From an uncultured Chloroflexia bacterium (GTDB taxonomy: Bacteria > Chloroflexota > Dehalococcoidia > GIF9 > AB-539-J10): a stretch of 64,000 nucleotides of DNA. Both the position numbers and the translations under genes were made by a program. How positions within the stretch are numbered: the first letter of the stretch is position 1; each line of letters opens with the position of its first letter. The DNA lies in the NCBI GenBank assembly GCA_963769975.1, contig CAVYNS010000002.1:280769-344768 (forward strand). Reading direction: 5' to 3'. Of the stretch, positions 1-64,000 are shown in pieces. The notes beneath the pieces were generated by a model, which had not been told where the DNA came from, did not search any database, and was given only the letters and a program-made list of their open reading frames with translations.

Positions 1-194
1 CTTTGCAGCCGGGGACCTACTACTGGCGGGTTAAGATAGTAGATAACTTTGGCAACGAAGGCGCCTGGTCGGATTCTATCAAGTTCACGGTGTCTCCGAT
101 TCCGACCTGGGTATGGGTAGTAGTGGGCCTGGTAGTGCTGATCGTTCTCATGGTCGTGGCCTATCGAGAAACAAAATTCAAGGTAACAGAATAA
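1..194 (+). CDS. 3' end of an ORF that starts upstream of the window. The encoded C-terminus is a globular segment followed by a hydrophobic TM anchor (VWVVVGLVVLIVLMVVAY).
   Basis: The frame is open from position 1. The track ORF 3..194 begins with TTG, so it is most likely a continuation. A C-terminal hydrophobic helix is present. Confidence 0.4.
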   Translation, partial: LQPGTYYWRVKIVDNFGNEGAWSDSIKFTVSPIPTWVWVVVGLVVLIVLMVVAYRETKFKVTE

Positions 195-318
195 CCAACT
201 CGTTGGAATTTTCTCTCGGTTCTGCAATAAGACTTGCAGCCGGGAAGGTTATTATGATGGGGGGGGGAAAATTAGGCAAGATTAGTTGTACCTGCCCGCA
301 TAATCCCCTATGAAATTC

Positions 319-373
319 TTAAAGAAGAGCAAGGCGAGTTTTCCCCGGTGCACTAAGGAGAGGAGGGCGATAT
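319..373 (+). promoter_or_regulatory. Conserved ~50-nt leader/RBS element, copy A. It reads gaagagcaaggcga.ttttccccggtgcactaaggag and ends at the ATG of the small membrane protein gene.
   Basis: A near-identical copy lies at 588-644 in front of the next gene. Both carry an AAGGAG Shine-Dalgarno motif followed by ATG. Confidence 0.5.
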
Positions 374-560
374 GATAGGCTGTTTAATGCTCTTACCGCT
401 CGCAGGGCTTTTACTGGCCGGGACTGTAGTTACGAGTACTTTGACCATAGCCATGGGTGCAGTTACGAGTATGCTTACCATAGCCATGGGTATGTTTATT
501 GGTACTTTGATGGCTTGTGCTACAGCTTTCCTGGCTTTCGTGATGTTCATATTGTCATGA
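372..560 (+). CDS. Small hydrophobic membrane protein (62 aa)
   Basis: ORF with an AAGGAG RBS. Almost entirely hydrophobic with two predicted TM helices. No family recognised. Confidence 0.4.
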   Translation: MIGCLMLLPLAGLLLAGTVVTSTLTIAMGAVTSMLTIAMGMFIGTLMACATAFLAFVMFILS

Positions 561-587
561 GTCCATGGTAAAGTGTATATGGGGCAC

Positions 588-644
588 AATGAAGAAGAGC
601 AAGGCGAACTTTTCCCGGTGCACTAAGGAGATTAGGACGATATG
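588..644 (+). promoter_or_regulatory. Conserved leader/RBS element, copy B, upstream of the 283-aa membrane protein gene
   Basis: Direct repeat of 319-373 (about 85% identical). Confidence 0.5.
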
Positions 645-1493
645 AGTTGTTTAGCGCTCCTCTTGCTAACCGCGGTTATCGTTTACTTCGGTGCATTAAT
701 ATCCTTTTTCCTAGCTGTCGGGGCAGTCCCTCTAGCCATATTGTGTTTGATCCTAATACCGTTAGCTATTCTTTTTACATGGCGCATTCTCTATCCCTGG
801 CTGGTACGGATGGGCAGATGGTCAGCTCAACTCAGAAACCTCATCTTTCTGGCCTTTGTGCTGACAGCCGCAGGTGTTGGCCTGGGCTATGTCATTAAGA
901 GTGTTCCAACTGTCACACTACCACTAGTAGGAATAACAGTACCCGTCACAGTCCTGATCCTTGTACCGCTCTTCCTCTTCTTGCTCTTACTGGCCATAGC
1001 GGTATGGCTGGTGAGGCTGTGGCGCCGTGGCTGGCCTCTGGCGAGAAATTTCTTCTGGGACATTTCGTTTCGTATTGTTGCCCTGTTCGGGAAAATACTA
1101 CTGGGTATTCCTCTAGGTGTAACCTGGTTTCTCTATCACCCTCCTCTACGCTGGCTAATAGCAGCCCTCCTGTTCTACCTCAGGGGGCTCGCAGCCGCAG
1201 CAGCGTGGCTTGTGTATAACCTACCATTGCGGAGCATACTGAAGGCTGTCGCTTTCATTACCCGGTTAATCGGTCGAGTTGTAGCTGCGATTCTCTATAA
1301 CCCGCCGATACTCTGGCTTGTACAGGCAATGCTCTTCGCCCTCAGGCTGATAGCTCGCCCCATCAGCACGGTAATTTACGGCATTGTGTCGTGGTGGCCT
1401 GTCACAGGCGTCAAAGGGACACTAGGGAAAGGGCTAACCACTGAGAGCAAGTCGTATCAGGACTACAAATATGCGGGTAGTGGGCCACTTTGA
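642..1493 (+). CDS. Polytopic membrane protein with internal sequence repeats, YHPPLRWL..LFYLRGL and YNPPILWL..LFALRLI
   Basis: 283-aa ORF, very hydrophobic, with a tandem internal repeat. No family recognised. Confidence 0.45.
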   Translation: MSCLALLLLTAVIVYFGALISFFLAVGAVPLAILCLILIPLAILFTWRILYPWLVRMGRWSAQLRNLIFLAFVLTAAGVGLGYVIKSVPTVTLPLVGITVPVTVLILVPLFLFLLLLAIAVWLVRLWRRGWPLARNFFWDISFRIVALFGKILLGIPLGVTWFLYHPPLRWLIAALLFYLRGLAAAAAWLVYNLPLRSILKAVAFITRLIGRVVAAILYNPPILWLVQAMLFALRLIARPISTVIYGIVSWWPVTGVKGTLGKGLTTESKSYQDYKYAGSGPL

Positions 1494-1712
1494 AAGCCAG
1501 CGATGTCCATATGGGCAAAGACTCGGCTAAATATCTCCTTGCCATAGGCCGCTATTCGTGGCGTTAACTAACTTCCGAGACTAGACCCTATCAGGACTAC
1601 AAGTATGCCTAGAATGACGATAGCGGCGCCGCCTAGCAAGCCAGCGACGTCCATATGACTAAAGACCCGGCCAAATATCTCCTTGCCAAAGGCCGCCATT
1701 CGGGGCGTTAAG
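1441..1712. repeat. Partial tandem duplication (~125 bp unit: 1449-1570 and 1586-1712). It overlaps the 3' end of the 642-1493 ORF and the 3' region of the minus-strand ORF 1568-1921.
   Basis: Two copies of tatcaggactacaa.tatgc ... agccagcga.gtccatatg..caaagac.cggc.aaatatctccttgcca.aggccgc.attcg.ggcgttaa. The minus frame of both copies encodes the peptide PR(M/I)AA(F/Y)GKEIF(G/S)RVF(S/A)HMD(V/I)AG. Confidence 0.6.
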
Positions 1713-1921
1713 CTGCCTGATTCATTAGAGGATTCCGATGCCGTCTCCGATGAGCTTCTATCAAACATGGGCAATACCAATTTTTTCCACTCACGCGACT
1801 CCCGATAGACTACACCGGCTATTATTATGCCCACAATGATGATGAAAATCCCTAAGATTAACACCAATGAAGCTAGGTTGACATCAACTATCGTAGCTGG
1901 TAAGGGGTTAGCTGTACCCAT
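1568..1921 (-). CDS. Small membrane protein (117 aa) with N- and C-terminal TM helices
   Basis: ORF with hydrophobic termini and a Ser/Glu-rich linker. Its 3' third lies inside the tandem duplication. Confidence 0.4.
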   Translation of the reverse strand: MGTANPLPATIVDVNLASLVLILGIFIIIVGIIIAGVVYRESREWKKLVLPMFDRSSSETASESSNESGSLTPRMAAFGKEIFGRVFSHMDVAGLLGGAAIVILGILVVLIGSSLGS

Positions 1922-2091
1922 TTTAACCTCCTTTTCCCATCAAGTTCGTTCAATAATCCTCTCTCCTAATAACAATTGAACAGCCTCTCATCACGCGAGT
2001 CTCAATTTATTTTAGCGTAGCATAGCTATTGTATGGTGTCAATAGTTCTCCTTTATCGGGAGAGTTATGCTAGAATCCAGTAAGGATTCAT

Positions 2092-3189
2092 ATGGTAAGT
2101 GCTGACGAACTGAAATATTGGGTAGCTTTTTCCGGGATACCCGGGATCGGTCGAGTCCGGATTTCCCAGCTAAAAGAATATTTCGGCAGTTTACAGGATG
2201 CCTGGAAGGCTCCCCAAGGCAAACTAAAGCAAGCAGGACTGGATTCCCGAAGTATAGATGCCCTGGTGACCATACGCCCGAGAATCTCCCTGGACACTGA
2301 GATGGAAAAACTGGAACGCTACAGGGTAAAGGTGTTTGTCTATGAGGACCCTCTGTATCCTTCGAGATTAAAAGAAATTTATGATTATCCGCCGGTTCTT
2401 TATGTCCGGGGTAGTCTCCCAGCCCAAGATGAGCCTTGTTTGGCCATAGTCGGTACTCGTCGTCCCACCATCTACGGGAGGCAGGTAACTGAGGAGATTG
2501 TGGCCGATTTAGCACGAAGTAAAATCACTATTGTCAGTGGATTAGCCCGAGGAATTGACTCTGTGGCTCATCGGGCTGCTCTGGATGCCGAGGGCAAAAC
2601 CGTAGCTGTGTTCGGCTCCGGTCTGGATATCGTCTATCCCGGAGAAAATGCCAAGCTGGCTCAAGCCATTATGGAGCACGGTGCTCTGGTCAGTGAATAC
2701 CCTTTAGGCGTCAAGCCTAAGGCTGAGAACTTCCCACTCCGCAATCGCATTATGAGTGGCTTGAGCCTGGGGGTGTTAGTGGTGGAAGCTGGAGAAAGGA
2801 GTGGGGCTTTGATTACGGCCCATCAGGCAGTGGAACAGAATCGAGAGGTTTTCGCTATCCCGGGCAGTATCCTCTCCCCGGCCAGCCAAGGAACTAACCG
2901 CCTCATTCAAGAAGGAGCTAAGTTGGTTTGCAATTACACTGATATTCTCCAGGAGCTAAACCTGACCATCGTAGTACAGCAGACAGAAATTAAGGAATTT
3001 TCCCCGGCTGACAAATTTGAATCTGCTATACTAAAACAATTGAGCTCCGAGCCCAATCATATAGATGAAATTTGCCGCCGTAGCGGCCTGACTATGCCTG
3101 AGGTAAGCAGCACCTTGGCGATGCTGGAGTTAAAGGGGATAGCCAGGCAAGCGGGAAACATGAACTATGTGCTGGCTCGAAGGAGTTAG
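2092..3189 (+). CDS. dprA: DNA processing protein DprA (SMF family)
   Basis: Rossmann-like DprA core (GIDSVAHRAAL..VAVFGSGLDIVYP..FPLRNRIMSGLS..VVVEAGERSGALITA) and a C-terminal winged-helix extension. Confidence 0.9.
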   Translation: MVSADELKYWVAFSGIPGIGRVRISQLKEYFGSLQDAWKAPQGKLKQAGLDSRSIDALVTIRPRISLDTEMEKLERYRVKVFVYEDPLYPSRLKEIYDYPPVLYVRGSLPAQDEPCLAIVGTRRPTIYGRQVTEEIVADLARSKITIVSGLARGIDSVAHRAALDAEGKTVAVFGSGLDIVYPGENAKLAQAIMEHGALVSEYPLGVKPKAENFPLRNRIMSGLSLGVLVVEAGERSGALITAHQAVEQNREVFAIPGSILSPASQGTNRLIQEGAKLVCNYTDILQELNLTIVVQQTEIKEFSPADKFESAILKQLSSEPNHIDEICRRSGLTMPEVSSTLAMLELKGIARQAGNMNYVLARRS

Positions 3190-3202
3190 GGCAGGATAAA
3201 TT

Positions 3203-5350
3203 ATGGCAAGTAAACTAGTTATCGTCGAATCTCCCGCCAAAGCCAGGACGCTAAACAAAATTCTCGGGCGCGGCTATAGTGTCAAGGCCTCTCTGGGACA
3301 TGTGCGCGATTTGCCCAGGGCAAGCCTCGGAGTAGATGTAGATAAGGAGTTTACTCCAAAGTATGTCATTCCCGCAGAGAAGAAAAAGATAGTTGGCGAA
3401 ATCCAAAAGGCGGCTAGTAAGGCTAGCTATATTTACTTGGCTACTGACCCTGACCGCGAGGGAGAGGCAATTTCCTGGCATCTGGTACAAGCTACCAAGC
3501 TGGACAAGGATGCTAGACCCGTTCAGCGCGTTGCTTTTCATGAAATAACCAAGGATGCGGTCCAAGAGGCCTTCCAAAATCCCCGCTCTATCGATATGAA
3601 CCTGGTGAATGCCCAACAAGCCCGGCGTATCTTGGATAGACTTGTGGGCTATAAGCTGAGCCCGCTCCTATGGCAAAAGGTGCAGAGAGGACTTTCCGCA
3701 GGCCGGGTTCAATCGGTGGCTGTGAGGATGATTGTTGACCGTGAGCAGGAGATTCAAAACTTCGTTTCCCAAGAGTACTGGATTATGGAAATTGAGCTGG
3801 CTCCGCTTAAAGAAAAGGAAATGAGTTTTAAAGCTAGGCTGTTTGCTCTCGCTGATGGCACCAAACTGGATATTGGCAGTAAAGATGAAGCAGATATGGT
3901 TATTGCTGACTTAGAAAAGGCTAAATATGCAGTTAAGTCGGTGGTAACTAAGCAGGTAGCTCGTCAGCCGGCCCCGCCTTTTATCACCAGTACCCTGCAG
4001 CAAGAGGCCTGGCAGAAGCTGCACTTCACCGCCGGGCGAACTATGGCTATCGCTCAGCAACTTTACGAAGGCTTGCCCCTGGGCAAGGAAGGGTCGGTGG
4101 GACTTATCACTTATATGCGCACCGATTCTACCCATGTGGCGGCCTCCGCCATAAGCGAAGCGAGGGAGTTCATCGGCGAGAAATATGGAGCCAAATTTCT
4201 CCCACCAAAGCCACGTAGCTTTGCCCGGAAAGCCAAGTGGGCTCAGGAAGCTCATGAGGCAATTCGTCCCACCAAGATTTACCGCCAACCAGAGCAACTC
4301 AAGCCATTTCTCGATTCATCTCAGCTAAAACTCTATGAACTTATCTGGAAGCGCATGGCCGCCAGCCAAATGGCAGCAGCTTTATACGACACAACCAACG
4401 TAGAGATAAAGGTAAGCAATACTGAAAAACAAACTCAAGGATACTTACTCAAAGCAAGTAGCTCTGTGACTAAATTTCCTGGTTTTATGGTTGTTTACAG
4501 CGAAAGCAGGGATGAAGATGAACGAGGGGACAACTCCGATTTCATCGGTGTTTCGTTGCCCAAGCTGAGGATGGGAGATAAATTGATTTACCTGGGAATC
4601 TCTCCCGAACAATGTTTTACTCAGCCACCACCTCGCTACACCGAGGCTACATTGATAAAAGCACTGGAACAGAAAGGAATCGGACGCCCCAGTACCTATG
4701 CCCCTATCCTGTTCACTATTCAGGAGAGAGATTACGTTAACAAAGCCGATGGCAAATTCCACCCCACAGAACTAGGGATAACCGTCAACAACATTTTGAC
4801 TGCGCATTTCCCTAAAATCGTTGACCCGGGGTTCACAGCTCAGATGGAAGAACAACTAGACGAAATAGCTCAGGGTAAGCATGCCTGGATCGCTGCTTTG
4901 CAGGAATTTTATCCCCCCTTCCAAGATATGCTGGATAAAGCTTGGATAAACTTAGAAAAGGTCAGCATGGCTCAAGTGAGCGAGGAGACATGTCCCAATT
5001 GCGGTCGCCCCATGGTCATAAAGGTCGGGCGTTTCGGTAAATTTCTCGCCTGTAGCGGCTATCCTGATTGTAAGACAACCAGGCCCTACACAGTTAAAAC
5101 AGGCGTTTCTTGCCCTCGGTGTGGCGGCGAGCTCGTGAAAAGAATCAGCAAGAAAAAGAAGGTATTTTATGGGTGTAGCAAGTACCCTAAATGTCAATTC
5201 ACCGTAAATCGCAAGCCAATAGCACAGCCCTGTCCTAGTTGTGGCAATCTTCTAGTACAATATAGAGGGGACTGGGCTAAATGCGTGGCTTGCCAACGCA
5301 AAGTAAAACCATCCGAGCCGGAGAAACAAAAAGAGGAGGTAGCCTTATGA
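3203..5350 (+). CDS. topA: DNA topoisomerase I with C-terminal zinc-ribbon repeats
   Basis: TOPRIM N-terminus (LVIVESPAKA), the active-site region and three C4 zinc ribbons (CPNCG, CPRCG, CPSCG) at the C-terminus. Confidence 0.95.
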   Translation: MASKLVIVESPAKARTLNKILGRGYSVKASLGHVRDLPRASLGVDVDKEFTPKYVIPAEKKKIVGEIQKAASKASYIYLATDPDREGEAISWHLVQATKLDKDARPVQRVAFHEITKDAVQEAFQNPRSIDMNLVNAQQARRILDRLVGYKLSPLLWQKVQRGLSAGRVQSVAVRMIVDREQEIQNFVSQEYWIMEIELAPLKEKEMSFKARLFALADGTKLDIGSKDEADMVIADLEKAKYAVKSVVTKQVARQPAPPFITSTLQQEAWQKLHFTAGRTMAIAQQLYEGLPLGKEGSVGLITYMRTDSTHVAASAISEAREFIGEKYGAKFLPPKPRSFARKAKWAQEAHEAIRPTKIYRQPEQLKPFLDSSQLKLYELIWKRMAASQMAAALYDTTNVEIKVSNTEKQTQGYLLKASSSVTKFPGFMVVYSESRDEDERGDNSDFIGVSLPKLRMGDKLIYLGISPEQCFTQPPPRYTEATLIKALEQKGIGRPSTYAPILFTIQERDYVNKADGKFHPTELGITVNNILTAHFPKIVDPGFTAQMEEQLDEIAQGKHAWIAALQEFYPPFQDMLDKAWINLEKVSMAQVSEETCPNCGRPMVIKVGRFGKFLACSGYPDCKTTRPYTVKTGVSCPRCGGELVKRISKKKKVFYGCSKYPKCQFTVNRKPIAQPCPSCGNLLVQYRGDWAKCVACQRKVKPSEPEKQKEEVAL

Positions 5351-5793
5351 AAATCCTAGTTATCCATGGACCGAATTTGAATATGCTGGGCAAAAGAGAA
5401 AAGTCAATTTACGGGGAAAAGACCCTGGGCCAAATTGATGCTCTATTGAAGAAAGAGGCTCGTGCCTTAAATGTCGAAGTAGTGGCATTTCAGTCTAACC
5501 ATGAAGGAGCGCTCATAGATTTTATTCAAGAGCAAGCAAATTCTGCGCAGGGCATAATCATTAACCCCGGTGCCCTCACCCACTACGGATTTTCTCTGCT
5601 TGATGCCCTGGTTGACAGCAAATTACCGGTAATTGAAGTCCACTTGTCCAATATCTACCGCCGTGAGGAATGGCGAGTCAGGTCCGTAATTGCTCCTATA
5701 GCTGAAGGGCAGATAAGTGGCTTGGGCTGGAGAGGATATATTATTGCCCTGCAAGTCCTAGTTGGCGAGCTGAAAGCAAAACCTCCACGTTAG
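5347..5793 (+). CDS. aroQ: 3-dehydroquinate dehydratase, type II
   Basis: MKILVIHGPNLNMLGKRE..HLSNIYRRE is the type II DHQase signature. The ATG overlaps the topA stop (ATGA). Confidence 0.9.
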   Translation: MKILVIHGPNLNMLGKREKSIYGEKTLGQIDALLKKEARALNVEVVAFQSNHEGALIDFIQEQANSAQGIIINPGALTHYGFSLLDALVDSKLPVIEVHLSNIYRREEWRVRSVIAPIAEGQISGLGWRGYIIALQVLVGELKAKPPR

Positions 5794-5852
5794 GATTTTA
5801 AGCTTGGGACTTTATCTAGAAGTAGCAACAAGAGCCACTTTTGTTTACATTC

Positions 5853-6374
5853 TCAGGATTGGCGTTTCTTAAAATCTTCCAAGTCAAGCGTATTTATAAA
5901 ATCCTTATACGCTGAGAGCCCTTTCATCTCCTGCTCATCAACTTTACTTTCAGAAACAGATTTGCCTGTTTCCTCTTCAAGTATAATGCCCGCTTTTTCT
6001 AACACCACTTCTTCAACATATATCGGAGCCCCCACCCTTACAGCCAAGGCCAATGCATCGCTAGGTCGAGAATCGATATCCAGCTGTACACCATCAATGG
6101 TGAGCGCAAGTCTGGCATAAAAAGTATCTTCCTTAAGTCCATTTACCACAATATAGTTAACTGAAGCCCCCAAGGTAGAAATTACAGATTGCAACAAATC
6201 ATGCGTCAAAGGGCGAGATAATTCGACATTTTGTAACTTTACGGCAATAGCATCTGCTTCAGCAGGACCGATCCAGATGGGTAGATAACGATTAGTTCCC
6301 TTCTCTTTTAAAATCACTACCCTTTGGTAATTCATCAAGCTAACGCGGATGCTGTCAATCGTCATCTCTACCAT
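5853..6374 (-). CDS. Bifunctional nuclease family protein (DUF151/BFN domain)
   Basis: The N-terminal domain matches the BFN fold signature (LPIWIG..EA.AI...L........RPLTHDL). Confidence 0.7.
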   Translation of the reverse strand: MVEMTIDSIRVSLMNYQRVVILKEKGTNRYLPIWIGPAEADAIAVKLQNVELSRPLTHDLLQSVISTLGASVNYIVVNGLKEDTFYARLALTIDGVQLDIDSRPSDALALAVRVGAPIYVEEVVLEKAGIILEEETGKSVSESKVDEQEMKGLSAYKDFINTLDLEDFKKRQS

Positions 6375-6517
6375 GGTATGCCTCCTTTGTGGTGTTTATT
6401 TTACACCCACAACCCTAATTAATCAATGCGTACAAGTCAACCATCCAAGCTCAAGAAATTAAGTTTTCCCATATTGCCATAATTTCTCAGCCGTTAGATA
6501 ATTCTTGTGGGGGAGCC

Positions 6518-7150
6518 ATGACAAAACTTATCCTGACCAGACACGGAGAAACCGTATGGAATGTGGAGAAGATATATCGTGGTAGAACGGATGTGAATCT
6601 GGACGAAGTGGGCATTAAACAGGCCGGGCTATTGGGCAAGTATTTAAGCAATTGGGAATTAGAGGCTATTTATTCCAGTCCCTTAAAAAGGGCGCTAGAC
6701 ACAGCCAATACCATTGCTCGTTATCAGAAAGTTAGCGTACAGATTGCCGAGGGCCTTATAGATTTCGATTATGGGAAATGGCAATCTCTGCCAGAGCAAG
6801 AAGTGAAGAGGCTATATCCAGCCCTCCACAATGAGTGGCACAACAATCCACACAAGGTAAGAATGCCCGGCGGAGAGAGCCTGGAAAACGTAAGAGAAAG
6901 AGCTATCGGGGTGGTTAACGAGGTTCTCTCCAGATATCAGGGCAACATAGTATTGGTATCGCATAGGGTTGTGAACAAAGTCTTGATATGCTCCTTACTG
7001 GGACTGGACAACTCCCACTTCTGGAATATCAAGCAGGATGTATGCGGAATCACGATTTTTAACTATGCAGATGGTCGTTTTGTCTTGACCAGGCATAACG
7101 ATACCTCACATCTAAAAGAGTTACAAGAATCCGTACTCGATGATTTCTAA
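6518..7150 (+). CDS. Histidine phosphatase family protein (phosphoglycerate mutase-like, GpmB/CobC-like)
   Basis: The N-terminal LTRHGETVWN catalytic RHG motif and overall length fit the histidine phosphatase superfamily. Confidence 0.8.
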   Translation: MTKLILTRHGETVWNVEKIYRGRTDVNLDEVGIKQAGLLGKYLSNWELEAIYSSPLKRALDTANTIARYQKVSVQIAEGLIDFDYGKWQSLPEQEVKRLYPALHNEWHNNPHKVRMPGGESLENVRERAIGVVNEVLSRYQGNIVLVSHRVVNKVLICSLLGLDNSHFWNIKQDVCGITIFNYADGRFVLTRHNDTSHLKELQESVLDDF

Positions 7151-7309
7151 GCGCGCATGGAGAGATGTGAGCCACACTCCCCATTCTTCCGACAGTCATG
7201 CGTATTCTCAGGCATGGCTCTCTTTAGCCACGATTCCTTGAACCGAGTGGAGTGGTGCCGAAGTGCTCGATGTGCTGCTGTCGTTACACTACAGGGGATG
7301 CCTGTTGAT

Positions 7310-7765
7310 TTAGGCCATTTTCAGTTCTGAAGTGCAGTTCGGGCAGCGACTGGCCTTAATGGGAATAGAGGTAAAACAGTAAGGGCACTCTTTCGTTTTC
7401 GGTGCTTCTACCTTTTTGGGAGCTTGCAGCTTGGCAACTGGACACACGATTAAAAAGAAGACGACTGCTGCTATTATCAGCAAGTTAACAACAGCATTTA
7501 TGCAGGTCCCGTAGTTGATTGTAACCGCCCCGGCTTGTTGGGCTGCAGCCAGAGAAGCATATGGCCCGGGAGTTATTAAACCATCTTTAAGGGTAACAAA
7601 TAGGTTGGTGAAATCAACATTGCCCAAGGCGAGACCTATGGGTGGCATAATAATGTCTTTAACAAGTGAGTTTACGACTAAACCGAAGGCAATGCCGACG
7701 ATGATGCCCACGGCCATGTCAATCACGTTGCCTCTCATTATGAATGCCTTAAAGTCTTTTAACAT
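7310..7765 (-). CDS. mscL: Large-conductance mechanosensitive channel MscL with a C-terminal CxxC...CxxC zinc-ribbon extension
   Basis: MLKDFKAFIMRGNVIDMAVGIIVG is the MscL N-terminus. A GGAGGG RBS sits before the ATG at 7765. The C-terminus reads CPYC...CPNC. The track ORF extends to 7801. Confidence 0.85.
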   Translation of the reverse strand: MLKDFKAFIMRGNVIDMAVGIIVGIAFGLVVNSLVKDIIMPPIGLALGNVDFTNLFVTLKDGLITPGPYASLAAAQQAGAVTINYGTCINAVVNLLIIAAVVFFLIVCPVAKLQAPKKVEAPKTKECPYCFTSIPIKASRCPNCTSELKMA

Positions 7766-7989
7766 TCTTGTTCCCTCCTCTCTGCTTTCTTTGTCATCCA
7801 TCTTATAACGTCCTTACTGCATTATCAACACCTTTCTCCTAGGTAGTTGGTTCAGGGACGCCATACGATTCCACCGGCATCTCTTTGTTTTCTTGAAATC
7901 TAATCCACACAAATCGAAAATTTTGTCAGGTATAAAAGAGCGAAGTGAATTTCCTGTGGGAGTACTGGATAGACTCTGCGCTATGATAG

Positions 7990-8063
7990 CGCGCCTAGAG
8001 GGATTCGAACCCACGACCCCCGGTTCCGAAGACCGGTGCTCTTGTCCGCTGAGCTATAGGCGC
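7990..8063 (-). tRNA. tRNA-Arg (anticodon TCG)
   Basis: Manual cloverleaf: acceptor GCGCCTA/TAGGCGC, anticodon stem ccggt/accgg with loop cTTCGga, T-arm GGTTCGAATCC and discriminator G. Confidence 0.8.
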
Positions 8064-8075
8064 AAAAATAAATTG

Positions 8076-8150
8076 GGGTGAACGGTGGGATTTGAACCCA
8101 CGATCTCCAGGGCCACAACCTGGCGCCTTAACCACTGGGCTACGCTCACC
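8076..8150 (-). tRNA. tRNA-His (anticodon GTG)
   Basis: Manual cloverleaf: acceptor GGTGAGC/GTTCACC, anticodon stem ccagg/cctgg with loop ttGTGgc, T-arm GGTTCAAATCC and discriminator C. Confidence 0.8.
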
Positions 8151-8302
8151 ACAATCACAAATATTATACTGTACAATGGCTGCCGCTTTCAATCTTGAAA
8201 ACGAGCCTTTTGGGCACTTCGTTGTTGGATGAAGTCAAGCCATGCCAACCCAGCAAACATGCTATAATTATCCCTTCCCAAATTGCTATCCGAGTAGAAG
8301 AT

Positions 8303-9559
8303 ATGAGAATTTGCCTGCTGACATATAGGGGGAATCCTTACAGCGGTGGGCAAGGTATTTATATTTACTATCTATCGCGTGAGTTCCAGCGGATGGGTCA
8401 TGAGGTGGAGGTTATCGCTGGTGCACCCCTCCCTCAAGTGAGCGAAGGCGTAATCCTACATCAACTCGGAAGCTCAAGCATATACCATCCGGGAAGCTCT
8501 CTCAAGAGAAACCTCCCCAAACTCAGGAACCTTGTTGACCTGTATGAACTTTGCGCCAGTCGCTTGGGAATCTTCGCCGAGCCTTGGGCATTTAGCTTCA
8601 GGGCTTATGCCAAGCTAAAAGAGCTTTGTAAACAGCGCCGCTTTGACATTATTCATGATAATCAAGGCCTTGGCTATGGGCTCCTCTTGATGAAAAGGCT
8701 GAACATACCAATAATAGCTACCATACACCACCCTCTCCCTATAGACAGGCAAGCTGACATGGAGCAAGCCAACGGGTTCAAGGATAGATGGAGGATCAGA
8801 AGGTTTTATTCCTTCATCCGCATGCAGGCTTTTGTCGCTCGGCGCTTGGACCGGATAATCACGGTGTCTCAAAGCTCTGCCAAAGACACAAGGCTTTTCT
8901 TTAAGGTGCCCGCTGCCAAACTAAGAGTGGTCTACAATGGCATAGACACCGAAATTTATAATAAGAATGAAGAGGCAAGCCAGAACCGAAATGGGTTAAT
9001 CATGGTCGGCAATACCGACGATAGGAAGAAGGGGGCACTTTATTTATTGCAAGCATTACAACTGCTAAGAGAGGATGGCATAAAGCTGACCATTGTAGAC
9101 GATGCTGAGCGGCATTCTTCCTACATAGAAGATGTGGGGCCACTACCTTCATATGGTTTTAAATTGGTAAGAAAGCTCAATTTAGACGGGCTGGTGCACT
9201 TCACCGGGAGGCTAACACAGGAGGAACTGGTAAAGCGTTATTCAGCGGCAAAAATAGCCGTGGTGCCTTCCCTTTACGAGGGTTTCGGGTTACCTGCCGC
9301 GGAGGCTATGGCCTGTGGTGTTCCCGTTATAGCCACCACTGGTGGGGCGCTGCCTGAGGTTGTAGGCAACGCCGGTATATTAGTACCTCCAGGAAAAGCC
9401 GATGCCTTGGCTGTTGCAATCAAACAATTGCTCAACGACGAAGAAATACAACGGCGGATGAGCGAGGTAGGAAGGAAGAGAGTGGAAGAGAAATTCAATT
9501 GGGAGCAAGCCGCCACAAGAACGCTCGATGTCTACCAAGAGGTACTGAAGACAAGATGA
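8303..9559 (+). CDS. Glycosyltransferase, GT4 family (GT-B fold)
   Basis: MRICLLTYRGNPYSGGQG N-terminus and the C-terminal E-x7-E region (VPSLYEGFGLPAAEAMACGVPVI). The track ORF starts at 8195, but an ATG at 8303 fits family N-termini. Confidence 0.8.
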   Translation: MRICLLTYRGNPYSGGQGIYIYYLSREFQRMGHEVEVIAGAPLPQVSEGVILHQLGSSSIYHPGSSLKRNLPKLRNLVDLYELCASRLGIFAEPWAFSFRAYAKLKELCKQRRFDIIHDNQGLGYGLLLMKRLNIPIIATIHHPLPIDRQADMEQANGFKDRWRIRRFYSFIRMQAFVARRLDRIITVSQSSAKDTRLFFKVPAAKLRVVYNGIDTEIYNKNEEASQNRNGLIMVGNTDDRKKGALYLLQALQLLREDGIKLTIVDDAERHSSYIEDVGPLPSYGFKLVRKLNLDGLVHFTGRLTQEELVKRYSAAKIAVVPSLYEGFGLPAAEAMACGVPVIATTGGALPEVVGNAGILVPPGKADALAVAIKQLLNDEEIQRRMSEVGRKRVEEKFNWEQAATRTLDVYQEVLKTR

Positions 9560-10281
9560 TTACTATAGAACCCGACATTCTGGGTATCAAGGATGGAGAC
9601 GTTACTTTAGACGCCGGCTGCGGCAATGGCCGACACTCCTGGGAAGTTTATAATAAAAATCATTCCACCGTCGTGGCTTTTGACATTGACACAGTGTGCG
9701 TCAAAAAGAACAGGTATATGTTAGATTCATTAAAGGAGCAAAGAAAAATTAAGGACAACTATCATCTTCTCATAGCGGATGTGAAAAAATTACCGTTCAA
9801 AGATGGCTGCTTTGATAAGATTATTTGCTCTGAAGTCCTGGAGCACATCCCTGAAGACAATGTTGTGGTTGAGGAATTGCTGAGGGTACTGAGCAAAGAT
9901 GGTGCTATCGGGATCAGCGTGCCTCATTACTTGGCTGAATCTATCTGTTGGAAGTTATCTAAAAATTACTATGGTTTCCCCGGCGGGCATATTAGAAAAT
10001 ACAAGACTCGGGAGCTTCTCAAACTTTTGGATACTGCGGGCTTATCCGTCTATACTATTCGCCACAAACATGCCCTTCACTCTTTCTACTGGATGCTTCG
10101 CTGTGTTTTCGGGATTAAAAAAGAAAAGGCCCTGATTCCCTCCATTTATAACAGGTTCTTAGAATGGGACTTACGCACTAACCATAAGGCCTTCCGTTGG
10201 ATGGAAAACCTGTTAAACCACTTTTGCCCCAAGAGTGTCGCTATCTACGCCAAGAAGAAAGAATATACCCCATCCGAATAA
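9556..10281 (+). CDS. Class I SAM-dependent methyltransferase
   Basis: VTLDAGCGNGRHS is SAM-binding motif I. The start overlaps the GT stop (ATGA), which suggests an operon. Confidence 0.75.
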   Translation: MITIEPDILGIKDGDVTLDAGCGNGRHSWEVYNKNHSTVVAFDIDTVCVKKNRYMLDSLKEQRKIKDNYHLLIADVKKLPFKDGCFDKIICSEVLEHIPEDNVVVEELLRVLSKDGAIGISVPHYLAESICWKLSKNYYGFPGGHIRKYKTRELLKLLDTAGLSVYTIRHKHALHSFYWMLRCVFGIKKEKALIPSIYNRFLEWDLRTNHKAFRWMENLLNHFCPKSVAIYAKKKEYTPSE

Positions 10282-10371
10282 TCCCACTTCATCCAACTGC
10301 CCGATTCCCAAGACGTGAAGGTTGCGGTTCTCGTCCTTCACCACCCACCCAAAAGTCTTTCCAGCTTCTGA

Positions 10372-10527
10372 TTAAGTAAAATAGAGAATAAGAGCTACCA
10401 CTCCACACAATATCAAGAAGATGCCCACCAGATAATTGAGGATTTTAGGAAAAATCATTACTATGATACCGAAGATAAGGGCGATGATTCCTCCAATCAG
10501 GCCTAGATTACTACTTATAGTAAGCAT
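10372..10527 (-). CDS. Small membrane protein (51 aa; MLTISSNLGLIGGIIALIFGIIVMIFPKILNYLVGIFLILCGVVALILYFT)
   Basis: Absent from the ORF track because it is under 60 aa. A strong AGGAGGTG RBS lies 7 nt upstream of the ATG and the product has two TM helices. Confidence 0.5.
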   Translation of the reverse strand: MLTISSNLGLIGGIIALIFGIIVMIFPKILNYLVGIFLILCGVVALILYFT

Positions 10528-10646
10528 GGATTATCACCTCCTGTAGTTGAATTATCACTAGTATGATATGAAAACAAGTATTTCGTCAATAGGTAAGTTT
10601 CTTATTGTTATCAAGCTAGCCTTGTCCCGATAGAATTGGGACAAAC

Positions 10647-11891
10647 TTGAACTGGGCTATGCCTCCGAGTAAAATAGCAAATACCATGATTGGATTTGAG
10701 CACATAAAGAGAATATCCCGGACATCCCCGTCCAAAATAGTGCTTCTGATAATAGATGGCGTAGGCGGTCTGCCTCATCTTGAAACCGGTAAAACAGAAC
10801 TGGAATCAGCAAGGAAGCCCAACCTGAATCGCATAGCCAGGGACTCTCTCTGCGGACTTATTGACCCTGTTAGCCCAGGAATTACGCCGGGTAGTGCTCC
10901 GGGGCACCTGGCGATTTTTGGCTATGACCCTGTCAAATATAATGTCGGGCGGGGAGTCGTGGAAGCTCTGGGAATAGATTTGGAACTAAAGCCAGATGAT
11001 ATCGCAGCCCGGGGTAACTTCTGCACAGTTGATGACAAGGGAATTATTACCGACAGGAGGGCAGGACGGATTTCCACAGATAAAAATACCGAGTTATGCC
11101 GCTTGTTGAATAATATCGCCATAGATGGTGCTGAGATTTCCGTGCTGCCGGTGAAAGAACATAGATTTGTGCTCATCCTCCGAGGCAAAGTTTTATCGCC
11201 TGAGCTAGCAGATTCTGACCCCCAGCAAACAGGACTGGCCCCCAAAAAGATAGAGGCATTATCGCCACAGGCACAGAGAACCGCAGAAATTGTCAACGAA
11301 TTCGTGTCCCAAGCAAGAAGCCGATTACAGCATGAATCTCCCGCCAACATGGTGCTTCTGCGCGGCTTCTCCCGTCGCCCTGATATCCCCTCCATACCTG
11401 AAATCTACAAATTAAAGCCGGCAGCCATCGCTACATATCCTATGTACCAGGGACTGGCCAGGCTGGTAGGGATGCAGGTGCTGCCAGGCAGTAAAAGCAT
11501 AACCGAACAACTGAACAGCCTGCGCTGCTACTACGCCGATTATGATTTTTTCTTCGTTCATTTTAAGACCACCGATGCCAGAGGGGAGGATGGCAACTTC
11601 CGGGCTAAAGTCCAAGCCATTGAGGAACTTGATAATGCCCTCCCCAGCTTGCTCAGCTTAGACCCGGAGGTCCTGATTATCACTGGAGACCACTCTACGC
11701 CGGCAACCTTAGCCGCGCATAGCTGGCATCCAGTCCCCTTCATGCTGAAGTCCAAATGGTGTCGCCCCGATAATGTCGCTGAGTTCTCAGAACGAGCCTG
11801 CCTGGCTGGTGGTATGGGGCGTTTCCCGGCCACGGAAATCATGCCCTTAGCTATGGCTAATGCTTTGAAATTGGATAAGTTTGGCGCCTAA
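10647..11891 (+). CDS. apgM: 2,3-bisphosphoglycerate-independent phosphoglycerate mutase, archaeal-type (ApgM family)
   Basis: KIVLLIIDGVGG..PNLNRIA and a metalloenzyme-domain C-terminus. The true start may be the internal Met (MIGFEH...). Confidence 0.8.
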   Translation: MNWAMPPSKIANTMIGFEHIKRISRTSPSKIVLLIIDGVGGLPHLETGKTELESARKPNLNRIARDSLCGLIDPVSPGITPGSAPGHLAIFGYDPVKYNVGRGVVEALGIDLELKPDDIAARGNFCTVDDKGIITDRRAGRISTDKNTELCRLLNNIAIDGAEISVLPVKEHRFVLILRGKVLSPELADSDPQQTGLAPKKIEALSPQAQRTAEIVNEFVSQARSRLQHESPANMVLLRGFSRRPDIPSIPEIYKLKPAAIATYPMYQGLARLVGMQVLPGSKSITEQLNSLRCYYADYDFFFVHFKTTDARGEDGNFRAKVQAIEELDNALPSLLSLDPEVLIITGDHSTPATLAAHSWHPVPFMLKSKWCRPDNVAEFSERACLAGGMGRFPATEIMPLAMANALKLDKFGA

Positions 11892-11892
11892 A

Positions 11893-11995
11893 GAAAATCA
11901 AAGGTCAAAAGTCAAAAATCAAATTTTTAACTTTTGCTTTGTCATTTTGCACTTTTATTTTTGCTTTTTGCATTCCCGAGGGATTTGTTTGGGAT
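11893..11995. repeat. AT-rich intergenic repeat, family member 1 (caaaagtcaaaaatcaaa..ttgctttgtcattttgcacttttatttttgctttttgcatt)
   Basis: Shares the tgtcattttgca / ttttatttttg core with 18662-18770, 33322-33420 (reverse orientation) and 35185-35306. Confidence 0.6.
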
Positions 11996-12002
11996 TTAGA
12001 AA

Positions 12003-14114
12003 TTAGAATTTCTCCTGCTCGGGTGGACCTTCTTCCACCAAACCGGCTTGTTGCAGCGCTTCAAAAAGGCGGGCAGCTCTAGGATAGCCAATACGAAGAC
12101 GGCGCTGTAAGAAAGAGGTGGAGACATGTTTGTATTCTTGTGCCAGGCGCTTGGCTTCTTCCAAAAGAGGGTCGGGAGGAGCAGCTATTTGAGCACCTAA
12201 GAGTCGCTCAGCTACCTCATCAAAGTCAACAGAGCTCACCGTAATCTGCCGTTGATTCCCCCAGAAATACACCAATCTCTCGATCTCAGCATCAGAAACA
12301 AAGCTTCCTTGAAGACGCTTAGGCTTGCTAGCTTCAGTAGGCATGTAGAGCATATCCCCTCTACCTAGCAATTTCTCGGCACCCACCATGTCCAGTATAG
12401 TCCGGGAATCCACCTGAGAAGTAACGGCGAAACTAATACGGGTCGGAAAGTTAGCTTTAATAAGTCCGGTAACCACATCTACTGAAGGGCGTTGTGTAGC
12501 TACAACGAGATGAATGCCTGTAGCTCGTGACAATTGAGCCAACCGACAAAGCGTATGTTCCACCTCATCGGAAGCTGTCATCATTAAATCAGCCAGTTCG
12601 TCAATGAGGAGCACTAAATAGGGCAACCCCTCTCCAGGTGCGCGGTCTTTGTTATAACCTTCAATATTGCGTGCTCCCGCCTTAGCAAACTGACGATATC
12701 GACTATCCATCTCCTGATTAAGCCATCTTAAAGCCTTTATCGCCTTATCAGTATCCACAACCACAGGGGCAAGTAATTGAGGTACCCCGTTAAAAGTCAC
12801 TAACTCCACCCTCTTGGGGTCGATCATGATGAACCGAACGTCGTCGGGGCTGTTGTGTAAAAGCAAGCAACAAATAATAGAGTTAAGACAAACAGTTTTA
12901 CCACTGCCGGTAGCTCCAGCGATAAGTAAATGCGGCATCCTGGTTAGGTCGGCTGCCACCGCCTCACCACCAGCACCTTTACCCAAAGCGATAGTGAGCT
13001 TGGAGCGGGCTCTAATCTTTTGAAAAGCAGCGCTCTCTATGGCACCGCGCAGGGCAACTGAGCCGAACACAGTGTTAGGAACCTCAATGCCCACCACCGG
13101 TGCCCCGGGCACAGGAGCCTCAATCCTGATGCTGGGCGCAGCCAGGGCTAAAGCTAAATCATTAGCCAAAGAGGTAATGCGGTCTACCCTTACCCTAGTT
13201 CGGGATACTTCTTCCACCTTCGTTTCATAGCTACCATTCTTACCCTTTTCTCTTATTTCCTTATATTTCTTGTCCCAACCAGGCTCAACACCAAACTGTG
13301 TCACCGTAGGGCCTATGTTTATCTGCACAACCTTGGTTTCTACCCCATAACTTGCCAGAGCTTCCTCAATCAATCGGGCTCGTTGGTCAATGGCATCCTT
13401 GTCCAATTTCATCTCAACTGGCTTATCCAGGATATCAATCGGCGGAAGATGCCATCCTCCGGGGGTGAGAATTGGTTCGTGTTCTGATTGCCACACGGGA
13501 GGAGATGGAGCAGGCTTTGCCTCCTCTTCACTGACTGCCTCTGCTTCAGGAGAGGCAGCTTTAGCAGGAGCTTTCCCTCTCGAAATCTTCCTTGAACGAG
13601 GTTGGAAACCTTTGGTCAAGAGACGCCAGCCACGCTTAGCGACGTCCCAACACCTCCCAGGAATGATGAAAATAATGCCCAGAAGGACAAGTCCGGTTAC
13701 TAGAAGTCCTCCAACTATATTGGGAGAATGCATTACTATGCTCTGTCCGATACTTCCTCCCAGTGTAGCATCTTTCAAAATACCTCCCCCGTGGAAGAAA
13801 GCCAGAATGCCCCACACGGCACAAGCCAGGCTAATGCCCCCGAGAACCCAGTTCCACCTCTGTTTCACAACAGAGAATTGGCGCCGCCATGCCACCCAGA
13901 TCAGCAAGCCCAAAGCGATGGCCATTATTATTAATCCATAGCCAAACAATTTGAGTATGTTGCCCCACAACACATACAGCAGGACTACCACTACGATAAT
14001 TAAGATAAGCCTTCGTACCACCGGTGAAGCGATGAAGCTGAAGAATCGCTTCCATGCTGACTGATTTCCCTTTGCCTTCCGCCCCGACTTAGATCCACTT
14101 CTTGTTTTAGCCAC
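12003..14114 (-). CDS. ftsK: DNA translocase FtsK/SpoIIIE
   Basis: N-terminal TM segment, a Pro/Glu-rich linker, Walker A (LLIAGATGSGKT) and a C-terminal gamma domain. Confidence 0.9.
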   Translation of the reverse strand: MAKTRSGSKSGRKAKGNQSAWKRFFSFIASPVVRRLILIIVVVVLLYVLWGNILKLFGYGLIIMAIALGLLIWVAWRRQFSVVKQRWNWVLGGISLACAVWGILAFFHGGGILKDATLGGSIGQSIVMHSPNIVGGLLVTGLVLLGIIFIIPGRCWDVAKRGWRLLTKGFQPRSRKISRGKAPAKAASPEAEAVSEEEAKPAPSPPVWQSEHEPILTPGGWHLPPIDILDKPVEMKLDKDAIDQRARLIEEALASYGVETKVVQINIGPTVTQFGVEPGWDKKYKEIREKGKNGSYETKVEEVSRTRVRVDRITSLANDLALALAAPSIRIEAPVPGAPVVGIEVPNTVFGSVALRGAIESAAFQKIRARSKLTIALGKGAGGEAVAADLTRMPHLLIAGATGSGKTVCLNSIICCLLLHNSPDDVRFIMIDPKRVELVTFNGVPQLLAPVVVDTDKAIKALRWLNQEMDSRYRQFAKAGARNIEGYNKDRAPGEGLPYLVLLIDELADLMMTASDEVEHTLCRLAQLSRATGIHLVVATQRPSVDVVTGLIKANFPTRISFAVTSQVDSRTILDMVGAEKLLGRGDMLYMPTEASKPKRLQGSFVSDAEIERLVYFWGNQRQITVSSVDFDEVAERLLGAQIAAPPDPLLEEAKRLAQEYKHVSTSFLQRRLRIGYPRAARLFEALQQAGLVEEGPPEQEKF

Positions 14115-14154
14115 GGAGTTATGTCCCCTAAATTAGTAGTCAGAAGTCCATTTC

Positions 14155-15861
14155 CTATTGGCTACTGACTTCTGGATTCTTCCCTCTTACTTCCATAACC
14201 ACAGGAATAATGACAGGATGACGATGAATTTGTTCATAAAAGAATCTGCTCAGGGAATCCTTTACTTTGGCACCAACAAAACTTGGTTCAACCAAGCGCC
14301 TTCTATCACGATCTAAAGCAGCTACCACCACATCTCGGCCTTTCTCAATCAATTTCTGTTCCTCCCCAGTATTGATCAAGCCTCGCGTTATAATGCGTGG
14401 CCTTTCCGCTAGTTTACCACTTTCAGCATCAACAGCAATGGTCACCACAACAACGCCGTCTCGAGAAAGTAATTTACGGTCCTGAAGCACAGCGTTATCC
14501 AGTTCACCCGTTATCATGCCGCTGACATAGATAACTCCGACATGGGTCCGAGCAACCACCCTACCTGAATCTTGCCCGAGTTCAAGAATATCCCCATTCT
14601 CAAGGACAAAAATATTATCTTTGGGTATACCCATACTTCGAGCTAAGCTGGCATGCAAGCTTAAATGGCGATACTCCCCATGAACAGGAATAAAGAATTT
14701 AGGCTTGACTAAACTAAGCAAAAGCTTCAACTCCTCTTGACTACCATGCCCGTGGACGTGAACTTGAGCCAGCTTGTCATAAATTACATTGGCACCTTGT
14801 CGGAAAAGGCTGTCCGTAATCTTGCTAACCAATGCCTCATTGCCGGGAATAGGAGTTGCTGAAATCACCACGGTGTCGCCTGGGATTATCTGAACTCGGC
14901 TACTGGGGTCACGATTAGCCATGCGCACCAAGGCCGAGGTGGGCTCACCTTGACTGCCTGTGCTCAACACGATAACTCGATTGTGAGGCAAGGTCTTAAG
15001 TTCATCCAAGCGACAAATAATGCCCGGGGGAGCAGTAAGATAACCCGTCTTCAATGCCATGCTCGCTATCTCTTTCATGCTCCGCCCGATGATAAATACA
15101 CGGCGACCATGCTTAACGGCAACATCAAACACCTGCTGCACTCGAGATATAAGAGAGGCAAATGTAGTTACGATTACCCTTCCCTTCGCCTCGCTGACAA
15201 TCCGGTCCAAAGTATCGCTAACCACCCTCTCGGAAGGAGTATATCCTGGAAGCTCAGCATAGGTGGAGTCAGAAAGAAGAAGCAAAACACCCTTGGCTCC
15301 TAGCGCAGCTAATTGGTCGAAGTTAGTAGCCTCACAAAGGACCGGGGTATAATCAATCTTAAAATCACCACTGTGAACTACAATTCCCAGGGGAGTGTGA
15401 ATTACCAATCCCACAGAATCGGGAATACTGTGGCAAACAGAGAAAAATTCTACGGTGAATCTACCCAGTGTAATCCTGCTCCCCGGGTTAACTAAATTCA
15501 ATTTTGCGTTACTTTTCACCCCTCTCTGCCTGAGTTCCACGAGGATCAGCTCTCGAGTGAACTTGGTAGCATAAATGGGAGGGGCGATGCGAGATAGAAT
15601 GTAAGGCAGCGCCCCAATGTGGTCTTCGTGCCCATGAGTAATCACTATACCCCTTAAATTCTTCTGTCTCGCCACAAGATAGCTAATATCTGGAATAAGC
15701 AAGTCAACTCCCAGCATCTCTTCGCTGGGGAACATAAGTCCGGCATCAATGACGATGATGTCATTCCCATATTCCAATGCCATCATGTTCTTACCAATTT
15801 CACCCAGTCCGCCCAGAGGGATGACTTTTAATTTATGTGTTGGCATGGGTTTTCCTTTCAT
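14155..15861 (-). CDS. rnj: Ribonuclease J (metallo-beta-lactamase/beta-CASP)
   Basis: LGGLGEIGKNMMALEY..VITHGHEDHIGALPYIL and a beta-CASP C-terminus. Alternative start at 15846 (MPTHKL). Confidence 0.9.
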   Translation of the reverse strand: MKGKPMPTHKLKVIPLGGLGEIGKNMMALEYGNDIIVIDAGLMFPSEEMLGVDLLIPDISYLVARQKNLRGIVITHGHEDHIGALPYILSRIAPPIYATKFTRELILVELRQRGVKSNAKLNLVNPGSRITLGRFTVEFFSVCHSIPDSVGLVIHTPLGIVVHSGDFKIDYTPVLCEATNFDQLAALGAKGVLLLLSDSTYAELPGYTPSERVVSDTLDRIVSEAKGRVIVTTFASLISRVQQVFDVAVKHGRRVFIIGRSMKEIASMALKTGYLTAPPGIICRLDELKTLPHNRVIVLSTGSQGEPTSALVRMANRDPSSRVQIIPGDTVVISATPIPGNEALVSKITDSLFRQGANVIYDKLAQVHVHGHGSQEELKLLLSLVKPKFFIPVHGEYRHLSLHASLARSMGIPKDNIFVLENGDILELGQDSGRVVARTHVGVIYVSGMITGELDNAVLQDRKLLSRDGVVVVTIAVDAESGKLAERPRIITRGLINTGEEQKLIEKGRDVVVAALDRDRRRLVEPSFVGAKVKDSLSRFFYEQIHRHPVIIPVVMEVRGKNPEVSSQ

Positions 15862-15875
15862 TCTAGGACATGGCT

Positions 15876-16472
15876 CTAAAACAAGCTTAATTGGTGAGAT
15901 TCAACCGCATCTTGAGGCAGATCTTTACCTTGAGCTAAGATCTGTGGAACTTTTAGCATATCCGTTTCGATTGTTCGTCGCAGAGAGCCTTGATGGAGAG
16001 CTGCTGCCGGATGATACATGGGGTAATAAATGACGCCTTCCAATTTTCGCGGCTTCCCATGGATCTTTCCTATGCTCTCATTGGGGAAATACCGCGCTAG
16101 AGAGTAACGTCCCAAAGTGATAATCATTTGGGGCTGAATTATCTCTATTTGACGGTCAAGCCATTTGCGGCAACTTTCTATCTCCACTGGCAGCGGCTCA
16201 CGGTTTTGGGGCGGACGGCACTTAATCACATTAGCGATATAAACTTCCTCCCGCCGTAAGCCAATTGAGGCTAACAGTTGGTCCAAAAATTGCCCTGCTG
16301 GTCCGACGAAGGGACGCCCTTGTTGGTCTTCGTGCCACCCTGGGGCCTCACCGATAAAAAGTAAGTCCGCATCCTCCGCCCCCTCACCAGGTACCACTTT
16401 AGTGCGAGATTTAGTTAGCTCACAATCCCGACAAGCTACAATTTCCTCACAAAGTTGTGCTAAAGCTGACAT
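15876..16472 (-). CDS. Uracil-DNA glycosylase, family 4 (4Fe-4S)
   Basis: GEAPGWHEDQQGRPFVGPAGQFLDQLL and the CxxC..C cluster ligands. Confidence 0.85.
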   Translation of the reverse strand: MSALAQLCEEIVACRDCELTKSRTKVVPGEGAEDADLLFIGEAPGWHEDQQGRPFVGPAGQFLDQLLASIGLRREEVYIANVIKCRPPQNREPLPVEIESCRKWLDRQIEIIQPQMIITLGRYSLARYFPNESIGKIHGKPRKLEGVIYYPMYHPAAALHQGSLRRTIETDMLKVPQILAQGKDLPQDAVESHQLSLF

Positions 16473-16545
16473 CTAGTTCGATGGTAGCATATCTACCTTT
16501 GTCGGTCAATGTGGGCTCTTCTTAGAGCAGGATTGCTCGACTCAT

Positions 16546-17334
16546 TCACTCTTCTTCTTCGTCCTGCTCCCAAATAGGCTCTGTGAATTGGTCAATAAAT
16601 TCAGCCGTAACTCTCTTGGCTATTCTATCCATCTCCTCATCCACTCGCTCAGCCAGATGACCAAGCTCGGCCAAGTCTACTGTAACTCCTAGCATTTTAG
16701 TCAGGATACCAAGCACAGCCAGGGAGGCTTTGGGATTGGCTATTTGCGTGGCATACGATGGCACCTCACCCAGCAAACAAATGCCTTCCATCCCCCTTTC
16801 TTGAGCCATACCCAATATCAATCCGTTCAAGCCAGCGATGCGCAGGTTGCCTCTAAGAATTACATTGCGCTTGCTTAACTCATCAACTAAATCAGAGTTT
16901 GTCGCTGCTCCCCAGACCTTCATCTCTTCACTATGGTGGATGCGTGTTACCGCAGCAGCACAACTATATACCCTCGACACTTTAAGCCTTTGCGCTACAT
17001 CCAAAACACAGTTAACCAGCTCATACCCTTTGAAAGCAGGCTGCTCCTCCCCGATAAAAATCACCAAGCCTTTACCGGCTTTGGGATACTGCCAATAATA
17101 AAACTTGCTCTCGGGAAAACGAGGGCTTTCCACCAGGTTGTCTCTGACTGTGACCCCCACTGGTTCAAAGAAGTTAACAGGTTCAATCTCCCCTATTTCT
17201 ACAGCATTTAGCTTCTCCACAAGATATTTCGCCGCGGTTAGGGAAACGTCGCCAATGCCTGGCCAGGAGGCAATCATGGAACAACTCTTAGGGCGCGGAC
17301 GCTTATGAAGTTTTATTACGTCTTTCGTATCCAT
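16546..17334 (-). CDS. PAC2 (proteasome assembly chaperone 2-like) family protein
   Basis: The N-terminal WPGIGDVSLTAAKYLVEKL region and the acidic C-terminal tail are typical of bacterial/archaeal PAC2 family proteins. Confidence 0.55.
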   Translation of the reverse strand: MDTKDVIKLHKRPRPKSCSMIASWPGIGDVSLTAAKYLVEKLNAVEIGEIEPVNFFEPVGVTVRDNLVESPRFPESKFYYWQYPKAGKGLVIFIGEEQPAFKGYELVNCVLDVAQRLKVSRVYSCAAAVTRIHHSEEMKVWGAATNSDLVDELSKRNVILRGNLRIAGLNGLILGMAQERGMEGICLLGEVPSYATQIANPKASLAVLGILTKMLGVTVDLAELGHLAERVDEEMDRIAKRVTAEFIDQFTEPIWEQDEEEE

Positions 17335-17335
17335 C

Positions 17336-18694
17336 TTAGTTCCCTTTGGTCGTCACCGATACATTAGAGCAATATAAAGGAGGAGTTAGCAAAATCCCGC
17401 CCACCCATCTTGCTTCCCGCCCTATGCCCAGAAGCTCTTTTAACACTTGATATACATTACCGGCAATCATAGTATCTTTCACTCTACCCACTATCTCACC
17501 ATTCTCTACCTTGTATCCCAGCAAAATGTTGCCACCGAAGTCACCACCCAGAAGATTACCCTGCTCAGCACCAATAACTTCCTCCACAATTAATCCTTCT
17601 TTCATATCCTGCACCATTGCCTGGAAAGAAACATCTCCTTTCTCTAAAATAAGAGAGCTTATGGTTGGGCTGGGGAAACCACCACCTACTCGTCTGCCGT
17701 TACCTGTACTGTGTGTGCCAGCTAAAGCTGCTGTCTGTAAATCATAAAGGAAATTCGCCACTACTCCCTTTGTAACAAGCGGTAAACGCTGGCTGGGGAC
17801 CCCTTCGTCATCAAAAGGATAACTCCCCACGCCGTAAGCTACGGTAGCATCATCCCATAAGCTCAGCTTTTTGTCAAAAACTTGTTCCCCCAGTTTATCT
17901 TTTAAAGGCGAGGCTCCCTCGAGGACAGCTTTACCGTTAAACGCTAGCACCAGAGGGCTCAGCAAAGCACTAGCTACTCCATTAGGCGTAAAAATTATCG
18001 GCAGCAGTTTGGTGGATACAGCGGCCTTTTTCTTCGCCATTTCCAGTTGCCATATCACCCTATCAGCCAGGTCATCAATCGCGACAAAATCGGGGCGACA
18101 TGAGCTTTCACTATCACTTACCCAAAGTATATCTGTATCCCGAACAAGAATGCCTTCCAGGCTGAGGCTAAAAAAGCTCTTCTCATACCTGCCCTCACCA
18201 CCCTGAGAATTAATTAAGGAGATGGAGCTTGTCCCCCTGGTTACTTGAACATCGCACAAGACATCATGAGTATGCCCGCTAACTTTGGCTATAAGCTCCT
18301 TCCCCATCTCAACCATCCTCTCCATAGCTATTTCTTCCACTTTGGGATCGAAGATGCGCACTTTCGCATAGTCTTGAGAGGAAGGAAATTGAAAATTGGC
18401 CGGACCGCCAAATTGAGCGGTTTCCACTGCCATATCCACCAAAGTTTCTAAACCGCCTCCTCCACTAGCTGTGGCAAAGCCAGTTCTCCCTTCCTTGAAA
18501 ATTCGCAAGGCATTGCCGCTGCTCTCCTTAGTCTGAACTTGCTTTAGTTCATTGGCTTCAAACTGTATCGTCGTTGCCCGACCAGAAGCTGAAAAAAGCT
18601 CAGCTTGCTCAGCCACCTTCCGAGCAGAGCGCAGAACCTTCAACAGACCTTCCATGTTAAACTCTTTTTTGAATTTTGCTTTGTCATTTTGCAT
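17336..18694 (-). CDS. pmbA: TldD/PmbA-family metallopeptidase, PmbA (TldE)-like partner
   Basis: Glycine-rich C-terminal motifs of the PmbA_TldD family. It is the paired paralog downstream of tldD. A likely internal start (MEGLLKVL) would shorten the N-terminus. Confidence 0.75.
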   Translation of the reverse strand: MQNDKAKFKKEFNMEGLLKVLRSARKVAEQAELFSASGRATTIQFEANELKQVQTKESSGNALRIFKEGRTGFATASGGGGLETLVDMAVETAQFGGPANFQFPSSQDYAKVRIFDPKVEEIAMERMVEMGKELIAKVSGHTHDVLCDVQVTRGTSSISLINSQGGEGRYEKSFFSLSLEGILVRDTDILWVSDSESSCRPDFVAIDDLADRVIWQLEMAKKKAAVSTKLLPIIFTPNGVASALLSPLVLAFNGKAVLEGASPLKDKLGEQVFDKKLSLWDDATVAYGVGSYPFDDEGVPSQRLPLVTKGVVANFLYDLQTAALAGTHSTGNGRRVGGGFPSPTISSLILEKGDVSFQAMVQDMKEGLIVEEVIGAEQGNLLGGDFGGNILLGYKVENGEIVGRVKDTMIAGNVYQVLKELLGIGREARWVGGILLTPPLYCSNVSVTTKGN

Positions 18695-18770
18695 TTTAAT
18701 TTTTACTCTTTTATTTTCTGAACGATGTTATCTGTTTGGAATTTGGCATTTGGAATTTGAGGTTTATTCG
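18662..18770. repeat. AT-rich intergenic repeat, family member 2
   Basis: ttgctttgtcattttgcattttaatttttactcttttattttctg ... ggaatttggcatttggaatttgagg. See 11893-11995. Confidence 0.6.
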
Positions 18771-20174
18771 CTATCTACCACCTACCACGCAATGACGAAT
18801 CCTGATATGTGGGCTCCCATCAGAAACGGGTAACGGGTATTGCCCCCCTTTGCCACAGCCACCGCCCTGATTCATCTCCAGGTCATTGCCTATGGCATCT
18901 ATATTTGGCAAGGTAGTAAAAACATTACCGGTCAGCACCACGGGTCGCAATAACTCTGCGAGCTTCCCTCGGCGAATCATGTAAGCTTCTCCAGCAGAAA
19001 AGGTAAACATCTCCAGGCTAGTTGTCCCTCCGTACCAATCCTTAACATAGACGCCTTCCTCAATGTCACCAAGCATTTCCTCGAAAGAAGCGTTACCTGG
19101 CTCAATAAAGGTATTGCTCATTCGCACTATAGGGGGAAAGAGGTAATTGATGGCTCGAGCATTCCCTGTAGCCTTTTCTCCCATCTTATCTGCTGTTTCC
19201 CGGGAATGAAGCCTGCCTTCCAGAATGCCTTCTCTGATAAGATGGGTTTTCCTAGCCGACGTCCCTTCATCATCGTATTTATAACTTCCCCGCAAATTAG
19301 GGATTGTCGGGTCATCAATGATATTGAGATGCTTGCCACCAAATCTTTTCCCCAGCACCATGATTTGCCGCAGGTTTTCATTTTGATATACATGGTCCGA
19401 CTCGGATAAATGTCCGAAGGCTTCATGAGCAAAGACTCCAGCCAGAATAGGGTCCAAAATCACGGTATACTCTCCACCTTTTACCTGGGGGGCGGAAAGA
19501 AGGGCGGCAGCACGCTTCGCTATATCCCGGGCTTGCTCATGCAACCCCTCCATGGCAGCAAATTCACCATTGCTGCCCAGACTCAACCCGGCCTGCTGAA
19601 CCTCGCTGCCCTCACGAGCTATGGCTGTCAATCGTGAAGTAAGGTCAGTTTTAGTTTGTTCTATATAGCTACCTTCCGAATTAGCGAAGATAGTTCTTCG
19701 CTTCACATCATGGTAATTAATTCGTGTGCTCCGAATTTTTGGGTTACTTAACATAATATCATTATAGCTATCTAAAAGCCCTTTCTTGGTTGCCAACGGT
19801 ACGGTTGTGGCATCCTGCTTCAATCGTGGCACCACCTTATTCACTACAGGCTTCGCGGGGAAGAGCTTGAATGATTCCCTGCTGGCTAACCTTGCCTCTT
19901 CTACGGCCAGAGATACTTTCTCCTTCAACTCATCCGGGTGATTAAAGCTGACGAATCCCCAGCTGCCCTGGACTAAGGCGCGGATATTACCGCCAGAATT
20001 ACGAGCCCGGCTTATCTCCTCCAATCTCTCCCCTCTATAGACAATGCTGGTAGCCTGGCTCTCCTCAAAATGGATTTCAATATAGTCGGCACCATGGCCC
20101 TTCAGAGTCTCAGCAATCAGGTCTCGCACGCCTTTATTGTAGCTTTTGACACGAATAAAGGCAAAGAGCTGCAC
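18771..20174 (-). CDS. tldD: Metalloprotease TldD
   Basis: HEAFGHLSE (HExxxH) and the GxC...D motifs of TldD. Confidence 0.85.
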   Translation of the reverse strand: MQLFAFIRVKSYNKGVRDLIAETLKGHGADYIEIHFEESQATSIVYRGERLEEISRARNSGGNIRALVQGSWGFVSFNHPDELKEKVSLAVEEARLASRESFKLFPAKPVVNKVVPRLKQDATTVPLATKKGLLDSYNDIMLSNPKIRSTRINYHDVKRRTIFANSEGSYIEQTKTDLTSRLTAIAREGSEVQQAGLSLGSNGEFAAMEGLHEQARDIAKRAAALLSAPQVKGGEYTVILDPILAGVFAHEAFGHLSESDHVYQNENLRQIMVLGKRFGGKHLNIIDDPTIPNLRGSYKYDDEGTSARKTHLIREGILEGRLHSRETADKMGEKATGNARAINYLFPPIVRMSNTFIEPGNASFEEMLGDIEEGVYVKDWYGGTTSLEMFTFSAGEAYMIRRGKLAELLRPVVLTGNVFTTLPNIDAIGNDLEMNQGGGCGKGGQYPLPVSDGSPHIRIRHCVVGGR

Positions 20175-20234
20175 AATGCCCTCCTAATATAGTAGAATGT
20201 TGCCCAATCACCTGATATCATCTGTGTTACGGTA

Positions 20235-21035
20235 ATGAAATTCGTCGATAAACTGCTTAACGCCAGCCGAAAGAATAAGAGCTGGCTGTGCATCGGACTG
20301 GACCCCGACCCGGAGCTTATGCCTGCAGTAGACGTTTTACAATTCAACAAAGCCATCATCGAGGCCACCTCCGACCTGGTCTGCGCTTATAAACCCAATC
20401 TAGCTTTCTATGAAGCTTTAGGAACCGAAGGGCTGGCTACCCTGGAGAAGACCGTTAAATATATACCCGGTGATATTCCTGTAATTGGTGATGCCAAGCG
20501 CGGAGACATCGGCAACACTGCCAGGGCTTATGCTAAGGCTCTCTTTTCGGTTCTGGGCTTCGATGCCGCTACTGTCAATCCCTACCTTGGCTTCGATTCC
20601 ATAGAGCCGTTTATTAATTATCAAGATAAAGGGGTATTTATCCTGTGCCGAACATCCAACCGCGGAGCCACCGATTTCCAAGACCTTCTCACCAATGGCC
20701 TGCCGCTATACGAAGCAGTAGCCCAAAAAGCCAAAGAATGGGATATTCATGGCAATATCGGCCTGGTAGTCGGGGCGACCTATCCCGAGGAGTTAAAGAA
20801 AGTCCGCTCAATTTGCCCCGAAATGCCTTTGCTTATTCCGGGCATTGGCGCTCAGAGAGGAGACCTGGCTTCAGCAGTCGGCTACGGAGTGGATGCCCGG
20901 GGCGAGAAGGCGATTATCAATGTGTCCAGGCAAATTCTTTATGCTTCCAAGGAAAAGGATTTTGCCCAGGCGGCTAGAAACATAGCTGAAAAAATACGCC
21001 AGCAAATCAATGACTGCAGAAATAAAGCTCGGTGA
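20235..21035 (+). CDS. pyrF: Orotidine 5'-phosphate decarboxylase (type 2, long form)
   Basis: WLCIGLDPD..DAKRGDIGNTA catalytic motifs. Confidence 0.9.
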   Translation: MKFVDKLLNASRKNKSWLCIGLDPDPELMPAVDVLQFNKAIIEATSDLVCAYKPNLAFYEALGTEGLATLEKTVKYIPGDIPVIGDAKRGDIGNTARAYAKALFSVLGFDAATVNPYLGFDSIEPFINYQDKGVFILCRTSNRGATDFQDLLTNGLPLYEAVAQKAKEWDIHGNIGLVVGATYPEELKKVRSICPEMPLLIPGIGAQRGDLASAVGYGVDARGEKAIINVSRQILYASKEKDFAQAARNIAEKIRQQINDCRNKAR

Positions 21036-21201
21036 CGTAGTCCGGCTGCGCAAAGCGCACCCCTGCGGCAGCTATGAATGGGAGGTGGTAAGGGTGAGCA
21101 CCGACATCGGCCTTAAATGTCGCAAATGCCAGAGAAGGGTGCTTTTGGCCAGAGAAGTGTTTGGGAGAAGGCTGAAAGAGTTTGTCTCCAAAGGTGACTA
21201 A
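21010..21201 (+). CDS. DUF951-family small protein (63 aa; HPCG...W..C.KC motif). It is the intact reference copy of the repeated segment.
   Basis: LRKAHPCGSYEWEVVRVSTDIGLKCRKCQRRVLLAREVF matches the conserved DUF951 pattern. Its 3' half plus about 90 bp downstream is repeated at 24195-24352 and 26234-26392. Confidence 0.6.
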   Translation: MTAEIKLGDVVRLRKAHPCGSYEWEVVRVSTDIGLKCRKCQRRVLLAREVFGRRLKEFVSKGD

Positions 21202-21358
21202 CTAACTAGCTTCGCGCCAATGAAAAGTCCCTGCGATTGGTTTGTGCACTGACGTAACAAAACAGGCTAATGTGTCCTAACCACTAGATTATGACCTCTA
21301 GTTATAGTACTTTATCTCCTCTATAATCTTTGATTTATTAACGAATTTTTTTATAAAT

Positions 21359-21859
21359 ATGAAAATACTCGTTTTCTTACACGGAACAACTATAATGCAC
21401 AAAAATGCTAAGGGTCTTACTCGAGAAGAAATAATTAGGCAAGTTATCGATGGTGATGAATCTCTTCATGATTCCGCATTATACATTCCTGTCGGCAACG
21501 CTGTTAAGAAATTACAGGAATGGAAGGGACGAGGAGCAAAAATATGCTATTTAAGCTCTCATAAAAATGCTAAAGATGTTGAAAAGGACAAGTTTGTTTT
21601 GAAGAAATACGCTTTCCCCGATGGTCAAATCTTTTATCGTCGAAATAGAGAGGAATACAAGGATGTTGTTAAAAGAATTCAACCTCTTCCAGATGTGATT
21701 GTTGAAGACAATTGTGAATCAATAGGTGGAAAAGTTGAAATGGTTTATCCTAATCTTAAGCCAGAATTAAAGACCAGAATCAAATCAATTGTTGTTAAAG
21801 AGTTTGAAGGCATAGACGATATTCCTGATGAAATTTCCGAATTAACGAAACAAGATTGA
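21359..21859 (+). CDS. Hypothetical protein in a strongly AT-rich region (about 35% GC against about 50% background)
   Basis: 166-aa ORF with Lys/Glu-rich composition and AT-rich flanks (21202-21358 and 21860-22104). No family recognised. Confidence 0.5.
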   Translation: MKILVFLHGTTIMHKNAKGLTREEIIRQVIDGDESLHDSALYIPVGNAVKKLQEWKGRGAKICYLSSHKNAKDVEKDKFVLKKYAFPDGQIFYRRNREEYKDVVKRIQPLPDVIVEDNCESIGGKVEMVYPNLKPELKTRIKSIVVKEFEGIDDIPDEISELTKQD

Positions 21860-22104
21860 AAATAAGGCTTGAACTGGAACTGGTGTCTGCAAGAAGGCAA
21901 AATAAGCCCTGTTTAGCTAATAGTAGGATTGCATTGTCTTCTTCACCCAGACTACTGGAAATCCGCCTTCTGGAAAAGTCAGTGTATACTAAATTCTAAT
22001 TGAATTCGTAAATTTGGATTCGCAAAAGCCAAAATTGTTGGGTCACTTTTCAATCGTTTGTGTGAAGTAGAAATTGACCCTCTCTCATATCCAATCAGCC
22101 TGAA

Positions 22105-22704
22105 TCATTTACCGGTCAGTATGTTAAGCATTTCTAAACCGTGAATGATCATAGTCACGGCTATGGCAGCCAGCAGCAAGCTAAATACCTTGGAAACTGC
22201 CTTCAGCCCACCCTGCCCAAGAAAACGAGCCACCTGTCCTCCCGCCATAAAAATCGCCCAAGCAATAAGCATATTCAGAGCGAATGACACAAGAACCATA
22301 TAGAGAGGGTATTGAGTTGCCAATAACAACAGCGTTGTTATTGTAGCCGGTCCTACGGTTAGAGGTGTGCCAATAGGGACTACCGCTACCATTTCCTCTT
22401 TGATTAGCTCTATCATTCGTCCGGTTGTCATGTGTTTTATGGAAAGCACTAGCAGAATAAGGCCGCCAGCGATAGCAAATGAACCTACTGAAATGTTCAT
22501 TACCCGCAGAATGAACTGCCCGAAAAACAAAAATATAAGACCGACAACGGTAGCTGTTATGGTAGCCACATGGATCATCTTGTAGCGCTCTTGCTTTGAC
22601 ATGCCTTCACTCATAGAGATGACGAAGGGCAGGATGCCCAGCGCGTCAACAACGATAAATAAGGGCACAAAGGTTAATATGAAATTCTGTAAGTTGTTAT
22701 TCAA
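22105..22704 (-). CDS. MarC family (UPF0056) integral membrane protein
   Basis: Six TM helices and the PIGTPLTVGPATITT motif characteristic of MarC/UPF0056. Confidence 0.75.
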   Translation of the reverse strand: MNNNLQNFILTFVPLFIVVDALGILPFVISMSEGMSKQERYKMIHVATITATVVGLIFLFFGQFILRVMNISVGSFAIAGGLILLVLSIKHMTTGRMIELIKEEMVAVVPIGTPLTVGPATITTLLLLATQYPLYMVLVSFALNMLIAWAIFMAGGQVARFLGQGGLKAVSKVFSLLLAAIAVTMIIHGLEMLNILTGK

Positions 22705-22904
22705 GAATACTTTGATCCATTAGAGCATAATAACATTCATAGTAAGCCAAGTAGCAAGTACAGTCAATACCCCCTCGCATTAGTATTCGATGGTGCCTTT
22801 CACTATCACTGACTTGCGCTCGGACCATAGTCGCCTTTGTCGGGTAACATGTCGATGAAAAGTTGGATAACAATCCGACCAAGGGTGGGCTTGATTAGCG
22901 AAGA

Positions 22905-24128
22905 CTATGAACGAGATCGGCGAGCCCACCAGTAGTACCCTATCGTAGCAACGAACGCTATCGAGGCGATGGGTGCCCATACGAGTCTGAGATCAGAGGG
23001 GAACGCATCAAGCAGTATTCCTCCCAGCAATGGACCTATTGCTACACCTGCGGTTTCGCTTAACCCGAAAAGCCCCATATATCGTCCCCTCTGATCTTGT
23101 GGAGCCAGTTCTCCTATCACTGAGAGTTGAACCGGAGCCGATATAATCTCGCCTGTTGTAATTATCGCCATTGCTCCCAGCGCCCATCCAAATTGTGTAA
23201 TCCAACCTAAGGATAAGTAGCCTAACCCGTAAAGCACACTCCCCAGTATGAGAGCTCGGAATTTCGCTATCCGCTTGAGGGCAAGAGTCATCGGATATTG
23301 AAAGAAAATCACTATCAAGCCATTCAAAGTGAGTAATAGACCATATTGGGCGATAGAAAAGCCGACTCTATCCACGGCAAAGATAGATAAAGTACTGCCA
23401 AGCTGTCCCGCAACTATGAACACCAGGAGACTCAACACTGCGAAGACCAGGAAAGGTCGGTCGTCGGCAGTAGGAAGCATGCTACGAAAGCTTACTCTAT
23501 TACTCGTTCCATATGAAGAATCGCGAACAAAGAAAAAAACAAGGAGGTAAACGATGCCACAGGTTAAAACCGGGATCCCAAAGAGCCAGCCATAAGGCAA
23601 AAAAGTGGCCAGATATCCCCCTATGGCAGGGCCAGCAGCCCAGCCTATATTAGCTCCTATACGAATGATCCCATATGCTTCTATCAGCTTCTCTTTCGAG
23701 GTAAAATCTGCCACCATGGCTGAGATCACAGAACGTGTTGTGGTGGCCATTGACCGACCAGCGATGTAGACAATTGCAATGGCCCACACTGGAGCTGAAA
23801 TCCCAATAAGAACAGCTAGTCCTGCATACAAGAATACACTTACTAAAGCAGCCATAAGTAGAATCGGGCGCCGACCAAATCTGTCTGAAAGCGCTCCTCC
23901 AAACGCCTGACTGACGGCTGAGCAAAGCCCACCAGCCAGGAGGATCACTCCGACCATAGTCATGGGAAGACCTCTATCCTGGTAAAGATATAAAGATAGA
24001 AACGGTATACAAACGGACCAACCGATTGCTCTGAAAAACTCAATGGTGGCCATAACCCATATCGCAGATTCAAATCGGTAAAAGGCATTTCGCAATGGGC
24101 TCTTGGCTTTTCCTGATAATCCGTTCAT
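22905..24128 (-). CDS. MFS transporter
   Basis: 12-TM topology and the G..SDRFGRR motif between TM2 and TM3. Confidence 0.8.
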   Translation of the reverse strand: MNGLSGKAKSPLRNAFYRFESAIWVMATIEFFRAIGWSVCIPFLSLYLYQDRGLPMTMVGVILLAGGLCSAVSQAFGGALSDRFGRRPILLMAALVSVFLYAGLAVLIGISAPVWAIAIVYIAGRSMATTTRSVISAMVADFTSKEKLIEAYGIIRIGANIGWAAGPAIGGYLATFLPYGWLFGIPVLTCGIVYLLVFFFVRDSSYGTSNRVSFRSMLPTADDRPFLVFAVLSLLVFIVAGQLGSTLSIFAVDRVGFSIAQYGLLLTLNGLIVIFFQYPMTLALKRIAKFRALILGSVLYGLGYLSLGWITQFGWALGAMAIITTGEIISAPVQLSVIGELAPQDQRGRYMGLFGLSETAGVAIGPLLGGILLDAFPSDLRLVWAPIASIAFVATIGYYWWARRSRS

Positions 24129-24194
24129 GGCTTGCGTAAAACACCAGATTATAACCTTTTTGGGTCCGTCTGCCTTCTGGTCTAACTAATAATC

Positions 24195-24352
24195 CCTGCG
24201 GCAACTACGAAGGGGAGGTGGTGAGGGTGGGCACCGACATTGGTCTTAAATGTCTCAAATGCCAGAGAAGGGTGAAAGAATTTGTCTCCAAAAGTCACTA
24301 ACTAACCAGCTTCGTGACAATAAAAAGTATCCTACAATAGTTTTTTGTGCAG
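24195..24352 (+). pseudogene. Truncated copy 2 of the DUF951 gene 3' half plus downstream sequence, with a 33-bp internal deletion
   Basis: Aligns to 21061-21290 at about 85% identity (cctgcggca.ctacgaa.gggaggtggt.agggtg.gcaccgacat.gg.cttaaatgtc.caaatgccagagaagggtg ... aaaga.tttgtctccaaa.gt.actaactaac.agcttcg). No start codon. Confidence 0.75.
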
Positions 24353-24436
24353 TTCCAAGGCACACTATGGAGTGGAGGAGTCACAAAACGCTGGAAAGTT
24401 CAATAAAGGACGGCTAAACAATACACCATTTCTCGA

Positions 24437-24981
<545 letters not shown>

Positions 24982-24985
<4 letters not shown>

Positions 24986-25431
24986 AGCTTGTTTTCTGGT
25001 GTGAATTTCAGCGCAATGCCGTCTATGCAATAGCGTTTGCCGGTCGGTGCCGGGCCATCATTGAAAACATGACCGAGATGGGCACCACACCTGGCGCAAA
25101 GTACCTCCGTCCGCAGCCTTCCCTCACTTGTATCAGGCTGCTGAACGATATTGAGCGGTGAGACTGGTTCATAATAACTGGGCCAACCCGTCCCGGAATT
25201 GAACTTGGTTGAACTGCGAAAAAGGTCCGTGCCACAACGGACGCAGCGGAAAATACCGGGTTCATGGATCTGGTCAAATGTGCAGGTGCCCGGATCTTCA
25301 GTTCCTTTCCTGGCGGTGATTTCATACTGCTCTGCGGTCAATAGTTTCTTCCATTCTGCGTCCGTTTTCTCTACTCTCTCCACCGTCACCACCTTCTTCT
25401 GTTTAGCATCATAAATCTTGACCGTGGCCAT
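24982..25431 (-). CDS. msrB: Peptide methionine sulfoxide reductase MsrB
   Basis: Two CxxC pairs plus the RCxxCGxHLGHVF catalytic motif. A strong AGGAGGTG RBS precedes MATVKIYD. The track ORF extends to 25479. Confidence 0.9.
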
Positions 25432-25641
25432 ATGCTCACCTCCTGCAGGCTTCCTCGGCGCATTATAGCACGTAGGCAAGCTTCACCTGCCAGTCATCCG
25501 TGTCTGCAACTGTTGACATCGTATGAGTAGTAGTTTATCGTTACTGCCAAGATGAAGGCCAAAGATGCGAAACAGTCTCAGGGCAAAAATCGCCCTTTGC
25601 GGAGTTCAGTCATTTATTATGGCGACTATTAGGAGGAGCCC

Positions 25642-26148
25642 ATGAACGAAGAAGGCAAGACAATAAAAGTTCCCAACGCCATCAAAAAGATGTTGCTAGC
25701 GGATGAACAAGTTATGGCAGTCATAAAGCAATCGAGGTTGAAGGCAGCCGTCACACCCGACTCCATAATAATCACTAACCATAGAATAATCAGGTATTCT
25801 CCATCAGCCCTGGGATTACACAAGGAGATTGAAGATTACAGATATGAAGATATAGCCAATCTGAAAATCGATAAGGGAATCATGTTTGCCACCATCACTG
25901 TAAAGCGCCGATTCATGAGCGAGGATCTAATCCTGGACAACCTCCCAAAAGGTCGGGCGGATTACATTTCCAGGGCCATTCAGGAGAATCTCAGGCGAAT
26001 GAGTAGCGCCCCCGCATCCCCAGTTACAACCAATCAGCGGGTTTCTCTAACTTCGCCAGAGGACCCTCTTCAAGTCCTGAAGCTTCGCTTTGCCAGAGGA
26101 GAGATTACTAAGGAACAATTTGAGGAAATGAAGAGAGCGTTGGAGTAG
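25642..26148 (+). CDS. Bacterial PH-domain (bPH_2/YdbS-like) protein with a C-terminal SHOCT domain
   Basis: The central region matches bPH_2 (ITNHRIIRY...IEDYRYEDIANLKIDKGIMFATITV). The C-terminus LKLRFARGEITKEQFEEMKRALE is a SHOCT motif. Confidence 0.6.
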   Translation: MNEEGKTIKVPNAIKKMLLADEQVMAVIKQSRLKAAVTPDSIIITNHRIIRYSPSALGLHKEIEDYRYEDIANLKIDKGIMFATITVKRRFMSEDLILDNLPKGRADYISRAIQENLRRMSSAPASPVTTNQRVSLTSPEDPLQVLKLRFARGEITKEQFEEMKRALE

Positions 26149-26233
26149 ACTTGGCTGACGCCCTGATTGCTCTCTATCCTGTTCCCGTAGCTGTGATGAG
26201 AGAGGGACGGAGTCTGCGTACACCTCTTGAATG

Positions 26234-26392
26234 CCAACGAAAGGTGCTTTTGGCAAGAAACGTGCCTGGGAGAAGGGTGAAAGAATTTGTCTCCAAAAGT
26301 GACTACCTAACCAGCTTCGCGACAATAAAAAGCACCCTGCGACGGTTTATGTAGTGAGGTAACAAAACTGGCTATTGTGTAATTCCACCAGG
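26234..26392 (+). pseudogene. Truncated copy 3 of the DUF951 gene 3' end plus about 100 bp of downstream sequence
   Basis: Aligns to 21130-21290 (ca..gaa.ggtgcttttggc.aga.a.gtg..tgggagaagg.tgaaaga.tttgtctccaaa.gtgacta.ctaac.agcttcgcg.caat.aaaag..ccctgcga..gtt..tg...tga.gtaacaaaac.ggcta.tgtgt). The track ORF 26151..26354 is a frame artefact across it. Confidence 0.75.
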
Positions 26393-26483
26393 TTGCGGTG
26401 TCTAAGACATACTACAGACAACAAATATTTGCATCAATTTACGATATGAAGTGATTGGCGTATAATAGCATCAGGAGTTACAA

Positions 26484-29400
26484 ATGAGCATTGAGGATGA
26501 GATTGTGTCCGAGATTGTAGGAGGCAGAGGTGTACTCTTTGTTGGTGCGGGTCTATCAGTTGGAGCCGGCCTTCCAAGCTGGAAGGAGTTCGCCTCGGAA
26601 TTGACTGCCGAAATAGGTTGTCCCACAACACTTAGTCCTCTAGATATAGCTCAATACTATGAGAATGAAAAGGGACGTCATGCATTATATACAAAGCTAC
26701 GAACTAAGTTCAAGGAGAAAACAGTTAGATATAGCGAGAATCATCGGAAGCTTGTGTCTCTCGGATTCAGGACAATCATAACAACTAACTATGACAAATT
26801 GCTGGAAGACGCGCTATGCGCATGTGGCTATGAATTTCACTCGATCATAAATGACTATGATGGGTCCTATTGGGATGAGGAGAATGAAATACAACTGCTA
26901 AAACTACACGGCGACATTGAGAACGTCGACAGTATTGTGCTAACTAGGAGAGATTACAGCTTATTCTTCCGTACACATGCAATAATCACACGTCGGTTAC
27001 ATGCGATACTTCTGGATCATTCATTGATTTTTGTTGGGTATAATTTGGAAGACCCTGATTTCAACTTTGTCTTTAACGAGATCACTCTTGACCTTCAAGA
27101 ACACCGCTTGCCATCTTACTTCATGGGTTTCAATGTTGACAGATTTCGTCAGAAAGAACTAGATAGACTGGGAGTAAAAGTATTTAGTGTCGCAACTGAT
27201 GTCGTTGAACCTGATGCTGGTTATCAAGAAGCATACAACGTTGCGTTAGAAAAGAAACTCGATGACCTGAGCAGTAAAACCAAAGCCAGAAGCGATGAAA
27301 GATTAAAACCAGTGGCCAAAGAAAGTCAAGAATTCTCGCTTGTCAACGAGATCTATGACCTACTCCAAGCCATGGGATACAAGGTTTCAAGGCTGGCTGG
27401 CACTGCGTCTCGTCAGCGGCTTCTTGCAGAAAAGAAAAGTGAAGGAAAGAATATCAAGAGATTCATACTATGTTCTTCCTCTGACGTGGGGTCTGGTGAT
27501 GTTGATGCCATGTTGGCTGAGATCGCTACTGATCCTGATGCTGACGCTTGGCTTATTGCACCAAGCAAGGCTAGGATATCACCGGAATCCCGCACCTTGG
27601 CCGAAAAAAGTGGCCGTGTGCAAGTTTTGTCGCTGGCAGATTTCTATGCTCAAATGGTTCCCTTCGCGGACTATCTTGAATCTTTAGTGCGACAGTACGA
27701 GTCTAGCGATATACCGCGTTACTATGTAGAACTCGGATCTCGAAAACCGCAATTTGATATCACGCGCTCTACAGTCATAAGAGAAGACTCCTTTAGACCG
27801 ATCGACGAATATATAGACAGCTGGCTTCAGAGTTCTGACCAAAATCATATATCTATTCTGGGAGATTATGGCACCGGAAAGACTTGGTTTTGCAGAAGAT
27901 ACGCAGCGAAGCAGGCGAAAAGGTATCTCGCTGACCCAGAGCGCAACAGGATTCCCATACTAATCTCCCTGAAAGAATTCACTAAAACACTAAAGATAGA
28001 GCCACTGATAACAGATGCCTTGGTTAATGCCTATGGCTTACAGCTGGGGGGTGGATTTGCGACGTTCCAGCACTTGAATCAGTACGGTAAGCTACTAATA
28101 ATATTTGACGGCTTCGACGAGATGGAAAGCAGAGTCGACCAAATAGTGACAACAAAGAACTTCGAAGAACTGGCTAAGGCCGTTGTGCCCGGTGGTAAGA
28201 GCAAAGTTATCCTTACATGTCGCACGCCTTATTTTCAAAGCAACTTACAGGAAGTCACCCTCCTTATGGGGGAAGGTGAGGACCGCATTGACTTAAGAAG
28301 TCGCCCCAATTTTGAGATTATGTATTTGGAACCGTTCAATGACGAACAAGTGAAAGAAGCTCTAAGAAAACGTGACCCAGACTCATGGCAATACTACTAT
28401 CAACAAATAAAAGCTACGTACGATTTGCCCAACTTATCGAGGCGTCCTGTGATGATCGAAATGATAGTTGATACTCTACCTGATGTGAAGGATTTGCCAG
28501 AGATAAACTCCGCGATCCTTTACAGGAAATACACTGAGCGGTGGATAAAAAAGAACATACAGGAAGAGAGAACTTTCCTAGACGCGGAGAGCAAGCAAAT
28601 CTTTATGGAGGAATTGGCTTGGGAGATGTACAGGGCGGGAATGTCGAGCATTCACTTCACGGATATACCAGCGAGGGTACAGCGTCATTTTGGGCTTTCC
28701 TCCAAGACCACCATCGACTATTACGAACATGATATACGGGCACAGTCTTACTTGGTTCGCGACCATCAAGGCAATTATTCTTTTGCTCACAAATCCTTCT
28801 TGGAGTTTTTCGTCGCCTCGAGGATACTCAGGTCTATTAGAAAGAATGACGAAAGTCTTCTGGCAGAGCGTGGTCTGACGATAGAAATCTATGACTTTCT
28901 CATACATATGCTGGGACAAAGTGAACTCCTTATGGTGCACCAATGGCTTGAAACATCGCGTGAGTCAAAAGTTCGGCGAACTTGTGTGGTAATGTTGGGA
29001 CGACTCAAGGATTCATCTGCATGTGACGTGCTAGGTAAGGTTCTCACTGAGGACCCGCAGCCAAGTATTCGGCGTAGAGCGGCTAGAGCTCTTCTGTACA
29101 CTGGAGGGGAGAAAGCCAAGAAGATAATATTAGAAAGACTAAAACACGAGACAGACGGCAAGGTAATCCGCACCATCCTTGGGGCTTTCCCACATAAAGA
29201 TGCGAGTTTGGAACCAACGGTTGAGGATATAGCCCGAAATCGCGCTATCGAAGATGGTGTCCGGAATTCAGCCATAATAAGGGTTGCAAAGCTAGACCAG
29301 AAAGAAAAGGCAACATTATTGGCACAGCAATACTTTAGTGAGAATATTGACCAGTATAGAGGAAAGGAACAAAAGATACTAGAAGTCATAGACGAGGAGG

Positions 29401-29732
29401 CCGCTGCCGAAATAGCTGAGAGGATTCTCACATCTTCTAGAAGGCCCGAACAGAAACTACGCGCGATAGTCTATCTTCCCCCCAAAATAGATACTAGTCT
29501 AACACCATATGTCACCAGCGTGCTTCAGTCTTTCCTTCACGACCTCCAATATGCACAGAGCAAGGTCAAGTATCCTACCAAAAAAGTAAAAATTGGAGAG
29601 GAATTGGTAGCAAAATGCCGTAAAATTAGTGACTCACCTGACATTGCTAAGCTTTGCCGCTCAATTGAAGCGGTAATTGGCCAGTTAGATGAACGCTTTG
29701 CATCCGAAACAGGCGGGACAAAACCAGACTAG
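26484..29732 (+). CDS. SIR2-like domain fused to a NACHT/STAND NTPase with C-terminal HEAT repeats (1082 aa). It is a candidate bacterial NLR-like (bNACHT/Avs-like) antiphage protein.
   Basis: The N-terminus VLFVGAGLSVGAGLPSWKEF plus IITTNYDKLLE and LLKLHGDIEN form a SIR2 catalytic GAGxS/N-D/H set. The middle carries Walker A ILGDYGTGKTWF and NACHT-type Walker B LLIIFDGFDEM. The C-terminus has HEAT/PBS-lyase-like repeats (RRRAARALLYTGGEKA, KVIRTILGAF). A TATAAT-type -10 and an AGGAG RBS give it its own promoter. Confidence 0.75.
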   Translation: MSIEDEIVSEIVGGRGVLFVGAGLSVGAGLPSWKEFASELTAEIGCPTTLSPLDIAQYYENEKGRHALYTKLRTKFKEKTVRYSENHRKLVSLGFRTIITTNYDKLLEDALCACGYEFHSIINDYDGSYWDEENEIQLLKLHGDIENVDSIVLTRRDYSLFFRTHAIITRRLHAILLDHSLIFVGYNLEDPDFNFVFNEITLDLQEHRLPSYFMGFNVDRFRQKELDRLGVKVFSVATDVVEPDAGYQEAYNVALEKKLDDLSSKTKARSDERLKPVAKESQEFSLVNEIYDLLQAMGYKVSRLAGTASRQRLLAEKKSEGKNIKRFILCSSSDVGSGDVDAMLAEIATDPDADAWLIAPSKARISPESRTLAEKSGRVQVLSLADFYAQMVPFADYLESLVRQYESSDIPRYYVELGSRKPQFDITRSTVIREDSFRPIDEYIDSWLQSSDQNHISILGDYGTGKTWFCRRYAAKQAKRYLADPERNRIPILISLKEFTKTLKIEPLITDALVNAYGLQLGGGFATFQHLNQYGKLLIIFDGFDEMESRVDQIVTTKNFEELAKAVVPGGKSKVILTCRTPYFQSNLQEVTLLMGEGEDRIDLRSRPNFEIMYLEPFNDEQVKEALRKRDPDSWQYYYQQIKATYDLPNLSRRPVMIEMIVDTLPDVKDLPEINSAILYRKYTERWIKKNIQEERTFLDAESKQIFMEELAWEMYRAGMSSIHFTDIPARVQRHFGLSSKTTIDYYEHDIRAQSYLVRDHQGNYSFAHKSFLEFFVASRILRSIRKNDESLLAERGLTIEIYDFLIHMLGQSELLMVHQWLETSRESKVRRTCVVMLGRLKDSSACDVLGKVLTEDPQPSIRRRAARALLYTGGEKAKKIILERLKHETDGKVIRTILGAFPHKDASLEPTVEDIARNRAIEDGVRNSAIIRVAKLDQKEKATLLAQQYFSENIDQYRGKEQKILEVIDEEAAAEIAERILTSSRRPEQKLRAIVYLPPKIDTSLTPYVTSVLQSFLHDLQYAQSKVKYPTKKVKIGEELVAKCRKISDSPDIAKLCRSIEAVIGQLDERFASETGGTKPD

Positions 29733-29838
29733 GACTGCCTATTCATAACGCCCATATAATCCAAATTTGCCACCCTCATCATAGCTAACATAAAGCTACA
29801 CAAAATGATGAAAAGTTGGATAATAATCCGACCAAGGG

Positions 29839-29979
29839 GTTGGCTTTATCTGCTCTGTGTGCTAGTTTATATACTGTTTTATGGCTCGTTGTATTTTTCA
29901 TATTGATTTGGATGCCTTCTTCGTTTCTGTGGAGCAGGCGTTTAACCCCGAGCTGAAGGAAAAACCACTAGTAACCTGA
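29839..29979 (+). pseudogene. Duplicated dinB promoter and 5' end (truncated, 32 codons then stop). It is a direct repeat of 32110-32250.
   Basis: gttggctttatctgctctgtgtgcta.tttatat.ctgttt.atggctcg.tgtat.tt.catattgatttggatgccttcttcgtttctgtggagcagg aligns at about 88% identity with the region upstream of and into dinB. The ATG sits at the same offset (42 bp) in both copies. Confidence 0.8.
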
Positions 29980-30064
29980 ACCTATACTCCTCTTTATGTT
30001 CTTAATTATTATAGCGAAAGCGACAGTATTAAATAGATAAATTCCCTGCGACTCTCCAGATTGT

Positions 30065-30694
30065 TCATTGCCGGAGTTTTCTCCGCGATACAAAGTAAAG
30101 GGCCAGCCACACTATTGAGCTGAAAATGATGAAACCTACTATAAGATAGGGTGCCGGATTCGTTTTTACATTCTCCAGTCCAAATCGAGCGCCAAGACCA
30201 AGCAGGATGATCACGATGTCATAGGTGAGCGAGGAGAGGGCTACGCCCAAAGCGAAGTCGGAATATCGCAGGCGCGTGACTCCGGCAGCCAGCGATGGTA
30301 TCTGCAGCAGACCCGGCGTTAACCTCACAACGGCAATTGATAGTGCAGGCTGCTTGTTTAGTCCGGCCCTAACCCATTCTATCCGATTAGGTAGCCATGG
30401 GAAGCGCTTCCCAACGCGGTTAATGAGCGGACTCCCCAGGACACGGCTGACCCAGTAAAGTATGGCTGCTCCAACCTCCCTTCCCAGCAACAGCATCACA
30501 ACAATGAGCAATACTTGCGTTGACAGCGGACCAACATTGTAGCTGGTGAAGAATAGAAATACTTCCACTGTTAAGAGCAGGGGGACTCCGATGTCGCCGA
30601 CAATACCTAGCGAAAACAGCACGCCCAGCGCAGCGGGGTTTCCCAGGTTCACCCCGTCAGTTAATCCCGACAGCAGCGAATTCAACCATTCCAT
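30065..30694 (-). CDS. DedA/VTT-domain (SNARE-associated, TVP38/TMEM64-like) membrane protein
   Basis: Multi-TM protein with the conserved DedA core (..R..PG..R..S..AG). Confidence 0.7.
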   Translation of the reverse strand: MEWLNSLLSGLTDGVNLGNPAALGVLFSLGIVGDIGVPLLLTVEVFLFFTSYNVGPLSTQVLLIVVMLLLGREVGAAILYWVSRVLGSPLINRVGKRFPWLPNRIEWVRAGLNKQPALSIAVVRLTPGLLQIPSLAAGVTRLRYSDFALGVALSSLTYDIVIILLGLGARFGLENVKTNPAPYLIVGFIIFSSIVWLALYFVSRRKLRQ

Positions 30695-30790
30695 GAGACT
30701 ACCCTTGCCAGCCAGTCTTTCGATAAACTAGGCACGCATTTGAAGTCGAGGAGTACGAATTCTTTTGCAACAGCCATTCGCCCATCCGAA

Positions 30791-32056
30791 TTACCTTACT
30801 GACCTGATGCGCCAAACTAGTCCCGCTGCTGCCAGCGACGACAAAGTGGCCAAGAGAAAGATACCTGAATAACCCCAGCCGGAAGGCCCCAGCCAATATA
30901 GTAAAGCACCTCCTACTAAAGGAGCCAGCGTCTGCGGCAGGGTGGAGGAGAATCCCCACACGCCCAGATCCCTCGCTACACGGTTCCTGTCCGGTAAGAC
31001 ATCTAACGCCAGGGCCCAATCCACGCTGGTGTAGGCGCCATAGCCCAGACCGAACAGCACCCCGACTACCAGGATGACCTTCCAAATCGGTGCCACGACA
31101 AAGAACAAAAAAGCGACGGCCATAGCCAGGCTCGCGAAACTGACAATGCCCTTCCTCCCAATTCGGTCCGATAGAGCACCGGCAACAAGTGCGCTGGCCA
31201 GAGAGCCTCCCAGCGCTACACTGGATATCACAAGAGTCGCACCGACGAAATTCGGAAGCCCTATCCTGTCTCTGATGAAATATGCCACAAAGGTGACCAT
31301 GGCATAGAGGGCCAACATCACCAGTGCCCTGGTTATTGAAAGCCAAAGGAAATCGGGATTTTTCAGAGACTGAATCCATGACATCCGGGAAGAGGTGTGA
31401 TGCTCCGGCGCCGGGCTATCAGGCACCTTCCACACTGTGAATGCGGCTCCAAGAAGTAACACCAGGGCAAGTATCGTGTAGAAGGGATAAGTATGCCCGG
31501 GGCTGACTAGCGCGGCAGCGACACCAAAACTGGAAACAGTACCAAGCATTGACATCAGCCCCATGTATCCGGACGCTTTGCCCCGTTGCCCTTGAGGCAC
31601 CTGGTCAGGAATATAGCCTTGATAGGCAGCGCCGCTGATATTATTCCCCAGTTGCACTAATGTAAAGGCAGCCGCCAGGAGGAAAAGTGAAGTCGTCCTG
31701 GGCATCCACAGCAATCCGGCTACATTTATCAAAGCGCCACCCAGGACGAAAGGACGTCTTCTACCCCAGCCGAGCCGGCACCGGTCGGAAAATGCCCCCG
31801 CCACAGGCTGTGCCACCATGCCGATCAGAGAACCACCACCGGCAATCAACCCCAAAGCAAGGCCCTTGCTGACTTCCGGAGAACGGCTCAACACCTCAAC
31901 AGGCAAAACGACGGCTAGCATTGCGCCCCAATGGAAGTTCAGTGAAAACCAGTAGATGCTCAGATTAAGATGGTCTCTAGTGGATAGAGTCTTTTCGGAC
32001 AGGAGCGCTTCCTCCTGCATGACAGACATGTTACTACGTGAACGATTCCTGGTCAA
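30791..32056 (-). CDS. MFS transporter (second, unrelated copy)
   Basis: 12-TM topology, the GAFSDRCRLGWGRRRP loop motif and MFS-like organisation. Confidence 0.75.
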   Translation of the reverse strand: MTRNRSRSNMSVMQEEALLSEKTLSTRDHLNLSIYWFSLNFHWGAMLAVVLPVEVLSRSPEVSKGLALGLIAGGGSLIGMVAQPVAGAFSDRCRLGWGRRRPFVLGGALINVAGLLWMPRTTSLFLLAAAFTLVQLGNNISGAAYQGYIPDQVPQGQRGKASGYMGLMSMLGTVSSFGVAAALVSPGHTYPFYTILALVLLLGAAFTVWKVPDSPAPEHHTSSRMSWIQSLKNPDFLWLSITRALVMLALYAMVTFVAYFIRDRIGLPNFVGATLVISSVALGGSLASALVAGALSDRIGRKGIVSFASLAMAVAFLFFVVAPIWKVILVVGVLFGLGYGAYTSVDWALALDVLPDRNRVARDLGVWGFSSTLPQTLAPLVGGALLYWLGPSGWGYSGIFLLATLSSLAAAGLVWRIRSVR

Positions 32057-32151
32057 TAGGGGTTACGCATTTGAGAATCTGCTACAATAGAGTAATCTCC
32101 TATTACAGCGTTGGCTTTATCTGCTCTGTGTGCTAGGTTATATGCTGTTTC

Positions 32152-33321
32152 ATGGCTCGGTGTATCTTCCATATTGATTTGGATGCCTTCTTCGTTTCTG
32201 TGGAGCAGGCACTTAACCCGGAGCTGAAGGGAAAGCCGGTAATCGTGGGCGGAGACCCTGAGCGCCGCGGCGTAGTTGCCTCTGCTTCCTATGAAGCGCG
32301 CCATTTCGGCATCCACGCCGGCATGCCGCTATCCAAAGCCCGCCGCCTTTGTCCCCAGGCAATTTTTATTAGAGCTAACTTCTCACGCTACAGAGATGCT
32401 TCATCCAGGTTTATGGAAATCCTTGCCGATTTCTCCCCTGACATCGAACCTTTAGGGCTTGACGAAGCCTATCTTGATGTCACCGGATGTGTAGAACCCT
32501 ACGGTTCTCCCCGGAAACTGGCGCTGGCGATAAAAGAAAGAATAAATAAGGAGCTCCAGATCACAGCTTCCGTGGGCATAGGTACATGCAAGGTGGTGGC
32601 CAAAATTGCCTCAACCCTGTGTAAGCCCGATGGACTGCTCGAGATAGCCCCTGGAGAGGAACAGGCTTTCCTCAATCCACTACCCATAGCCAAATTACCG
32701 GGAGTGGGCGAAAAAACAGAGCAGTCATTAAAAGAGATGGAAATAACGACAATAGGAGAATTCGCCTCGCTGCCTTTAGACACGATAACAAGACAGTTGG
32801 GAGCCACTGGAGCAGTGATTCATAGCTATGCCAAGGGGATAGATGACCGAGAAGTGGAGGCGCCGGGTGAAGCTAAATCCATCAGCCAGCAGCTCACTTT
32901 TGCCCGCGATACCTTGAACCACAACTTTCTTGAGGCTAACCTGCACAGTTTATGCCAGGAGGTCTGCCAGGAGCTGCGCAGCCAAAATAAAAAGGCAAAA
33001 TGTGTAGCGATAAGACTGAGGTATGCCGACTTTAAGACAATCACCCGCCAAATCACCTTACAAGAAGCCAGCGACGTTACCCAGGTTGTCTTTGCCACAG
33101 CCCAGCAGCTGCTGAGTAAAACTCTGGCAAAACAAGAAAAACCGATACGCCTCATAGGTATTCGAATATCAAGCCTGGTTGGCAAGGAGAAACAACTTCC
33201 GATGTTTGATTCCAGGGTTGCAAAGTTCGGGCACCTAGATCAAGCCGTAGACAAAATTCGCAAGAAATATGGCCCGACAGCGATAAAAACAGGCGACGAC
33301 GTTCTTTCTGAGAGCAATTAA
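32152..33321 (+). CDS. dinB: DNA polymerase IV (Y-family translesion polymerase)
   Basis: IFHIDLDAFFVSVEQ..KPVIVGG is the Y-family palm N-terminus. The little-finger domain follows at the C-terminus. Confidence 0.9.
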   Translation: MARCIFHIDLDAFFVSVEQALNPELKGKPVIVGGDPERRGVVASASYEARHFGIHAGMPLSKARRLCPQAIFIRANFSRYRDASSRFMEILADFSPDIEPLGLDEAYLDVTGCVEPYGSPRKLALAIKERINKELQITASVGIGTCKVVAKIASTLCKPDGLLEIAPGEEQAFLNPLPIAKLPGVGEKTEQSLKEMEITTIGEFASLPLDTITRQLGATGAVIHSYAKGIDDREVEAPGEAKSISQQLTFARDTLNHNFLEANLHSLCQEVCQELRSQNKKAKCVAIRLRYADFKTITRQITLQEASDVTQVVFATAQQLLSKTLAKQEKPIRLIGIRISSLVGKEKQLPMFDSRVAKFGHLDQAVDKIRKKYGPTAIKTGDDVLSESN

Positions 33322-33420
33322 GAGAACGGGAAATCCTAAATTCCAAGCACCAAATCCCAAACAATTCAAAAATTAAAGGTCAAAAATAAAATGACAAATC
33401 AAAACGCAAAAATGTAGTGC
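33322..33420. repeat. AT-rich intergenic repeat, family member 3, in reverse orientation
   Basis: caaaaattaaaggtcaaaaataaaatgacaaatcaaaacgcaaaaatg is the reverse complement of the ttgc.tttgtcattttatttttgacc core. Confidence 0.55.
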
Positions 33421-33580
33421 GAGGCTTTAGCCTCGTGCAAGGACAGGATTGCACGACCTTAAAAGGTCGCACTACAATCGTGTTTGGAATTTAGACAAAA
33501 AGTGGGCGGGGACGAGCCCCGCCCCTACAAATGAATGTAGTGGCGAGGTTTATCCTCGTCTGATAAATCAAAGGTTCAGG
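33412..33580 (+). ncRNA. Structured element. It contains a cloverleaf-like three-hairpin unit closed by the stem gtagtgc/gcactac (33414-33479), a GC hairpin gggcggggacgagccccgccc and a second partial gtagtggcgagg..cctcgtc unit.
   Basis: Nested perfect inverted repeats read by eye. There is no coding potential. The region lies between dinB and ilvE. Whether it is a tRNA-like relic, a MITE or a regulatory RNA is unknown. Confidence 0.35.
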
Positions 33581-33658
33581 ATGGCGGAGGGGCTTGTTTT
33601 GGGCTTACAATACGAAGTATAATTGACTACCTATCCCTATAATAGCAAGGTGAAACAT

Positions 33659-34612
33659 ATGGCAGATTATGCCTTTCTCCACAAACAATTCATGCCACTA
33701 TCCGAAGCCAAAATCGGAGTGCTGACCCACGCCCTCCACTACGGCACCGCTTGCTTCGAGGGCATCCGCGGTAACTGGGACAGCAAGGAGAAAAGATTTT
33801 GTCTTTTTAGAATCCAAGACCACTATAAGCGCATGCTTGGCGGCTGCCGCATCCTAAAAATCAATCTCCCCTACTCCGTTGATAAGCTTTGCCAATTGAC
33901 CGGGGAGCTTGTGGAAAGAAGTGGCTACCAGGAAGACGTATATATCCGTCCTCTGGCCTATAAAAGCTCCGAAACTGTGGGAGTCCGCCTTCACAACCTG
34001 GAGGATGATTTCCTTATTGTCGTGACCACACTCCCCCCTTATCTTGATACAGAAAATGGTGTCCGCAGCTGCGTCTCGTCATGGCGCCGCGTGGATGATA
34101 CCATGATTCCGCCGCGGGGCAAGATCTGCGGCATCTATGTGAACAGCGCTCTGGCTAAAACCGAGGCCTGGGAAAATGGCTTTGATGAAGCAATATTGCT
34201 AACTCATGATGGACATGTTTCCGAAGGCAGTGGTGAGAATATCTTCCTCATTTCAGGAGGAAAACTGATAACTCCTCCGTCATCCGATAACATCCTCATG
34301 GGCATCACCAGGGACACGGTCATGAAGTTAGCTAAAAACGAGTTAGGCATAGATACAATTGAGAGGCAAGTTGATAGAAGCGAACTTTATGTGGCTGAAG
34401 AATGCTTCTTCACCGGGACGGCAGCTAACATAGCGCCCATATTGGAAATCGACCATCGCCCGATAGGCACGGGCCAGATTGGCAAAATGACCGCCAAATT
34501 ACAGAAGCTCTTCGCCAAAGTGATGCTGGGCAGAAATCCCAAATACTCTGACTGGTATTATCTGGTTTCTCTTAAGACCCCGGTACACTCGAGGCGTAAC
34601 CGAATTTCTTAA
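33659..34612 (+). CDS. ilvE: Branched-chain amino acid aminotransferase (fold type IV PLP enzyme)
   Basis: LHYGTACFEGIRG and the E..GENIF motif. The ATG at 33659 follows an AAGGTG RBS. The track ORF starts at TTG 33623. Confidence 0.85.
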   Translation: MADYAFLHKQFMPLSEAKIGVLTHALHYGTACFEGIRGNWDSKEKRFCLFRIQDHYKRMLGGCRILKINLPYSVDKLCQLTGELVERSGYQEDVYIRPLAYKSSETVGVRLHNLEDDFLIVVTTLPPYLDTENGVRSCVSSWRRVDDTMIPPRGKICGIYVNSALAKTEAWENGFDEAILLTHDGHVSEGSGENIFLISGGKLITPPSSDNILMGITRDTVMKLAKNELGIDTIERQVDRSELYVAEECFFTGTAANIAPILEIDHRPIGTGQIGKMTAKLQKLFAKVMLGRNPKYSDWYYLVSLKTPVHSRRNRIS

Positions 34613-35181
34613 ACGAGAGTTATGCCGGGATCTACCCTTAGAGCTCTGAGCAGGTAGAGAAGGCGACAACTGTGCTCCAAGACCACAGTATTGTAATAGG
34701 CTTCCTCTAACAACTGGCTGGCAGCAAAAGTTCCATGCCCTCGCACTAAAACCACCCTGCACTCGCTTAGTAGCCTGGCTATCTCATCGGCAAGTTCTCC
34801 GGGCTTCCACTCCACCCCTGTACATAAGATAGGCACCTTAGACAACAAAGCCCGCCCTTCTACATCGGGGGGCACAATCTCCTTTTCCGTGAAGGACAAG
34901 GCAACAGCGTAAGGCGGATGAGCGTGAACCACTGCCAATGCCGGGGTATTCTTATAGATACAGCGATGAACCGCCAGCTCCGTTGAAGCTAAGGGCGTAG
35001 CCCGATTGTTCTTGCTTATCCCCGTCTCCACCAAATCCCCTTCCTGAATGGAGCCCAAAGCGCTGCCCCGATGGGTAATAACCAGATGCTCTCCAAGTTT
35101 AATGCTGAGATTACCTCCCTGGGGAGAAACCAATCCTTGAGTAAAGAGAGCTTGCCCTATCGTTTGGAATTGAGACAACAT
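34609..35181 (-). CDS. Class II aldolase/adducin family protein (fuculose-phosphate aldolase-like)
   Basis: The metal-binding H..H.H pattern (VVHAHPPYAVALS) of class II aldolases. Confidence 0.75.
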   Translation of the reverse strand: MLSQFQTIGQALFTQGLVSPQGGNLSIKLGEHLVITHRGSALGSIQEGDLVETGISKNNRATPLASTELAVHRCIYKNTPALAVVHAHPPYAVALSFTEKEIVPPDVEGRALLSKVPILCTGVEWKPGELADEIARLLSECRVVLVRGHGTFAASQLLEEAYYNTVVLEHSCRLLYLLRALRVDPGITLV

Positions 35182-35184
35182 CGC

Positions 35185-35306
35185 ATCAAACCAAAATCAA
35201 ATATCAAAAATCAAAATTACAATTCAAAAGTAAAAAAGGCTGAATTATTTTTTAAATTCCCCCTCGTCATTTTACATTTTTATTTTTGCCTTTTGCATTT
35301 CATAGC
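35185..35306. repeat. AT-rich intergenic repeat, family member 4
   Basis: caaaatcaaatatcaaaaatcaaaattacaattcaaaag ... cgtcattttacatttttatttttgccttttgcatttcat. Confidence 0.6.
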
Positions 35307-35945
35307 TTATGTTATACGCCTTATCACAGCCACCACCCTCCCCTGAATCTCGACGTTATCGGGAGTAGTATAAATGGGTTTCATCTTTCTATTGGCTGGC
35401 TCCAGGCGGATGCGATTTGGCTCAGCGAAAAATCTCTTAAGTGTGACCTCTTGCTCTTCTTTAAGCCAGACCGCCACCATATCGCCATTCTCAGCACTGC
35501 CCACATAGTCCATTAAAACTATGTCCCCGTCTCCTATCAAAGCATCTTGCATGGAATCGCCTTTTACTCGAAGGGCATAAATATCCTGCTTGCCGCGAAC
35601 TAACTCCTCACTGACCTCCAATCCTTCACTGGGAGCAATATTCCCTGTGTCAGGTACAGGAATAGGCTCACCAGCAGCTATTATCCCCACTATGGGAATA
35701 TGAACAAATTTCCTGCCTTTTTGCTGCGGGTGCAGGAACTTAATTCCCCGGGATATCTCACCATGGCGGCGAATATATCCGGCTTGTTCTAATTTGTTCA
35801 GGTTATAAGCTACCACCGAGGTAGAGCTTATCCCACATCCAGCAGCAATATCTCTGATAGTAGGAGGGTAACCCTTATCACTCAAAAATTCGGTGACAAA
35901 GTTGATAATTCGTTCTTGCTTTGGCGAAAGCGACTTAACAGCCAT
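35307..35945 (-). CDS. lexA: LexA repressor (S24 peptidase)
   Basis: N-terminal winged HTH and a C-terminal S24 domain with the VKGDSMQDA Ser motif and a Lys dyad. Confidence 0.9.
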   Translation of the reverse strand: MAVKSLSPKQERIINFVTEFLSDKGYPPTIRDIAAGCGISSTSVVAYNLNKLEQAGYIRRHGEISRGIKFLHPQQKGRKFVHIPIVGIIAAGEPIPVPDTGNIAPSEGLEVSEELVRGKQDIYALRVKGDSMQDALIGDGDIVLMDYVGSAENGDMVAVWLKEEQEVTLKRFFAEPNRIRLEPANRKMKPIYTTPDNVEIQGRVVAVIRRIT

Positions 35946-35959
35946 TGGTTACCAGTTGA

Positions 35960-36190
35960 CTACTTTTTATTTAGCTTCTTCACTAAGCGAGACTTAAGTC
36001 TGGCGCCTTTATTTCTATGAATAATCCCTTTACTTACTGCTTTATCTATACTACTTATAGCCAGCATTGTTTTCTGAGACGCCGATTCTTCCCGGGCATC
36101 AACTGAAATTTTCGCTTTACCCGTACATGTCTTAACACTACGGCGCACTAAGCGATTCCGTAACCGCTTCCTTTCGGCTGTCCTGGCCAT
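35960..36190 (-). CDS. rpsT: 30S ribosomal protein S20
   Basis: KRLRNRLVRRSVKT...AISSIDKAVSKGIIHRNKGARLKSRL matches the S20 pattern. The ATG at 36190 is the likely start. The track ORF extends to 36229. Confidence 0.8.
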   Translation of the reverse strand: MARTAERKRLRNRLVRRSVKTCTGKAKISVDAREESASQKTMLAISSIDKAVSKGIIHRNKGARLKSRLVKKLNKK

Positions 36191-36218
36191 TTTATTACCC
36201 TCTTTGCTACTCTCTTTA

Positions 36219-38369
36219 CTAGTTGGCACTTGTGTCCCCCTTTCTTGTTACACTTACGACGTTCCATACTGAATAAATTCTAGACATTATTTTGCTTAGC
36301 TGAGCAGCACTTTTCACCTCTAAGGTAAAATGCAGTGTGACACTATCTTCATGGTGATTGTCCATGCTTGCCTCGCTAAGGTTTACCCCTTCCTCGGCTA
36401 TAATAGCACTAATATCCCGAATAAGGCCAACTCTATCCCAAGCATCAACCTGAATCATCACGGGGTAAACCTGCGCCACATCACCCCATTCTACCTTGAT
36501 CAATCTTTCTTTCTCTTCTTCATGGATAATATTAGGGCAATCCCTCCGGTGGACAGTGATACCCCGGCCTTGAGTAATATACCCGATAATCTTATCCCCA
36601 GGCAAGGGATGACAGCAATTAGCCAAACGAGTAAGTAAGTCCCCCACGCCCAATACGTCAATACTTACAGGACTGATCTTCCGTGGAGGCAGAACTTCAA
36701 TCCCCTCTCCAGTTGGCTCCAACTCTCCGCTTAATTTAAGCATTATTTGAGAAGAACTGATGCTGCCATTGCCCAAGGCGGCAAAAAGGTCATCTGCGCT
36801 GTCATAGTCAAGCAGACGCGCTACCTTGTCAACACCAGGCAAACCGATGCCTATCCTCTTAAGCTCCTTCTCCCAAATTTGCTTACCGGTTTCAATACTT
36901 TGACTTCGTTCCTGCTTGGCAAACCATTGCCGAACTTTATTGCGCGCGTGAGAAGTCTTAACATAGCCCAGCTCGGGATTAAGCCAGTCCAGACTCGGGC
37001 CTTTATCTGCTTTGCTGGCCATAATCTCCACTACATCGCCATTCTTAAGAGCGTAGTTTAAAGGTTCCAGCCTGCCATTCACTTTCGCCCCAATACATTT
37101 ATAGCCCAAGTCCGAATGAATTCGAAAGGCGAAATCCAGAGGAGTGGCACCTCTGGGCAACTCTTTTATCTCTCCCTTAGGAGTATAGACAAACACTCGA
37201 TCTACAAGAACATCGGTCTTAATAGACTCCATAAATTCTTCACTATCAAGCTCCTCCCGCCAATCACCAAGCTGCCGCAGCCAGTCTATTTCATTTTTAA
37301 ATTGCCCACCCGCTTTCCCTTCCTTATAGAGCCAGTGAGCAGCCACCCCATATTCGTCGACCTGATGCATATCATAGGACCGAATTTGTATTTCTAGCGG
37401 TGTTGTACCCTGACACATTACCGTAGTATGCAAAGCTTGATAGCCATTATCCTTGGGATTAGCGATAAAATCGTCGAACTCTTCAGGTATAGGACGCCAA
37501 AAATTATGAATTACGCCTAATGCCTTATAACAATCGGAAACCGAGTCCACTAACAAGCGTAAGGCAAAAAGGTCATGGATATCCCCAAAATTCTTACCCT
37601 GTGCATCATACTTGCCCATCTTTTGATATATGCTGTAAATATGTTTTGGTCGGCCATAAACCTTGGCTTTTATGCCGACTTTATCTAATTCCTGGCTTAG
37701 CTTCTGACTAACCTCAGTTATAAAGCCCTCCCTCTCAACCCGCTTCCCAGCCACTAAACGGGCAATCCGATGGTATACACGTGGCTTCAGATAGCGAAAA
37801 GCCAAATCCTCTAATTGCCATTTCGCTTCCCTATAACCTAAACGGTGCGCCAGGGGAGCATATATATCCAGGGTCTCTTGAGCGATAGCACGCCGTCTCT
37901 CTACGGGTAAAGCCCCTAGCGTACGCATGTTATGTAACCTGTCCGCTAATTTGATAAGAACCACCCGTAGGTCTTCAGCGGAAGCCACGAGCATTTTGCG
38001 TAAGTTTTCCGCCTGAACTTTCGATTTTGTTTCTTCCGTTCGAGCTCGACTGGCAAGCTTGTTCAGCTTGGTAACCCCGTCAACGAGCTTAACTACTTGT
38101 AAACCAAACTTGGCCTCGATCTCATCCAATGAGACGCCACAATCCTCGGGGACATCGTGCAACAGGGCAGCAGCTAAGGTTTCGGCATCAAGGTGCAGCT
38201 CAGCCAAAATCATAGCTGTATTTACAGGATGTTCTAAATAAGGCTCTCCTGTTTTACGCACTTGCCCCTGGTGAGCTTTGGCAGCGAATTCGTAAGCTGC
38301 TTTTACTATAGCTACCTTATCATCAGGCAGATAAGTGCTAGCCTGTTTTATAAGAGCATTGGCTGCCAT
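36219..38369 (-). CDS. relA: Bifunctional (p)ppGpp synthetase/hydrolase RelA/SpoT
   Basis: HD hydrolase domain (HLDAETLAAALLHDVPED), synthetase domain, then TGS and ACT domains. Confidence 0.95.
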   Translation of the reverse strand: MAANALIKQASTYLPDDKVAIVKAAYEFAAKAHQGQVRKTGEPYLEHPVNTAMILAELHLDAETLAAALLHDVPEDCGVSLDEIEAKFGLQVVKLVDGVTKLNKLASRARTEETKSKVQAENLRKMLVASAEDLRVVLIKLADRLHNMRTLGALPVERRRAIAQETLDIYAPLAHRLGYREAKWQLEDLAFRYLKPRVYHRIARLVAGKRVEREGFITEVSQKLSQELDKVGIKAKVYGRPKHIYSIYQKMGKYDAQGKNFGDIHDLFALRLLVDSVSDCYKALGVIHNFWRPIPEEFDDFIANPKDNGYQALHTTVMCQGTTPLEIQIRSYDMHQVDEYGVAAHWLYKEGKAGGQFKNEIDWLRQLGDWREELDSEEFMESIKTDVLVDRVFVYTPKGEIKELPRGATPLDFAFRIHSDLGYKCIGAKVNGRLEPLNYALKNGDVVEIMASKADKGPSLDWLNPELGYVKTSHARNKVRQWFAKQERSQSIETGKQIWEKELKRIGIGLPGVDKVARLLDYDSADDLFAALGNGSISSSQIMLKLSGELEPTGEGIEVLPPRKISPVSIDVLGVGDLLTRLANCCHPLPGDKIIGYITQGRGITVHRRDCPNIIHEEEKERLIKVEWGDVAQVYPVMIQVDAWDRVGLIRDISAIIAEEGVNLSEASMDNHHEDSVTLHFTLEVKSAAQLSKIMSRIYSVWNVVSVTRKGDTSAN

Positions 38370-38601
38370 TTAATTCATAATACTGCAAGAGCAAAAGTAA
38401 CGCAAATTATAGCCAACCATAAATCCCGACACATCTCAGGGTAAACCCCACATGGAAATCTCTATTTCCCTCACCGGGATTGCTTCGGCTTACTTCGTCA
38501 GCCTCGCAATGACAAAGAGGACGCCCGCAACGATTTTTGTGTCACCGTCTCTTTAAATCCCTTTAATATGGTAAACTAACAGATAGAGAAGGAGGATCTC
38601 T

Positions 38602-39861
38602 GTGCATAAAGCCCCTCGAGGAACATTCGACATCCTGCCAGAAGAGCATGCCTACTGGAAATACGTAGAGGAAAAGGCTGCTTCCTTATGTCAGCTCTAT
38701 GGCTACCAACCATTGAGCACACCGGTATTCGAAGATGCTCAGATTTTCACTAAAACTGTGGCCGGAGGGACGGATATCGTCGACAAGGAAATGTATATCT
38801 TCGCAGATAAAAGTGGCCAAGAATTGGCTTTAAGGGCAGAGGGCACAGCGCCAGTTTGCCGAGCTTATCTAGAGCATGGATTCTTTAACTTACCTCAACC
38901 CGTGAAGCTTTACTACATTGGACCAGCCTTCAGGTATGAGCGCCCCCAGGCTGGGAGGTACCGCCAGCATCACCAATTCGGCTTTGAGGCTTTAGGGGAG
39001 GCCGACCCCGCCCTCGATGCTGAAGTAATTGAAATGGCCCGACAATTCTTTTATTCATTAGGGCTGTCTAGATTTACTGTCCAACTCAACAGCATTGGCT
39101 GTAAGCTTTGCCGCCCCGGGTATTTAGAAGTACTGAAGCAACATTATTCAGATTATACAGACCATCTTTGCTCTGACTGCAAAGCCCGGCTGGTCAAGAA
39201 CCCGCTGCGCCTGCTTGACTGCAAGAAACCCTCCTGCCAGGAGATAGCTAAAACCGCACCGAAAATTACCGATTATCTATGCCCTGAATGCCAACTCCAC
39301 TTCCAGAGCGTTCAGAAATATTTAAGGGCAATGAGCATCGCTTTTCACTTGAATCCTAGACTGGTCCGCGGCCTGGATTATTACACCAGGACAGTGTTCG
39401 AGGTGGAACCTCGAGATAAAGGAGGGCAAAGCACGCTTGGCGGAGGTGGCCGCTATGATAACCTCATCGAGGAATTAGGAGGAAAACCTACTCCGGCGGT
39501 GGGATTTGCAACCGGGCTGGAAAGAATAATTTTGAATTTAAAGAAACAGAAATTAGATATTCCGGCATTGCCCAAGCCTGATGCTTTCATCGCCTACTTG
39601 GAAGAAGAAGCCAAGATTGAGGCGATGAAGCTGGCCTCGGAGCTACGTAAAGCCGGTATTGCCGTTATCATGGCTACAGGTGATAAGAGCTTGAGAGGGC
39701 AGCTGAGACAGGCTAATTCGTTAGACATTGCCTACGCCCTTATCCTCGGCGAACAGGAGATCAGCCAGCGCAATGTGATGTTGCGAGACATGAGAAGCGG
39801 AGAACAGAAAACCATTCCACTAGCTGAAATAGCTGGATTTCTCAAACAGCTCAAAGTGTGA
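38602..39861 (+). CDS. hisS: Histidyl-tRNA synthetase
   Basis: Class II aaRS motifs and the HisRS signature (YIGPAFRYERPQAGRYRQHHQFG). Confidence 0.95.
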   Translation: MHKAPRGTFDILPEEHAYWKYVEEKAASLCQLYGYQPLSTPVFEDAQIFTKTVAGGTDIVDKEMYIFADKSGQELALRAEGTAPVCRAYLEHGFFNLPQPVKLYYIGPAFRYERPQAGRYRQHHQFGFEALGEADPALDAEVIEMARQFFYSLGLSRFTVQLNSIGCKLCRPGYLEVLKQHYSDYTDHLCSDCKARLVKNPLRLLDCKKPSCQEIAKTAPKITDYLCPECQLHFQSVQKYLRAMSIAFHLNPRLVRGLDYYTRTVFEVEPRDKGGQSTLGGGGRYDNLIEELGGKPTPAVGFATGLERIILNLKKQKLDIPALPKPDAFIAYLEEEAKIEAMKLASELRKAGIAVIMATGDKSLRGQLRQANSLDIAYALILGEQEISQRNVMLRDMRSGEQKTIPLAEIAGFLKQLKV

Positions 39862-39966
39862 TATAATATACTTCTAATATGCTATTGACCTCAAATAGAA
39901 GTCTAAATTGTTCCTCCATTAGTCTAACTTTGCACTTCAGCAAATGTACTCGGAAACAGATTACCC

Positions 39967-41889
39967 ATGTCTCAAAATGACGTAAACAACCGCCCAAGCT
40001 CGGAATATACCGCCAAAGATATCCAGATTCTAGATGAACTTAAGGCCGTACGGTTACGCCCAGGCATGTATATTGGCGGCACTGATAAATACGGATTACA
40101 CCAAATCCTCTACGAGATAGTGTATAACAGCATAGACGAAGCCATGGCCGGCTGCTGCGACCATATCGAAGTAACAGTCCATGAAGATAACAGCGTCACA
40201 GTAATTGATAATGGACGGGGTATCCCTACCGAAAATATCCCGGGACAAGATATCACAGCCCTGGAGGCAGTGTTAACTCGCCTGCACGCCGGAGCCAAGT
40301 TCAGCAATCATGTCTATGGTGTATCCAGTGGACTCCATGGCGTTGGTGCTTCCGTGGTAAATGCCTTGTCTTCCTGGCTCAAAGCTGAGGTTAAACGCGA
40401 AGGAAAACTCTACCGCCAGGAATATCAACAAGGGGTCCCACAAGGCGAAGTAGAAATCATTGGAGACGCCCAGGACACAGGCACTTTAATTTCCTTCCTT
40501 GCTGATAAGGAAATCTTCGAGAGCATTGATTACGATTTCGACATGGCTTGCCAGCGATTAAGGGAACTAGCTTACCTGAATAAAGGGGTAGAAATAGCTC
40601 TTAAAGACGAGAGAGCCAATCAAGAGAAGGCGTTCTACTTCGATGGGGGAATAGCTAGTTATATTCGCCGCCTGAATAAAAATAGAGCTGTTGTTCACCC
40701 CTACCCCATTTATATCTCTACTATGATAGATAGCACCGTAATAGAAGCAGCTCTACAATATAACGATAGCTTCACCGAATCCACTATCTCCTTCGCCAAC
40801 TGCGTCAACACTAGAGACGGAGGTAGCCATCTTACCGGCTTTCGTTCGGCATTAACCCGGGTTTTCAACGATTATGCCCGGAATACGAAAGTTTTAAAGG
40901 ATGCCGACCCTAATTTGACCGGAGAAGATGTGCGCGAAGGGGCAGTGGCCATCATCAGTGTCAAACTACCCCAGCCTCAATTTGAGGGGCAAACCAAGGC
41001 CAGGCTGGGAAACCCCGAAGTAAAAAGTCAGGTTGAATCTGCGGTAGCCAATAGCTTGTCCCTGTACCTCGAGCAACACCCCAACGAGGCCAAGGCAATC
41101 ATAGAGAAGTGCCTCACCGCCGCCAGAGCCAGAGAGGCGGCACGCAAAGCTCGTGACCTCGTTTTAAAGAAGACCGGCTTCGAAACATCAACTCTGCCCG
41201 GGAAACTGGCCGATTGTTCCGAGAAGGAGCCGGCCAAATGCGAGATTTACCTGGTGGAAGGTGACTCAGCTGGCGGCTCAGCTAAACAAGGGCGAGACCG
41301 CCGCTTTCAAGCCATTCTCCCTCTGAGAGGCAAAATACTGAATGTAGAAAAGGCTGCCAAAGACAAAATTCTGGAACATGAAGAGCTAAGAGCCATTGTC
41401 ACAGCTTTAAAAGCCAGTGCTGACGAACTATTTGATAGCTCTAAACTTCGCTACCACAGAATAATCATCATGACCGATGCCGATGTTGATGGCTCGCACA
41501 TTCGTACTTTGCTCCTTACCTTCTTTTTCCGCCACATGACAGAGTTAATTAACCAGGGCTATCTCTACATTGCCCAACCACCTCTGTACCGCCTCAAGTC
41601 CGGTAAACAGGAGTCCTGGCTTTACTCCGAACAGGAAAAGGAAGAAAAAGTTAAAGGACTAAAAGGAGACAAAGTAGAGATTCAGAGGTATAAAGGGCTG
41701 GGGGAGATGACTCCCGTGCAACTATGGGAGACAACCATGAACCCCGCTAACAGAACCCTGCTCAAGGTACATGTAGAGGATGCCATAGCCGCAGACCAGG
41801 CTTTTCGCATGCTCATGGGCGATGAAGTTTTGCCTCGCAAAAGATTCATCCTGGCCCACGCGCAAAGCGTCAGAAACCTCGATATTTAG
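39967..41889 (+). CDS. gyrB: DNA gyrase subunit B
   Basis: GHKL ATPase N-terminus (VYNSIDEAMAG) and TOPRIM (EIYLVEGDSAGGSAKQGRDR). Confidence 0.95.
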   Translation: MSQNDVNNRPSSEYTAKDIQILDELKAVRLRPGMYIGGTDKYGLHQILYEIVYNSIDEAMAGCCDHIEVTVHEDNSVTVIDNGRGIPTENIPGQDITALEAVLTRLHAGAKFSNHVYGVSSGLHGVGASVVNALSSWLKAEVKREGKLYRQEYQQGVPQGEVEIIGDAQDTGTLISFLADKEIFESIDYDFDMACQRLRELAYLNKGVEIALKDERANQEKAFYFDGGIASYIRRLNKNRAVVHPYPIYISTMIDSTVIEAALQYNDSFTESTISFANCVNTRDGGSHLTGFRSALTRVFNDYARNTKVLKDADPNLTGEDVREGAVAIISVKLPQPQFEGQTKARLGNPEVKSQVESAVANSLSLYLEQHPNEAKAIIEKCLTAARAREAARKARDLVLKKTGFETSTLPGKLADCSEKEPAKCEIYLVEGDSAGGSAKQGRDRRFQAILPLRGKILNVEKAAKDKILEHEELRAIVTALKASADELFDSSKLRYHRIIIMTDADVDGSHIRTLLLTFFFRHMTELINQGYLYIAQPPLYRLKSGKQESWLYSEQEKEEKVKGLKGDKVEIQRYKGLGEMTPVQLWETTMNPANRTLLKVHVEDAIAADQAFRMLMGDEVLPRKRFILAHAQSVRNLDI

Positions 41890-42000
41890 CCGTTGAGCCT
41901 CCGCTACCCCAGAGGGGTGTGTGATAATGGGGAGAATTTGCCAGAGAATCTCGCTAATGGCCCATCCGAATTAACGCCGTGCGGCGGCTGAAGCGCGGCG

Positions 42001-42606
42001 TTATCTCGCAGATGTCGAATATATCTTGTGTTCTGTTATATATTTTTCTACCTCAGCGGGCACCAGGTAACGAATGGACAGCCCTTGAGCTAGACGCTGG
42101 CGAATTTCCGAGGAGCTAATCCCGATTACAGGCATATCAAGCTGAATAATTTTGTCCAGCAGCCCGGGTATGGCTGTTTCTAAGTGTTTCAAATCTTTTG
42201 AGCCTAATCTCGGGGGAACCACCAGCCGGCATAATTGAACTACTTTCTGCGGTTCCTTCCACAAAGGCAACTCGGCTAAGGTATCACGTCCCAGGATGAA
42301 GAAAAAACTGGCTTTACTGCCTAGCTGCTTTCGCAGCATGGTCAGGGTATCCACGGTGTAAGAGGGACCGGCGCGCTCTACTTCGAGAGTACAAAGTTTA
42401 AAATGAGGGTTGTCAGCTATGGCACGGCGCACCATCTCCACCCTGTGGACTGCCAGGGTAATGTTACGGCCCAGCTTGAGCCAGGGCTGCCCAGCAGGCA
42501 CGAAAAGAACCTCGCTTAACCCTAACTTTATTCTGGCTTCCTCAGCAATAACAAGGTGCCCTATATGGATAGGGTCAAATGTGCCACCAAGAACGCCTAT
42601 ATTCAC
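42001..42606 (-). CDS. nadD: Nicotinate-nucleotide adenylyltransferase
   Basis: GVLGGTFDPIHIGHL is the (H/T)xGH motif. Confidence 0.9.
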   Translation of the reverse strand: MNIGVLGGTFDPIHIGHLVIAEEARIKLGLSEVLFVPAGQPWLKLGRNITLAVHRVEMVRRAIADNPHFKLCTLEVERAGPSYTVDTLTMLRKQLGSKASFFFILGRDTLAELPLWKEPQKVVQLCRLVVPPRLGSKDLKHLETAIPGLLDKIIQLDMPVIGISSSEIRQRLAQGLSIRYLVPAEVEKYITEHKIYSTSAR

Positions 42607-42610
42607 TTTT

Positions 42611-43675
42611 TTATTTTCTCGGTTTGGGACGAAATATGGCTATGTGCGCCGGTGAAATCATTTCCTCATCCCGGCTCGCCTGCTCCACCATTTCCACAGC
42701 TTTCCTGGTTAATTCTAACACAGCTTGGCCACTCACTGCAGAAATGTAAAAGACAGGCACCCCAAGCCCCGCTAAAATCGGGGCAAGGCATTGCTTCACT
42801 TCAGGCAAACGCGCTTGAACCTCGGGCAAATCTATCTTATTTACCGCCACGATTTTGGACTTTTGTGACAAGCTTTTGTATAAGGCTATCTCTTTATCCA
42901 ATGTGCTGAGGTCATCGATAAGGGCCTGCGAACTGCCATCCAATAAATAAATAAGCAGCTTGGTCCTCTCCGCATGGCGCAAAAACTCGTTCCCCAACCC
43001 TTTGCCCAGATGAGAACCTTCAATAAGGCCGGGAATCTCGGCAACAATAAAGTCTCTCCGATCGCCTGGCATAACTCCTAAGATCGGCTGGCGCGTGGTA
43101 AAGGGATAATCAGCAATTTCGGGTTTGGCTCTGGATATCGCAGATAATAAAGTAGATTTCCCTACGTTGGGATGACCAACAATGCAGATATCAGTAATGA
43201 ACTTTACCTCGAGGATAATAGGCTTCTTTTTCCCTGATTTCCCCTTACCAGCAATCTCAGGTGCTTGATTTACTGCTGTAGCAAAATGGACATTACCCAG
43301 TCCTCCCCGGCCTCCCTTAGCCACCACAATCTTTTGCCCGTGCGTCCTCAAGTCCGCTAAAACTACCTCTTCCCCTGAATCAGCCTTATTGAAAACCATT
43401 GTGCCCACGGGCACGGAAATAGCTAAATCCTCCCCTTTCTTGCCACGTTTCCGCCCACCACCTCCCCGACGGCCGTTTTCCGCTAGGAATTCCTTCTTCT
43501 TCCCTATCGAACTTAAGTCCATCAAATTGGGATTAGCTCCAACAACTACATTCCCACCGCTTCCACCATCTCCCCCATCAGGACCACCAAAAGGAACACG
43601 CCTCTCTTTCCGAAAGCTGACACACCCATCCCCACCAGAGCCACCACTAACCATAATTTCTATTTTATAGACCAT
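42611..43675 (-). CDS. obg: GTPase Obg
   Basis: Glycine-rich Obg fold N-terminus (GGDGGSGGNVV), then G1 (GHPNVGKST) and G3/G4 motifs. Confidence 0.9.
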   Translation of the reverse strand: MVYKIEIMVSGGSGGDGCVSFRKERRVPFGGPDGGDGGSGGNVVVGANPNLMDLSSIGKKKEFLAENGRRGGGGRKRGKKGEDLAISVPVGTMVFNKADSGEEVVLADLRTHGQKIVVAKGGRGGLGNVHFATAVNQAPEIAGKGKSGKKKPIILEVKFITDICIVGHPNVGKSTLLSAISRAKPEIADYPFTTRQPILGVMPGDRRDFIVAEIPGLIEGSHLGKGLGNEFLRHAERTKLLIYLLDGSSQALIDDLSTLDKEIALYKSLSQKSKIVAVNKIDLPEVQARLPEVKQCLAPILAGLGVPVFYISAVSGQAVLELTRKAVEMVEQASRDEEMISPAHIAIFRPKPRK

Positions 43676-43842
43676 ATCTTAATAATCTATTATATAAAGA
43701 TAAGTATATTAAGGGATTTAATACTAATCATTATAAACAATGTTGTTAAGTGGTAAATAAGCAGAGCAGCAGATTAGAGCCTAGAGGGAGGGATAAACAA
43801 CAATTTATCCACAAGTTATCAGTAATTCTACACAGTCTGGTA
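43676..43842. other. Candidate replication origin segment. The AT-rich tract (43676-43760) is followed by a perfect DnaA box TTATCCACA (43805-43813) and a degenerate box (tGTTTATCCc, 43779-43788).
   Basis: Sits immediately downstream of dnaA, between dnaA and obg. The box was read directly. The dnaA-proximal location is typical of oriC. Confidence 0.4.
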
Positions 43843-45207
43843 TTACTTTTTGTAACCCTGCTGTGAATGGAGTTGCTCTTTGATTTCCGCAATTTGGTTA
43901 GAAAAGCTGGGATTAATGCTCAGTTCGTTAGCTATCTTTTCGTAGCCATGAAGAATTGTGGCATGATTTCTGCCACCTAATTCTTTACCGATCTCGGTTA
44001 GAGAGCAGTTATATCCTTCGCGCATAAGATAGATGGCCACGTGGCGTGCCAGAGCGGTTTTTCTATCTCTTTTCTTGTTAATTAGCTCTTCTGGCGGAAT
44101 GCTGAAATAGTTTGCTACCGTCCGTAAGAGCAGCTTTATGTCTTGTTTACAGGTCATGTTTGTTAATAACTTGTTGATTGTTTCGGGAGCGATATTGGTG
44201 CCACTTAATTTAGCCTGGGCAGTTAGATATACAAGGGCACCTTCAAGCTGGCGGACATTCTCGCATACTTTCTCCGCGACAATAGGCAAAACCCCTTCGA
44301 GTTCTGGAGTCATCATTGTTTCTGCTTTAGCCCGTAGAATATTCAGGCGTGTTTCAAAGTCGGGTGGTTGCAAGTCAACAACAAGGCCCTCTTCAAAGCG
44401 TGATTTTAGCTTGCTGCTAAGAGGATGTATGTCTTGGGGAGCGCAATCAGCGGTGATGACAATTTGCCGGTTATTGCTGTATAGCTCGTTGAAGGTATAG
44501 AAGAAACATTGTAAGGTTTGTCTCTTGTCGATCAGGAAATGGATATCGTCGAATAAAAAGATATGGATATTTCTGAATTTGCTGCGAAACTTGTCAACTT
44601 GGTTTTCTCTCACAGCTAGTACGAATTCATTGGCGAATTGTTCCGCGGTAATATAGGCCGCTTGCAGCCCGTTGTTTGTCGTTAACTGCCCGATGGCATG
44701 TAGTAAATGAGTCTTACCTTGCCCGGTGCTGCTGTGAATGAAAAGGGGGTTATAACTAATTCCGGGATTCTCAGCTACTTCTACAGCGGCAGCATAAGCT
44801 AAACGGTTAGAATCGCTGACAACGAAGTTATCAAAGGTATACTTTGGATTGAATCTATACTGCGTGGCTCTGCTGCTTGTCCCGCCATCGGTTTGAGTAG
44901 CCAAAGGGCTGGCTGATAATTGTTCGCGATTGTGGATCTCGAACCGGACGTCGATATCCTTGCCTATAATATCAACTAAGGTTTTCCTTACCAGAGGATA
45001 AAGGCGTTTGGATAGCCATTCGGCGACGAAAACGTTAGGCACGCCGACGACAAATATATTATCGTGGCAGCTTAGCCCCTGGCTATCGTTAAGCCAAGTT
45101 GTGTAATTTGCCTTACTAACCTGAATCTGCAGCTTGCCGAGGGCACTCTGCCAAATTTCTTTTGCTGATTCCAATCTATCCCCATTCCCAACAAAACTCA
45201 GCCACAA
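43843..45207 (-). CDS. dnaA: Chromosomal replication initiator DnaA
   Basis: AAA+ Walker A (GQGKTHLLHAIG) and the C-terminal DNA-binding domain (RKTALARHVAIYLMRE). Confidence 0.95.
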   Translation of the reverse strand: MWLSFVGNGDRLESAKEIWQSALGKLQIQVSKANYTTWLNDSQGLSCHDNIFVVGVPNVFVAEWLSKRLYPLVRKTLVDIIGKDIDVRFEIHNREQLSASPLATQTDGGTSSRATQYRFNPKYTFDNFVVSDSNRLAYAAAVEVAENPGISYNPLFIHSSTGQGKTHLLHAIGQLTTNNGLQAAYITAEQFANEFVLAVRENQVDKFRSKFRNIHIFLFDDIHFLIDKRQTLQCFFYTFNELYSNNRQIVITADCAPQDIHPLSSKLKSRFEEGLVVDLQPPDFETRLNILRAKAETMMTPELEGVLPIVAEKVCENVRQLEGALVYLTAQAKLSGTNIAPETINKLLTNMTCKQDIKLLLRTVANYFSIPPEELINKKRDRKTALARHVAIYLMREGYNCSLTEIGKELGGRNHATILHGYEKIANELSINPSFSNQIAEIKEQLHSQQGYKK

Positions 45208-45305
45208 CGATAGCTGAAAAACGTATTAAGGGTGGTTAAGATTTAAGAACTTACCAGTTGTTACTCCTTACAGGATAACAGGTTTTCCCAAACCTTCGCT
45301 AGGCA

Positions 45306-46292
45306 ATGTTTGACATAATTAAAAAATTAATGAAAAATACTTCAGCTATGACAGTCCGCACCGTTTTTATGGGCACTCCGCAGTTCGCTGTGACTATACT
45401 GGAATCCTTGCTCCGGAGTTCCTGCCAGGTGCTTGCCGCGTATACTCAGCCCGATAAGTCGGCTGGCAGGGGGCGCCCAGTTGTTCTTCCTCCGGTGAAA
45501 AAGCTAGCGCTGGAGCGACAAATACCGGTTATGCAACCCGAGACGTTTAAATCCGGCGAGGTGGTGGAGAAGCTGGCCAGCTTTCAGCCTGAGCTAATAG
45601 TTGTGGCAGCCTTTGGTTCTATTCTTCCCCAGGGAGTGCTTTCCTTGCCTAAATTTGCCTGTCTTAACGTTCATCCTTCGTTATTGCCGAGGCACCGAGG
45701 TCCGTCTCCAATCGCTAATACCATTCTCTGTGGAGATGAACTTACCGGGGTCACCATAATGATAATGGATGCTGGATTAGATACCGGGCCGATTTTAGCC
45801 CAGAAAAAACTGGGGATTTCCTTTATGGATACCACCGGCTCGCTTAGCTCAAAGCTGTCTGATGTGGGGGCCGCGCTTTTACTGGAGACCTTGCCCCAAT
45901 GGCTGGGGGGCGAACTCAAACCGCAAGTTCAAGATGAGTTGCAGGCTACTTATAGCAAGTTGATAACCAATAGAGATGGCGAGATTGATTGGCATCTTTC
46001 CGCGCTCGAACTCTGGCGGATGGTAAGGGCGTACAATCCCTGGCCAAGCTGCTATACCTGGTGTCAGGGGAAGCGGCTGAAAATCCATAAAGCTATTCCC
46101 CTTGGCGATGTGAGAGAAGGAGAGATAGGGGAAGTAATCGCCTTGGCGGAGCAACCGGGGGTTGGGGTGGTAACTAAGCAGGGTATTTTAGGGCTTTGCC
46201 AGGTTCAGTTAGAAGGAAAACGCGAAATGCCGGTAAGCGATTTTGTCCGCGGGAAAAGAGATTTTATTGGCTCCATTCTGGGGCGGAAGTAG
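45306..46292 (+). CDS. fmt: Methionyl-tRNA formyltransferase
   Basis: RTVFMGTPQFAV, HPSLLPRHRG and C-terminal domain motifs. An alternative start is at 45348. Confidence 0.9.
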   Translation: MFDIIKKLMKNTSAMTVRTVFMGTPQFAVTILESLLRSSCQVLAAYTQPDKSAGRGRPVVLPPVKKLALERQIPVMQPETFKSGEVVEKLASFQPELIVVAAFGSILPQGVLSLPKFACLNVHPSLLPRHRGPSPIANTILCGDELTGVTIMIMDAGLDTGPILAQKKLGISFMDTTGSLSSKLSDVGAALLLETLPQWLGGELKPQVQDELQATYSKLITNRDGEIDWHLSALELWRMVRAYNPWPSCYTWCQGKRLKIHKAIPLGDVREGEIGEVIALAEQPGVGVVTKQGILGLCQVQLEGKREMPVSDFVRGKRDFIGSILGRK

Positions 46293-46347
46293 CTTCTCTG
46301 GCCGGCATTATTCTGCAAACATTGGCACACATCTTTGAAATGGCGAC

Positions 46348-47022
46348 TTAGTCGAAACCGAGCCAGGTGGTGACGTTTTTAATAGGCTCCCGCTCACTTT
46401 CCACTTTGTTGGCAGGAAAATCCCAATCAGGGTAGCCAATGGCGATGGCTATTACTATCCGCTTGGGCTCCGGTATGCGGGCGTATTTTCTCAACACGGC
46501 GGGATACATCGTTCCCTGGTCTTCGATGCAGGTCCCCAGGCCGAAATGCAACGCGGTAAGACAGATAGTCTGTATCACAGCGCCAATGTCGAGCAGTGGC
46601 CCACTTTCGCTCAGACAGCGATCAGTGGACAGGATGATCGCCGTCGGCGCATCGAAGTAACGAAATCCGCGCTCCAGCCATTTGGCCCTTTTCTCCTTGT
46701 CTTCCCGGGATATGTCCATAAGCTGAAAAAGCTGCTTGGCGAGGTTTACCTGGCGTTGGCGGTAAATGCTCTCCTTCGGCCAGCCTGCGACCGCGTGCTC
46801 GGGGTTAGGCGGCGCTCCGGAGTTGAGCAGCTCCACGTTGCCCCGTCGTATATTTTCCAGAACGTCACCAGTGAGCACAGTGAACTCCCATGGTTGGGTA
46901 TTCATAGCAGATGGGGCATTGCTCGCCAATTCCAGTATTTGCTGTAAAACCTCTTTAGGCACAGGGTCAGGTTTGTAGCCCCTGATGCTCTTACGCTTTT
47001 TCACGGCTTCGATGGCATCCAT
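46348..47022 (-). CDS. Nitroreductase family protein
   Basis: RKSIRGY...PSAMNTQPWEF is the FMN-binding nitroreductase N-terminal motif. Confidence 0.8.
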   Translation of the reverse strand: MDAIEAVKKRKSIRGYKPDPVPKEVLQQILELASNAPSAMNTQPWEFTVLTGDVLENIRRGNVELLNSGAPPNPEHAVAGWPKESIYRQRQVNLAKQLFQLMDISREDKEKRAKWLERGFRYFDAPTAIILSTDRCLSESGPLLDIGAVIQTICLTALHFGLGTCIEDQGTMYPAVLRKYARIPEPKRIVIAIAIGYPDWDFPANKVESEREPIKNVTTWLGFD

Positions 47023-47061
47023 AAATGTGCTCCTTTTCTGTGACAGTTCAGTCTTTCCTTA

Positions 47062-48321
47062 TTATGGGGCAGCAGTTATGGGTTCTGATTCGTAAATCCT
47101 TTCCTCTGCCAGCTCTGTTGGGGTGAGAGGAACATCAGCTTCAATATCTCTGCCCTCGATTCCCTTAGCCAGGATTTCCTTATAGTATTCATGCTGGATG
47201 ATTAAGTTCATGATTTCGTTGCTGCCGGTCCAGATCATAATAAGTCGGGCTTCCCGGAGCGCCCGTTCCACCGGGTAGACGTGAGTATACCCGATGCCGC
47301 CGAGAATCTGCATGGCATCATTCACCACTTCCCAATGTGTCTGAGTAGCCAGTTTCTTCACCTCTGATACCAGTCTCCTTTGGTAAGCCGCAGTACCTAC
47401 TCCATCATCGATGGTTTTGGCCACGGCGTATGCCAGCGCGCTGACACCATCGAGCTTGGTGACGCAGTCGGCTATCTTGAAGCTTATCCCTTCAAAATTC
47501 CTTATGGTCTGGCCGAAGGCCTTCCGTTTGTTGGCATACCGGGCGGCCACCTCCAGAATAGCTCTGGAGCCACCCACTCCGCCACCGAGAAGCCTTTCCG
47601 GCACCATTAATTTATAGAATACCTTTGCCCCTTCGTTCTCTTTCCCCAACAGATTCTCCTCGGGCACAGGCACATCGCGAAAAACCAACCTACCTGTGCC
47701 TGTACCGCGGCAGCCCATCAAGCCGTAGACATGCTTGACCTCCACGCCCATATCCCTCTCAACGATGAAGGCACTGAGTGAGTCGCGGCCGGCTCCGGGG
47801 TTGGTGACGGCAAATACTAGGAAGAAATCGGCGCCTTCCGAGCCGACGACGAAACGCTTCTGTCCGGTAAGGTAATAGTAATTTCCTTTCTTGCGAGCCA
47901 CGGTGGTGGCGCCGAAGAAATCAGAGCCACCCCTGGGCTCAGTGAGCGCCTCACCAGCCCATTGTGTGCCGGCGATTAATGGTTTGAGGTACTTCTTCTT
48001 TTGGGCCTCGGTACCAAACACGTTTAAGCCTTCTCCAACGATGGAGGTAACTGAGACGAGACAGGCAAAAGGCACCCCGAGCTTGTTGACCTCTCCTATT
48101 GCGATGAGTTCATCCACCCATTTCAGGTCTCTGCCGCCATATTTCTTGGGGAACCTGGTGCCTAGCAGGTTTCTCTTGCCGGCTTCCCTGACAAATTCGT
48201 AGGGGAACTTGATTTTATCGGCGTCCATATCCAGTATAAGTTGCCGTGGGATGCTCTTGACCAGGTCCTGAACCTCTTGTCTGAATCTCTTGCGCTCTTC
48301 GTTTAAAAATACCTCTAACAT
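47062..48321 (-). CDS. Acyl-CoA dehydrogenase family protein
   Basis: ACAD three-domain architecture with a catalytic-base region near the C-terminus (IYEGSNEI-like IWTGSNEIMN). Confidence 0.8.
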   Translation of the reverse strand: MLEVFLNEERKRFRQEVQDLVKSIPRQLILDMDADKIKFPYEFVREAGKRNLLGTRFPKKYGGRDLKWVDELIAIGEVNKLGVPFACLVSVTSIVGEGLNVFGTEAQKKKYLKPLIAGTQWAGEALTEPRGGSDFFGATTVARKKGNYYYLTGQKRFVVGSEGADFFLVFAVTNPGAGRDSLSAFIVERDMGVEVKHVYGLMGCRGTGTGRLVFRDVPVPEENLLGKENEGAKVFYKLMVPERLLGGGVGGSRAILEVAARYANKRKAFGQTIRNFEGISFKIADCVTKLDGVSALAYAVAKTIDDGVGTAAYQRRLVSEVKKLATQTHWEVVNDAMQILGGIGYTHVYPVERALREARLIMIWTGSNEIMNLIIQHEYYKEILAKGIEGRDIEADVPLTPTELAEERIYESEPITAAP

Positions 48322-48443
48322 TGCTTCCTCCTTTTCAGTTTTAATAGGCAGGTATTATGATTCCGGGCTAACCGACACTGTGATAGTTTAGTTTTTCCGG
48401 GAATCCTGGCCAATAGTATAGCACGTGTCAAATTATCTAAAAA

Positions 48444-50057
48444 TTGTACCGTTTGACGATGGAGATGAAAGCTACTATAATGCAGTTCACCTCTAAGTCA
48501 AGAAAAATCATGATTGAGTCTTCAACAGCAGTTGTCGAGACTACCTCAGGCAAAATCGAAGGCGTTTTCAGGAAAGGGCTATATGTTTTCCGTGGCATAC
48601 CTTATGCGGCGCCGCCAGTAGGCGAGCGCCGCTGGCTGCCGCCTAACCCTCCCGAACCCTGGGGCGGAATTAGACCGGCGCAAGACTTTGCCCCCACCGC
48701 CCCCCAGCTATCTATGGATATCCAGTTTCTGGAGCCGGTGGAGAAACAACCGCAAAGCGAAGACTGTCTTTACCTCAATATCTGGACCCCCGGGCTGAAG
48801 GGTGCGAAGCGCCCGGTTATGGTCTGGGTCCATGGCGGCTTCTTCACCACCGGTGCCGGCTCGTGGTTGATCTACAATGGGCGGACTCTGTCTACACGCG
48901 GTAATGTGGTGGTAGTGACTATTAATTATCGACTGGGCGTATTGGGTTTCCTTAATCTAAATGAAATCACAAAAGGCAGGATACCGGCTACAGGAAATGA
49001 GGGGCTGCTTGACCAGGTCTTGGCGCTGGAGTGGGTGCGGGATAACATCTCGCGCTTCGGCGGGGATCCGGATAATGTGACCATCTTCGCCGAGTCCGCT
49101 GGGGCCATGGGCGTGGGGGTGTTGCTGGCAGTGCCTAAGGCGCGCGGTCTTTTTCACAGAGCTATCCTCCAAAGTGGAGCTGCTCACCATGTGAACTCGC
49201 TAGAGAGTGCAGAGAAACTGGGGGCTATCTTTCTCGACATTCTAGATATAAAGCCGAACGATGCTAACAAATTGCGGTCGCTTACCGAGCAGCAACTCCT
49301 CAACGCTCAGGTGGAAGTTATGGCTAGAGCGCAGGGTCCGAAATTGGCTATGGGTGGCTTGCCTATCAAGCCTGTGGTTGATGGCGAGGTGATTCCAGAA
49401 TTGCCGATCCGCTCTATTGCTAGCGGCTCGGCAGACAATGTGGCAGTCATCATCGGCACCACCCTGAATGAATGGAAGCTCTTTGCCGTTTTGGATAGAA
49501 ATCTGGCCAGCTTGGACGAGGCTGGACTCCTGCGGCGTTGCCAGCGTCTCATTCTGAGCGGGGATGTGAGTGGGCTGATAGAGGCCTACCGCCAGGCTCG
49601 TAGCCAGCGCGACCTTCCAGTCACCCCTGCTGAATTGTATATTGCTATCCAATCGGATAGGGTTTTCCGCATGCCTGCGATTCGGCTTGCCGAGGCACAT
49701 TATCGCCGTCGACAGCCGACTTATATGTATCTGTTCAACTGGGTTTCACCGCTAATGAACGGAATTCTTGGTTCTTGCCATGCGCTGGATCTAGAGTTTG
49801 TGTTCGGGACTCTGGATGACAATTTCAGCGGTTCTGGCGAAGAAGCCCAGGCTCTATCGAGGAAAATCCAGGACGCCTGGGCAACTTTTGCCCGTTATGG
49901 GGACACTAGTTGCCAGAGCATAGGTAAATGGGAACTCTATGATGGGCGGCGGAAGACAATGGTTCTGGGCAAGCAATGCCTGCTGGTAGAAGCCCTGTAT
50001 GAAGAGGAGCGGCGTGCCTGGGAACCTTTCGTCGATTCTGTCCTCGGTGCCTTTTAA
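48444..50057 (+). CDS. Carboxylesterase type B (para-nitrobenzyl esterase-like)
   Basis: Catalytic Ser motif FAESAGA (GESAG) and the EDCLYLNIW signature. Confidence 0.85.
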   Translation: MYRLTMEMKATIMQFTSKSRKIMIESSTAVVETTSGKIEGVFRKGLYVFRGIPYAAPPVGERRWLPPNPPEPWGGIRPAQDFAPTAPQLSMDIQFLEPVEKQPQSEDCLYLNIWTPGLKGAKRPVMVWVHGGFFTTGAGSWLIYNGRTLSTRGNVVVVTINYRLGVLGFLNLNEITKGRIPATGNEGLLDQVLALEWVRDNISRFGGDPDNVTIFAESAGAMGVGVLLAVPKARGLFHRAILQSGAAHHVNSLESAEKLGAIFLDILDIKPNDANKLRSLTEQQLLNAQVEVMARAQGPKLAMGGLPIKPVVDGEVIPELPIRSIASGSADNVAVIIGTTLNEWKLFAVLDRNLASLDEAGLLRRCQRLILSGDVSGLIEAYRQARSQRDLPVTPAELYIAIQSDRVFRMPAIRLAEAHYRRRQPTYMYLFNWVSPLMNGILGSCHALDLEFVFGTLDDNFSGSGEEAQALSRKIQDAWATFARYGDTSCQSIGKWELYDGRRKTMVLGKQCLLVEALYEEERRAWEPFVDSVLGAF

Positions 50058-50137
50058 AGCTGACGGGGATGTAACTTTCTATAGAATAACGAAAGACTGG
50101 ACTAAGCCTTCTCATCTTCAATTGAAGTTAAGTCGGG

Positions 50138-50800
50138 TTAATGGGCTTTGAATACCAAAGCACCAACGGGGCAAACGGCAACGCACTCGCTACAGTCCTG
50201 ACAACAGGACCTACCCATAGGCTCATCTCCAAAAGTAGTGACCATCCTCCGGAAGCCACGGTGAGCAAAACCAATGGTTCCTTTGCCCAGTTTTTCCTGG
50301 CATACCCAGACGCACCTGCCGCAGAGTACACATTTGTTAGGATCATAAATGAACAGGGGACTGCTAGAATCTATGGGTAACTCAGGCAGGATTTTCCTGA
50401 ACCTTTTTGTTTTGAGCTTCACGTTGAAATGCTTGGCTAGTTGCTGAAGTTCACAGGAACCATTTTTGAGACAATGGGCGCAATCTACAGGATGACTAGC
50501 CAGGAGCAATTCCAAAGCGGTGCGGGCTAGCCTCAAGGCCTTGGCCCCTTTGGTATTAACTACCATTCCCTCTGCTACCGGAGTAGTACAGGCTGTAACT
50601 GGGTTATCCTTACCTTCTATCTCCACAAAGCAGAGACGGCAAGAAGCAAAAGGCTCGCTCTTTTCCCGAATAGCACAAAGGTTGGGGATGTAGATGCCAT
50701 TATTCAGAGCTACCCACAGGACCTTCTCACCTGGGGCAGCTCCTATTTTCTTACCATCTATCGTCAGAGAGACGTTTTTAACCTTTACCAGTACCCTCCC
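50138..50800 (-). CDS. NuoG/FdhA N-terminal-like iron-sulfur protein with a 2Fe-2S ferredoxin domain and a 4Fe-4S domain. The start codon is unresolved.
   Basis: The track ORF (50138..50626, GTG start) already begins inside the motif CRLCFVEIEG..ACTTPV. The same frame stays open up to the fhs stop at 50813-50815. That stretch encodes the conserved upstream part (VLVKVKNVSLTIDGKKIGAAPGEKVLWVALNNGIYIPNLCAIREKSEPFAS) but contains no ATG, GTG or TTG. A GGGGGAGG RBS lies at 50789-50796. Confidence 0.55.
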   Translation of the reverse strand, partial: GRVLVKVKNVSLTIDGKKIGAAPGEKVLWVALNNGIYIPNLCAIREKSEPFASCRLCFVEIEGKDNPVTACTTPVAEGMVVNTKGAKALRLARTALELLLASHPVDCAHCLKNGSCELQQLAKHFNVKLKTKRFRKILPELPIDSSSPLFIYDPNKCVLCGRCVWVCQEKLGKGTIGFAHRGFRRMVTTFGDEPMGRSCCQDCSECVAVCPVGALVFKAH

Positions 50801-50812
50801 CCTTACAACATC

Positions 50813-52573
50813 TTAGAACAGCCCCTGTACTTTGCCAGTCTTGGTATCAATATCTATCCTTCTAAAGGCTGGATCAGAGCTGGTGCCCGGCATCAAGCTG
50901 ATGGTGCCGGCGCAAGGACAAAGGAATTTGGCACCGGAGTAAATCAACACATCACGAATGGGCAGCATCCATCCCTTGGGAGTGCCCTTAATGGCCGGAT
51001 CGTGTGTTAAGCTCAGGTGAGTCTTCACCATCATAGTGGCGTATTCATCATATTTCTTATCTGCTTCAAATGCCTTGGCCTTGGCTTCAGCTTCAGGCGC
51101 CCAGGACACACCATCAGCACCGTAAACAACCTTGGCGATTTTGTCCACTCTGTCGCGTAACTTCATTTCATTGGGATAAAGGAATTTGAAGTCACTCTTC
51201 TGGTTGCAGGCTTCCATCGCAGCATCGGCTAACTCTAGTGCTCCATCGCCACCCTTGAGCCAGTGTTCGCTGAAAGCGCAGCGTGCCCCGGCCGCCTCGG
51301 CTGCCTTGCGCACCAGGGCGACCTCAGCCTTAGTATCTGTATGAAAGGAGTTGATGCACACCACCGGGTTAATGCCTGCCGTTTTGATGGTATTGATATG
51401 GTGCACCAGGTTGGCAAGCCCTTTCTCCAGGGTCTTCAAATCTTCTTTGGTGTAAGCATCAGGTAGTGGCAGTCCAGCTACAACCTTGGGGCCACCGCCA
51501 TGCATCTTTAATGCCCTGATGGTGGCAACCAGTATTGACACGTGTGGTTTGAGGCCGCTGTAGCGGCATTTGACATTCCAGAACTTCTCAAAGCCAATGT
51601 CAGCAGCAAAGCCGCTTTCAGTGACAACGTAGTCAGCCATCTTGAGGGCGATGCGATCGGCGATGATGGAGTTTTGGCCGACAGCGATATTGGCGAAGGG
51701 GCCGGCATGCACAAGGCAGGGTTGATACTCTGCGGTGCTGCACAAGGTGGGGTTAATGGCATTGCGCATAAAGGCAGTCATAGCGCCACCGACTTCAAGG
51801 TCACCGGTGGTAACCGGGTTACCCTTCTTATCATAGGCGACGGTGATCTCGTTCATTCTCTTACGCAGGTCTGCTAAGTCATTGACTATGGCGAGCATAG
51901 CCATGATCTCGGAGCTTACCGCGATACCGAATTTGGACTGCATCAGAAAGCCGTCCATCTTACCACCGAGGCCGATGATGATATTCCTCAGGCTCTGGGC
52001 ACAGAAGTCCATAATCCAGCCCATTTCTACTCTGGTCGGGTCCACATCCAGCCGGCGTAAGTTACGTTTGGCTAGTTCGGCGTCATCGTAGTTGCGCTCG
52101 TGCTGCATTCTAGCGGTAAGCGCTACCATGGCCAAGTTATGCGCATTCATAACGTCGTTGATGTCGCCGGTAAGTCCCATGGAGAATTCGGTCATCGGGA
52201 TAAGCAGCGCATTGCCGCCGCCGGCAGCCGTTCCCTTGATATTCATGGTGGGACCGCCCGAAGGCTGGCGAATGCAACCCATCACATTCTGCTTCCGTTT
52301 GCCCAGACCCTCCACCAGACCCATCAGGGTGGTTGTTTTGCCCTCGCCCAGTGGTGTGGGAGTAATAGCGGTCACTTCAATATACTTGCCATCTGGCTTC
52401 TTCTTGAGGCGCTCGATGATCTTTAAGAAATCCAGTTTGCTTATTCTCGCATAGGGAATAACCTCGTCCTTTTGCAGTCCCAGTTTCTTTTGCCACTCCT
52501 CGGGGGTGGGCATGTTTTTTTCCGCTTCCTCTGCAATCTCCCAGTCCTTCATTTTTGTTGCATCGTAAGCCAT
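50813..52573 (-). CDS. fhs: Formate--tetrahydrofolate ligase
   Basis: [11 protein letters not shown]-loop and a ...GLF C-terminus. Confidence 0.95.
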
Positions 52574-52603
52574 AATAACCTCCTTTGTGATTCCTTTTAT
52601 TTA

Positions 52604-53533
52604 TTATTTCTTCTTGCGCTCGGCTCTTCTCTCAGCCGCTACTACAGTGTTGACCAAAAGCATGGTAACAGTCATAGGCCCAAGTCCACCGGGGACAGGA
52701 GTAATCGCCTCAGCCTTCTCCTTTACAGGTTCGAAATCTATGTCCCCCACAGTCCTTTTTCCTGTTTTACTTGTTGGGTCATCAATCCAATTAGAACCAA
52801 AATCCATGGCAATCACGCCCTGCTTTACCATGTCGGCGGTGAGAAACTTTGGCTTATTTACGGAAACCACCACTACATCGGCTCGACGAGTATAGGAGGA
52901 TAGATTCCGCGTGGAGGGTTGGCAAAGAGTGACATTAGCCCCTACTTTCTCTTGAGCCAATATCGAGGCTAGAGGTTTCCCTACAAGATTATCCACATTC
53001 ACAATCACAACCTCCTTGTCTTTAAGGTTGCTATATCGATACCGAACTAGCATCTCCCAGATACCGGTTGGCGTTGCCGGAAGAAACGCTTCTTGCCCCA
53101 TCCAGGCCTTGCCCACATTCACAGGGTGAAATCCATCCACGTCTTTCTCTGGGAGAACAGCATTTAATGCTTTGTTTTCATCTAAATGTCCGGGGAGGGG
53201 GAGCTGAATAAAAATGCCGTGGATTTTAGGGTCCTCATTGAGACGCTCAATTTCCTTGAGCAAATCTTCTTGTTTCGTATTCTGGGGTAATCTCACCATC
53301 CTTGAACTGATGCCCAGCTCCTCGCTTGCCTTTTCTTTAAGCCCGATATAGGATGCCGAGCCTGGGTCTTCGCCAACAAGGATGCCAGCAAGCCCGGGAG
53401 TTATTCCCTTTTCCTTAAGCCTGGCTACCCTTTCTTTCAGCTCCTCTCTTATTTCCGTGGATAATTTCTTTCCATCAAGTATATTACCTGGCATATCAAC
53501 ACCTCCCAGAAGATTTGTGGGCTCACCGGCCAA
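52604..53533 (-). CDS. folD: Bifunctional 5,10-methylene-THF dehydrogenase/cyclohydrolase FolD, downstream paralog
   Basis: ILVGEDPGSASY..HGIFIQLPLP and C-terminal PVPGGLGPMT motifs. Confidence 0.9.
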   Translation of the reverse strand: MAGEPTNLLGGVDMPGNILDGKKLSTEIREELKERVARLKEKGITPGLAGILVGEDPGSASYIGLKEKASEELGISSRMVRLPQNTKQEDLLKEIERLNEDPKIHGIFIQLPLPGHLDENKALNAVLPEKDVDGFHPVNVGKAWMGQEAFLPATPTGIWEMLVRYRYSNLKDKEVVIVNVDNLVGKPLASILAQEKVGANVTLCQPSTRNLSSYTRRADVVVVSVNKPKFLTADMVKQGVIAMDFGSNWIDDPTSKTGKRTVGDIDFEPVKEKAEAITPVPGGLGPMTVTMLLVNTVVAAERRAERKKK

Positions 53534-54407
53534 CCATCTTCTCAGCGGCTCTTACAGTATTAGCTACCAGCAATGCTGAAGTCACTGGACCAGTGCCACC
53601 GGGGACAGGAGTTATCGCCCCTGCCTTCTCCTTCACTGCCTCGAAGTCCACATCCCCGACCAGCTTGAACTTTCCTGGATTTGCCGGGTCCTCTATTTGG
53701 TTCACTCCCACATCCACCACTATCGCCCCTTTTTTCACCATATCTGCGGTAATAGCCTTAGCCTTCCCCATAGCCGCCACCAGAATATCTGCTTGCTTGG
53801 CGATTGAGGCAAGGTCCTTGGTTCCAGTATGGCAGACAGTTACAGTGGCATTAGCGCCCTTCTGCTTTTGGACCAGAATACCCATCAACGGTTTCCCTAC
53901 TATGTTGCTCCGCCCGCAGATAACCACATGTTTGCCCTCAGGATTATGTCCACTGCGAACCAGCAGTTCCTGAACACCGTAGGGAGTTGAGGGGAAGAAG
54001 GTCTCTTCACCCAGCAGCAATTTCCCGGTGTTTACCGGGTTGGTGCCGTCAACATCCTTGTCAGGAGAGATGGCGCTCTCCGCGCTGAGAGTATTAAGAT
54101 GCTTGGGCAAGGGCAGCTGAAGGATAATACCGTGGCATTTAGGATCCTTATTGAGCTCTCCAATTTTTCTTTCCAGTTCCTCTTGGGCGACATTTTCCGG
54201 AAGTTTAACCGTATCAGTCAGTATTCCCACAGCTTCGCAGCCCTTGGCAATGCCACGAAGATAGGATAACGCAGCAGGGTCTTCCCCAACCAGAATGGCC
54301 ACGAGCTTTGGAGTCACCCCTTTTCCCTTCAATTTCTCTACCCTTTGTTTTAACTCCACACGAATGTCGTCCGCGATTTTCCTTCCGTCTATTATCTCTG
54401 CTGGCAT
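53523..54407 (-). CDS. folD: Bifunctional 5,10-methylene-THF dehydrogenase/cyclohydrolase FolD, upstream paralog
   Basis: ILVGEDPAALSY..HGIILQLPLP and PVPGGTGPVT. About 45% identical to the neighbouring copy. Confidence 0.9.
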   Translation of the reverse strand: MPAEIIDGRKIADDIRVELKQRVEKLKGKGVTPKLVAILVGEDPAALSYLRGIAKGCEAVGILTDTVKLPENVAQEELERKIGELNKDPKCHGIILQLPLPKHLNTLSAESAISPDKDVDGTNPVNTGKLLLGEETFFPSTPYGVQELLVRSGHNPEGKHVVICGRSNIVGKPLMGILVQKQKGANATVTVCHTGTKDLASIAKQADILVAAMGKAKAITADMVKKGAIVVDVGVNQIEDPANPGKFKLVGDVDFEAVKEKAGAITPVPGGTGPVTSALLVANTVRAAEKMVGR

Positions 54408-54428
54408 TTCTACCTCCCTTCTTAATTC

Positions 54429-55256
54429 TTAACTTACCGGTTTACCGATAAGTTCTGGCTTTACAGCACTAAGGTGTGCTGCAATATCCTGCACTCGACT
54501 GATGACCTCTGGACTGGAATTCATGAGAGGAAAATTGCCCAGACCAGCTTCTATTATACTCTGGTCGTAGGGAATAAAGCCCAGAAATTCAAAATCGGGC
54601 ATGGCGGAAATAAGAAATTTTCTGTCCTGTTCACTGCGAATTTTATTAGCGACCACCGCGATGTTTTTCAAACCTATGTCCTTTGCCAGTTCTCTTATCC
54701 TGTAGGCTGTTTCAACACTTCCTTTACCTGGCTCCACTACAATGATCATCTTGTCCACAGCTCTCGCTGTCGCCCGCCCCAGATGCTCGACCCCGGCCTC
54801 CATATCTATTATGACTACTTCATCTCTCCGCAGGAGTATGTGGGCAATTAAAGCTTCTAGTAAGGCATTTTCAGGGCAATAACAACCACTCCCACCCTTC
54901 TTCAATCTCCCCATCACCATTAATTTGATTCCATTATGCTCCACCCAATACTTTCCAGGTATATCATCAACTCTGGGGTTTAATTTGAAGTAAGAAGCTG
55001 CCTGGCCAGGACGTGCTCCGGTCCTCTCTTCAATCAGGTCTGCCATCTCAGATATAGGGGTTATCCTTTCGGGATGAGGAAAGCCGAGGGCAGTTGCCAG
55101 AGTAGCATTGGGGTCGGCATCTATAGCCAGAACAGAGTAACCAGACTGGGTAAGTGTAGTAGAAAGGATAGAGGCCAACATTGTTTTGCCCACCCCTCCT
55201 TTCCCGCTAATGGCAAGTTTCATTCCCAAACGACGAATTATATCCTGCAGCAACAA
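54429..55256 (-). CDS. cooC: CooC/AcsF-family P-loop ATPase (CO dehydrogenase/ACS nickel-insertion accessory protein, MinD-like)
   Basis: MKLAISGKGGVGKT deviant Walker A and MinD/ParA fold. The internal start at 55223 is more typical of the family. Confidence 0.75.
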   Translation of the reverse strand: MLLQDIIRRLGMKLAISGKGGVGKTMLASILSTTLTQSGYSVLAIDADPNATLATALGFPHPERITPISEMADLIEERTGARPGQAASYFKLNPRVDDIPGKYWVEHNGIKLMVMGRLKKGGSGCYCPENALLEALIAHILLRRDEVVIIDMEAGVEHLGRATARAVDKMIIVVEPGKGSVETAYRIRELAKDIGLKNIAVVANKIRSEQDRKFLISAMPDFEFLGFIPYDQSIIEAGLGNFPLMNSSPEVISRVQDIAAHLSAVKPELIGKPVS

Positions 55257-55490
55257 GAAAAATCAAGTCCGTAGCACCTATTATTTTACATCACACTGCT
55301 GACTCGGCAGGCGAGGTTGACAAGGCTGTGGTACATTAGTGCCCATATGCTGATTTGCTTCCCCTGCTATGCCGGGTGACACAGTTTGCCCGCAGGAAGC
55401 AAACGGTGATAGAATGCAATATCGAAGCTGCACCAGCCGGTCTACGCGGTCCATGTGGATACCATGTGTGTTTTTTGAGGGAGGCGCGAT

Positions 55491-56174
55491 ATGGCATATG
55501 GATATGAGATAAATGAACTGGCCAAGGAAGAATCTTGGCGAATGTTTCGCATAATAGGCGAATTTGTCGAGGGCTTTGATAAGCTCTCCGGTATCGAGCC
55601 GGCAGTAACCATATATGGTTCGTCCAGATTGAGGGTCGATGACAAGCTATATGCGGAGACGGAAGAAATAGCTTATCGACTTGGACAGTTGGGCTTCTCA
55701 ATTGTCAGTGGTGGGGGGCCGGGTGTAATGGAGGCTGCCAACAAAGGTGCACTGAGGGCTGGGGTTACATCGGTCGGGCTGAATATCTCCCTTCCCGAAG
55801 AACAGGTCTGTAATGCCTACACCACAAAGTCGATAACGTTCGACCACTTCTTTACTCGTAAAGTCATGCTGGTGAAATATGCCGTGGCCTTTGTCATAAT
55901 GCCAGGGGGCCTGGGTACGCTCGATGAACTGACAGAAGTGCTAACTCTAATGCAGACCCATAAGATAAAACCTTTTCCTATAGTATTGTTTAACAGCGAA
56001 TTTTGGAGGGGATTTCTGGATTGGCTGCGGGGTTTCGTCTTATTTAGGGAGTATATCTCTGAGGAAGATTTCGACCTGTTGAGGGTCCTGGATCGCCCTG
56101 ATGAGGTAGTTGAGGTTATCCAGCGGTGGCATGTTGGGCGTGAGGTTATTGGCAGGAAGGCCCTGTTCGAGTGA
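55491..56174 (+). CDS. LOG family protein (TIGR00730 Rossmann-fold nucleotide-binding; cytokinin riboside 5'-monophosphate phosphoribohydrolase-like)
   Basis: VTIYGSSR..GFSIVSGGGPGVMEAANKGA..MPGGLGTLDEL motifs. Confidence 0.8.
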   Translation: MAYGYEINELAKEESWRMFRIIGEFVEGFDKLSGIEPAVTIYGSSRLRVDDKLYAETEEIAYRLGQLGFSIVSGGGPGVMEAANKGALRAGVTSVGLNISLPEEQVCNAYTTKSITFDHFFTRKVMLVKYAVAFVIMPGGLGTLDELTEVLTLMQTHKIKPFPIVLFNSEFWRGFLDWLRGFVLFREYISEEDFDLLRVLDRPDEVVEVIQRWHVGREVIGRKALFE

Positions 56175-56245
56175 TCGCCCTGCCTTCGTTTCTCCTGCTG
56201 ATATACCTAATTGTCTGGGGAGGGCTCAATGCCCTCTTCGTTAGC

Positions 56246-56275
56246 TTGACATCAGGCGATTCGAGGTGCTAGAAT
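56246..56275 (+). promoter_or_regulatory. Near-consensus sigma70 promoter for the rplU-rpmA-rpmE operon (TTGACA-N17-TAGAAT)
   Basis: TTGACA at 56246-56251, a 17-nt spacer and TAGAAT at 56270-56275. Confidence 0.6.
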
Positions 56276-56301
56276 CCCCTTTTCTGTATGGGGGTGAGAA
56301 C

Positions 56302-56625
56302 ATTTACGCTATTATCGAAATAGGTGGCAAGCAGTATAAGGTAGCCCCAAAGCAAACAGTAGAAGTCGAGCGCTTAGATGTCCCGGAAGGCGACACAGTT
56401 GAGCTCAATAAAGTACTGTTTATTGGGGGAGATAAGGATACCCGGGTCGGGAATCCTATTATTAAGGGGGCTAAGGTTCTGGCCACTTCTTTAGGGGAAG
56501 CTAAGGGAGAAAAAGTTATCGTATTTAAATATAAGTCCAAAGTTCGCTACCGCAGGAAGACGGGACATCGCCAGACTCATACTAAAATACTAGTAAATGA
56601 AATTATTAAGGGTGAAGGAGAATAG
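56302..56625 (+). CDS. rplU: 50S ribosomal protein L21, probably starting at the ATT codon
   Basis: From 56302 the product reads (M)[13 protein letters not shown], the canonical L21 N-terminus. A GGGGGTGAG RBS lies 4 nt upstream. The track ORF begins at GTG 56266, which falls inside the promoter -10 region and cannot be transcribed from it. Confidence 0.8.
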
Positions 56626-56627
56626 GC

Positions 56628-56879
56628 ATGGCGCATAAAAAGGGCGGTGCCAGCTCAAGTTATGGACGTGATAGTGTATCTAAGCGTTTGGGAGTGAAGA
56701 AGTATGGTGGAGAACAAGTTCGCGCTGGAGCTATCCTGGTTCGGCAACGAGGGACTCGTATACTGCCGGGAGACAACGTTGGCCTGGGCAAAGATTATAC
56801 ACTCTTTGCCTTAATAGATGGCTGTGTTAAATATGAGCCGGCAACCAGATACAAAAAGAAGGTGAGCGTTTATAAATGA
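56628..56879 (+). CDS. rpmA: 50S ribosomal protein L27
   Basis: [24 protein letters not shown]. Confidence 0.9.
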
Positions 56880-57079
56880 AGGAAAAAATCCATCCTAAAT
56901 ATTATGATAAAGCTAAAGTGACCTGTCTTTGCGGGAATACCTTCGCCATTGGTTCAACTAAGCCAGAAATCAGGGTAGAAGTATGTGGTAAATGCCACCC
57001 CTTTTATACGGGTGAACAAAGGATAGTTGACTCACTGGGCAGGGTGGAACGCTTCAAGAAGCGATATAAGATAAAGTAG
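56876..57079 (+). CDS. rpmE: 50S ribosomal protein L31
   Basis: [10 protein letters not shown]...CxC...CxxCHPFYTG. Confidence 0.9.
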
Positions 57080-57301
57080 AATACATTCAACTTTCTATTC
57101 TTTATTTTGCCGGCATCTATTTGACCGCAGCGTGTTTACCTTTAAGTTTATTCTGGGAAACTAGAAATTCGTTAGGCGCCACTACTTGAGGAGCTGAACT
57201 TTATATTTTCCGCCGTTTTTATCATAATATGCTTAGGGGTTTTTCATGGTGAGACAAAATTATAGCCTTTGCTTTAGGCAGCTAAGGAGATTGAGACGCT
57301 A

Positions 57302-58198
57302 ATGGCAAAATCTTTTCATTACGGTGGCCAGGCAGTTATTGAGGGGGTGATGATACGGGGAAAGGAGGGCGTGGCTATATCTGTGCGTCAGCCCAATGGA
57401 GAATTAAGCATAGAAAGGCAGCCGCTGGCCAGTATATACAAAGGGCGTCTCAGAGAAATGCCTTTAATAAGAGGCATCATCGCTCTCATTGAAACCCTGG
57501 TTTTGGGCACGCAGTCATTACTTCACTCTGCTCAAGTTGCCGCGGCAGAGGAAGTAGGAGAGAAAATACCAACAGCGGTTTTATGGGGGACCGTAGCTGT
57601 GAGCCTTGCTGTGGGTGTAGCTCTCTTCTTCATGGTTCCTCTCTTTGCCACCCGCTACCTTATTGACCCCTACATCAATTCTAACTTATTGAGAAATGTC
57701 TTTGAGGGACTTATCCGTATTGGCATTTTCATCGCTTACCTCAAGTTGATAAGTTTAATACCTGATATTAAAAGAGTCTTTGCTTACCACGGAGCCGAGC
57801 ATAAAGTAGTGAATGCCTATGAAGCCGGCGTCCCTTTGGAAGTGGAGTCGGTTAAGAAATATTCTACTGCTCATGCTCGCTGCGGCACCGCCTTTCTATT
57901 TATCGTGCTCATCGTAGCTATTTTTGTCTTCGCCTTGGTTCCTCAGCCCACTTTATGGATACGCATATTGTCCCGCATAGCTCTCATTCCGGTCATCGCT
58001 GTTATTAGCTACGAGATTATGAAATTTGGGGCAAGCCATATTGATAACCCGATAGTCCGAATTCTCTTAGCCCCAGGGCTGTTGTTGCAAGCTATCACCA
58101 CCAGGGAACCTGACGATAGTCAAATAGAAGCTGCTATATCGGCACTAAATGAGGTCATCAAGATTGATGGTGCTGCTGATTCTAGCGGCAGTACATAA
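57302..58198 (+). CDS. DUF1385 domain-containing membrane-associated protein
   Basis: N-terminus MAKSFHYGGQAVIEGVMIRG and internal TM helices typical of DUF1385. Confidence 0.6.
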   Translation: MAKSFHYGGQAVIEGVMIRGKEGVAISVRQPNGELSIERQPLASIYKGRLREMPLIRGIIALIETLVLGTQSLLHSAQVAAAEEVGEKIPTAVLWGTVAVSLAVGVALFFMVPLFATRYLIDPYINSNLLRNVFEGLIRIGIFIAYLKLISLIPDIKRVFAYHGAEHKVVNAYEAGVPLEVESVKKYSTAHARCGTAFLFIVLIVAIFVFALVPQPTLWIRILSRIALIPVIAVISYEIMKFGASHIDNPIVRILLAPGLLLQAITTREPDDSQIEAAISALNEVIKIDGAADSSGST

Positions 58199-58205
58199 GG
58201 CTGTA

Positions 58206-58369
58206 TTGACAAGATAATACGGATTTGCTATTATATATAATAGCCATTGACCTTTGAGGCAGTGAGCTAAAGAACTGGATAGTTAAAAGTCCGCTTGGAT
58301 CGGCGGTGACCGAGACGGACAACAGGAGTTGTTGTGATAACCCTCTCGGTTATGTCGAGAGGGTTTTTT
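58206..58369 (+). ncRNA. Candidate cis-regulatory leader RNA (pan-motif-like riboswitch candidate) with its own promoter and an intrinsic terminator that sequesters the downstream SD
   Basis: TTGACA (58206-58211), a 17-nt spacer and TATTAT (58229-58234). About 100 nt of structured non-coding sequence follows. The terminator hairpin ccctctcg-gttatgt-cgagaggg plus TTTTTT (58341-58369) ends 5 nt before the ATG of the first gene of the pan operon. The 3' arm GAGAGGG is the only SD-like sequence. Confidence 0.45.
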
Positions 58370-58374
58370 AGTTT

Positions 58375-59343
58375 ATGGTTATGTACGGCGCTATAACGGA
58401 TGTTCCAGGAATTAAGGTCGGGCATTATACCGATAAGAAGGCAGTGACAGGCTGCACGGTAATACTTTGTGAGCCAGGGGCTGTGGCTGGCGTCGATGTC
58501 AGTGGCTCATCGCCGGGGACCAGGGAAACAGACCTGCTCCGACCGGGAAATTTAGTGGAAAGGGTTCAAGCTATCATTTTTAGTGGAGGCAGCGCCTTTG
58601 GCCTGGATGCTGCTACCGGGGTTATGAGGTATTTGGAGGAGCGAGGATTTGGTTATGAGACTAGCGCCGGGAGGGTGCCTATTGTGCCAGCCGCCATTAT
58701 TTTCGACCTGAATATAGGTGATTCTAAAATCAGGCCCGGAGCTAACGAAGGCTATCAAGCTTGCCAGGCTGCTATTAATGGCAAAGTAGCTGAGGGGTGC
58801 GTTGGCGCAGGCACCGGGGCCACAGTGGGCAAAATTCTCGGCGTAGAAAGGGCGGTTAAAAGTGGTTTGGGGACTGCCAGTCAAAAAATAGCCAGAGATG
58901 TTGTGGTAGCTGCCTTGGTGGTGGTAAATGCCGTTGGAGATGTGCTTGAACCGGGAACGGGGAAAATTCTGGCGGGACCTCGCAAGCCGGATGGAAGTGG
59001 GTTCTTATCTACATCCGAGTTATGGAAAGGCGACTTTAAGGAAGCAGTTCCACCTTTTAATACCGTAATCGGTGTAGTGGCTACCGATGCCAAACTTAGT
59101 AAAACAGAAGCAAACAAATTGGCCCACGTGGCACAGGTTGGCATTGCTCGCACTATTGACCCATGCCATACCATGTACGATGGCGATGCTTTATTCGCTC
59201 TTTCTTTAGGTGAAAAGGCAGCCGACATTAGTGCTCTGGGGGCAGCGGCTGCTGAGGTTGTCGCTGAAGCCATAGTTAGAGCAATTCAAAAGGCGGAAAC
59301 TTTAGCTGGTGTGCCAGCGGCTAAGGACATAAACAAATGTTAA
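58375..59343 (+). CDS. Peptidase S58 (DmpA/BapA family, Ntn-hydrolase aminopeptidase)
   Basis: GIKVGHYTD...GCTVIL N-terminus and a conserved Ser/Thr nucleophile region. The stop overlaps the next gene by 7 nt. Confidence 0.75.
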   Translation: MVMYGAITDVPGIKVGHYTDKKAVTGCTVILCEPGAVAGVDVSGSSPGTRETDLLRPGNLVERVQAIIFSGGSAFGLDAATGVMRYLEERGFGYETSAGRVPIVPAAIIFDLNIGDSKIRPGANEGYQACQAAINGKVAEGCVGAGTGATVGKILGVERAVKSGLGTASQKIARDVVVAALVVVNAVGDVLEPGTGKILAGPRKPDGSGFLSTSELWKGDFKEAVPPFNTVIGVVATDAKLSKTEANKLAHVAQVGIARTIDPCHTMYDGDALFALSLGEKAADISALGAAAAEVVAEAIVRAIQKAETLAGVPAAKDINKC

Positions 59344-60203
59344 AGGCAGGCTTTATTGGTGCGGGAACGACAGGCACTGCTCTGGCAGTAAGGCTTTCTC
59401 AAAAGGGATGGCCGGTGGTGGCTGTGTCCAGTCGAACTTTGTCCTCGGCACAGAGGCTAGCCGGGCGGGTGTCCAACTGCCAGGTTTATCATAAAACTCA
59501 GGAACTGGCAGACGTTGCTGAGCTGGTCTTCATCACCACTCCTGATGATGTTATAGCTCAGGTGTGCAGCGAAGTTCAGTGGCATAAAGGACAGAGCGTC
59601 GTACATTGTAGTGGTGCTCATTCCGTGGATATTCTGGAACCAGCAAAGAAACTTGGGACAGCTGTTGGCTCTTTTCATCCGTTACAGACTTTTGCCGATG
59701 TTGACCAGGCCATAGTTAACTTGCCTGGCTCTACCTTCGCTCTGGAAGCTGAAGAGCCACTATTATCAACGTTGAAGAAGTTAACACAGCTTCTGAACGG
59801 CAGCTGGGTGAAACTTAAGCCCGGGGACAAGGTGCTGTATCATGCCGCCGCCGTTTTCGCTTGTAATTATCTGGTGACCCTGGTTAAGTTGGCTCTGGAC
59901 TTGTGGCAGGACTTCGGAGTATCGTCAAAAGAGGCGACCAAGGCTTTGATGCCTTTGCTCAGAGGGACGCTAAACAATATTGACAATATCGGCTTGCCTG
60001 ACTGCCTCACCGGTCCTGTGGCCCGCGGGGATCTAGGCACCATGGAGAGGCACTTGAGCGCTCTTGAAGCACGAAGTCCTTCCTTGCTCACTACCTATAA
60101 AGAGCTAGGACTTCAGACTATTCCCATTGCTTTGGCTAAAGGCAAGGTCACTGAACAGAAGGCAGAAGAAATGAAAGCTTTACTTTCTTTGAAAAGAAAC
60201 TAA
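59337..60203 (+). CDS. Rossmann-fold NAD(P)-binding protein with a DUF2520-like C-terminal domain (putative ketopantoate reductase, PanG-like)
   Basis: N-terminus GFIGAGTTGTALAVRL (GxGxxG). Sits directly upstream of panD-panB-panC. Confidence 0.55.
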   Translation: MLKAGFIGAGTTGTALAVRLSQKGWPVVAVSSRTLSSAQRLAGRVSNCQVYHKTQELADVAELVFITTPDDVIAQVCSEVQWHKGQSVVHCSGAHSVDILEPAKKLGTAVGSFHPLQTFADVDQAIVNLPGSTFALEAEEPLLSTLKKLTQLLNGSWVKLKPGDKVLYHAAAVFACNYLVTLVKLALDLWQDFGVSSKEATKALMPLLRGTLNNIDNIGLPDCLTGPVARGDLGTMERHLSALEARSPSLLTTYKELGLQTIPIALAKGKVTEQKAEEMKALLSLKRN

Positions 60204-60235
60204 ACGAAGGAACCTTATGCTTAGGGAGGTAGAAA

Positions 60236-60646
60236 ATGAGAACTATGCTGAAAAGTAAAATCCACCGAGCCCGGGTTACTCAAGTCGATTTGGATTATGA
60301 AGGCAGTATCACTATTGACCGGTCCCTCATGGAAGCCAGCGACATCTTGCCCTTCGAAAGGGTAGAGGTACTAAACGTTAACAATGGCGCCAGGTTCAGC
60401 ACTTACGCTATCGAAGGTGAGGCGAATTCGGGGATTATTGGTGTAAATGGTGCTGCCGCCAGACTGGTGGCCAAGGGCGACATAGTTATCATCCTATCGT
60501 ATTGCCAGGTTTCTGATGATGAGGCAATCGGCATAACCCCCAGCATAGTTCGTGTGGACAGTCAAAACAGGATTGTTGAGCCTTTGCCTATGGTTCCTCA
60601 ATGGGAAAAAATTCAGGAGTCAGTAGCCACTATGGGTGACCTTTGA
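60236..60646 (+). CDS. panD: Aspartate 1-decarboxylase (pyruvoyl-dependent)
   Basis: [25 protein letters not shown], with the processing site at ...GS. Confidence 0.9.
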
Positions 60647-60695
60647 TTGCTAACTTCTGACTACTGAATTCCGACTACTCTCTTAGGAGGCGACA

Positions 60696-61532
60696 ATGCG
60701 AGTTACTATTACTGAGATAAAAGAGATGAAGCAAAAGAAAGAAAAGATACCTATGCTTACCGCTTATGACTATGTGACGGCCAAGATAGTTGATGAGGCT
60801 GGTGTGCCTTTGATATTGGTTGGGGATAGCTTAGGGAACGTGATATTGGGCTATGAGTCAACTATCCCGGTGACTATGGAGGAGATGCTTCATCATACCA
60901 AAGCTGTAGTGAGAGGAGCTAAGAAGGCCTTAATAATAGGCGATATGCCGTTTATGACTTATCATATCAGCGTCTCCGATGCTTTACATAATGCAGCAAG
61001 GTTTATTCAGGAAGGAGGGACACAGGGGGTGAAGTTGGAGGGGGGCGAAGTCGTTGCTGAGAAAGTCAGACGCCTTGTTGACTGTGGCATCCCAGTCATG
61101 GGACATATTGGGCTTACTCCACAATCCATACATCAGTTGGGAGGGTTTAAGGTACAGGGTAAGGTGGTGGAAGTAGCCAAAAAGTTGCTTAACGATGCTC
61201 GTATTCTGGAGGAAGCTGGCGCTTTTGCTGTCGTTCTGGAATGCATACCAGCCCCTCTTTCCAAGCTAATTACTCAAAAGCTGGCTATCCCCACGATTGG
61301 CATCGGCGCCGGACCCGATTGCGATGGTCAAGTCTTGGTAATCAGCGATATGCTGGGTCTTTATACCGAGTTCGTGCCCAAGCATGTCAAGCAATATGCC
61401 AGGTTAGCCGGAGAAATTAAAACTGCTGTTTCTAATTACATATCTGAAGTTAAATCTCGTAGCTTCCCCGCTAACGAGCAGAGCTATACTATGGATGAGA
61501 GCCTCGTCAAACAGCTAAAAGCCGAAAGCTAG
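60696..61532 (+). CDS. panB: 3-methyl-2-oxobutanoate hydroxymethyltransferase
   Basis: LTAYDY..LVGDSLG and other PanB motifs. Confidence 0.9.
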   Translation: MRVTITEIKEMKQKKEKIPMLTAYDYVTAKIVDEAGVPLILVGDSLGNVILGYESTIPVTMEEMLHHTKAVVRGAKKALIIGDMPFMTYHISVSDALHNAARFIQEGGTQGVKLEGGEVVAEKVRRLVDCGIPVMGHIGLTPQSIHQLGGFKVQGKVVEVAKKLLNDARILEEAGAFAVVLECIPAPLSKLITQKLAIPTIGIGAGPDCDGQVLVISDMLGLYTEFVPKHVKQYARLAGEIKTAVSNYISEVKSRSFPANEQSYTMDESLVKQLKAES

Positions 61533-61538
61533 CGGTGT

Positions 61539-62372
61539 ATGCAGGTAGTAAAGACCATACCCGAGATAAGGGCGTTAAGGCAGAAACTCAGTGGCACGGT
61601 GGGCTTCGTTCCCACTATGGGCTATCTTCACGAAGGTCATCTGGCTTTAGTAAAGCAGGCCAGGATAGAAAACTCCACCGTTATCGTCAGCATTTATGTT
61701 AACCCCACCCAATTTGGTCCCAGGGAGGATTTTGGCGACTATCCCCGGGACCTCGATCGTGACCTGGAGCTGTTGCGGAAAGGAGGGGCGGATATCGTCC
61801 TTGTCCCCTCCGATGAAGAGATGTACCCACCTGAATCTAGTAGCTGGGTGGATGTGGAGAAGGTGACCGAGCGACTTGAGGGAGCAGCTCGTCCAGGTCA
61901 TTTCAGGGGCGTAGCCACGGTAGTGGCCAAGCTGTTCAACATTGTCCAGCCATCACGAGCTTACTTCGGGCAGAAAGATGCCCAGCAGGTGGTGGTCATT
62001 AAGAGAATGGTGGCTGACCTCAACATGGGGGTGGAGATCGTGGTTGTGCCTACGGTCAGGGAGAGCGATGGTCTGGCTATGAGCAGTCGCAATGTTTACC
62101 TCAGTTCTAAAGGGCGCCAGGCAGCCACAATATTGTTCAAGGCCCTTACGTTGGCTCGGCAATTAAAGAGGAGTGGGGAAAAAGATGCTGAAAAGATTCG
62201 CCGGCAAATGATCACACTTATCCAGAAAGAACCTCTGGCTCAAATTGACTATGTCAGCATTGCTGATGCCGAAACACTAGAAGAATTGAACTTGCTCGAC
62301 CGCCCGGCCGTGGCTTCCTTAGCCGTCAGGATAGGTAAAACGCGGTTGATAGATAACCTGCCTCTAGAATAA
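61539..62372 (+). CDS. panC: Pantoate--beta-alanine ligase
   Basis: PTMGYLHEGHLALV (HIGH-like) and the KMSKS-like region. Confidence 0.9.
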   Translation: MQVVKTIPEIRALRQKLSGTVGFVPTMGYLHEGHLALVKQARIENSTVIVSIYVNPTQFGPREDFGDYPRDLDRDLELLRKGGADIVLVPSDEEMYPPESSSWVDVEKVTERLEGAARPGHFRGVATVVAKLFNIVQPSRAYFGQKDAQQVVVIKRMVADLNMGVEIVVVPTVRESDGLAMSSRNVYLSSKGRQAATILFKALTLARQLKRSGEKDAEKIRRQMITLIQKEPLAQIDYVSIADAETLEELNLLDRPAVASLAVRIGKTRLIDNLPLE

Positions 62373-62595
62373 GTGCCTGGTGTGTCATTGTGAGGCTCTT
62401 CTTATCTGTCGTTTCAAGGTTTTTCTTCTTTTCAGCACGTTTTGAATGAATCAGGATTTGAGTAATGTAGAATTGCATGAATAGGACAAGGCTATTATTG
62501 AATCATGTTGACTTGTGATGAATAATAGAAGATGTTATAGTACGTGCCACCCAAACAAGCAATGGTTCAATTAAGATAATCAGGAGGAGCTAAAT

Positions 62596-63189
62596 ATGGC
62601 GTTAAATTCTGAATCCGGAAATACAATTTTGAGGGTGTGGCTTCTGTTGCACCGAGTCCGCGACGCGATTTCTCTGTGCGAGGATTCAATATATGGGGAA
62701 TATGGACTTACTATGGAGCAGTTCGCAGTGCTTGCATCTTTGAAATCCCGCGGTGGTTCTTTAAGGCCAACTGACCTAGCCTCGATTCTAGAACGTAGCC
62801 CGAACAGCGTCAGTATGCTGGTTGACCGCATGGTCAAAGCTGGTCTGGTCAAGAGGACAAGAGACAGGATAGACCGCAGAGTAGTAAATGTGTCTGCCGC
62901 CAACAAGGGGAAGGACGCCATTGGACCGGCAAGTCTAGCGGGCTGGGAGTTTATCCAGAAAATCCTGTCACCGCTATCAGATAAGGACAAGCATGCCCTT
63001 GCCAGTATGCTTGAGACAATAAAAGGTAAGGCAGTTGGATACCTAAATTCCGAAGAGGATGTGGTGGAAATCATTAAAAACAGTTTCACAAACCAGCCTG
63101 GTTTATATGAACGGATGGTCAAGAACGTTTTTCCCTCCACTCCTCAAGCCCAACGTCAGGGTAGTAGAAAGAAAAGGGCCAAGGGGTAA
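62596..63189 (+). CDS. MarR family transcriptional regulator
   Basis: Winged-HTH core (LTMEQFAVLASL...LRPTDLASIL..S.VS.LVDRMVKAGLVKRTRD..DRR). Confidence 0.75.
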   Translation: MALNSESGNTILRVWLLLHRVRDAISLCEDSIYGEYGLTMEQFAVLASLKSRGGSLRPTDLASILERSPNSVSMLVDRMVKAGLVKRTRDRIDRRVVNVSAANKGKDAIGPASLAGWEFIQKILSPLSDKDKHALASMLETIKGKAVGYLNSEEDVVEIIKNSFTNQPGLYERMVKNVFPSTPQAQRQGSRKKRAKG

Positions 63190-63308
63190 GGGCGGAGATT
63201 GTCATACGCCTTCCGGTGTTCACAGTGGCATATTGACCGATTTTGTTCTCGAAAACTAAAAATATTAAATTTAACCACAAATAGGTAGCCCCAGCTTTTG
63301 GGGTTCAT

Positions 63309-63343
63309 TTGACAACCAAAAAGCCCTGCTGTATAATGAGCAT
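63309..63343 (+). promoter_or_regulatory. Consensus sigma70 promoter (TTGACA-N17-TATAAT) for the 23S rRNA gene
   Basis: TTGACA at 63309-63314, a 17-nt spacer and TATAAT at 63332-63337. Confidence 0.65.
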
Positions 63344-63399
63344 ACTCCTACGCGGAGATTATTTTCGCACGTTAACAATTGAATAGGTTTTGTGTTCTG

Positions 63400-64000
<601 letters not shown>

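What the first reader, a model, noticed from the sequence alone, without database searches (positions are those of the whole stretch)
26484..29732. Single-gene SIR2-NACHT(STAND)-HEAT protein: candidate bacterial NLR-like antiphage system
A 1082-aa protein combines three domains. The first is an N-terminal SIR2-like domain with the full catalytic set: GAGLSVGAGLPSW Rossmann motif, TTNYD and KLHGD. The second is a central NACHT-type P-loop NTPase with Walker A GDYGTGKTW and Walker B IIFDGFDEM. The third is a C-terminal HEAT/PBS-lyase-like repeat array that could act as a sensor. This effector-NTPase-repeat architecture is the hallmark of bacterial STAND/NLR-related defence proteins such as the bNACHT and Avs families, where SIR2 domains serve as NAD+-depleting effectors. 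The gene has its own promoter and RBS. It sits alone between duplicated att-like fragments in an accessory hotspot. No partner genes are evident.
Basis: partly seen in the sequence, partly recalled or inferred. Interest (0 to 1): 0.9.

Follow-up and report, generated by a model that had tools for sequence, protein, structure and literature searches.

The report
SIR2–NACHT–HEAT NLR-like defence candidate
A single 1082-residue gene in a sediment Dehalococcoidia genome encodes a bacterial NLR-like protein (NAD-degrading SIR2 effector, dead nuclease fold, NACHT switch, HEAT-repeat sensor) of an already catalogued kind, most likely an abortive-infection antiviral receptor, inserted at a hypervariable site between two core genes.

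Summary

The family (SIR2/TIR/DUF4062 - iREase - NACHT - WD40/FGE/pentapeptide/HEAT) is large and already listed in the bNACHT census, but no SIR2-bearing NACHT was tested there. The gene is under purifying selection (ω 0.13-0.21) with a fast-evolving, lineage-specific C-terminal sensor, and it travels as a single-gene unit.

The 'att-like' repeats are really fragments of the flanking core genes DUF951 and dinB. Related genomes show an empty pyrF-DUF951-dinB site or entirely different cargo, including a TIR-NB-ARC-WD40 protein, so the site is a true accessory hotspot.

Verdict: a new member of a known kind. Function is inferred, not shown. Moderate interest.

The parts
26484..29732 (+). Complete gene, 1082 aa, SIR2 - iREase - NACHT - HEAT protein
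   Evidence: ORF list. Identical protein in three public contigs. dN/dS 0.13-0.21 against two orthologs.
26484..27218 (+). SIR2 (SIR2_2-type) NADase-like effector domain, aa 1-245. Key residues: G21-A-G23, S25, N102 (26787-26789), D104, H142 (26907-26909).
27339..27803 (+). NACHT-associated inactive restriction-endonuclease-like fold (core aa ~286-400) plus the pre-NACHT helical/beta region up to aa 440
27804..28373 (+). NACHT nucleotide-binding domain, aa 441-630. Walker A G460-T467 with K466 (27861-27887), Walker B D542-G-F-D-E546 (28098-28124), sensor-1 R580.
28374..28853 (+). Helical and winged-helix domains of the NACHT module, aa 631-790, with conserved H769 (FAHKSF)
   Evidence: Model secondary structure. 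H769 conserved in 41 of 42 sequences. omega 0.03-0.05.
28854..29729 (+). C-terminal HEAT-repeat alpha-solenoid, the putative sensor, aa 791-1082. The distal part (aa ~920-1082) is lineage-specific.
   Evidence: Pfam HEAT_2 E=1e-12. All-helical model, pLDDT 85.9. Only the protein's own ortholog cluster matches full length among 1.84 billion representatives. Only generic solenoid fold hits. Fastest-evolving region.
26438..26477 (+). Promoter-like TTTACG-17-TATAAT (26438-26466) and Shine-Dalgarno-like AGGAG (26473-26477)
   Evidence: Consensus scan, 10 of 12 matches. Sequence read directly. Conserved in L006, absent in L004. Function not shown.
26226..26380 (+). Left scar: 3' fragment of a DUF951 gene (aa 42-67) plus its downstream sequence, duplicated from 21125-21275 and 24194-24328
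   Evidence: the repeat finder D2. tblastn with an intact DUF951. blastn 83.6% over 152 bp.
29799..29966 (+). Right scar: DUF951 5' fragment (aa 1-10, 29808-29837) fused to a duplicate of the dinB upstream region and first ~28 codons (29839-29966)
   Evidence: the repeat finder D1, 91%. Alignment. tblastn. The same dinB fragment follows the ortholog in L006.
21010..21201 (+). Intact DUF951 gene, the left boundary of the hypervariable site (next to pyrF 20235-21035)
   Evidence: ORF. tblastn 81%. pyrF-DUF951-dinB are adjacent in L144 and L168.
32152..33321 (+). Intact dinB (DNA polymerase IV), the right boundary of the hypervariable site
   Evidence: Pfam IMS, IMS_C and IMS_HHH. Anchor for 80 related loci.

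Best explanation
The gene encodes a stand-alone bacterial NLR-like immune receptor of the NACHT clade (bNACHT type) with a SIR2 NADase effector. Proposed mechanism: in uninfected cells the protein is a nucleotide-bound, autoinhibited monomer. A phage-derived (or infection-induced) ligand binds the fast-evolving C-terminal HEAT solenoid. This releases the NACHT module to exchange nucleotide and oligomerise. Oligomerisation brings the N-terminal SIR2 domains together into an active assembly. The SIR2 domains hydrolyse NAD+, and NAD+ depletion arrests the cell and aborts the infection. The catalytically dead REase fold between effector and NACHT probably acts as a structural adaptor or oligomerisation surface. 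SHOWN here: the four-module anatomy; intact catalytic and NTP-binding residues; structural similarity to defence NADases and to NLR NACHT modules; purifying selection; single-gene mobility; location in a hypervariable accessory site. INFERRED: NADase activity, ligand sensing by the HEAT region, oligomerisation-dependent activation, and antiphage function.
Against: No experiment exists for this protein or any close homolog. No SIR2-bearing NACHT was among the 27 bNACHTs tested; this is my inference from the Fig. S3 legend. PADLOC has no model covering the whole protein, and NCBIfam finds nothing above cut-off. In the window the neighbours are housekeeping-type genes: msrA/B, MFS, DedA/VTT, dinB. 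Several relatives also sit in metabolic contexts. Only a few of 90 neighbours at 15 genome loci hit defence models. The hotspot cargo in related strains is mixed, not purely defensive. The trigger cannot be inferred, because the sensor matches only generic solenoids. The host class, Dehalococcoidia, has few known phages.
Confidence: 0.7

Rival explanations
1. It is an NLR-like programmed-cell-death or stress sensor that responds to an endogenous cue (damage, redox or metabolite state, kin conflict) rather than to phage. The SIR2-NACHT machinery is the same, but the trigger is not viral.
For: The computational literature places such NACHT proteins in 'apoptosis-like' conflict systems. Some bNACHTs sense host-factor perturbation, for example DnaJ by bNACHT25. 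The gene lies among stress genes: msrA/B, dinB, lexA. The trigger is unknown.
Against: The stress-gene neighbourhood is incidental. The site holds unrelated cargo in sister strains, and the gene is absent from the closest relatives. A fast-evolving, lineage-specific sensor fits an arms race better than a conserved endogenous ligand. Dehalococcoidia are, to my knowledge, unicellular, so the multicellularity argument does not apply.
Confidence: 0.12
2. The SIR2 domain does not deplete NAD+. It acts as an NAD+-dependent ADP-ribosyltransferase or deacylase on a specific protein or nucleic-acid target, and the NACHT-HEAT part controls when.
Confidence: 0.1
3. It is a housekeeping or regulatory STAND ATPase (like MalT/AfsR-type regulators, TEP1 or NPHP3) with no conflict role.
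For: Some STAND and NACHT proteins are non-immune. The window's neighbours are housekeeping genes.
Against: There is no DNA-binding output domain, and the effector is a defence-type NADase. The gene shows presence/absence polymorphism among close relatives. It sits in different genomic contexts in its orthologs. Paralogs lie in defence islands and next to a DGR.
Confidence: 0.04
4. It is a decaying, non-functional remnant carried along in a recombination-scarred region.
For: It is surrounded by gene fragments and pseudogene pieces.
Against: The 1082-codon ORF is intact in the window and in two diverged orthologs. dN/dS is 0.13-0.21 overall and 0.03-0.07 in the NACHT module. All catalytic residues are intact.
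Confidence: 0.02

Closest known systems
bNACHT proteins (bacterial NLR-related NACHT proteins, Kibby et al.; census clades 1-2 with SIR2_2+NACHT(+FGE-sulfatase) architectures)
   Same: Tripartite effector - NACHT - sensor design. The NACHT-specific D[GAS]hDE Walker B. A single-gene system. SIR2 is listed among the N-terminal effectors and HEAT among the sensors. The nearest named homologs are Chloroflexi 'SIR2 family' and 'SUMF1/FGE' NACHT proteins.
   Different: The exact string SIR2_2+NACHT+HEAT is not in the held copy of their Table S1. No SIR2-bearing member was among the 27 tested; I infer this from the Fig. S3 legend. This protein carries an iREase insert and a lineage-specific distal sensor. 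The host is Dehalococcoidia.
Avs5 / AVAST type 5 (SIR2-STAND; EfAvs5)
   Different: The Avs5 NTPase is described as nSTAND3, not NACHT. No PADLOC Avs model hits this protein. Avs5 has a short sensor, and I saw no REase-fold insert described for it. Avs5 is mostly found in Pseudomonadota.
DSR2 (defence-associated sirtuin 2)
   Same: SIR2 NADase plus an alpha-solenoid sensor in one chain. It is the top Foldseek hit, with the SIR2 domain at TM ~0.8. Its sensor binds a phage structural protein (abstract, PMC11850899).
   Different: DSR2 has no NTPase switch. NCBIfam Dsr2 scores 44 bits against a cut-off of 1400. Global TM is only 0.22-0.26.
Thoeris ThsA and Kongming KomC SIR2 NADases
   Same: The closest SIR2 domains by sequence and structure.
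   Different: Those are activated by small-molecule signals through SLOG or partner proteins. Here there is no SLOG domain, no ThsB or KomA/B neighbour, and activation would come through NACHT.
Animal NLRs (NOD2, NLRP3, NAIP/NLRC4)
   Different: Animal NLRs use adaptor-type (CARD, PYD) death-fold effectors and LRR sensors. This protein has an enzymatic SIR2 effector, an REase-fold insert and a HEAT sensor.

Membership tests
NACHT clade of STAND NTPases / bNACHT | P-loop NTPase with Walker A GxxxxGK[ST] | tested here: met
   G460-D-Y-G-T-G-K466-T467. K466 is conserved in 41 of 42 homologs.
NACHT clade of STAND NTPases / bNACHT | Walker B with the NACHT signature D[GAS]hDE, as defined by Kibby et al. 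| tested here: met
   D542-G543-F544-D545-E546, 98-100% conserved.
NACHT clade of STAND NTPases / bNACHT | Match to the curated NACHT profile above the gathering threshold | tested here: met
   PF05729, 34.0 bits against a cut-off of 26.7, aa 456-629. Homologs carry precomputed PF05729. No NB-ARC or nSTAND hit.
NACHT clade of STAND NTPases / bNACHT | Helical and winged-helix extension after the NBD, and structural similarity to NLR NACHT modules | tested here: met
NACHT clade of STAND NTPases / bNACHT | Tripartite architecture: N-terminal effector, central NACHT, C-terminal repeat sensor | tested here: met
   SIR2_2, NACHT and HEAT_2, plus an extra iREase insert.
NACHT clade of STAND NTPases / bNACHT | Protection against phage that depends on NTP binding | not testable with these tools
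   Needs expression, a phage challenge and a K466A mutant.
Defence-type SIR2 NADases (SIR2_2: ThsA, DSR, KomC, Avs5 effectors) | Rossmann GAGxS NAD-binding loop plus catalytic Asn and His | tested here: met
   G21-A-G-L-S25, N102, D104, H142. Each is conserved in 35 or more of the 36-37 SIR2-bearing sequences.
Defence-type SIR2 NADases (SIR2_2: ThsA, DSR, KomC, Avs5 effectors) | Closer to the defence NADases than to deacetylase sirtuins | tested here: met
Defence-type SIR2 NADases (SIR2_2: ThsA, DSR, KomC, Avs5 effectors) | NAD+ hydrolase activity | not testable with these tools
   Needs a biochemical assay.
Avs5 (AVAST type 5, SIR2-STAND) | Avs5-type NTPase (nSTAND3) and a match to Avs5 family models | tested here: not met
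DSR2 | Full-length match to the Dsr2 equivalog (SIR2 + MID + CTD, no NTPase) | tested here: not met
   NCBIfam Dsr2 44 bits against a cut-off of 1400, covering only aa 5-195.
Thoeris ThsA | SIR2 fused to a SLOG sensor, with a ThsB TIR partner gene | tested here: not met
   The PADLOC ThsA model aligns only over aa 5-219. There is no SLOG domain and no TIR gene nearby.
   The only tRNAs are at 7989-8149. The repeats are DUF951 and dinB gene fragments of unequal extent. No integrase appears among the annotated genes from 17.6 to 37.7 kb.

The most novel reading that the evidence does not exclude
The protein may be a two-input receptor. The conserved but catalytically dead restriction-endonuclease fold, wedged between SIR2 and NACHT, would bind nucleic acid such as phage DNA or a modified base. 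The lineage-specific HEAT cap would bind a protein. Both inputs together would gate NACHT oligomerisation and NAD+ depletion. In that case the whole iREase-NACHT clade, which is widespread in Chloroflexota, Cyanobacteria, Acidobacteriota, Actinomycetes and archaea, would use a nucleic-acid co-sensing step not described for any NLR.
Probability: 0.1. Interest if true: 0.6.

Novelty: new member of a known kind. Interest (0 to 1): 0.35.

Why it matters
If the inferred function is right, this would be an NLR-like, NAD+-depleting antiviral receptor in Dehalococcoidia, an environmentally important sediment and organohalide-respiring class. To my knowledge, the immune repertoire and viruses of this class are barely characterised. 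SIR2-NACHT proteins are catalogued, but I found no experimental test of one. A biochemical study would show whether a NACHT switch activates SIR2 the way nSTAND3 does in Avs5. The locus also gives a clean natural example of single-gene immune cassettes being exchanged at a fixed chromosomal site (pyrF-DUF951 | dinB), with core-gene fragments left behind as scars. That is useful for finding further cargo in uncultured lineages. None of this overturns current understanding. It extends a known family.

Tried and rejected
1. **att site / integrative element reading: rejected.** There is no tRNA near the gene and no integrase. The repeats are gene fragments.

2. **The upstream 67-aa ORF (26151-26354) as a partner: rejected.** It has no Pfam hit in its frame. 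It is a chimeric remnant whose 3' part is a DUF951 fragment. It is absent from the L004 ortholog context.

3. **bPH-SHOCT, VTT/DedA and MFS2 as partners: rejected.** bPH-SHOCT is kept in close relatives that lack the gene. VTT and MFS2 are absent from the L006 and L004 ortholog contexts.

4. **Automated defence-system call: nothing found.** PADLOC models match only the SIR2 part, and NCBIfam has nothing above cut-off.

5. **Inferring the trigger from sensor homology: failed.** The exhaustive HMMER search and the sensor-only fold search return only generic HEAT or alpha-solenoid matches.

6. **Looking for the family on plasmids or phages:** only domain-level hits.

7. **Finding the source genome among GTDB species representatives:** not found. 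The host was placed by GyrB instead.

8. **Systematic defence enrichment of neighbours:** only a crude PADLOC scan of 90 neighbours was possible. The result is modest and has no proper null, so I treat it as inconclusive.

9. **Assigning the exact Kibby clade number:** not possible without their sequences or tree. Clades 1 and 2 are the candidates.
Full report
**1. Observation**

All five quoted motifs are present:
- GAGLSVGAGLPSW, aa 21-33
- TTNYD, aa 100-104
- KLHGD, aa 140-144
- GDYGTGKTW, aa 460-468
- IIFDGFDEM, aa 539-547

Pfam calls three domains above their curated thresholds:
- SIR2_2, aa 97-230, E=3e-25
- NACHT, aa 456-629, 34 bits against a cut-off of 26.7
- HEAT_2, aa 820-896, E=1e-12

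There is also a sub-threshold hit to NA-iREase1, the 'NACHT-associated inactive restriction endonuclease 1' (aa 290-381, 17 bits). PADLOC recognises only the SIR2 part: ThsA-type SIR2 at 6e-41, plus Dsr2, LmuA and PDC-S25. It offers no model for the whole protein. NCBIfam has nothing above cut-off.

**2. The family**

A search of 5.8 billion proteins found four further full-length orthologs at 68-84% identity besides the identical sequence itself (five in all), plus one partial protein at 75%. It then found a large family at 30-45% identity. That family shares a SIR2_2 - NA-iREase1 - NACHT core but swaps its ends:
- **C-terminal sensor:** WD40 propellers, pentapeptide repeats, FGE-sulfatase, TPR or HEAT.
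- **N-terminal effector:** SIR2, TIR or DUF4062. DUF4062 was recently reported to be a TIR-like NADase.

In a 42-sequence alignment the functional residues are conserved:
- SIR2: G21, A22, G23, S25, N102, D104, H142.
- NACHT: Walker A G463 and K466; Walker B D542-G-F-D545-E546; R580; the winged-helix H769.

D-G-F-D-E fits the D[GAS]hDE signature that Kibby et al. use to separate NACHT from other STAND NTPases.

A scan of species-representative genomes found the iREase-NACHT core in many groups:
- Bacteria: Anaerolineae and other Chloroflexota, Acidobacteriota, Cyanobacteria, Actinomycetes, Planctomycetota.
- Archaea: Heimdallarchaeota, Thermoproteota, Nitrosopumilaceae, Methanosarcinales.

**3. 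Structure**

Foldseek agrees. The DSR2 and KomC SIR2 domains give target TM ~0.8, and NOD2 gives E=2e-11.

The insert has the alpha-beta-beta-beta-alpha-beta topology of PD-(D/E)xK nucleases. It has no conserved acidic or lysine residues on strands 2 and 3.

The C-terminal 292 residues form an all-helical solenoid (pLDDT 85.9). It resembles only generic HEAT and alpha-solenoid proteins.

**4. Is the gene functional, and which part evolves fastest?**

I compared the window gene with two orthologs whose DNA was recovered, L006 (84%) and L004 (81%). The ORF is intact in all three. dN/dS by region:

| Region | dN/dS |
|---|---|
| Whole gene | 0.13-0.21 |
| NACHT | 0.04-0.07 |
| Helical / winged-helix | 0.03-0.05 |
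| SIR2 | 0.14-0.25 |
| HEAT | 0.16-0.25 |
| Last 82 residues | 0.27-0.63 |

Across the five orthologs, 70-77% of positions in the NACHT module (NBD and helical/winged-helix domains) are invariant. The figure is 38% for HEAT and 22% for the tail.

An exhaustive HMMER search of 1.84 billion representatives used aa 791-1082 as the query. Only the protein's own ortholog cluster matched the whole region. Every other hit covered just the generic HEAT repeats.

So the gene has a conserved switch and a fast, lineage-specific C-terminus. That is what a ligand-facing immune sensor would look like. Relaxed constraint is an alternative explanation.

**5. Genomic setting**

The window is core chromosome: topA, ftsK, RNase J, relA/spoT, hisS, gyrB and fhs. 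GyrB is 90-92% identical to MAGs named Dehalococcoidia, such as SG8_51_3. The same locus occurs in sediment metagenome contigs.

The immediate neighbours are housekeeping-type genes: pyrF, MarC, MFS, msrA, msrB, bPH-SHOCT, DedA/VTT, MFS, dinB, an aminotransferase, an aldolase, lexA and S20. There is no integrase. The only tRNAs are about 18 kb away.

The 'att-like' repeats are real but are gene fragments. An intact DUF951 gene from the L006 contig served as the probe. It shows one intact DUF951 in the window (21010-21201) and partial copies at four places:
- 22855-22929
- 24191-24295
- 26226-26303, just upstream of the gene
- 29808-29837, just downstream of the gene

The downstream piece abuts a 128-bp duplicate of the dinB promoter-proximal region and first codons (29839-29966, 91% identical to 32110-32237).

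**6. Hotspot test**

I anchored on DinB and recovered 80 related metagenome loci, then mapped the window's genes onto them.
- **Empty site.** Two loci (L144, L168) have pyrF-DUF951-dinB directly adjacent.
- **Other cargo.** Most other loci carry 1.5-7.5 kb of unrelated cargo at that position, often with extra DUF951 or dinB fragments.
- **Closest relatives.** L092, L093 and L099 (DinB 92-94% identical) share the MarC-MFS-msrAB-bPH block. They carry about 4.9 kb of different genes (radical SAM/SPASM, RCC1-like) in place of SIR2-NACHT, VTT and MFS2.

The cargo elsewhere is mixed:
- **Conflict-type:** a TIR-NB-ARC-WD40 protein (L138), a kinase-ORC/CDC6-like ATPase with a DNA methylase (L167), a TCAD9 protein (L099), and a non-canonical HSP70 (L111, L114).
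- **Other:** a giant surface protein, a molybdopterin oxidoreductase, PAS-GGDEF, MutS2 and ABC-F.

So the site is a genuine hypervariable accessory hotspot that sometimes hosts NLR-like defence genes. It is not a dedicated defence island.

The unit [DUF951 3' end - SIR2-NACHT - dinB 5' fragment] is shared with L006. In L004, homology is confined to the gene itself, and the gene lies beside a helicase-MTES_1575 nuclease. The gene therefore moves as a single-gene cassette.

My inference, untested, is that cassettes are exchanged by recombination anchored in the flanking core genes, with illegitimate joins leaving the scars.

**7. Context of more distant relatives**
- Two of the six more distant relatives I looked up lie in obvious conflict islands. 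L008 has an XRE HTH abutting the gene, a NERD-UvrD helicase, an RNaseH-helicase, SIR2-nSTAND1-HSP70 and QueC. L090 has a PIN/Phd toxin-antitoxin pair, SIR2-CHAT, SIR2-nSTAND1-FGE, an XRE HTH, UvrD plus PD-(D/E)xK, and TGT.
- One (L091) has a reverse transcriptase plus bAvd immediately after its FGE-sulfatase sensor. This is a DGR arrangement of the kind described for putative antigen sensors (PMC10907252).
- The others are in metabolic or mixed contexts.
- A crude PADLOC scan of 90 neighbours at 15 genome loci gave only a few single-member hits: an RM pair, a PD-T4-6-like kinase, PDC-M02B, mad6 and an RT.
- No full-length relative is on a known plasmid or phage.

**8. Mechanism**

The best-supported reading is a stand-alone NLR-like abortive-infection receptor:
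1. A ligand binds the HEAT sensor.
2. The NACHT module exchanges nucleotide and oligomerises.
3. The SIR2 domains assemble into an active form.
4. NAD+ is depleted and the infection aborts.

The precedents are:
- bNACHT proteins, which show Walker-A-dependent phage defence.
- EfAvs5, where SIR2, Walker A/B and the sensor are all required and filamentation switches on the NADase.
- DSR2, a SIR2 with a solenoid sensor that binds the phage tail tube.

What is shown here is the anatomy, the intact catalytic residues, the fold relationships, the selection pattern and the mobility. Every functional step is inferred. Confidence is about 0.7.

The rivals are a non-viral trigger (0.12), a different SIR2 chemistry (0.10), a housekeeping regulator (0.04) and a decaying remnant (0.02).

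**9. Comparison and novelty**

The protein meets every sequence and structure criterion I could test for the NACHT clade and the bNACHT architecture. It also meets the criteria for the defence-type SIR2_2 group.

It fails membership tests for three families it resembles in function:
- **Avs5:** the NTPase is of a different type and no Avs model hits.
- **DSR2:** 44 bits against a cut-off of 1400.
- **ThsA:** no SLOG domain and no ThsB partner.

The Kibby et al. census already lists SIR2_2+NACHT+FGE-sulfatase from Chloroflexi (clade 1), SIR2_2+NACHT (clade 2), NA-iREase1+NACHT proteins and many NACHT+HEAT_2 proteins. The exact SIR2+NACHT+HEAT string is not in the held table. By the Fig. S3 legend, no SIR2-bearing protein was among the 27 tested.

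So this is a new member of a known kind, a recombination of catalogued modules with a lineage-specific sensor.

Interest is moderate at 0.35. A specialist would not be surprised. The protein is an untested SIR2-NACHT example from an under-studied class, and the hotspot with its core-gene scars is a tidy side observation.

Noticed in passing
window 21010-32240 (DUF951 pieces at 21010-21201, 22855-22929, 24191-24295, 26226-26303, 29808-29837; dinB 5' duplicate at 29839-29966): The whole 11-kb stretch between pyrF-DUF951 and dinB is a mosaic of cargo blocks separated by partial copies of the two flanking core genes. Related genomes show an empty site (L144, L168) or other cargo, often with their own DUF951 or dinB fragments. 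This suggests repeated cassette exchange anchored in the flanking genes, possibly by homology-facilitated illegitimate recombination. No recombinase was seen.
   Followed up: partly
L138:106-3720 (- strand), directly upstream of dinB: In a related Dehalococcoidia contig, the position directly upstream of dinB holds a 1204-aa TIR_2 - NB-ARC - WD40 protein (the contig ends before the DUF951 side is reached). This is a different NLR-like STAND with an NADase-type effector.
   Followed up: partly
L091:13388-14973 (after the SIR2-iREase-NACHT-FGE-sulfatase gene at 10001-13273): A reverse transcriptase (RVT_1), bAvd and a short FGE-sulfatase-like ORF follow a paralog of the family. This looks like a diversity-generating retroelement aimed at the sensor domain. 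A DUF951 gene and an MFS gene are also nearby on that contig.
   Followed up: no
L008:4263-4529 and L090:9738-9998: In two distant relatives a small XRE-family HTH gene (HTH_3) abuts or overlaps the start of the SIR2-iREase-NACHT gene, suggesting a transcriptional regulator. DUF6884 and Vut_1 genes also recur upstream in both. Nothing equivalent is in the window.
   Followed up: no
L099:4573-9681 (- strand) and L099:2886-4472 (- strand): At the hotspot of a close relative sits a 1703-aa protein with no Pfam match at all, next to a TCAD9 (ternary-complex-associated domain 9) protein. This may be an uncharacterised conflict system.
   Followed up: no
L167:3089-9805: Hotspot cargo in another relative: a protein kinase fused to an ORC/CDC6-like ATPase (820 aa), next to an N6/N4 DNA methyltransferase and two further genes. 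This looks like a restriction or conflict-type module.
   Followed up: no
window 26151-26354 (+): A 67-aa ORF called as a gene in the public contig (L001). It is a chimera whose 3' third is the DUF951 C-terminus ([11 protein letters not shown]). It has no Pfam hit in its frame and is probably not a real gene.
   Followed up: yes
window 8195-9559 (+): A family-4 glycosyltransferase that also passes the Pfam 'GT4-conflict' model (50 bits against a cut-off of 26), next to the tRNA-Arg/tRNA-His pair at 7989-8149. Most likely an ordinary GT4, but I did not examine it.
   Followed up: no
window 21359-21859 (+): A 166-aa ORF directly after the intact DUF951 gene with no Pfam match. It is part of the variable region and is absent between DUF951 and MarC in the close relative L092.
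   Followed up: no

Follow-up and report, generated by a model that had tools for sequence, protein, structure and literature searches.

Stacked accessory cassettes between DUF951 and dinB apparently mark an integrase-free insertion hotspot in uncultured Dehalococcoidia

Background

Homology-facilitated illegitimate recombination (HFIR) occurs in Acinetobacter, Streptococcus and Pseudomonas. In experiments on E. coli lacZ, a single crossover of circular DNA with a truncated homologous fragment duplicated 109–950 bp of the target (PMC3240628). The locus described here, the spacer between a DUF951 gene and dinB in an uncultured member of the Dehalococcoidia, resembles such Campbell-type integration or HFIR in that a direct target duplication in the range of ~100–950 bp flanks the insert, the end of the duplicate is an arbitrary truncation, the joint has minimal microhomology and no site-specific recombinase is seen. 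It differs in that natural multi-cassette arrays are anchored here on two flanking genes, and in that the parts played by RecA and DNA entry are inferred.

Dehalococcoides mccartyi carries islands that target ssrA and accrete in tandem. Tandem accretion at tRNA and tmRNA sites leaves partial target-gene copies between cargo modules of defence and adaptation genes, as at the present locus, and the tycheposons of Prochlorococcus (bioRxiv 10.1101/2020.12.28.424599) likewise occupy a hotspot of fixed position in which successive insertions push older ones inward. Both tycheposons and ssrA islands carry a recombinase of the tyrosine or serine type, and their att cores, located in RNA genes, are short and fixed, whereas the repeats here are 80–320-nt ends of protein-coding genes, their breakpoints vary, and the Pfam scans reported below found no recombinase. 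The SXT/R391 integrative conjugative elements, ~100 kb in length, integrate in the 5' end of prfC by means of their own integrase and a 17-bp core. Like the insert at the present locus, they enter a housekeeping gene at its 5' end and bring a new upstream region and N-terminal codons with them, such that the gene stays intact and its former 5' end survives as a stub; the insert here is a 2.1-kb cassette without mobility genes.

Integrase-free hotspots, or flexible islands between core genes, include the "minimal mobile elements" of Neisseria and core defence hotspots. They share with this locus conserved flanks, strain-variable cargo, some empty sites, enrichment in defence genes and spread by homologous recombination in the flanks, but they are usually replacements without internal repeats; the insertions described here are additive, with partial duplicates of both flanks between cassettes. 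Integron arrays are similar in their linear order, their small cassettes (promoterless to few-gene, including toxin-antitoxin pairs) and their repeats of ~100 nt. In the present arrays, however, orientation is mixed, no IntI or attI was found, and the repeats consist of DUF951 and dinB fragments, collinear with those genes, with no strong inverted repeats or attC-like hairpins, so an integron was rejected.

Results and discussion

The duplicated 5' end of dinB

The window, that is, the whole 64,000-nt stretch of DNA analysed, contains a 2.14-kb cassette of a DedA and an MFS gene, on the strand opposite to dinB, lying between two copies of the dinB 5' end:

29839–29970, + strand: copy A of the dinB unit, displaced and truncated (42 nt upstream and 28 codons)
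29881–29979: truncated dinB stub ORF in copy A, 32 codons
29971–30064: non-coding left end of the cassette, common to L040 and L042
30065–30694, − strand: DedA/VTT-domain membrane protein, 209 aa (Pfam VTT_dom)
30791–32029, − strand: MFS transporter 2 (MFS2), 412 aa from ATG (Pfam MFS_1; the L039 gene call is also 412 aa)
32030–32109: MFS2 upstream region, the right end of the cassette
32110–32241, + strand: copy B of the dinB unit, joined to the intact gene
32152–33321, + strand: intact dinB, Y-family polymerase IV, 389 aa (Pfam IMS, IMS_HHH, IMS_C), part of the conserved right flank

Copies A and B align as direct repeats over 128 nt without gaps (29839–29966 vs 32110–32237; 117/128 identical, 91%; blastn E ~1e-47), a unit that joins the 42 nt before dinB to the first 28 codons of the gene and whose longest uninterrupted matches measure 41 and 27 nt. 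Its left edge is sharp at 29839/32110, and on the right side the similarity fades over ~29967–29975 and 32238–32246. The initial annotation of this DNA, which had described ~140 bp of dinB upstream region and first 28 codons present twice in direct orientation, and had allowed that the repeat might not prove significant on alignment, is thus borne out; translation confirms its reading of copy A (MARCIFHIDLDAFFVSVEQAFNPELKEKPLVT*, a stop after 32 codons) and of copy B as the start of intact dinB, and the Pfam matches agree with its account of the bracketed 2.1-kb DedA and MFS segment on the opposite strand. For MFS2, an alternative TTG start at 32056 would give 421 aa.

In their coding parts the two copies differ by 6 synonymous and 2 non-synonymous substitutions (P=0.004), and differences pooled over copies amount to 43 synonymous and 45 non-synonymous, against ~25% synonymous expected under neutral decay (P ~1e-6). 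Because they differ mainly at synonymous sites, copies A and B are two dinB alleles that diverged while functional, not a replicated target, and the pair of donor and recipient alleles that homology-driven insertion predicts is present. The native copy was judged from context (the upstream 23-nt unit described below) and from the synonymous/non-synonymous ratio instead of from phylogeny, in which the 118-nt unit was too conserved to give resolution. Copy A keeps this native upstream context, the counterpart of copy A in L001 is contiguous with dinB, and copy B adjoins cassette-specific sequence and not a DUF951 fragment. Target-site duplications of transposons and IS elements are direct repeats of ~2–14 bp, identical at insertion. 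The repeat had been taken for a target-duplication signature, a view that fails on its length, its 9% divergence and its 6:2 synonymous bias; the insert, moreover, encodes DedA and MFS only, with no transposase and no significant inverted repeats at its ends, and a transposon or IS origin was rejected.

The repeat had also been said to include the dinB promoter. The upstream region is conserved there, and a putative promoter may be proposed from position and conservation, with a −35 element TTGGCT, a 17-nt spacer, an extended −10 element TGcTAGTTT and a near-leaderless ATG; a consensus scan for sigma-70 promoters, however, calls none in the dinB unit. LexA/SOS control through the duplicated upstream region was rejected, and SOS control of the dinB stub is unsupported, since no GAAC-N4-GTTC box occurs anywhere in the window and lexA, which follows rpsT, has no obvious shared operator. 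No structured RNA was matched in Rfam between 20 and 34 kb at E<=0.1.

The DedA-MFS2 cassette came from a separate home locus with the order YkoP-MFS2-DedA. This locus was seen in ten contigs and has no similarity to the dinB unit; homology to these home-context contigs stops exactly at 32109/32110, where the junction has ~1 nt of microhomology. The left edge of the cassette forms an illegitimate joint with dinB codon ~29. In L056, YkoP is retained between MFS2 and the dinB spacer. The GC content of the cassette (52.8%, with local peaks to 58%) differs from that of the rest of the window (48.2%).

Organization of the remaining island

The DedA-MFS2 cassette is the rightmost of several that lie between DUF951 and dinB:

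20235–21035, + strand: pyrF (OMP decarboxylase; Pfam OMPdecase, E=9e-33), the conserved left flank of the hotspot, syntenic in relatives
21010–21201, + strand: intact DUF951 gene, 63 aa (Pfam DUF951, E=7e-22)
21040–21275, + strand: U1, the resident left-flank repeat unit, comprising the DUF951 3' part and ~74 nt downstream
21359–22704: cassette of a 166-aa protein of unknown function (+ strand, 35% GC) and a MarC-family membrane protein (22105–22704, − strand)
22853–22899, + strand: relic junction just 3' of MFS1, comprising GATGAAAA, a single 23-nt unit and the start (~14 nt) of the dinB unit
22905–24128, − strand: MFS transporter 1 (MFS1) cassette
24194–24343, + strand: U1', partial DUF951 3' copy, truncated on the left at the position corresponding to 21061
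24437–26148: cassette of MsrA (−), MsrB (−) and a bPH-SHOCT protein (+), common to L001
26230–26380, + strand: U1'', partial DUF951 3' copy, truncated on the left at the position corresponding to 21125
26484–29732, + strand: SIR2-NACHT-HEAT protein, 1082 aa (Pfam), a defence-type cassette in the slot beside dinB
29807–29838, + strand: GATGAAAA and one 23-nt unit (GTTGGATAATAATCCGACCAAGG), native sequence directly upstream of the dinB unit

The composition is mosaic on this side as well, with 35% GC at 21.2–22.0 kb vs a background of 48%. The DUF951 array noted in the initial annotation is confirmed as an array of three 3' copies (21061–21275, 24194–24343 and 26230–26380). In each of 5 genomes, a DUF951' fragment follows the MFS1 cassette. 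The SIR2-NACHT protein, which has a ThsA-like SIR2 domain (PADLOC, E=6e-41), does sit between DUF951-3' and dinB-5' repeats, as had been proposed, although the description of these as two kinds of att-like repeat is not supported, for reasons given below. In L001 the slot is occupied by a different SIR2-STAND gene, which is encoded on the opposite strand.

A second, short repeat joins the two ends of this region: 22854–22885 matches 29807–29838 over 32 nt (97%), with a match extending to 22853–22899, in accordance with the ~40-bp segment reported earlier as common to the 3' side of MFS1 and the sequence upstream of copy A. The relic junction matches L001 9927–9973, and at its position L019 has a 135-nt dinB' copy. 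The palindromic 23-nt unit occurs at two places only in the window (0 expected by chance); GATGAAAA and this unit, in 1–3 tandem copies, stand directly upstream of the dinB-linked unit in L001, L002, L004, L019, L020 and L056.

The spacer in relatives

The ancestral order is pyrF-DUF951-dinB. As the initial annotation had predicted for some strains, DUF951 directly adjoins dinB in L005, L009, L025 and L027, and in L017 and L018 pyrF adjoins dinB with no DUF951 detected. L001 carries the island of the window, except in the SIR2-NACHT slot, without the DedA-MFS2 cassette: window positions 29799–29970 align with L001 9920–10090, which then runs straight into dinB. The duplicated arrangement is therefore not universal; its presence in all relatives would have told against an insertion. 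In a search for an empty site in the same lineage by exact-protein look-ups, every near-identical contig carried the insertion, and neither a circular nor an excised form turned up.

Between the conserved flanks, pyrF-DUF951 on one side and dinB-AT4-aldolase-LexA on the other, the spacer content ranges from 0 to >10 kb across L001–L029. In ~20 relatives this insertion polymorphism involves variable defence, stress, transporter and toxin-antitoxin cargo (SIR2-NACHT, SIR2-STAND, a kinase, HicAB, Msr, KatG and transporters), separated by 1–4 partial copies of the dinB 5' end or DUF951 3' end. Internal dinB' copies, 1–3 per locus, are found in L003, L004, L006, L007, L019 and L040, and internal DUF951' copies in L001–L004, L006, L015 and L019. 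Conserved flanks, empty sites, and mosaic GC with accessory and defence cargo, the marks of a chromosomal insertion hotspot or additive flexible island, are all present, and the spacer is apparently a spot at which foreign genes have been stacked repeatedly in uncultured Dehalococcoidia without an integrase.

The partial flank duplicates are 83–323 nt long with variable outer ends, the arbitrary truncation of a duplicated target expected of homology-driven insertion. The outer ends of equivalent copies in relatives fall at 8 or more positions, with six outer breakpoints clustered within 20 nt (window-equivalent 32228–32247), and cassettes start at different points of the ~130-nt spacer. Many unrelated cassettes meet the dinB unit within almost the same handful of nucleotides (GATGAAAA|GTTGGC); this shared edge, or the breakpoint cluster, could hint at a preferred site. 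L006 has a direct head-to-tail dinB'|DUF951' joint, as expected if a circularised segment of the hotspot had inserted or if a tandem duplication had taken place. L043 has a similar repeat-separated array at another locus, for the repeat of which an intact parent gene was sought and none found; this array might indicate that a dedicated mechanism operates in trans.

Mechanism of insertion and alternative explanations

The short DUF951-dinB spacer, ~11 kb from dnaA, is probably an integrase-free insertion hotspot in this Dehalococcoidia clade, with the 128-nt dinB repeat as the scar of a homology-driven insertion. The donor DNA would have carried the DedA-MFS2 cassette joined to a dinB allele of its own, comprising the upstream region and ~29 codons, and this allele would have recombined with the resident dinB 5' end, most likely when the fragment, having circularised, integrated by a single (Campbell-type) crossover. 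An illegitimate joint at one end, coupled to homologous recombination at the dinB end, would be equivalent. By either route the resident upstream context would remain, with copy A and its 28 codons, as a stub that leads nowhere, followed by the cassette and then by copy B, which would drive intact dinB. The cassette may first have entered the hotspot together with YkoP, a state that would be preserved in L056, and repeated events with either flank as homology anchor would stack the cassettes and leave behind, each time, a truncated copy of the DUF951 3' or dinB 5' end. The perfect 41- and 27-nt blocks in the two copies might also allow the cassette to be lost or to circularise again. In this scheme the circle, the dependence on RecA, the way in which the DNA entered and the sequence of steps are inferred.

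That the duplication arose by chimeric joining of strain variants across conserved sequence during metagenome assembly is extremely improbable. The window and all relatives are probably metagenome-derived and the region varies between strains, which speaks for such an artefact, but the structure recurs in the independent assemblies L068 (99.915% over 15.2 kb) and L039 (99.76% over 10.3 kb), so that three assemblies from different samples show one gene order and are only 13–25 SNPs apart (99.8–99.9% identical). Both junctions are also identical in L040, at 93% identity, and an assembler would not collapse or loop through copies A and B because they differ by 9%. A quite unlikely origin is one within the chromosome, in which unequal crossing-over or replication slippage would have duplicated the DUF951-to-dinB segment in tandem and the cassette content would later have been swapped by homologous exchange with other strains, requiring neither a circle nor an imported dinB allele. 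A tandem duplication classically creates a novel junction of the kind present in L006, and a private substitution common to both window copies, with another common to both L040 copies, shows that copies within a genome interact. The window copies, however, differ at 11 of 128 positions, mostly synonymously, as expected for alleles of diverged lineages, and the deviating GC and external home locus of the cassette, together with the cassette DNA that takes the place of a DUF951 fragment beside copy B, argue against it.

The repeats might instead be attL and attR of decayed site-specific elements (islands or prophage remnants) that targeted the dinB 5' and DUF951 3' ends, each carrying a replacement gene end, with the integrase lost or acting in trans as in CIME-like cis-mobilisable elements, tycheposon remnants or SXT at prfC; we regard this as doubtful. 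It would account for the reuse of one intergenic site in many lineages with both flanking genes restored intact, for the nearly constant left edge of the dinB unit, and for the palindromic 23-nt unit of variable tandem copy number beside it; integrase-borne elements are known to accrete in tandem with partial-gene repeats (bioRxiv 10.1101/2020.12.28.424599), and one HTH_17 (excisionase-type DNA-binding) protein adjoins dinB in L002. Pfam scans, on the other hand, found no integrase, transposase or resolvase in ~70 cassette proteins from ~20 relatives or among the window proteins scanned (island and neighbours), although several cassette proteins have no Pfam match and could thus include a novel recombinase. 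A search of IMG/VR for an attP-bearing free element, covering viral contigs only, found neither the dinB nor the DUF951 unit. The home locus of DedA-MFS2 is unlike the dinB unit and its joint has only the ~1 nt of microhomology; the outer breakpoints and cassette starts vary in place of a fixed crossover core, with some doubt left by the cluster at 32228–32247.

Beyond homology-driven insertion at this one hotspot, a broader proposal is advanced only tentatively, as an improbable one: that these Dehalococcoidia run a general, homology-addressed and integrase-independent cassette system. A module joined to a conserved gene end (DUF951 3', dinB 5' or the L043 repeat) could then loop out between repeats and re-insert by a single crossover in any relative with that gene. 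If so, these origin-proximal arrays of defence, stress and transporter cassettes would be a RecA-driven functional analogue of the integron. The other form of this tentative proposal is an undiscovered recombinase that would act in trans and recognise the conserved spacer and the palindromic 23-nt units.

Conclusions

The DedA-MFS2 insertion clearly illustrates a form of genome plasticity that is, for the most part, already known. In annotation, the truncated "dinB" stub and the DUF951 fragments should be treated as scars and not as genes; these scars form a readable record of successive insertions, and partial flank copies are practical markers for such hotspots in MAGs. The locus shows streamlined, uncultured Dehalococcoidia gaining and stacking accessory genes, among them SIR2-NACHT/STAND defence genes, toxin-antitoxin pairs, oxidative-stress enzymes and transporters, without recognisable mobile-element machinery. 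If the cassettes move by homology alone, the turnover of defence genes in these organisms would depend on recombination between relatives and not on integrases.

The dinB repeat and its cassette

A blastn comparison bore out the claim of the initial annotation that the 5' end of dinB is duplicated. Positions 29839-29966 and 32110-32237 of the window form an ungapped direct repeat, identical at 117 of 128 positions (91%, E ~1e-47), with longest perfect blocks of 41 and 27 nt. Its left border is sharp, and similarity tails off at ~29967-29975. The repeated unit comprises the 42 nt preceding the dinB ATG and the first 28 codons of the gene. Copy B, on the right, is the start of an intact dinB encoding a 389-aa Y-family polymerase; in the displaced copy A the dinB part is followed by four foreign codons and a stop (MARCIFHIDLDAFFVSVEQAFNPELKEKPLVT). 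The two copies do enclose a DedA gene and an MFS transporter gene (MFS2), and the accompanying claims of a DUF951 3' array (three copies) and of a 40-bp segment shared with a site further left (22853-22899, here called the relic junction, against 29807-29838 and further) were also confirmed. From left to right, the region reads:

TldD/PmbA, two genes, minus strand
pyrF, then DUF951
166-aa protein of unknown function and MarC
relic junction, MFS1 (a different MFS transporter), then a partial DUF951 copy (DUF951')
MsrA, MsrB, bPH-SHOCT, then a further partial DUF951 copy (DUF951'')
SIR2-NACHT-HEAT, 23-nt unit, then partial dinB (dinB', copy A)
30065-30694, minus strand, DedA/VTT protein
30791-32029, minus strand, MFS transporter (MFS2)
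dinB, class-IV aminotransferase (AT4), aldolase II, LexA

An assembly artefact is ruled out, as two other metagenome assemblies carry both copies collinear with the window (L068, 99.915% over 15.2 kb; L039, 99.76% over 10.3 kb), and both junctions recur in the more distant L040 (93% identity). Positions 1-345 of L039 match window 36292-36636 in the orientation opposite to the rest of that contig, probably a fold-back artefact of the contig end. Short ORFs at 26151-26354 and 24250-24417 overlap the DUF951' fragments and are called as genes in the public contigs (67 aa, L039/L068); these are probably annotation artefacts of the scars, as we call the partial copies. Downstream (3') of dinB, at 33411-33559, lie REP/MITE-like inverted repeats (AATGTAGTGCGAGGCTTTAGCCTCGT...), relatives of which occur in inverted orientation 5' of pyrF in L002 (5032-5167) and also at L013 58-110.

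The hotspot in relatives

A DinB genome scan returned ~30 Dehalococcoidia loci, across which the order pyrF-DUF951-dinB-AT4-aldolase-LexA is kept; this is the ancestral order. Empty sites are found in L005, L009, L025 and L027, where DUF951 adjoins dinB with 25-87 nt between them, and in L017 and L018, where pyrF adjoins dinB and DUF951 was not detected. In filled relatives this spacer holds 0.8 to >10 kb of differing genes. The locus L001 has the window island (MarC, MFS1, MsrAB, bPH) and lacks DedA-MFS2; window 29799-29970 aligns with L001 9920-10090, which continues uninterrupted into dinB, and relative to L001 the window therefore carries a 2,271-bp insertion that includes one repeat copy. 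Beside dinB, the window encodes SIR2-NACHT-HEAT (26484-29732, plus strand) where L001 encodes, on the other strand, a SIR2-STAND(nSTAND5)-TPR-cold-shock-domain protein (6691-9819). The two are unrelated in architecture and share the same flanking repeats, which looks like a swap of defence genes at a fixed position.

The genes dnaA, FtsK, TopA, RelA/SpoT and HisS all lie within ~15 kb of the hotspot, placing the locus near the origin. RelA/SpoT, HisS and dnaA (43846-45207, minus strand) are to its right, within 36219-45207, together with a gyrB-sized ORF (39967-41889), and FtsK, RNase J and TopA are to its left. In Dehalococcoides, high-plasticity regions flank the origin, and the hotspot's position is reminiscent of these. 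No tRNA genes were found near the hotspot in the window. Base composition is mosaic, with 35% GC at 21.2-22.0 kb, 52.8% in the DedA-MFS2 cassette and ~48% in the rest of the window.

Recurrence of scars and cargo

Internal dinB 5' copies recur in L003, L004 and L040 (one each), L007 and L019 (two each) and L006 (three), and partial DUF951 3' copies in L001-L004, L006, L015 and L019. Across loci, each repeat has its own cassette partner. After MFS1 there is always a DUF951' fragment with its left end at the equivalent of 21043-21064, and after a HicB(-HicA) cassette there is one with its left end at 21114/15 where the scar was mapped (L002, L015, L019), so that the latter cassette acts as a portable unit. 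This toxin-antitoxin cassette is present at four loci (L014 1729-3159, L015 8271-9701, L002 6292-6540, L019 8024-8272), in L014 and L015 together with a DUF559/REase-like gene. Cargo in relatives includes the SIR2-STAND protein in the slot of the window's SIR2-NACHT, an Hsp70-like protein with a PD-T4-6-like kinase, a MORC-type ATPase with a phosphoesterase, TPR proteins, KatG, mannosylphosphoglycerate synthase, MarR with an ABC-2 transporter, HicAB, GNATs and others.

No integrase, resolvase or transposase was found among ~70 cassette proteins or the scanned window proteins, and no IMG/VR contig carried the dinB or DUF951 unit. The sole recombination-directionality-like hint in any cassette comes from a 161-aa protein encoded directly 5' of dinB in L002 (9468-9953), whose C-terminal domain is of the HTH_17 (excisionase/MerR) type.

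Junctions and the 23-nt unit

The outer ends of the internal dinB' copies fall, in window-equivalent coordinates, at 32195, 32228, 32236, 32237, ~32240, ~32245, 32284, 32288, 32339 and ~32432; six of these breakpoints cluster within 20 nt, just beyond the ultra-conserved HIDLDAFFVSVEQ-coding stretch. The left ends of DUF951' form at least four classes. Many cassettes sit at a near-constant position against the dinB unit, and the relatives' own sequences resolve this seemingly constant inner edge into an ancestral spacer of ~130 nt (DUF951 end, GGTTTGTGTAGTGAGGTAACAAAAC..., ...GGAGTCACAAAACGATGAAAA, 0-3 23-nt units, GTTGGCTTT), at differing points of which cassettes start. In L006 dinB' and DUF951' are joined directly, head-to-tail. 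The copy-B junction (...TATTACAGC/GTTGGC) is without the usual GATGAAAA and has ~1 nt of microhomology with the parent sequences. Junctions of this make-up speak against a fixed att core.

Within the 23-nt unit (GTTGGATAAnAATCCGACCAAGG) is an inverted repeat, TTGGAT-N4-ATCCGA. In the window the unit occurs only in the two copies of the shared 40-bp segment, at 29807-29838 and 22862-22884; in relatives, zero to three tandem copies lie directly 5' of the dinB unit (e.g., L004, L020, L056), and it directly precedes the dinB-linked copy in L001, L002, L004, L019, L020 and L056. Copy A keeps the clade's native upstream unit, and copy B adjoins cassette-specific DNA. With the following GTTGG, the unit forms a small hairpin before T-rich sequence (29828-29843); it might serve as an operator or a terminator, or be an element prone to recombination.

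Origin of the DedA-MFS2 cassette

When metagenomes were scanned with MFS2, the DedA-MFS2 pair turned up in 10 contigs at 86-92% nucleotide identity, adjoining a divergently oriented YkoP-domain gene; this YkoP-MFS2-DedA setting is the cassette's "home" locus. Homology between this locus and the window begins at 30038 on its left side and breaks off exactly at 32110 on its right. The closest MFS2 relative, L056 (97%), has the order MFS2, complete YkoP gene, ~140 nt, three 23-nt units, dinB unit, dinB, so the three-gene module once lay 5' of the dinB spacer. YkoP is absent from the window/L040 lineage.

The home locus is itself an array (L043 4992-12234; also L046, L052, L054, L057 and L058). 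In L043, direct repeats of ~100-175 nt, 82-91% identical, lie between four groups:

SAM methyltransferase
YkoP-MFS2-DedA
M24 peptidase
SOUL, heliorhodopsin

Only the 2.8-kb module (97.8%) and the repeats are common to L043 and L046. On the reverse strand the L043 repeat reads as a protein C-terminus, and a search for its intact parent gene found none.

Mechanism

Six of the eight codons that differ between the window copies do so synonymously (P=0.004 against the 25% expected under neutrality), and the pooled internal/resident pairs (n=10) show 43 synonymous against 45 non-synonymous differences (P ~1e-6). Much of the divergence therefore arose within working dinB genes of different lineages, so that the copies are alleles; a replicated target would not yield this pattern. 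One private substitution is common to both window copies and another to both L040 copies; the sequences give a weak hint of later gene conversion between copies.

A minimal path would take three steps, in an inferred order. The module would have been taken up into the hotspot; YkoP and the spacer would then have been deleted, which would have joined the sequence upstream of MFS2 to the dinB unit; finally, a fragment reaching from the left end of the cassette to dinB codon ~29 would have moved into an L001-like genome, either as a circle integrated through a single crossover or by homologous recombination on one side with illegitimate joining on the other. When homology-facilitated illegitimate recombination was sought in E. 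coli, most events proved to be single crossovers in which the incoming molecule was circular and carried a truncated piece of homologous sequence, with target duplications of 109-950 bp (PMC3240628); the dinB repeat matches this signature in both its size and its form. Tycheposons also accrete in tandem with partial target-gene repeats, but are integrase-carrying elements at tRNA genes (bioRxiv 10.1101/2020.12.28.424599); at the dinB hotspot neither a recombinase, among the proteins scanned, nor a fixed core was found. The near-constant position of many cassettes, the breakpoint cluster, the palindromic 23-nt unit in variable tandem copy number and the L043/L046 array would together still be compatible with a dedicated mechanism or one acting in trans. 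Of the initial interpretation, an insertion with flanking repeats at a hotspot with empty sites stands; given the variable breakpoints and allelic copies, the repeats are best explained as scars of homology-driven recombination, and not as classical att sites or duplicated targets.

Follow-up and report, generated by a model that had tools for sequence, protein, structure and literature searches.

Probable CUG initiation of an Fe-S protein gene downstream of fhs in Dehalococcoidia

The minus strand of the DNA analysed (the window, 64,000 nucleotides from a member of the Dehalococcoidia) carries the gene for formate--tetrahydrofolate ligase (fhs, ORF 50813-52573), whose product scores 1084 bits against NCBIfam model NF010032 (cut-off 938). 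A gene encoding an Fe-S protein lies directly downstream (Table 1). Neighbouring genes of the Fe-S gene, in addition to fhs, are two folD genes, a gene for a MinD/ParA-type ATPase and a convergent esterase gene. The Fe-S gene is probably co-transcribed with folD-folD-fhs, and a scan of the minus strand of the interval between fhs and the Fe-S gene for promoters and terminators found no promoter-like or terminator-like site. No known RNA family was detected in the spacer between fhs and this hoxU-like gene when the window and 12 related loci were scanned with Rfam at gathering thresholds. More distant orthologs of the Fe-S gene are located after a gene whose product has a Cys-rich C-terminal tail (...CP.QY.A...), which, read by eye, suggests a NuoF/HoxF-like protein.

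Table 1. Positions of the features of the Fe-S gene and its upstream region in the window
Feature	Position	Strand	Basis or remark
fhs stop codon TAA	50813..50815	-	ORF 50813-52573 and its translation
Spacer from fhs to the CTG, 21 nt, GATGTTGTAAGGGGGAGGGTA	50792..50812	-	non-coding though in frame with fhs
Shine-Dalgarno element AAGGGGGAGG	50795..50804	-	spacing and conservation in 74 loci
Proposed CTG (CUG) initiation codon	50789..50791	-	NTG in 111/115 clade loci; coding-constraint boundary
Re-defined CDS, 217 aa plus TAA, (M)VKVKNVSLTIDGKK...ALVFKAH	50138..50791	-	predicted HoxU/NuoG-N-terminal-type Fe-S protein
2Fe-2S ferredoxin-type domain (Pfam Fer2_4), Cys39/Cys51/Cys54/Cys68	50549..50779	-	Pfam and motif
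UCUCUCU, codons +6 to +8, can pair with the Shine-Dalgarno element (50803-50797) with the CTG in the loop; tentative	50766..50772	-	pairing in 76 loci
Internal GTG (Val56), presumed false start of gene callers, 162-aa database protein	50624..50626	-	ORF list, database records
His-Cys3 4Fe-4S motif (Pfam NADH-G_4Fe-4S_3), HPVDCAHCLKNGSC	50417..50524	-	Pfam and motif
Two-cluster ferredoxin-like domain (Pfam Fer4_Nqo3), CVLCGRCVWVC and CQDCSECVAVCP	50156..50350	-	Pfam and motif

The extended reading frame of the Fe-S gene encodes three domains in the expected order, with Pfam scores (gathering thresholds in parentheses) of 77.4 (22.8) bits for Fer2_4, 50.0 (27) bits for NADH-G_4Fe-4S_3 and 31.3 (27) bits for Fer4_Nqo3. 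The Fer2_4 match spans residues 12-88 of this frame, and the ligand motifs are all present (C-x11-C-x2-C-x13-C, H-x3-C-x2-C-x5-C and two CxxCxxCxxxC). The predicted product is an Fe-S electron-transfer protein of the HoxU/NuoG-N-terminal type, whose clusters would occupy one 2Fe-2S site and three 4Fe-4S sites. It resembles HoxU, the diaphorase Fe-S subunit of bidirectional NiFe hydrogenase, as a stand-alone protein of the ~220-240 aa class, and it shares domain order and cluster ligands both with HoxU and with the N-terminal Fe-S module of HydA, FdsA and NuoG (PDB 8a6t, 7p5h, 6tg9 and 5xf9). It differs from HoxU proper in scoring 184.3 bits against NCBIfam model NF005745, for which the equivalog cut-off is 333, and in its genomic setting, as no hoxE, hoxF, hoxY, hoxH, hydrogenase or formate dehydrogenase gene is found among the adjacent genes and the Fe-S gene instead follows folD-folD-fhs.

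The reading frame of the Fe-S gene stays open past the fhs stop codon, the minus-strand translation of 50830-50138 being ...VQGLF* followed by DVVRGRVLVKVKNVSLTIDGKKIGAAPGEKVLWVALNNGIYIPNLCAIREKSEPFASCRLCFVEIEG.... This agrees with the first-pass annotation of the DNA, which was also correct in that no in-frame ATG, GTG or TTG occurs between the fhs TAA and a GTG at 50626-50624 (ORF 50138..50626), that this GTG falls inside the 2Fe-2S motif (codon 56 counted from the CTG, between Cys54 and Cys68), and that conserved 2Fe-2S sequence lies upstream of it, the Fer2_4 match beginning ~50 codons before the GTG. A run of 62 codons without ATG, GTG or TTG is unremarkable by itself, since by simple arithmetic its chance in random codons is ~5%. 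The start-less leader of the Fe-S gene is the longest among the 52 long ORFs of the window, and only in this gene, among the window ORFs checked, does a Pfam domain reach upstream of the first canonical start; the missing start is counted as real for these two reasons. Six other window ORFs were checked that have start-less leaders of 13-47 codons, and any Pfam domains found in them begin after a canonical start. Loose use of start codons throughout the genome was rejected because these six ORFs fit canonical starts, and the oddity is thus specific to the Fe-S gene as far as the window shows.

Start codons other than ATG, GTG and TTG are not accepted by standard gene callers, and as a result the Fe-S gene is represented in databases (NCBI, ENA and JGI) by truncated products of 162-167 aa or by an annotation gap. 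A start at GTG 50626 would drop Cys39, Cys51 and Cys54, which are three of the four 2Fe-2S cysteines, and the truncated products therefore mislead efforts to reconstruct, from protein domains, the metabolism of Dehalococcoidia that carry Wood-Ljungdahl-type C1 genes. The full ligand set requires a start upstream of Cys39, and so not GTG 50626. Structural homologs narrow this further. Strand beta-1 is formed by VSLTIDG in these proteins and is preceded by just 2-3 residues, V14 of the extended frame being aligned with HydA1 residue 4 (8a6t) and L16 with HydA residue 3 (7p5h), so that the start must lie upstream of ~50773. It had been suggested beforehand that orthologs might begin at the equivalent of 50626 and so undo the case for a missing start. 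This was not borne out, as the annotated N-termini of orthologs read M[KR]VLVKVKSVSLTIDG... or MK.VSLTIDG....

Conservation of the CTG at 50791-50789 was assessed in a clade set of 115 distinct relatives with at least 74% identity. The codon at the proposed start is CTG in 97 of these loci, TTG in 8, ATG in 4 and GTG in 2, which amounts to NTG in 111 of 115, and CTA, CTC, CTT and TTA were never seen there. The NTG share at 20 other Leu columns in the same loci ranges, for comparison, from 1 to 93% (47% overall). Within the clade, 74 non-redundant loci have no canonical start, and in all 74 the ORF is intact and the proposed start is CTG. It is the sole codon-invariant column among the 69 amino-acid-invariant degenerate codon columns of these loci, the 11 other invariant Leu columns all varying in codon. 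When the window was taken together with 80 species-representative genomes, 25 loci lacked a canonical start and 22 of them had CTG at this codon; among 65 distinct metagenome loci the corresponding numbers were 49 and 49. The definition of a start-less locus leaves out TTG at the proposed start by construction, so only the invariance of the third position is an unbiased test, and the loci are related by descent, which means that locus counts are not independent events. Part of the CTG conservation could reflect inheritance, since the codon is also retained in relatives having GTG at -3 or ATG at -5. Four of the 115 relatives have no NTG at the proposed start, and the three of these that lack any canonical start (L024, L036 and L042) have to be explained by a different start or by errors of assembly.

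In comparisons among relatives, it is at the CTG that non-coding evolution gives way to coding constraint. For start-less orthologs, dN/dS is 0.09 over the whole gene, 0.14 in codons +1 to +12 and 1.09 in codons -7 to -1. Values of pN/pS follow the same course, at 1.27 for codons -8 to -5, ~1.1-1.3 upstream of the CTG generally, and 0.31-0.44 in codons +1 to +7, the last indicating purifying selection. The value of 0.20 for codons +1 to +55 indicates that the 55 codons before GTG 50626 are translated. AAGGGG lies 12 to 15 nt from the CTG depending on the relative, and the stretch upstream of the CTG is therefore not read in frame. The codon directly before the CTG is GTA or ATA and never changes synonymously.

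The strong ribosome-binding site predicted at the head of the gene was found at 50804-50795. It offers two registers, AAGGGGG at 6 nt from the CTG and GGAGG at 3 nt. GGAGG provides the strongest Watson-Crick register, but its distance to the CTG is shorter than usual; AAGGGGG is at a functional spacing and needs one G-U pair. The CTG has an aligned spacing of 6, and the modal value among 20 other window genes is 5-6. Across the 74 start-less loci, G(-9) and A(-6) are ~100% conserved, and crude scoring of Shine-Dalgarno sequences favoured another purine run in 8 of the 22 start-less genome loci.

It is likely, judging from these comparative data, that the locus holds an intact and functional 217-codon Fe-S gene, translated most probably from the near-cognate CTG. 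The Shine-Dalgarno element would direct initiation at this codon, which would be read as fMet to give a product beginning (M)VKVKNVSLTIDG. A rare start codon, CTG being the example given, was the first of the explanations offered by the first-pass annotation, and the comparative evidence supports that idea; the coordinates proposed, 50783-50785, hold AAG, and the true CTG is at 50789-50791. No in-frame ATG, GTG or TTG precedes the residues essential for the fold, and conservation of the codon at the nucleotide level is accompanied by its replacement with ATG, TTG or GTG in 14 orthologs. CUG is a very weak start codon in E. coli, with ~1-2% of the activity of AUG (range 0.02-3%; 10.1101/063800). 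If CUG is used here as proposed, the weak codon would presumably hold the Fe-S protein far below Fhs, and partial occlusion of the Shine-Dalgarno element and the fhs stop 21 nt upstream might contribute further to the low output.

Initiation at another non-canonical codon nearby is unlikely. Candidates include CTG 50767-50765 (+8), ATA 50761-50759 (+10), GTA at -1 or +1, and AAG at +2, and it is in their favour that ATT and ATA are known rare starts, that GGAGG is 6 nt from the GTA at +1, and that some orthologs are annotated as M/L-TIDG, beginning at +8. None of these codons is nucleotide-invariant, however: the codon at +8 is CTA, TTA, CTC or TTT in many start-less loci and that at +1 varies among GTA, GCA, GCG and GGA. 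A start at +10 would have no Shine-Dalgarno sequence nearby and would remove strand beta-1, and the purifying selection on codons +1 to +7 also counts against these candidates. Upstream, an ATA at -5 is in frame in many relatives but was rejected because TAA or TGA occurs there in L010, L013, L014 and L017. GTG at -3 and ATG at -5 were rejected as the start of the family since they occur in a minority of relatives only, and the GTG at -3 may be no more than a piece of an AGGTGA Shine-Dalgarno sequence 8 nt before the CTG. A mini-ORF, ATG TTG TAA (50811-50803), was rejected as a coupling device as it is not kept in L022 or L028.

It is very unlikely that the gene is decaying or is expressed only as the 162-aa protein from GTG 50626, the version annotated by gene callers, given the loss of three 2Fe-2S cysteines, the low pN/pS of the 55 upstream codons, and a search upstream of this GTG that found no Shine-Dalgarno-like sequence; against decay, the ORF is intact in all 74 start-less lineages despite a dS of ~0.8 among them. 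Read-through of the fhs TAA into an Fhs-HoxU-like fusion, which had already been ranked as less likely, appears extremely improbable. An in-frame fhs stop occurs in the window, L001, L022, L082 and L083, but these five are closely related and only one 3-nt indel separates them; L028, whose spacer measures 20 nt, has fhs out of frame, and in most relatives the spacer is ~79 nt long and contains in-frame stops 5-21 codons upstream. Frame and coding constraint are thus not conserved together across the stop, the linker codons being free of coding constraint, and the spacer contains the Shine-Dalgarno element. A sequencing or assembly error that masks a normal start, also entertained at the outset, would be compatible with the G5 homopolymer in the spacer and with some orthologs having GTG where the window reads GGG. 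Yet no indel in the G-run brings a start into frame, the sole upstream ATG and TTG (50811-50806) run straight into TAA 50805-50803, an identical 763-nt sequence is present in two further public assemblies, and the start-less architecture recurs in 74 non-redundant relatives from many projects; on the last two grounds such an error is excluded for practical purposes.

Conserved CUG starts are already known in bacteria, and the Fe-S gene would be a further case. The CTG start of rpsL in Deinococcus-Thermus, described along with the CTG start of Deide_03051 (Baudet et al. 2010, PMC2830850), likewise belongs to a housekeeping-type gene without a canonical start, is conserved across relatives, and was spotted because conserved elements of the fold would be absent without it; it also has mass-spectrometry support in Deinococcus, whereas the evidence here is comparative. 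The present case differs also in gene family and phylum, and in that the same codon is ATG, TTG or GTG in orthologs. A literature search found no paper joining 'CTG start codon' with Dehalococcoides. The AUU or AUA start of infC, which encodes IF3, is part of an autoregulatory loop that operates through start-codon discrimination by IF3 itself. As in infC, a conserved weak near-cognate start is proposed here to lower translation of one specific gene; unlike infC, the codon is CUG rather than AUU and no autoregulatory logic is apparent for the Fe-S protein. The ~100 lineages with CTG, TTG, ATG or GTG at the same codon form a sizeable natural sample for the study of CUG as a bacterial start, which could be used for training start-site predictors and bears on why a weak start persists on an electron-transfer protein apparently co-transcribed with an abundant enzyme.

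A more doubtful possibility is that the CUG start belongs to a conserved device for translational attenuation or switching, together with an invariant UA, pairing of the Shine-Dalgarno element with UYUCUYU at codons +6 to +8, and an adjacent hairpin. If so, the Fe-S protein would be kept to a minor and perhaps regulated share of the Fhs level, and the structure could be opened by ribosomes finishing fhs or by a trans-acting factor. In 76 loci, 94.4% of cells are paired between the Shine-Dalgarno element and UCUCUCU, versus at most 74% in slid registers, and the observed value was reached by 2 of 500 shuffles. The helix alone has a free energy of -6.0 kcal/mol in the window and averages -2.5, and the 121-nt fold lacks significance (z = -0.56). 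The counts for the single pair -7/+20 (G-C 10, A-U 18, G-U 12, A-C 5) likewise give no significant covariation, with a chi-square of ~2.9 by arithmetic, and a helix that occludes the Shine-Dalgarno element therefore stays tentative. The UA directly before the CUG is invariant, and the adjacent hairpin, which would be a part in most relatives, has one anti-Shine-Dalgarno-like arm and one Shine-Dalgarno-like arm.

Translation of the minus-strand frame confirmed the observation of the first-pass annotation that the Fe-S protein gene after fhs has no canonical start ahead of the GTG at 50626, which is its earliest in-frame ATG, GTG or TTG; the peptide quoted there and the GGGGGAGG element were likewise correct. 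Past the fhs TAA the frame reads GAT GTT GTA AGG GGG AGG GTA CTG GTA AAG GTT AAA AAC GTC TCT CTG ACG ATA GAT GGT... The first interpretation offered, a rare CTG start codon, is supported once its coordinates are corrected to 50789-50791, as the codon at 50783-50785 is AAG. On comparative sequence evidence, the most likely start of translation is CUG 50791-50789 (position 0, from which codons are numbered here), with fMet as the first residue of a 217-aa protein. The leader lacking a canonical start spans 62 codons, the longest among the 52 long ORFs of the window, and this ORF is the sole case among those compared of a domain reaching upstream of the first canonical start, with the Pfam Fer2_4 onset about 50 codons 5' of GTG 50626. 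A two-codon mini-ORF, ATG TTG TAA, occupies part of the interval from the fhs stop to the CTG, where it overlaps the Shine-Dalgarno (SD) sequence; in the related loci L001 and L082 this site reads simply ATG TAA, and L022 and L028 have neither form. Elsewhere in the window, the 5' end of an ORF read from its translation as dnaA offers TTG candidates only, the first without an SD-like sequence and the second with a weak one, and its true start is uncertain.

The frame encodes Fer2_4, NADH-G_4Fe-4S_3 and Fer4_Nqo3 (Pfam), each above its gathering score, with complete ligand motifs for one 2Fe-2S and three 4Fe-4S clusters. Among NCBIfam and PDB entries, its best matches are the Fe-S module at the N terminus of HydA, a group A6 [FeFe] hydrogenase (8a6t, 7p5h), formate dehydrogenase FdsA (6tg9), NuoG and HoxU (5xf9). 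HoxU is likewise a stand-alone protein, but the present protein is named HoxU-like because it scores 184 bits against an equivalog cut-off of 333 and no hydrogenase or diaphorase genes adjoin its gene. Upstream lie a MinD/ParA-type ATPase gene, two folD paralogs and fhs, which share a strand with short gaps and therefore suggest a single C1-metabolism operon with the HoxU-like gene last; a convergent esterase gene lies downstream. The order folD-fhs-gene-esterase is repeated in L004, another related locus, and in many other Dehalococcoidia the gene likewise follows fhs.

Features of the window and, where a locus is named, of related loci
Feature	Position	Strand	Remark
HoxU-like CDS, from the proposed CTG start	50138-50791	minus	
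Truncated annotated version	50138-50626	minus	
fhs stop TAA	50815-50813	minus	
fhs	50813-52573	minus	NCBIfam formate--tetrahydrofolate ligase, 1084 bits
Two tandem folD paralogs	52604-53494 and 53523-54407	minus	directly upstream of fhs, short gaps
MinD/ParA-type ATPase	54429-55256	minus	CooC-like by eye; same run upstream of fhs, short gaps
Mini-ORF	50803-50811	minus	
dnaA-read ORF	43843-45225	minus	
CTG-less start-less relatives	L024:2977-3003, L036:2970-3010, L042:2977-3010		
Two adjacent tRNA genes	7990-8149	minus	
pan motif (RF01749)	58242-58322	plus	40.5 bits, gathering score 36.2
panD-, panB-, panC-like ORFs	60236-62372		read from translations
23S rRNA gene, 5' end	63409-64000	plus	runs beyond window edge

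Homologs of the protein number in the thousands. Close orthologs, from Dehalococcoidia, are 217-222 aa long with N-termini such as M[KR]VLVKVKSVSLTIDG, MVKVKS... and LAKTKTVSL..., and some versions of 202-212 aa start within the domain. Codon counting was anchored on the invariant YIPNLC, and loci were called start-less when no ATG, GTG or TTG occurred from the upstream in-frame stop to codon +7. The window and 80 species-representative genomes gave 25 start-less loci, 22 of them with CTG at position 0, and 49 of 65 distinct metagenome loci were start-less, all with CTG there. The 215-codon ORF is intact in every one of the 74 non-redundant start-less loci. Within a clade of 115 distinct loci sharing 74% identity or more, the codon at position 0 is CTG in 97, TTG in 8, ATG in 4, GTG in 2 and another codon in 4, and CTA, CTC, CTT or TTA in none. 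Among 69 amino-acid-invariant, degenerate columns in the 74 loci, position 0 is the only codon-invariant one, whereas all 11 other invariant Leu columns contain synonymous variants and the NTG share in 20 other Leu columns is 1-93% (overall 47%); the loci are related to one another, and the start-less definition excludes TTG at position 0, leaving third-position invariance as the only unbiased signal. T(-2) and A(-1), at 50792-50793 on the minus strand, are 99-100% conserved in the 74 loci, though this stretch appears non-coding. The three start-less relatives without CTG, which have CCG (L024), AGG then CTA (L036) or TGT with ATA at +2 (L042), may use other rare starts or contain errors.

Substitution patterns indicate that coding constraint sets in at position 0. 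In the start-less loci, codons +1 to +12 have a dN/dS of 0.14 and the whole gene one of 0.09, compared with 1.09 for codons -7 to -1. Taken over all 74 loci, pN/pS reaches 1.27 in codons -8 to -5 but is 0.20 in codons +1 to +55 and 0.14 in the remainder of the gene. At codon -1 only GTA and ATA occur, with no other Val codon, while the Val, Lys, Ser, Leu and Thr codons further 3' are free to vary in their third base. The stretch 5' of the CTG cannot be read in frame, since its distance from AAGGGG is 12, 13, 14 or 15 nt depending on the locus and a TAA or TGA stands five codons upstream in four species. In alignments to structural homologs, V14 of the extended frame matches residue 4 (HydA1, 8a6t) and L16 matches residue 3 (HydA, 7p5h), and thus strand beta-1 is VSLTIDG and the start lies a few codons upstream of it. 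More distant orthologs have an ATG start three codons downstream of position 0, as MK.VSLTIDG.

A sequencing error that hides a normal start, one of the options raised initially, is contradicted by the recurrence of the feature in 74 non-redundant loci and by two other public assemblies identical over the same 763 nt; moreover, an indel in the G run cannot supply an in-frame start, as the only ATG and TTG in the vicinity run directly into a TAA. Read-through of the fhs stop to produce an Fhs fusion, also proposed, accords with the shared frame of the two genes in five close relatives but not with L028, where fhs is out of frame, nor with the in-frame stops of the roughly 79-nt spacer in most relatives or the non-coding manner in which the fhs-gene spacer evolves.

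If only the truncated product were made from GTG 50626, which is Val56 and falls between Cys54 and Cys68 of the C-x11-C-x2-C-x13-C motif, three 2Fe-2S cysteines would be lost; this GTG lacks an SD, and the 55 codons upstream of it are under purifying selection. Other non-canonical codons that could serve as the start (CTG at +8, ATA at +10, GTA at -1 or +1) are not nucleotide-conserved or would remove strand beta-1. Initiation at the position 0 CTG is thus the reading favored here.

GGAGG-type SD sequences precede 20 other genes of the window at an aligned spacing of 5 (7 genes), 6 (4), 7 (3) or 8 (2), with a few longer. Two registers precede the CTG: AAGGGGG at 6 nt, with one G-U pair required, and the all-Watson-Crick GGAGG at just 3 nt. 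In 14 of the 22 start-less genome loci the top-scoring register is spaced from the CTG by 5-8 nt; in the remainder crude scoring favored an adjacent purine run, with the AAGGGG element still present. Tentatively, UCUCUCU in codons +6 to +8 (50772-50766) can form a helix with the SD (50803-50797), placing the CTG in the loop. Pairing is seen in 94.4% of cells over 76 distinct loci and in at most 74% for slid registers, double changes occur at two pairs, and the observed values were reached in 2 of 500 shuffles. Of the 76 loci, 62 include the helix in their minimum-free-energy fold, but it is weak (-6.0 kcal/mol in the window, -2.5 on average); neither the 121-nt fold (z = -0.56) nor single-pair association in the helix was significant. 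Chance pairing is easy between purine-rich and pyrimidine-rich runs.

The spacer of roughly 79 nt that separates fhs from the gene is conserved in many species (most relatives, among them L003:2917-3000 and L004:2922-3000) and contains a hairpin with an anti-SD-like arm, TTCTCTCCC, an SD-like arm, GGGAGAGAA, and compensatory UA-to-CG changes; no Rfam family matched it. It is absent from the window (50792-50812), L001, L022, L028, L082 and L083, which have lost it and have spacers of 18-21 nt.

CUG initiation in E. coli occurs at about 1-2% (0.02-3%) of the AUG level (10.1101/063800), and Deinococcus rpsL and one further Deinococcus gene provide documented cases of a conserved CTG start (PMC2830850). 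The HoxU-like gene, whose conserved CTG, the probable start, resembles that of rpsL, is a new, well-populated example of this known but rare phenomenon. Because no promoter or terminator signal was found between it and fhs, the weak CUG codon would set a low ratio of HoxU-like protein to Fhs. Outgroup relatives have ATG or TTG at position 0, and a plausible history would be a change from ATG or TTG to CTG at a fixed start position. A practical consequence is that the protein is truncated in public annotations: versions of 162-167 aa occur in NCBI, ENA and JGI, in the window as well as in the database proteins P0121, P0123, P0126-P0128 and P0134, and the related loci L161 and L162 have an unannotated 186-nt gap after fhs. 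Other features of the window include two tRNA genes, the 5' end of a 23S rRNA gene, and an Rfam pan motif upstream of an ORF at 58375, with panD-, panB- and panC-like ORFs also present.

Follow-up and report, generated by a model that had tools for sequence, protein, structure and literature searches.

A pan-motif RNA leader and its predicted attenuator upstream of a pantothenate operon in an uncultured Dehalococcoidia bacterium

The window analysed here is a 64,000-nucleotide stretch of contig CAVYNS010000002.1 (GenBank assembly GCA_963769975.1, positions 280,769 to 344,768 of the forward strand) from an uncultured Dehalococcoidia bacterium, and all positions are counted from its first letter. 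It carries a pantothenate operon preceded by a promoter and a short structured leader, with the following features:

58206-58211, + strand, -35 hexamer TTGACA (promoter scan)
58226-58234, + strand, extended -10 element TGc TATTAT (TATTAT at 58229-58234), reached after a 17-nt spacer from the -35
58242-58268, + strand, pan hairpin 1 (P1), 10 bp, from the RF01749 alignment
58269-58290, + strand, A-rich, poorly conserved linker of 22 nt between P1 and P2
58291-58318, + strand, pan hairpin 2 (P2), 11 bp, from the RF01749 alignment
58307-58352, + strand, predicted antiterminator helix, U58307-G58318 (P2 3' arm) with C58341-A58352 (terminator 5' arm)
58319-58332, + strand, small hairpin P3 (ACAAC / GUUGU), enclosed by the antiterminator
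58339-58369, + strand, intrinsic terminator, 12-bp stem at 58339-58365 with a 3-nt loop, and T6 at 58364-58369
58357-58363, + strand, Shine-Dalgarno (SD)-like GAGAGGG inside the terminator 3' arm
58375-59343, + strand, Peptidase_S58 (DmpA-like), first gene (Pfam, E = 7e-56); a start at ATG 58381 is possible
59337-60203, + strand, Rossmann-like plus DUF2520 oxidoreductase, candidate Francisella PanG-type ketopantoate reductase (Pfam)
60236-60646, + strand, panD, aspartate 1-decarboxylase (Pfam; NCBIfam TIGR00223 above cut-off)
60696-61532, + strand, panB, ketopantoate hydroxymethyltransferase (Pfam, NCBIfam)
61539-62372, + strand, panC, pantoate-beta-alanine ligase (Pfam, NCBIfam)
62596-63189, MarR-family gene after panC (Pfam)

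The first-pass annotation had read the genes as a DmpA-panG-panD-panB-panC operon, and searches with Pfam and NCBIfam bore this out, the panG gene being of the PanG type. DUF2520, FTT1388 and PanG have been linked previously (PMC4572677). The B. subtilis protein YkpB, lately renamed PanG, is a different protein from the DUF2520 PanG-type oxidoreductase of the window.

We found that the promoter (58206-58234) shares 11 of its 12 hexamer positions with the sigma-70 consensus, with TTGACA and TATTAT 17 nt apart and a TGn extension present, in agreement with the near-consensus promoter proposed earlier. Within the 6.5 kb that were scanned, a match at 11 or more of the 12 positions recurred only once, at the promoter that precedes the 23S rRNA gene. 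A genome scan with the S58 protein returned 35 loci, and the relatives of the window were uncultured Dehalococcoidia. Across the orthologous leaders, a -35 of TTGAC(A/G) was kept in 25 of 25, as were a TAnnnT -10, the 17-nt spacing and a distance of 7-8 nt to the first hairpin. The predicted transcription start lies at ~58242, about where hairpin P1 begins. Upstream, a DUF1385 gene ends 8 nt 5' of the -35 and lacks a terminator of its own.

From the predicted start to the base of the terminator, the leader spans ~97 nt, close to the ~100 nt of non-coding RNA expected from the first reading, and it is structured (z = -4.5 against dinucleotide shuffles; 0 of 200 shuffles folded as well). The Rfam search that had been proposed as a check for a pan-like element was positive. 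RF01749 (pan motif) matched 58242-58322 at 40.5 bits, above its gathering score of 36.2, in an alignment that covered the full length of the model (positions 1-92 of 92), with E-values of 0.0015 (64-kb window) and 7e-6 (301-nt region). In each hairpin, both strands follow one layout: 5 bp, a bulged adenine and then ~3 bp. The bulged adenines are A58250 (5' strand) and A58265 (3' strand) in P1 and A58299 and A58315 in P2; every other stem position of the two hairpins pairs, and the conserved base pairs sit between the bulges. The window thus presents two bulged adenines per hairpin, hairpins in tandem, a promoter on the 5' side and PanD, PanB and PanC genes on the 3' side in the same strand.

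Other annotations of this region were considered and set aside. Rfam matches to a PyrR site (RF00515; 24.3 bits against a threshold of 54, E = 0.22) and to the L10 leader (19.1 against 44 bits) were both driven by the terminator. As a possible leader peptide, the sole ATG within the leader (58352) lacks both an SD and conservation, and on the opposite strand a 52-amino-acid ORF (58267-58425) overlies the conserved RNA structure.

The pan motif was described by Weinberg et al. in 2010, with a known range of Chloroflexi, Firmicutes and delta-proteobacteria, and tandem hairpins are usual in it outside the delta-proteobacteria (PMC2864571). The window shares with the described motif the tandem hairpins, the two bulged adenines in each, the position in the 5' UTR of a panB/panC/panD operon and a Dehalococcoidia host. 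Three Dehalococcoides genomes in the 2010 seed have a P2 nearly the same as that of the window (CCGCUUGGAUCG...CGGCCGAGACGG). The operon of the window opens with the S58 peptidase gene, whereas the Dehalococcoides example does without it. These results demonstrate that the region is a genuine pan-motif regulatory leader of the pantothenate operon. Because Dehalococcoides sequences with a near-identical P2 were already in the 2010 seed alignment, it adds one more ordinary member to a known family, one already recorded in Dehalococcoidia.

Conservation of structure in orthologous leaders had been named as a test of the riboswitch proposal, and such conservation was found. RF01749 scored above its gathering score, at the same position, in 22 of 24 orthologous Dehalococcoidia leaders, and an unbiased RNAalifold consensus fold of these leaders recovered P1, P2 and the terminator. 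The whole unit (-35, spacer, -10, P1, P2 and terminator) is kept in all 25 leaders of the set. Pairing was retained in 96% of cells for P1, including U-G to C-G changes, and in 100% of cells for P2, whose calculated stability is -12.6 kcal/mol and whose U58296-G58312 wobble is conserved. For P3, 82% of cells are paired and three of the five pairs show changes on both sides.

The same features bear on whether these inverted repeats act as RNA or as DNA. They could in principle be palindromic operators for a transcription factor such as the MarR-family protein encoded after panC, given that P1 overlaps the predicted transcription start and that a MarR-family gene does lie at 62596-63189. However, the conserved G-U wobbles (U58296-G58312 and the U-G/C-G pair of P1) and the asymmetric bulges make sense only in RNA, an RNA-structure covariance model scores the element above threshold, and the motif is strand-specific relative to the pan genes in all 58 metagenomic leaders described below. 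We therefore consider a DNA operator very improbable.

Downstream of the pan hairpins, the canonical intrinsic terminator with its T6 tract was readily confirmed at 58339-58369 as the only strong terminator-like site in the 6.5-kb region scanned. Its stem contains six G-C pairs, with a core of CCCTCTCG (58341-58348) pairing with CGAGAGGG (58356-58363), and has a calculated stability of -15.4 kcal/mol. Pairing is retained in 97% of cells over the orthologous leaders, with changes on both sides at two of the pairs. The 5' arm of the terminator is nearly invariant in the 25 leaders, while the 3' arm takes A-to-G changes, a pattern that fits what a dual pairing constraint would predict.

The terminator 3' arm also contains GAGAGGG, the one SD-like sequence that the first reading had assigned to the first gene. 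No other purine-rich SD-like stretch precedes that gene, whereas in neighbouring genes a strong SD lies within a few nucleotides of the start codon. The role of GAGAGGG as the SD is tentative because the start codon is ambiguous: ATG 58375, 11 nt from GAGAGGG, is ATG, GTG or CTG in orthologues, and ATG 58381, at a spacing of 17 nt, is invariant.

Thermodynamic prediction and comparative analysis together were used to examine how these elements could compete. In addition to P2 and the terminator, the leader can form an antiterminator helix of 9 bp, a C.C mismatch and 2 bp, with a calculated stability of -13.1 kcal/mol and with P3 enclosed. Both P2 and the antiterminator need the P2 3' arm, and both the antiterminator and the terminator need the terminator 5' arm. 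In stepwise folding of the growing transcript, P2 was present up to ~58340, the antiterminator was the minimum-energy fold for transcript ends at 58352-58360, and P2 plus terminator took over once the terminator 3' arm was complete. At full length, P2 plus terminator (-41 kcal/mol) is far more stable than the antiterminator state (-27 kcal/mol), and read-through would therefore depend on kinetics. In the 25 leaders, 95% of antiterminator cells are paired, mostly through invariant columns. With a mean column identity of 82%, this set is too alike for a real covariation test of the antiterminator, and covariation within Dehalococcoidia amounts to one pair only, a UA-to-CG change in three sequences.

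We thus turned to pan leaders from other lineages. Metagenomes were scanned with a pattern for the Rfam-consensus P2, which returned 120 stretches, about half of them chance matches in GC-rich coding sequence; we kept 58 independent leaders with panB, panC or panD 60-360 nt downstream on the same strand. An intrinsic terminator lies between P2 and the gene in 33 of the 58. For 34 leaders, these 33 and that of the window, the duplex between the P2 3' arm with its 8-nt tail and the terminator 5' arm had a mean energy of -15.2 kcal/mol, compared with -10.6 kcal/mol for shuffled arms and -6.9 kcal/mol for a decoy made from the P2 5' arm. Per-locus z-scores against mononucleotide shuffles were modest (median -2.0), since composition alone lets a purine-rich arm pair with a pyrimidine-rich one; our conclusions accordingly draw on pooled tests, decoy controls and tests at the level of families.

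In a mid-transcription test, only the terminator 5' arm and loop had been transcribed. An antiterminator of 6 bp or more was then part of the minimum-energy fold in 23 of the 32 distinct leaders; controls that kept the terminator and shuffled the arm sequence gave 28%. Grouping the leaders by greedy clustering at 75% identity gave 26 families, and the antiterminator was the minimum-energy fold in 17 of them, where 5.0 were expected (Poisson-binomial P ~2e-8); in the other nine it was not. Single-linkage clustering at 65% identity was discarded, as it collapsed the leaders into 4 groups. Complementarity is kept through differing sequences: the pairing is tail AAGG/CCUU, CAGU/ACUG or UGGGACGG/CCGUCUCA in other leaders and ACCGAGACGG/CCCUCUCGGU in the window. 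The antiterminator uses the entire P2 3' arm, bulged A58315 included, in the lineage of the window, whereas most other lineages involve no more of P2 than its basal 3 bp, together with a 4-nt tail. The leader of Dehalococcoides 195, taken from the flanked 2010 alignment, showed the same three-stage folding behaviour, although its downstream hairpin differs in sequence and has no clear U-tract. The leader of the window is thus a member of the pan family with conserved structures, and mutually exclusive pairings of this kind recur across lineages.

These data suggest a mechanism in which P2 serves as an anti-antiterminator. Transcription would start at ~58242 from the conserved sigma-70-type promoter, and the bulged-A hairpins P1 and P2 would fold first. 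As the terminator 5' arm (58341-58352) emerged, it would invade P2 and pair with 58307-58318, forming the antiterminator and allowing read-through (ON); in this state GAGAGGG would be left single-stranded and free for translation. An effector that held P2 closed would block the antiterminator, and the terminator at 58339-58369 would then form and yield a transcript of ~128 nt (OFF), with the terminator stem also burying GAGAGGG. Because P2, antiterminator and terminator compete three ways, an effector that binds P2 should switch the operon off. The OFF-state terminating architecture proposed from the first reading is thus upheld in the modelled folds, in which an antiterminator competing with both motif and terminator would make the leader an attenuator that is OFF on binding. 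On the strength of the predicted folds and their comparative support, we consider it quite probable that the pan-motif leader is an effector-dependent transcription attenuator of the pantothenate operon. We infer that binding turns the operon off, as feedback repression by pantothenate or CoA status, and that the switch may act on both transcription and translation. Many terminator-less leaders have a common conserved segment that apparently pairs with the SD and start codon, which suggests that the same sensor may also be coupled to translational control.

The same logic of three hairpins, in which an effector-bound anti-antiterminator allows the terminator to form, is found in PyrR-dependent pyr attenuators (RF00515); the window differs from these in having pantothenate rather than pyrimidine genes and in lacking a PyrR-like binding loop.

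A simpler reading of the leader would do without a regulated switch: the 5' hairpins would only guard the mRNA from 5'-end-dependent decay, and the terminator would either be a leaky attenuator that acts constitutively or insulate the operon from transcription that runs on out of the DUF1385 gene. P1 does begin where the transcript is predicted to start, the upstream gene does end 8 nt before the -35 without a terminator, and the equilibrium does strongly favour the terminator state. However, neither role would account for bulged adenines and flanking pairs that are conserved in sequence across phyla, always with pan genes, or for the way in which the P2 3' arm and the 5' arm of the terminator stay complementary, through differing sequences, to a degree far above chance. 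Taken together, these two unregulated roles are improbable.

If the leader is an attenuator, its effector could be a metabolite or a protein, and the overlap between the pairing of the sensor and that of the expression platform is equally compatible with a protein effector. The discoverers of the motif carried out the one published test of metabolite binding, in-line probing of a single-hairpin pan RNA from Geobacter, and observed no response to 1 mM pantothenate, CoA or beta-alanine; they listed caveats about the probed constructs and, from the simple dimeric architecture, favoured a motif bound by a dimeric protein (PMC2864571). In the searchable literature through 2026, we found nothing after 2010 on a pan ligand, a binding protein or regulation of panBCD leaders beyond Rfam-based transcriptome annotation. 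Reviews from 2022 list no riboswitch for CoA or pantothenate, and CoA is cited repeatedly as a ligand whose riboswitch is conspicuous by its absence. The candidate riboswitch of the first-pass annotation is thus partly supported: the pan motif and the attenuator architecture stand, and the direct metabolite sensing that the word implies is a hypothesis for which the 2010 probing was negative.

In a true riboswitch, the pan hairpins would bind a metabolite of the pantothenate/CoA pathway, perhaps cooperatively in tandem, and thereby stabilise P2 and cause termination. The leader has the architecture of a classical OFF riboswitch, and in several phyla the motif occurs exclusively with pan genes. 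It is also coupled to more than one expression platform, with terminators in some leaders and apparent sequestration of the SD and start codon in others, and the place of CoA among the missing ligands would suit it. Precedent also counts in favour of this reading. The pfl and yjdF motifs, for which the 2010 supplement likewise gave negative tests, were assigned ligands later. Guanidine-II (mini-ykkC) shows that simple tandem hairpins can be riboswitches: it consists of two such hairpins with a variable linker and a narrow set of genes downstream, and it was initially hard to tell from a protein-binding site. Guanidine-II conserves its kissing loops (ACGR), however, whereas in the pan motif the bulged adenines and stem pairs are conserved and the loops vary. 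Against a riboswitch, the discoverers read the simple dimeric architecture as protein binding, two single-nucleotide bulges would offer little obvious pocket, and the searchable literature through 2026 holds no validation even though B. subtilis carries the motif. We consider direct metabolite binding possible but doubtful. Slightly less probable is the specific proposal that pan is the long-missing riboswitch of the pantothenate/CoA branch, with another pathway metabolite as ligand or with the tandem form needed for binding; candidate ligands might then include pantoate, ketopantoate, 4'-phosphopantothenate, 4'-phosphopantetheine or an acyl-CoA. Were this so, termination at ~58369 would provide a direct read-out for finding the ligand.

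Alternatively, a trans-acting and probably dimeric RNA-binding protein may recognise the bulged-A helices and lock P2, in the manner of PyrR. The negative metabolite probing and the interpretation of the discoverers both point this way, and the symmetric layout of the hairpins, with conserved pairs between the bulges, would suit recognition through a widened groove. To look for such a protein, we clustered the genes around 55 pan leaders and found that only PanC, PanB and PanD recur. No dedicated regulator gene recurs near the motif in these 55 neighbourhoods, which counts somewhat against a protein effector and in favour of a metabolite, although a regulator encoded elsewhere would escape such a search. 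Single hairpins suffice in many lineages, which weakens the argument from a dimer, and the similarity to a PyrR site is far below threshold and driven by the terminator (24.3 against 54 bits, as above). In operons with enough sequence, panC was present in 27 of 27, panB in 17 and panD in 16. Solely because panC is universally present in pan-motif operons, we speculate that an enzyme of the operon, for example homodimeric PanC, could act autogenously. Overall, we give a protein-dependent attenuator about an even chance, or slightly less. Beyond the roughly one half that falls to a protein and the somewhat under one third that falls to a metabolite, the remaining likelihood belongs to an effector of another kind or to none.

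A standard Rfam scan would have found this element, and its identification is a confident pan-motif annotation and not a discovery. What is added here is a cross-lineage definition of the expression platform of the pan motif as a competition among P2, antiterminator and terminator. This platform predicts that binding of the effector turns the pantothenate operon off, and the ratio of the terminated ~128-nt transcript to read-through would offer an assay with which to search for that effector, be it a metabolite or a protein.

In all Dehalococcoidia relatives of the window, the pan operon opens with a gene for an S58 (DmpA-like) peptidase, as it does in the window itself (58375-59343). More distant S58 homologues (46-57% identity) also lie directly upstream of pantothenate genes, namely panB on a Symbiobacteriaceae contig (locus L028) and panC on an Actinomycetota contig (locus L033).

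Distant S58 homologues and the adjacent pan gene
L028: 3001-3918, S58 gene; about 4085, panB
L033: 3001-3972, S58 gene; about 4093, panC

What the peptidase might contribute to pantothenate synthesis is a matter of guesswork, with beta-alanine supply and PanD maturation as our two guesses. The start of the window's S58 gene is ambiguous between 58375 and 58381: some orthologues, namely L014, L016 and L020, carry GTG or CTG in place of the first ATG (58375), whereas the second (58381), two codons downstream, is invariant.

The product of 59337-60203 resembles the DUF2520-type reductase of Francisella known as PanG (PMC4572677), and NCBIfam holds no model that names the window protein. The label "PanG" is shared by two unrelated proteins, the other being Bacillus subtilis YkpB, a PanE-family paralogue that was renamed PanG in 2024.

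Upstream of the pan leader, a DUF1385 gene (57302-58198) stops 8 nt before the -35 hexamer (58206). This gene has no terminator of its own, and the leader and its terminator would also be met by read-through from upstream. On the other side of the operon, a MarR-family regulator gene follows panC by 224 nt on the same strand and has promoter-like sites of its own. Beyond it lies a 23S rRNA gene, about 72 nt downstream of a consensus promoter. Because no 16S rRNA gene was found across the 63 kb upstream, this 23S rRNA gene seems to have a transcription unit of its own, apart from that of the 16S gene. Two tRNA genes stand side by side elsewhere in the window.

Side features in the window
7990-8149, - strand: two tRNA genes
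62498-62541: promoter-like sites of the MarR-family gene
62596-63189, + strand: MarR-family regulator gene
63309-63337: consensus promoter (TTGACA-17-TATAAT, perfect 12/12)
63409-64000: 23S rRNA gene

Single-hairpin pan leaders that precede panB and lack a terminator have a conserved GGCAUCUUACUC...GGAGAAGAUAGCC-AUG segment in common.

Conserved segment in terminator-less single-hairpin pan leaders
L046, L049, L054, L065, L066, L070, L135: the stretch of about 70 nt 3' of the match to pan hairpin P2 in each leader

By its appearance, this segment forms a hairpin that would mask the Shine-Dalgarno sequence and start codon, and in these leaders the pan motif would then work through a translational expression platform.

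In Dehalococcoides proper, the operon head is different.

Dehalococcoides pan leader (supplement of Weinberg et al. 2010)
NC_002936.3, 735918-736412: pan leader region

Here a 15-bp hairpin comes after the pan leader and lacks a clear U-tract. The operon begins with the PanG-like reductase gene, the S58 gene being absent. The operon head thus varies within the class, and possibly the read-out of the pan leader does too.
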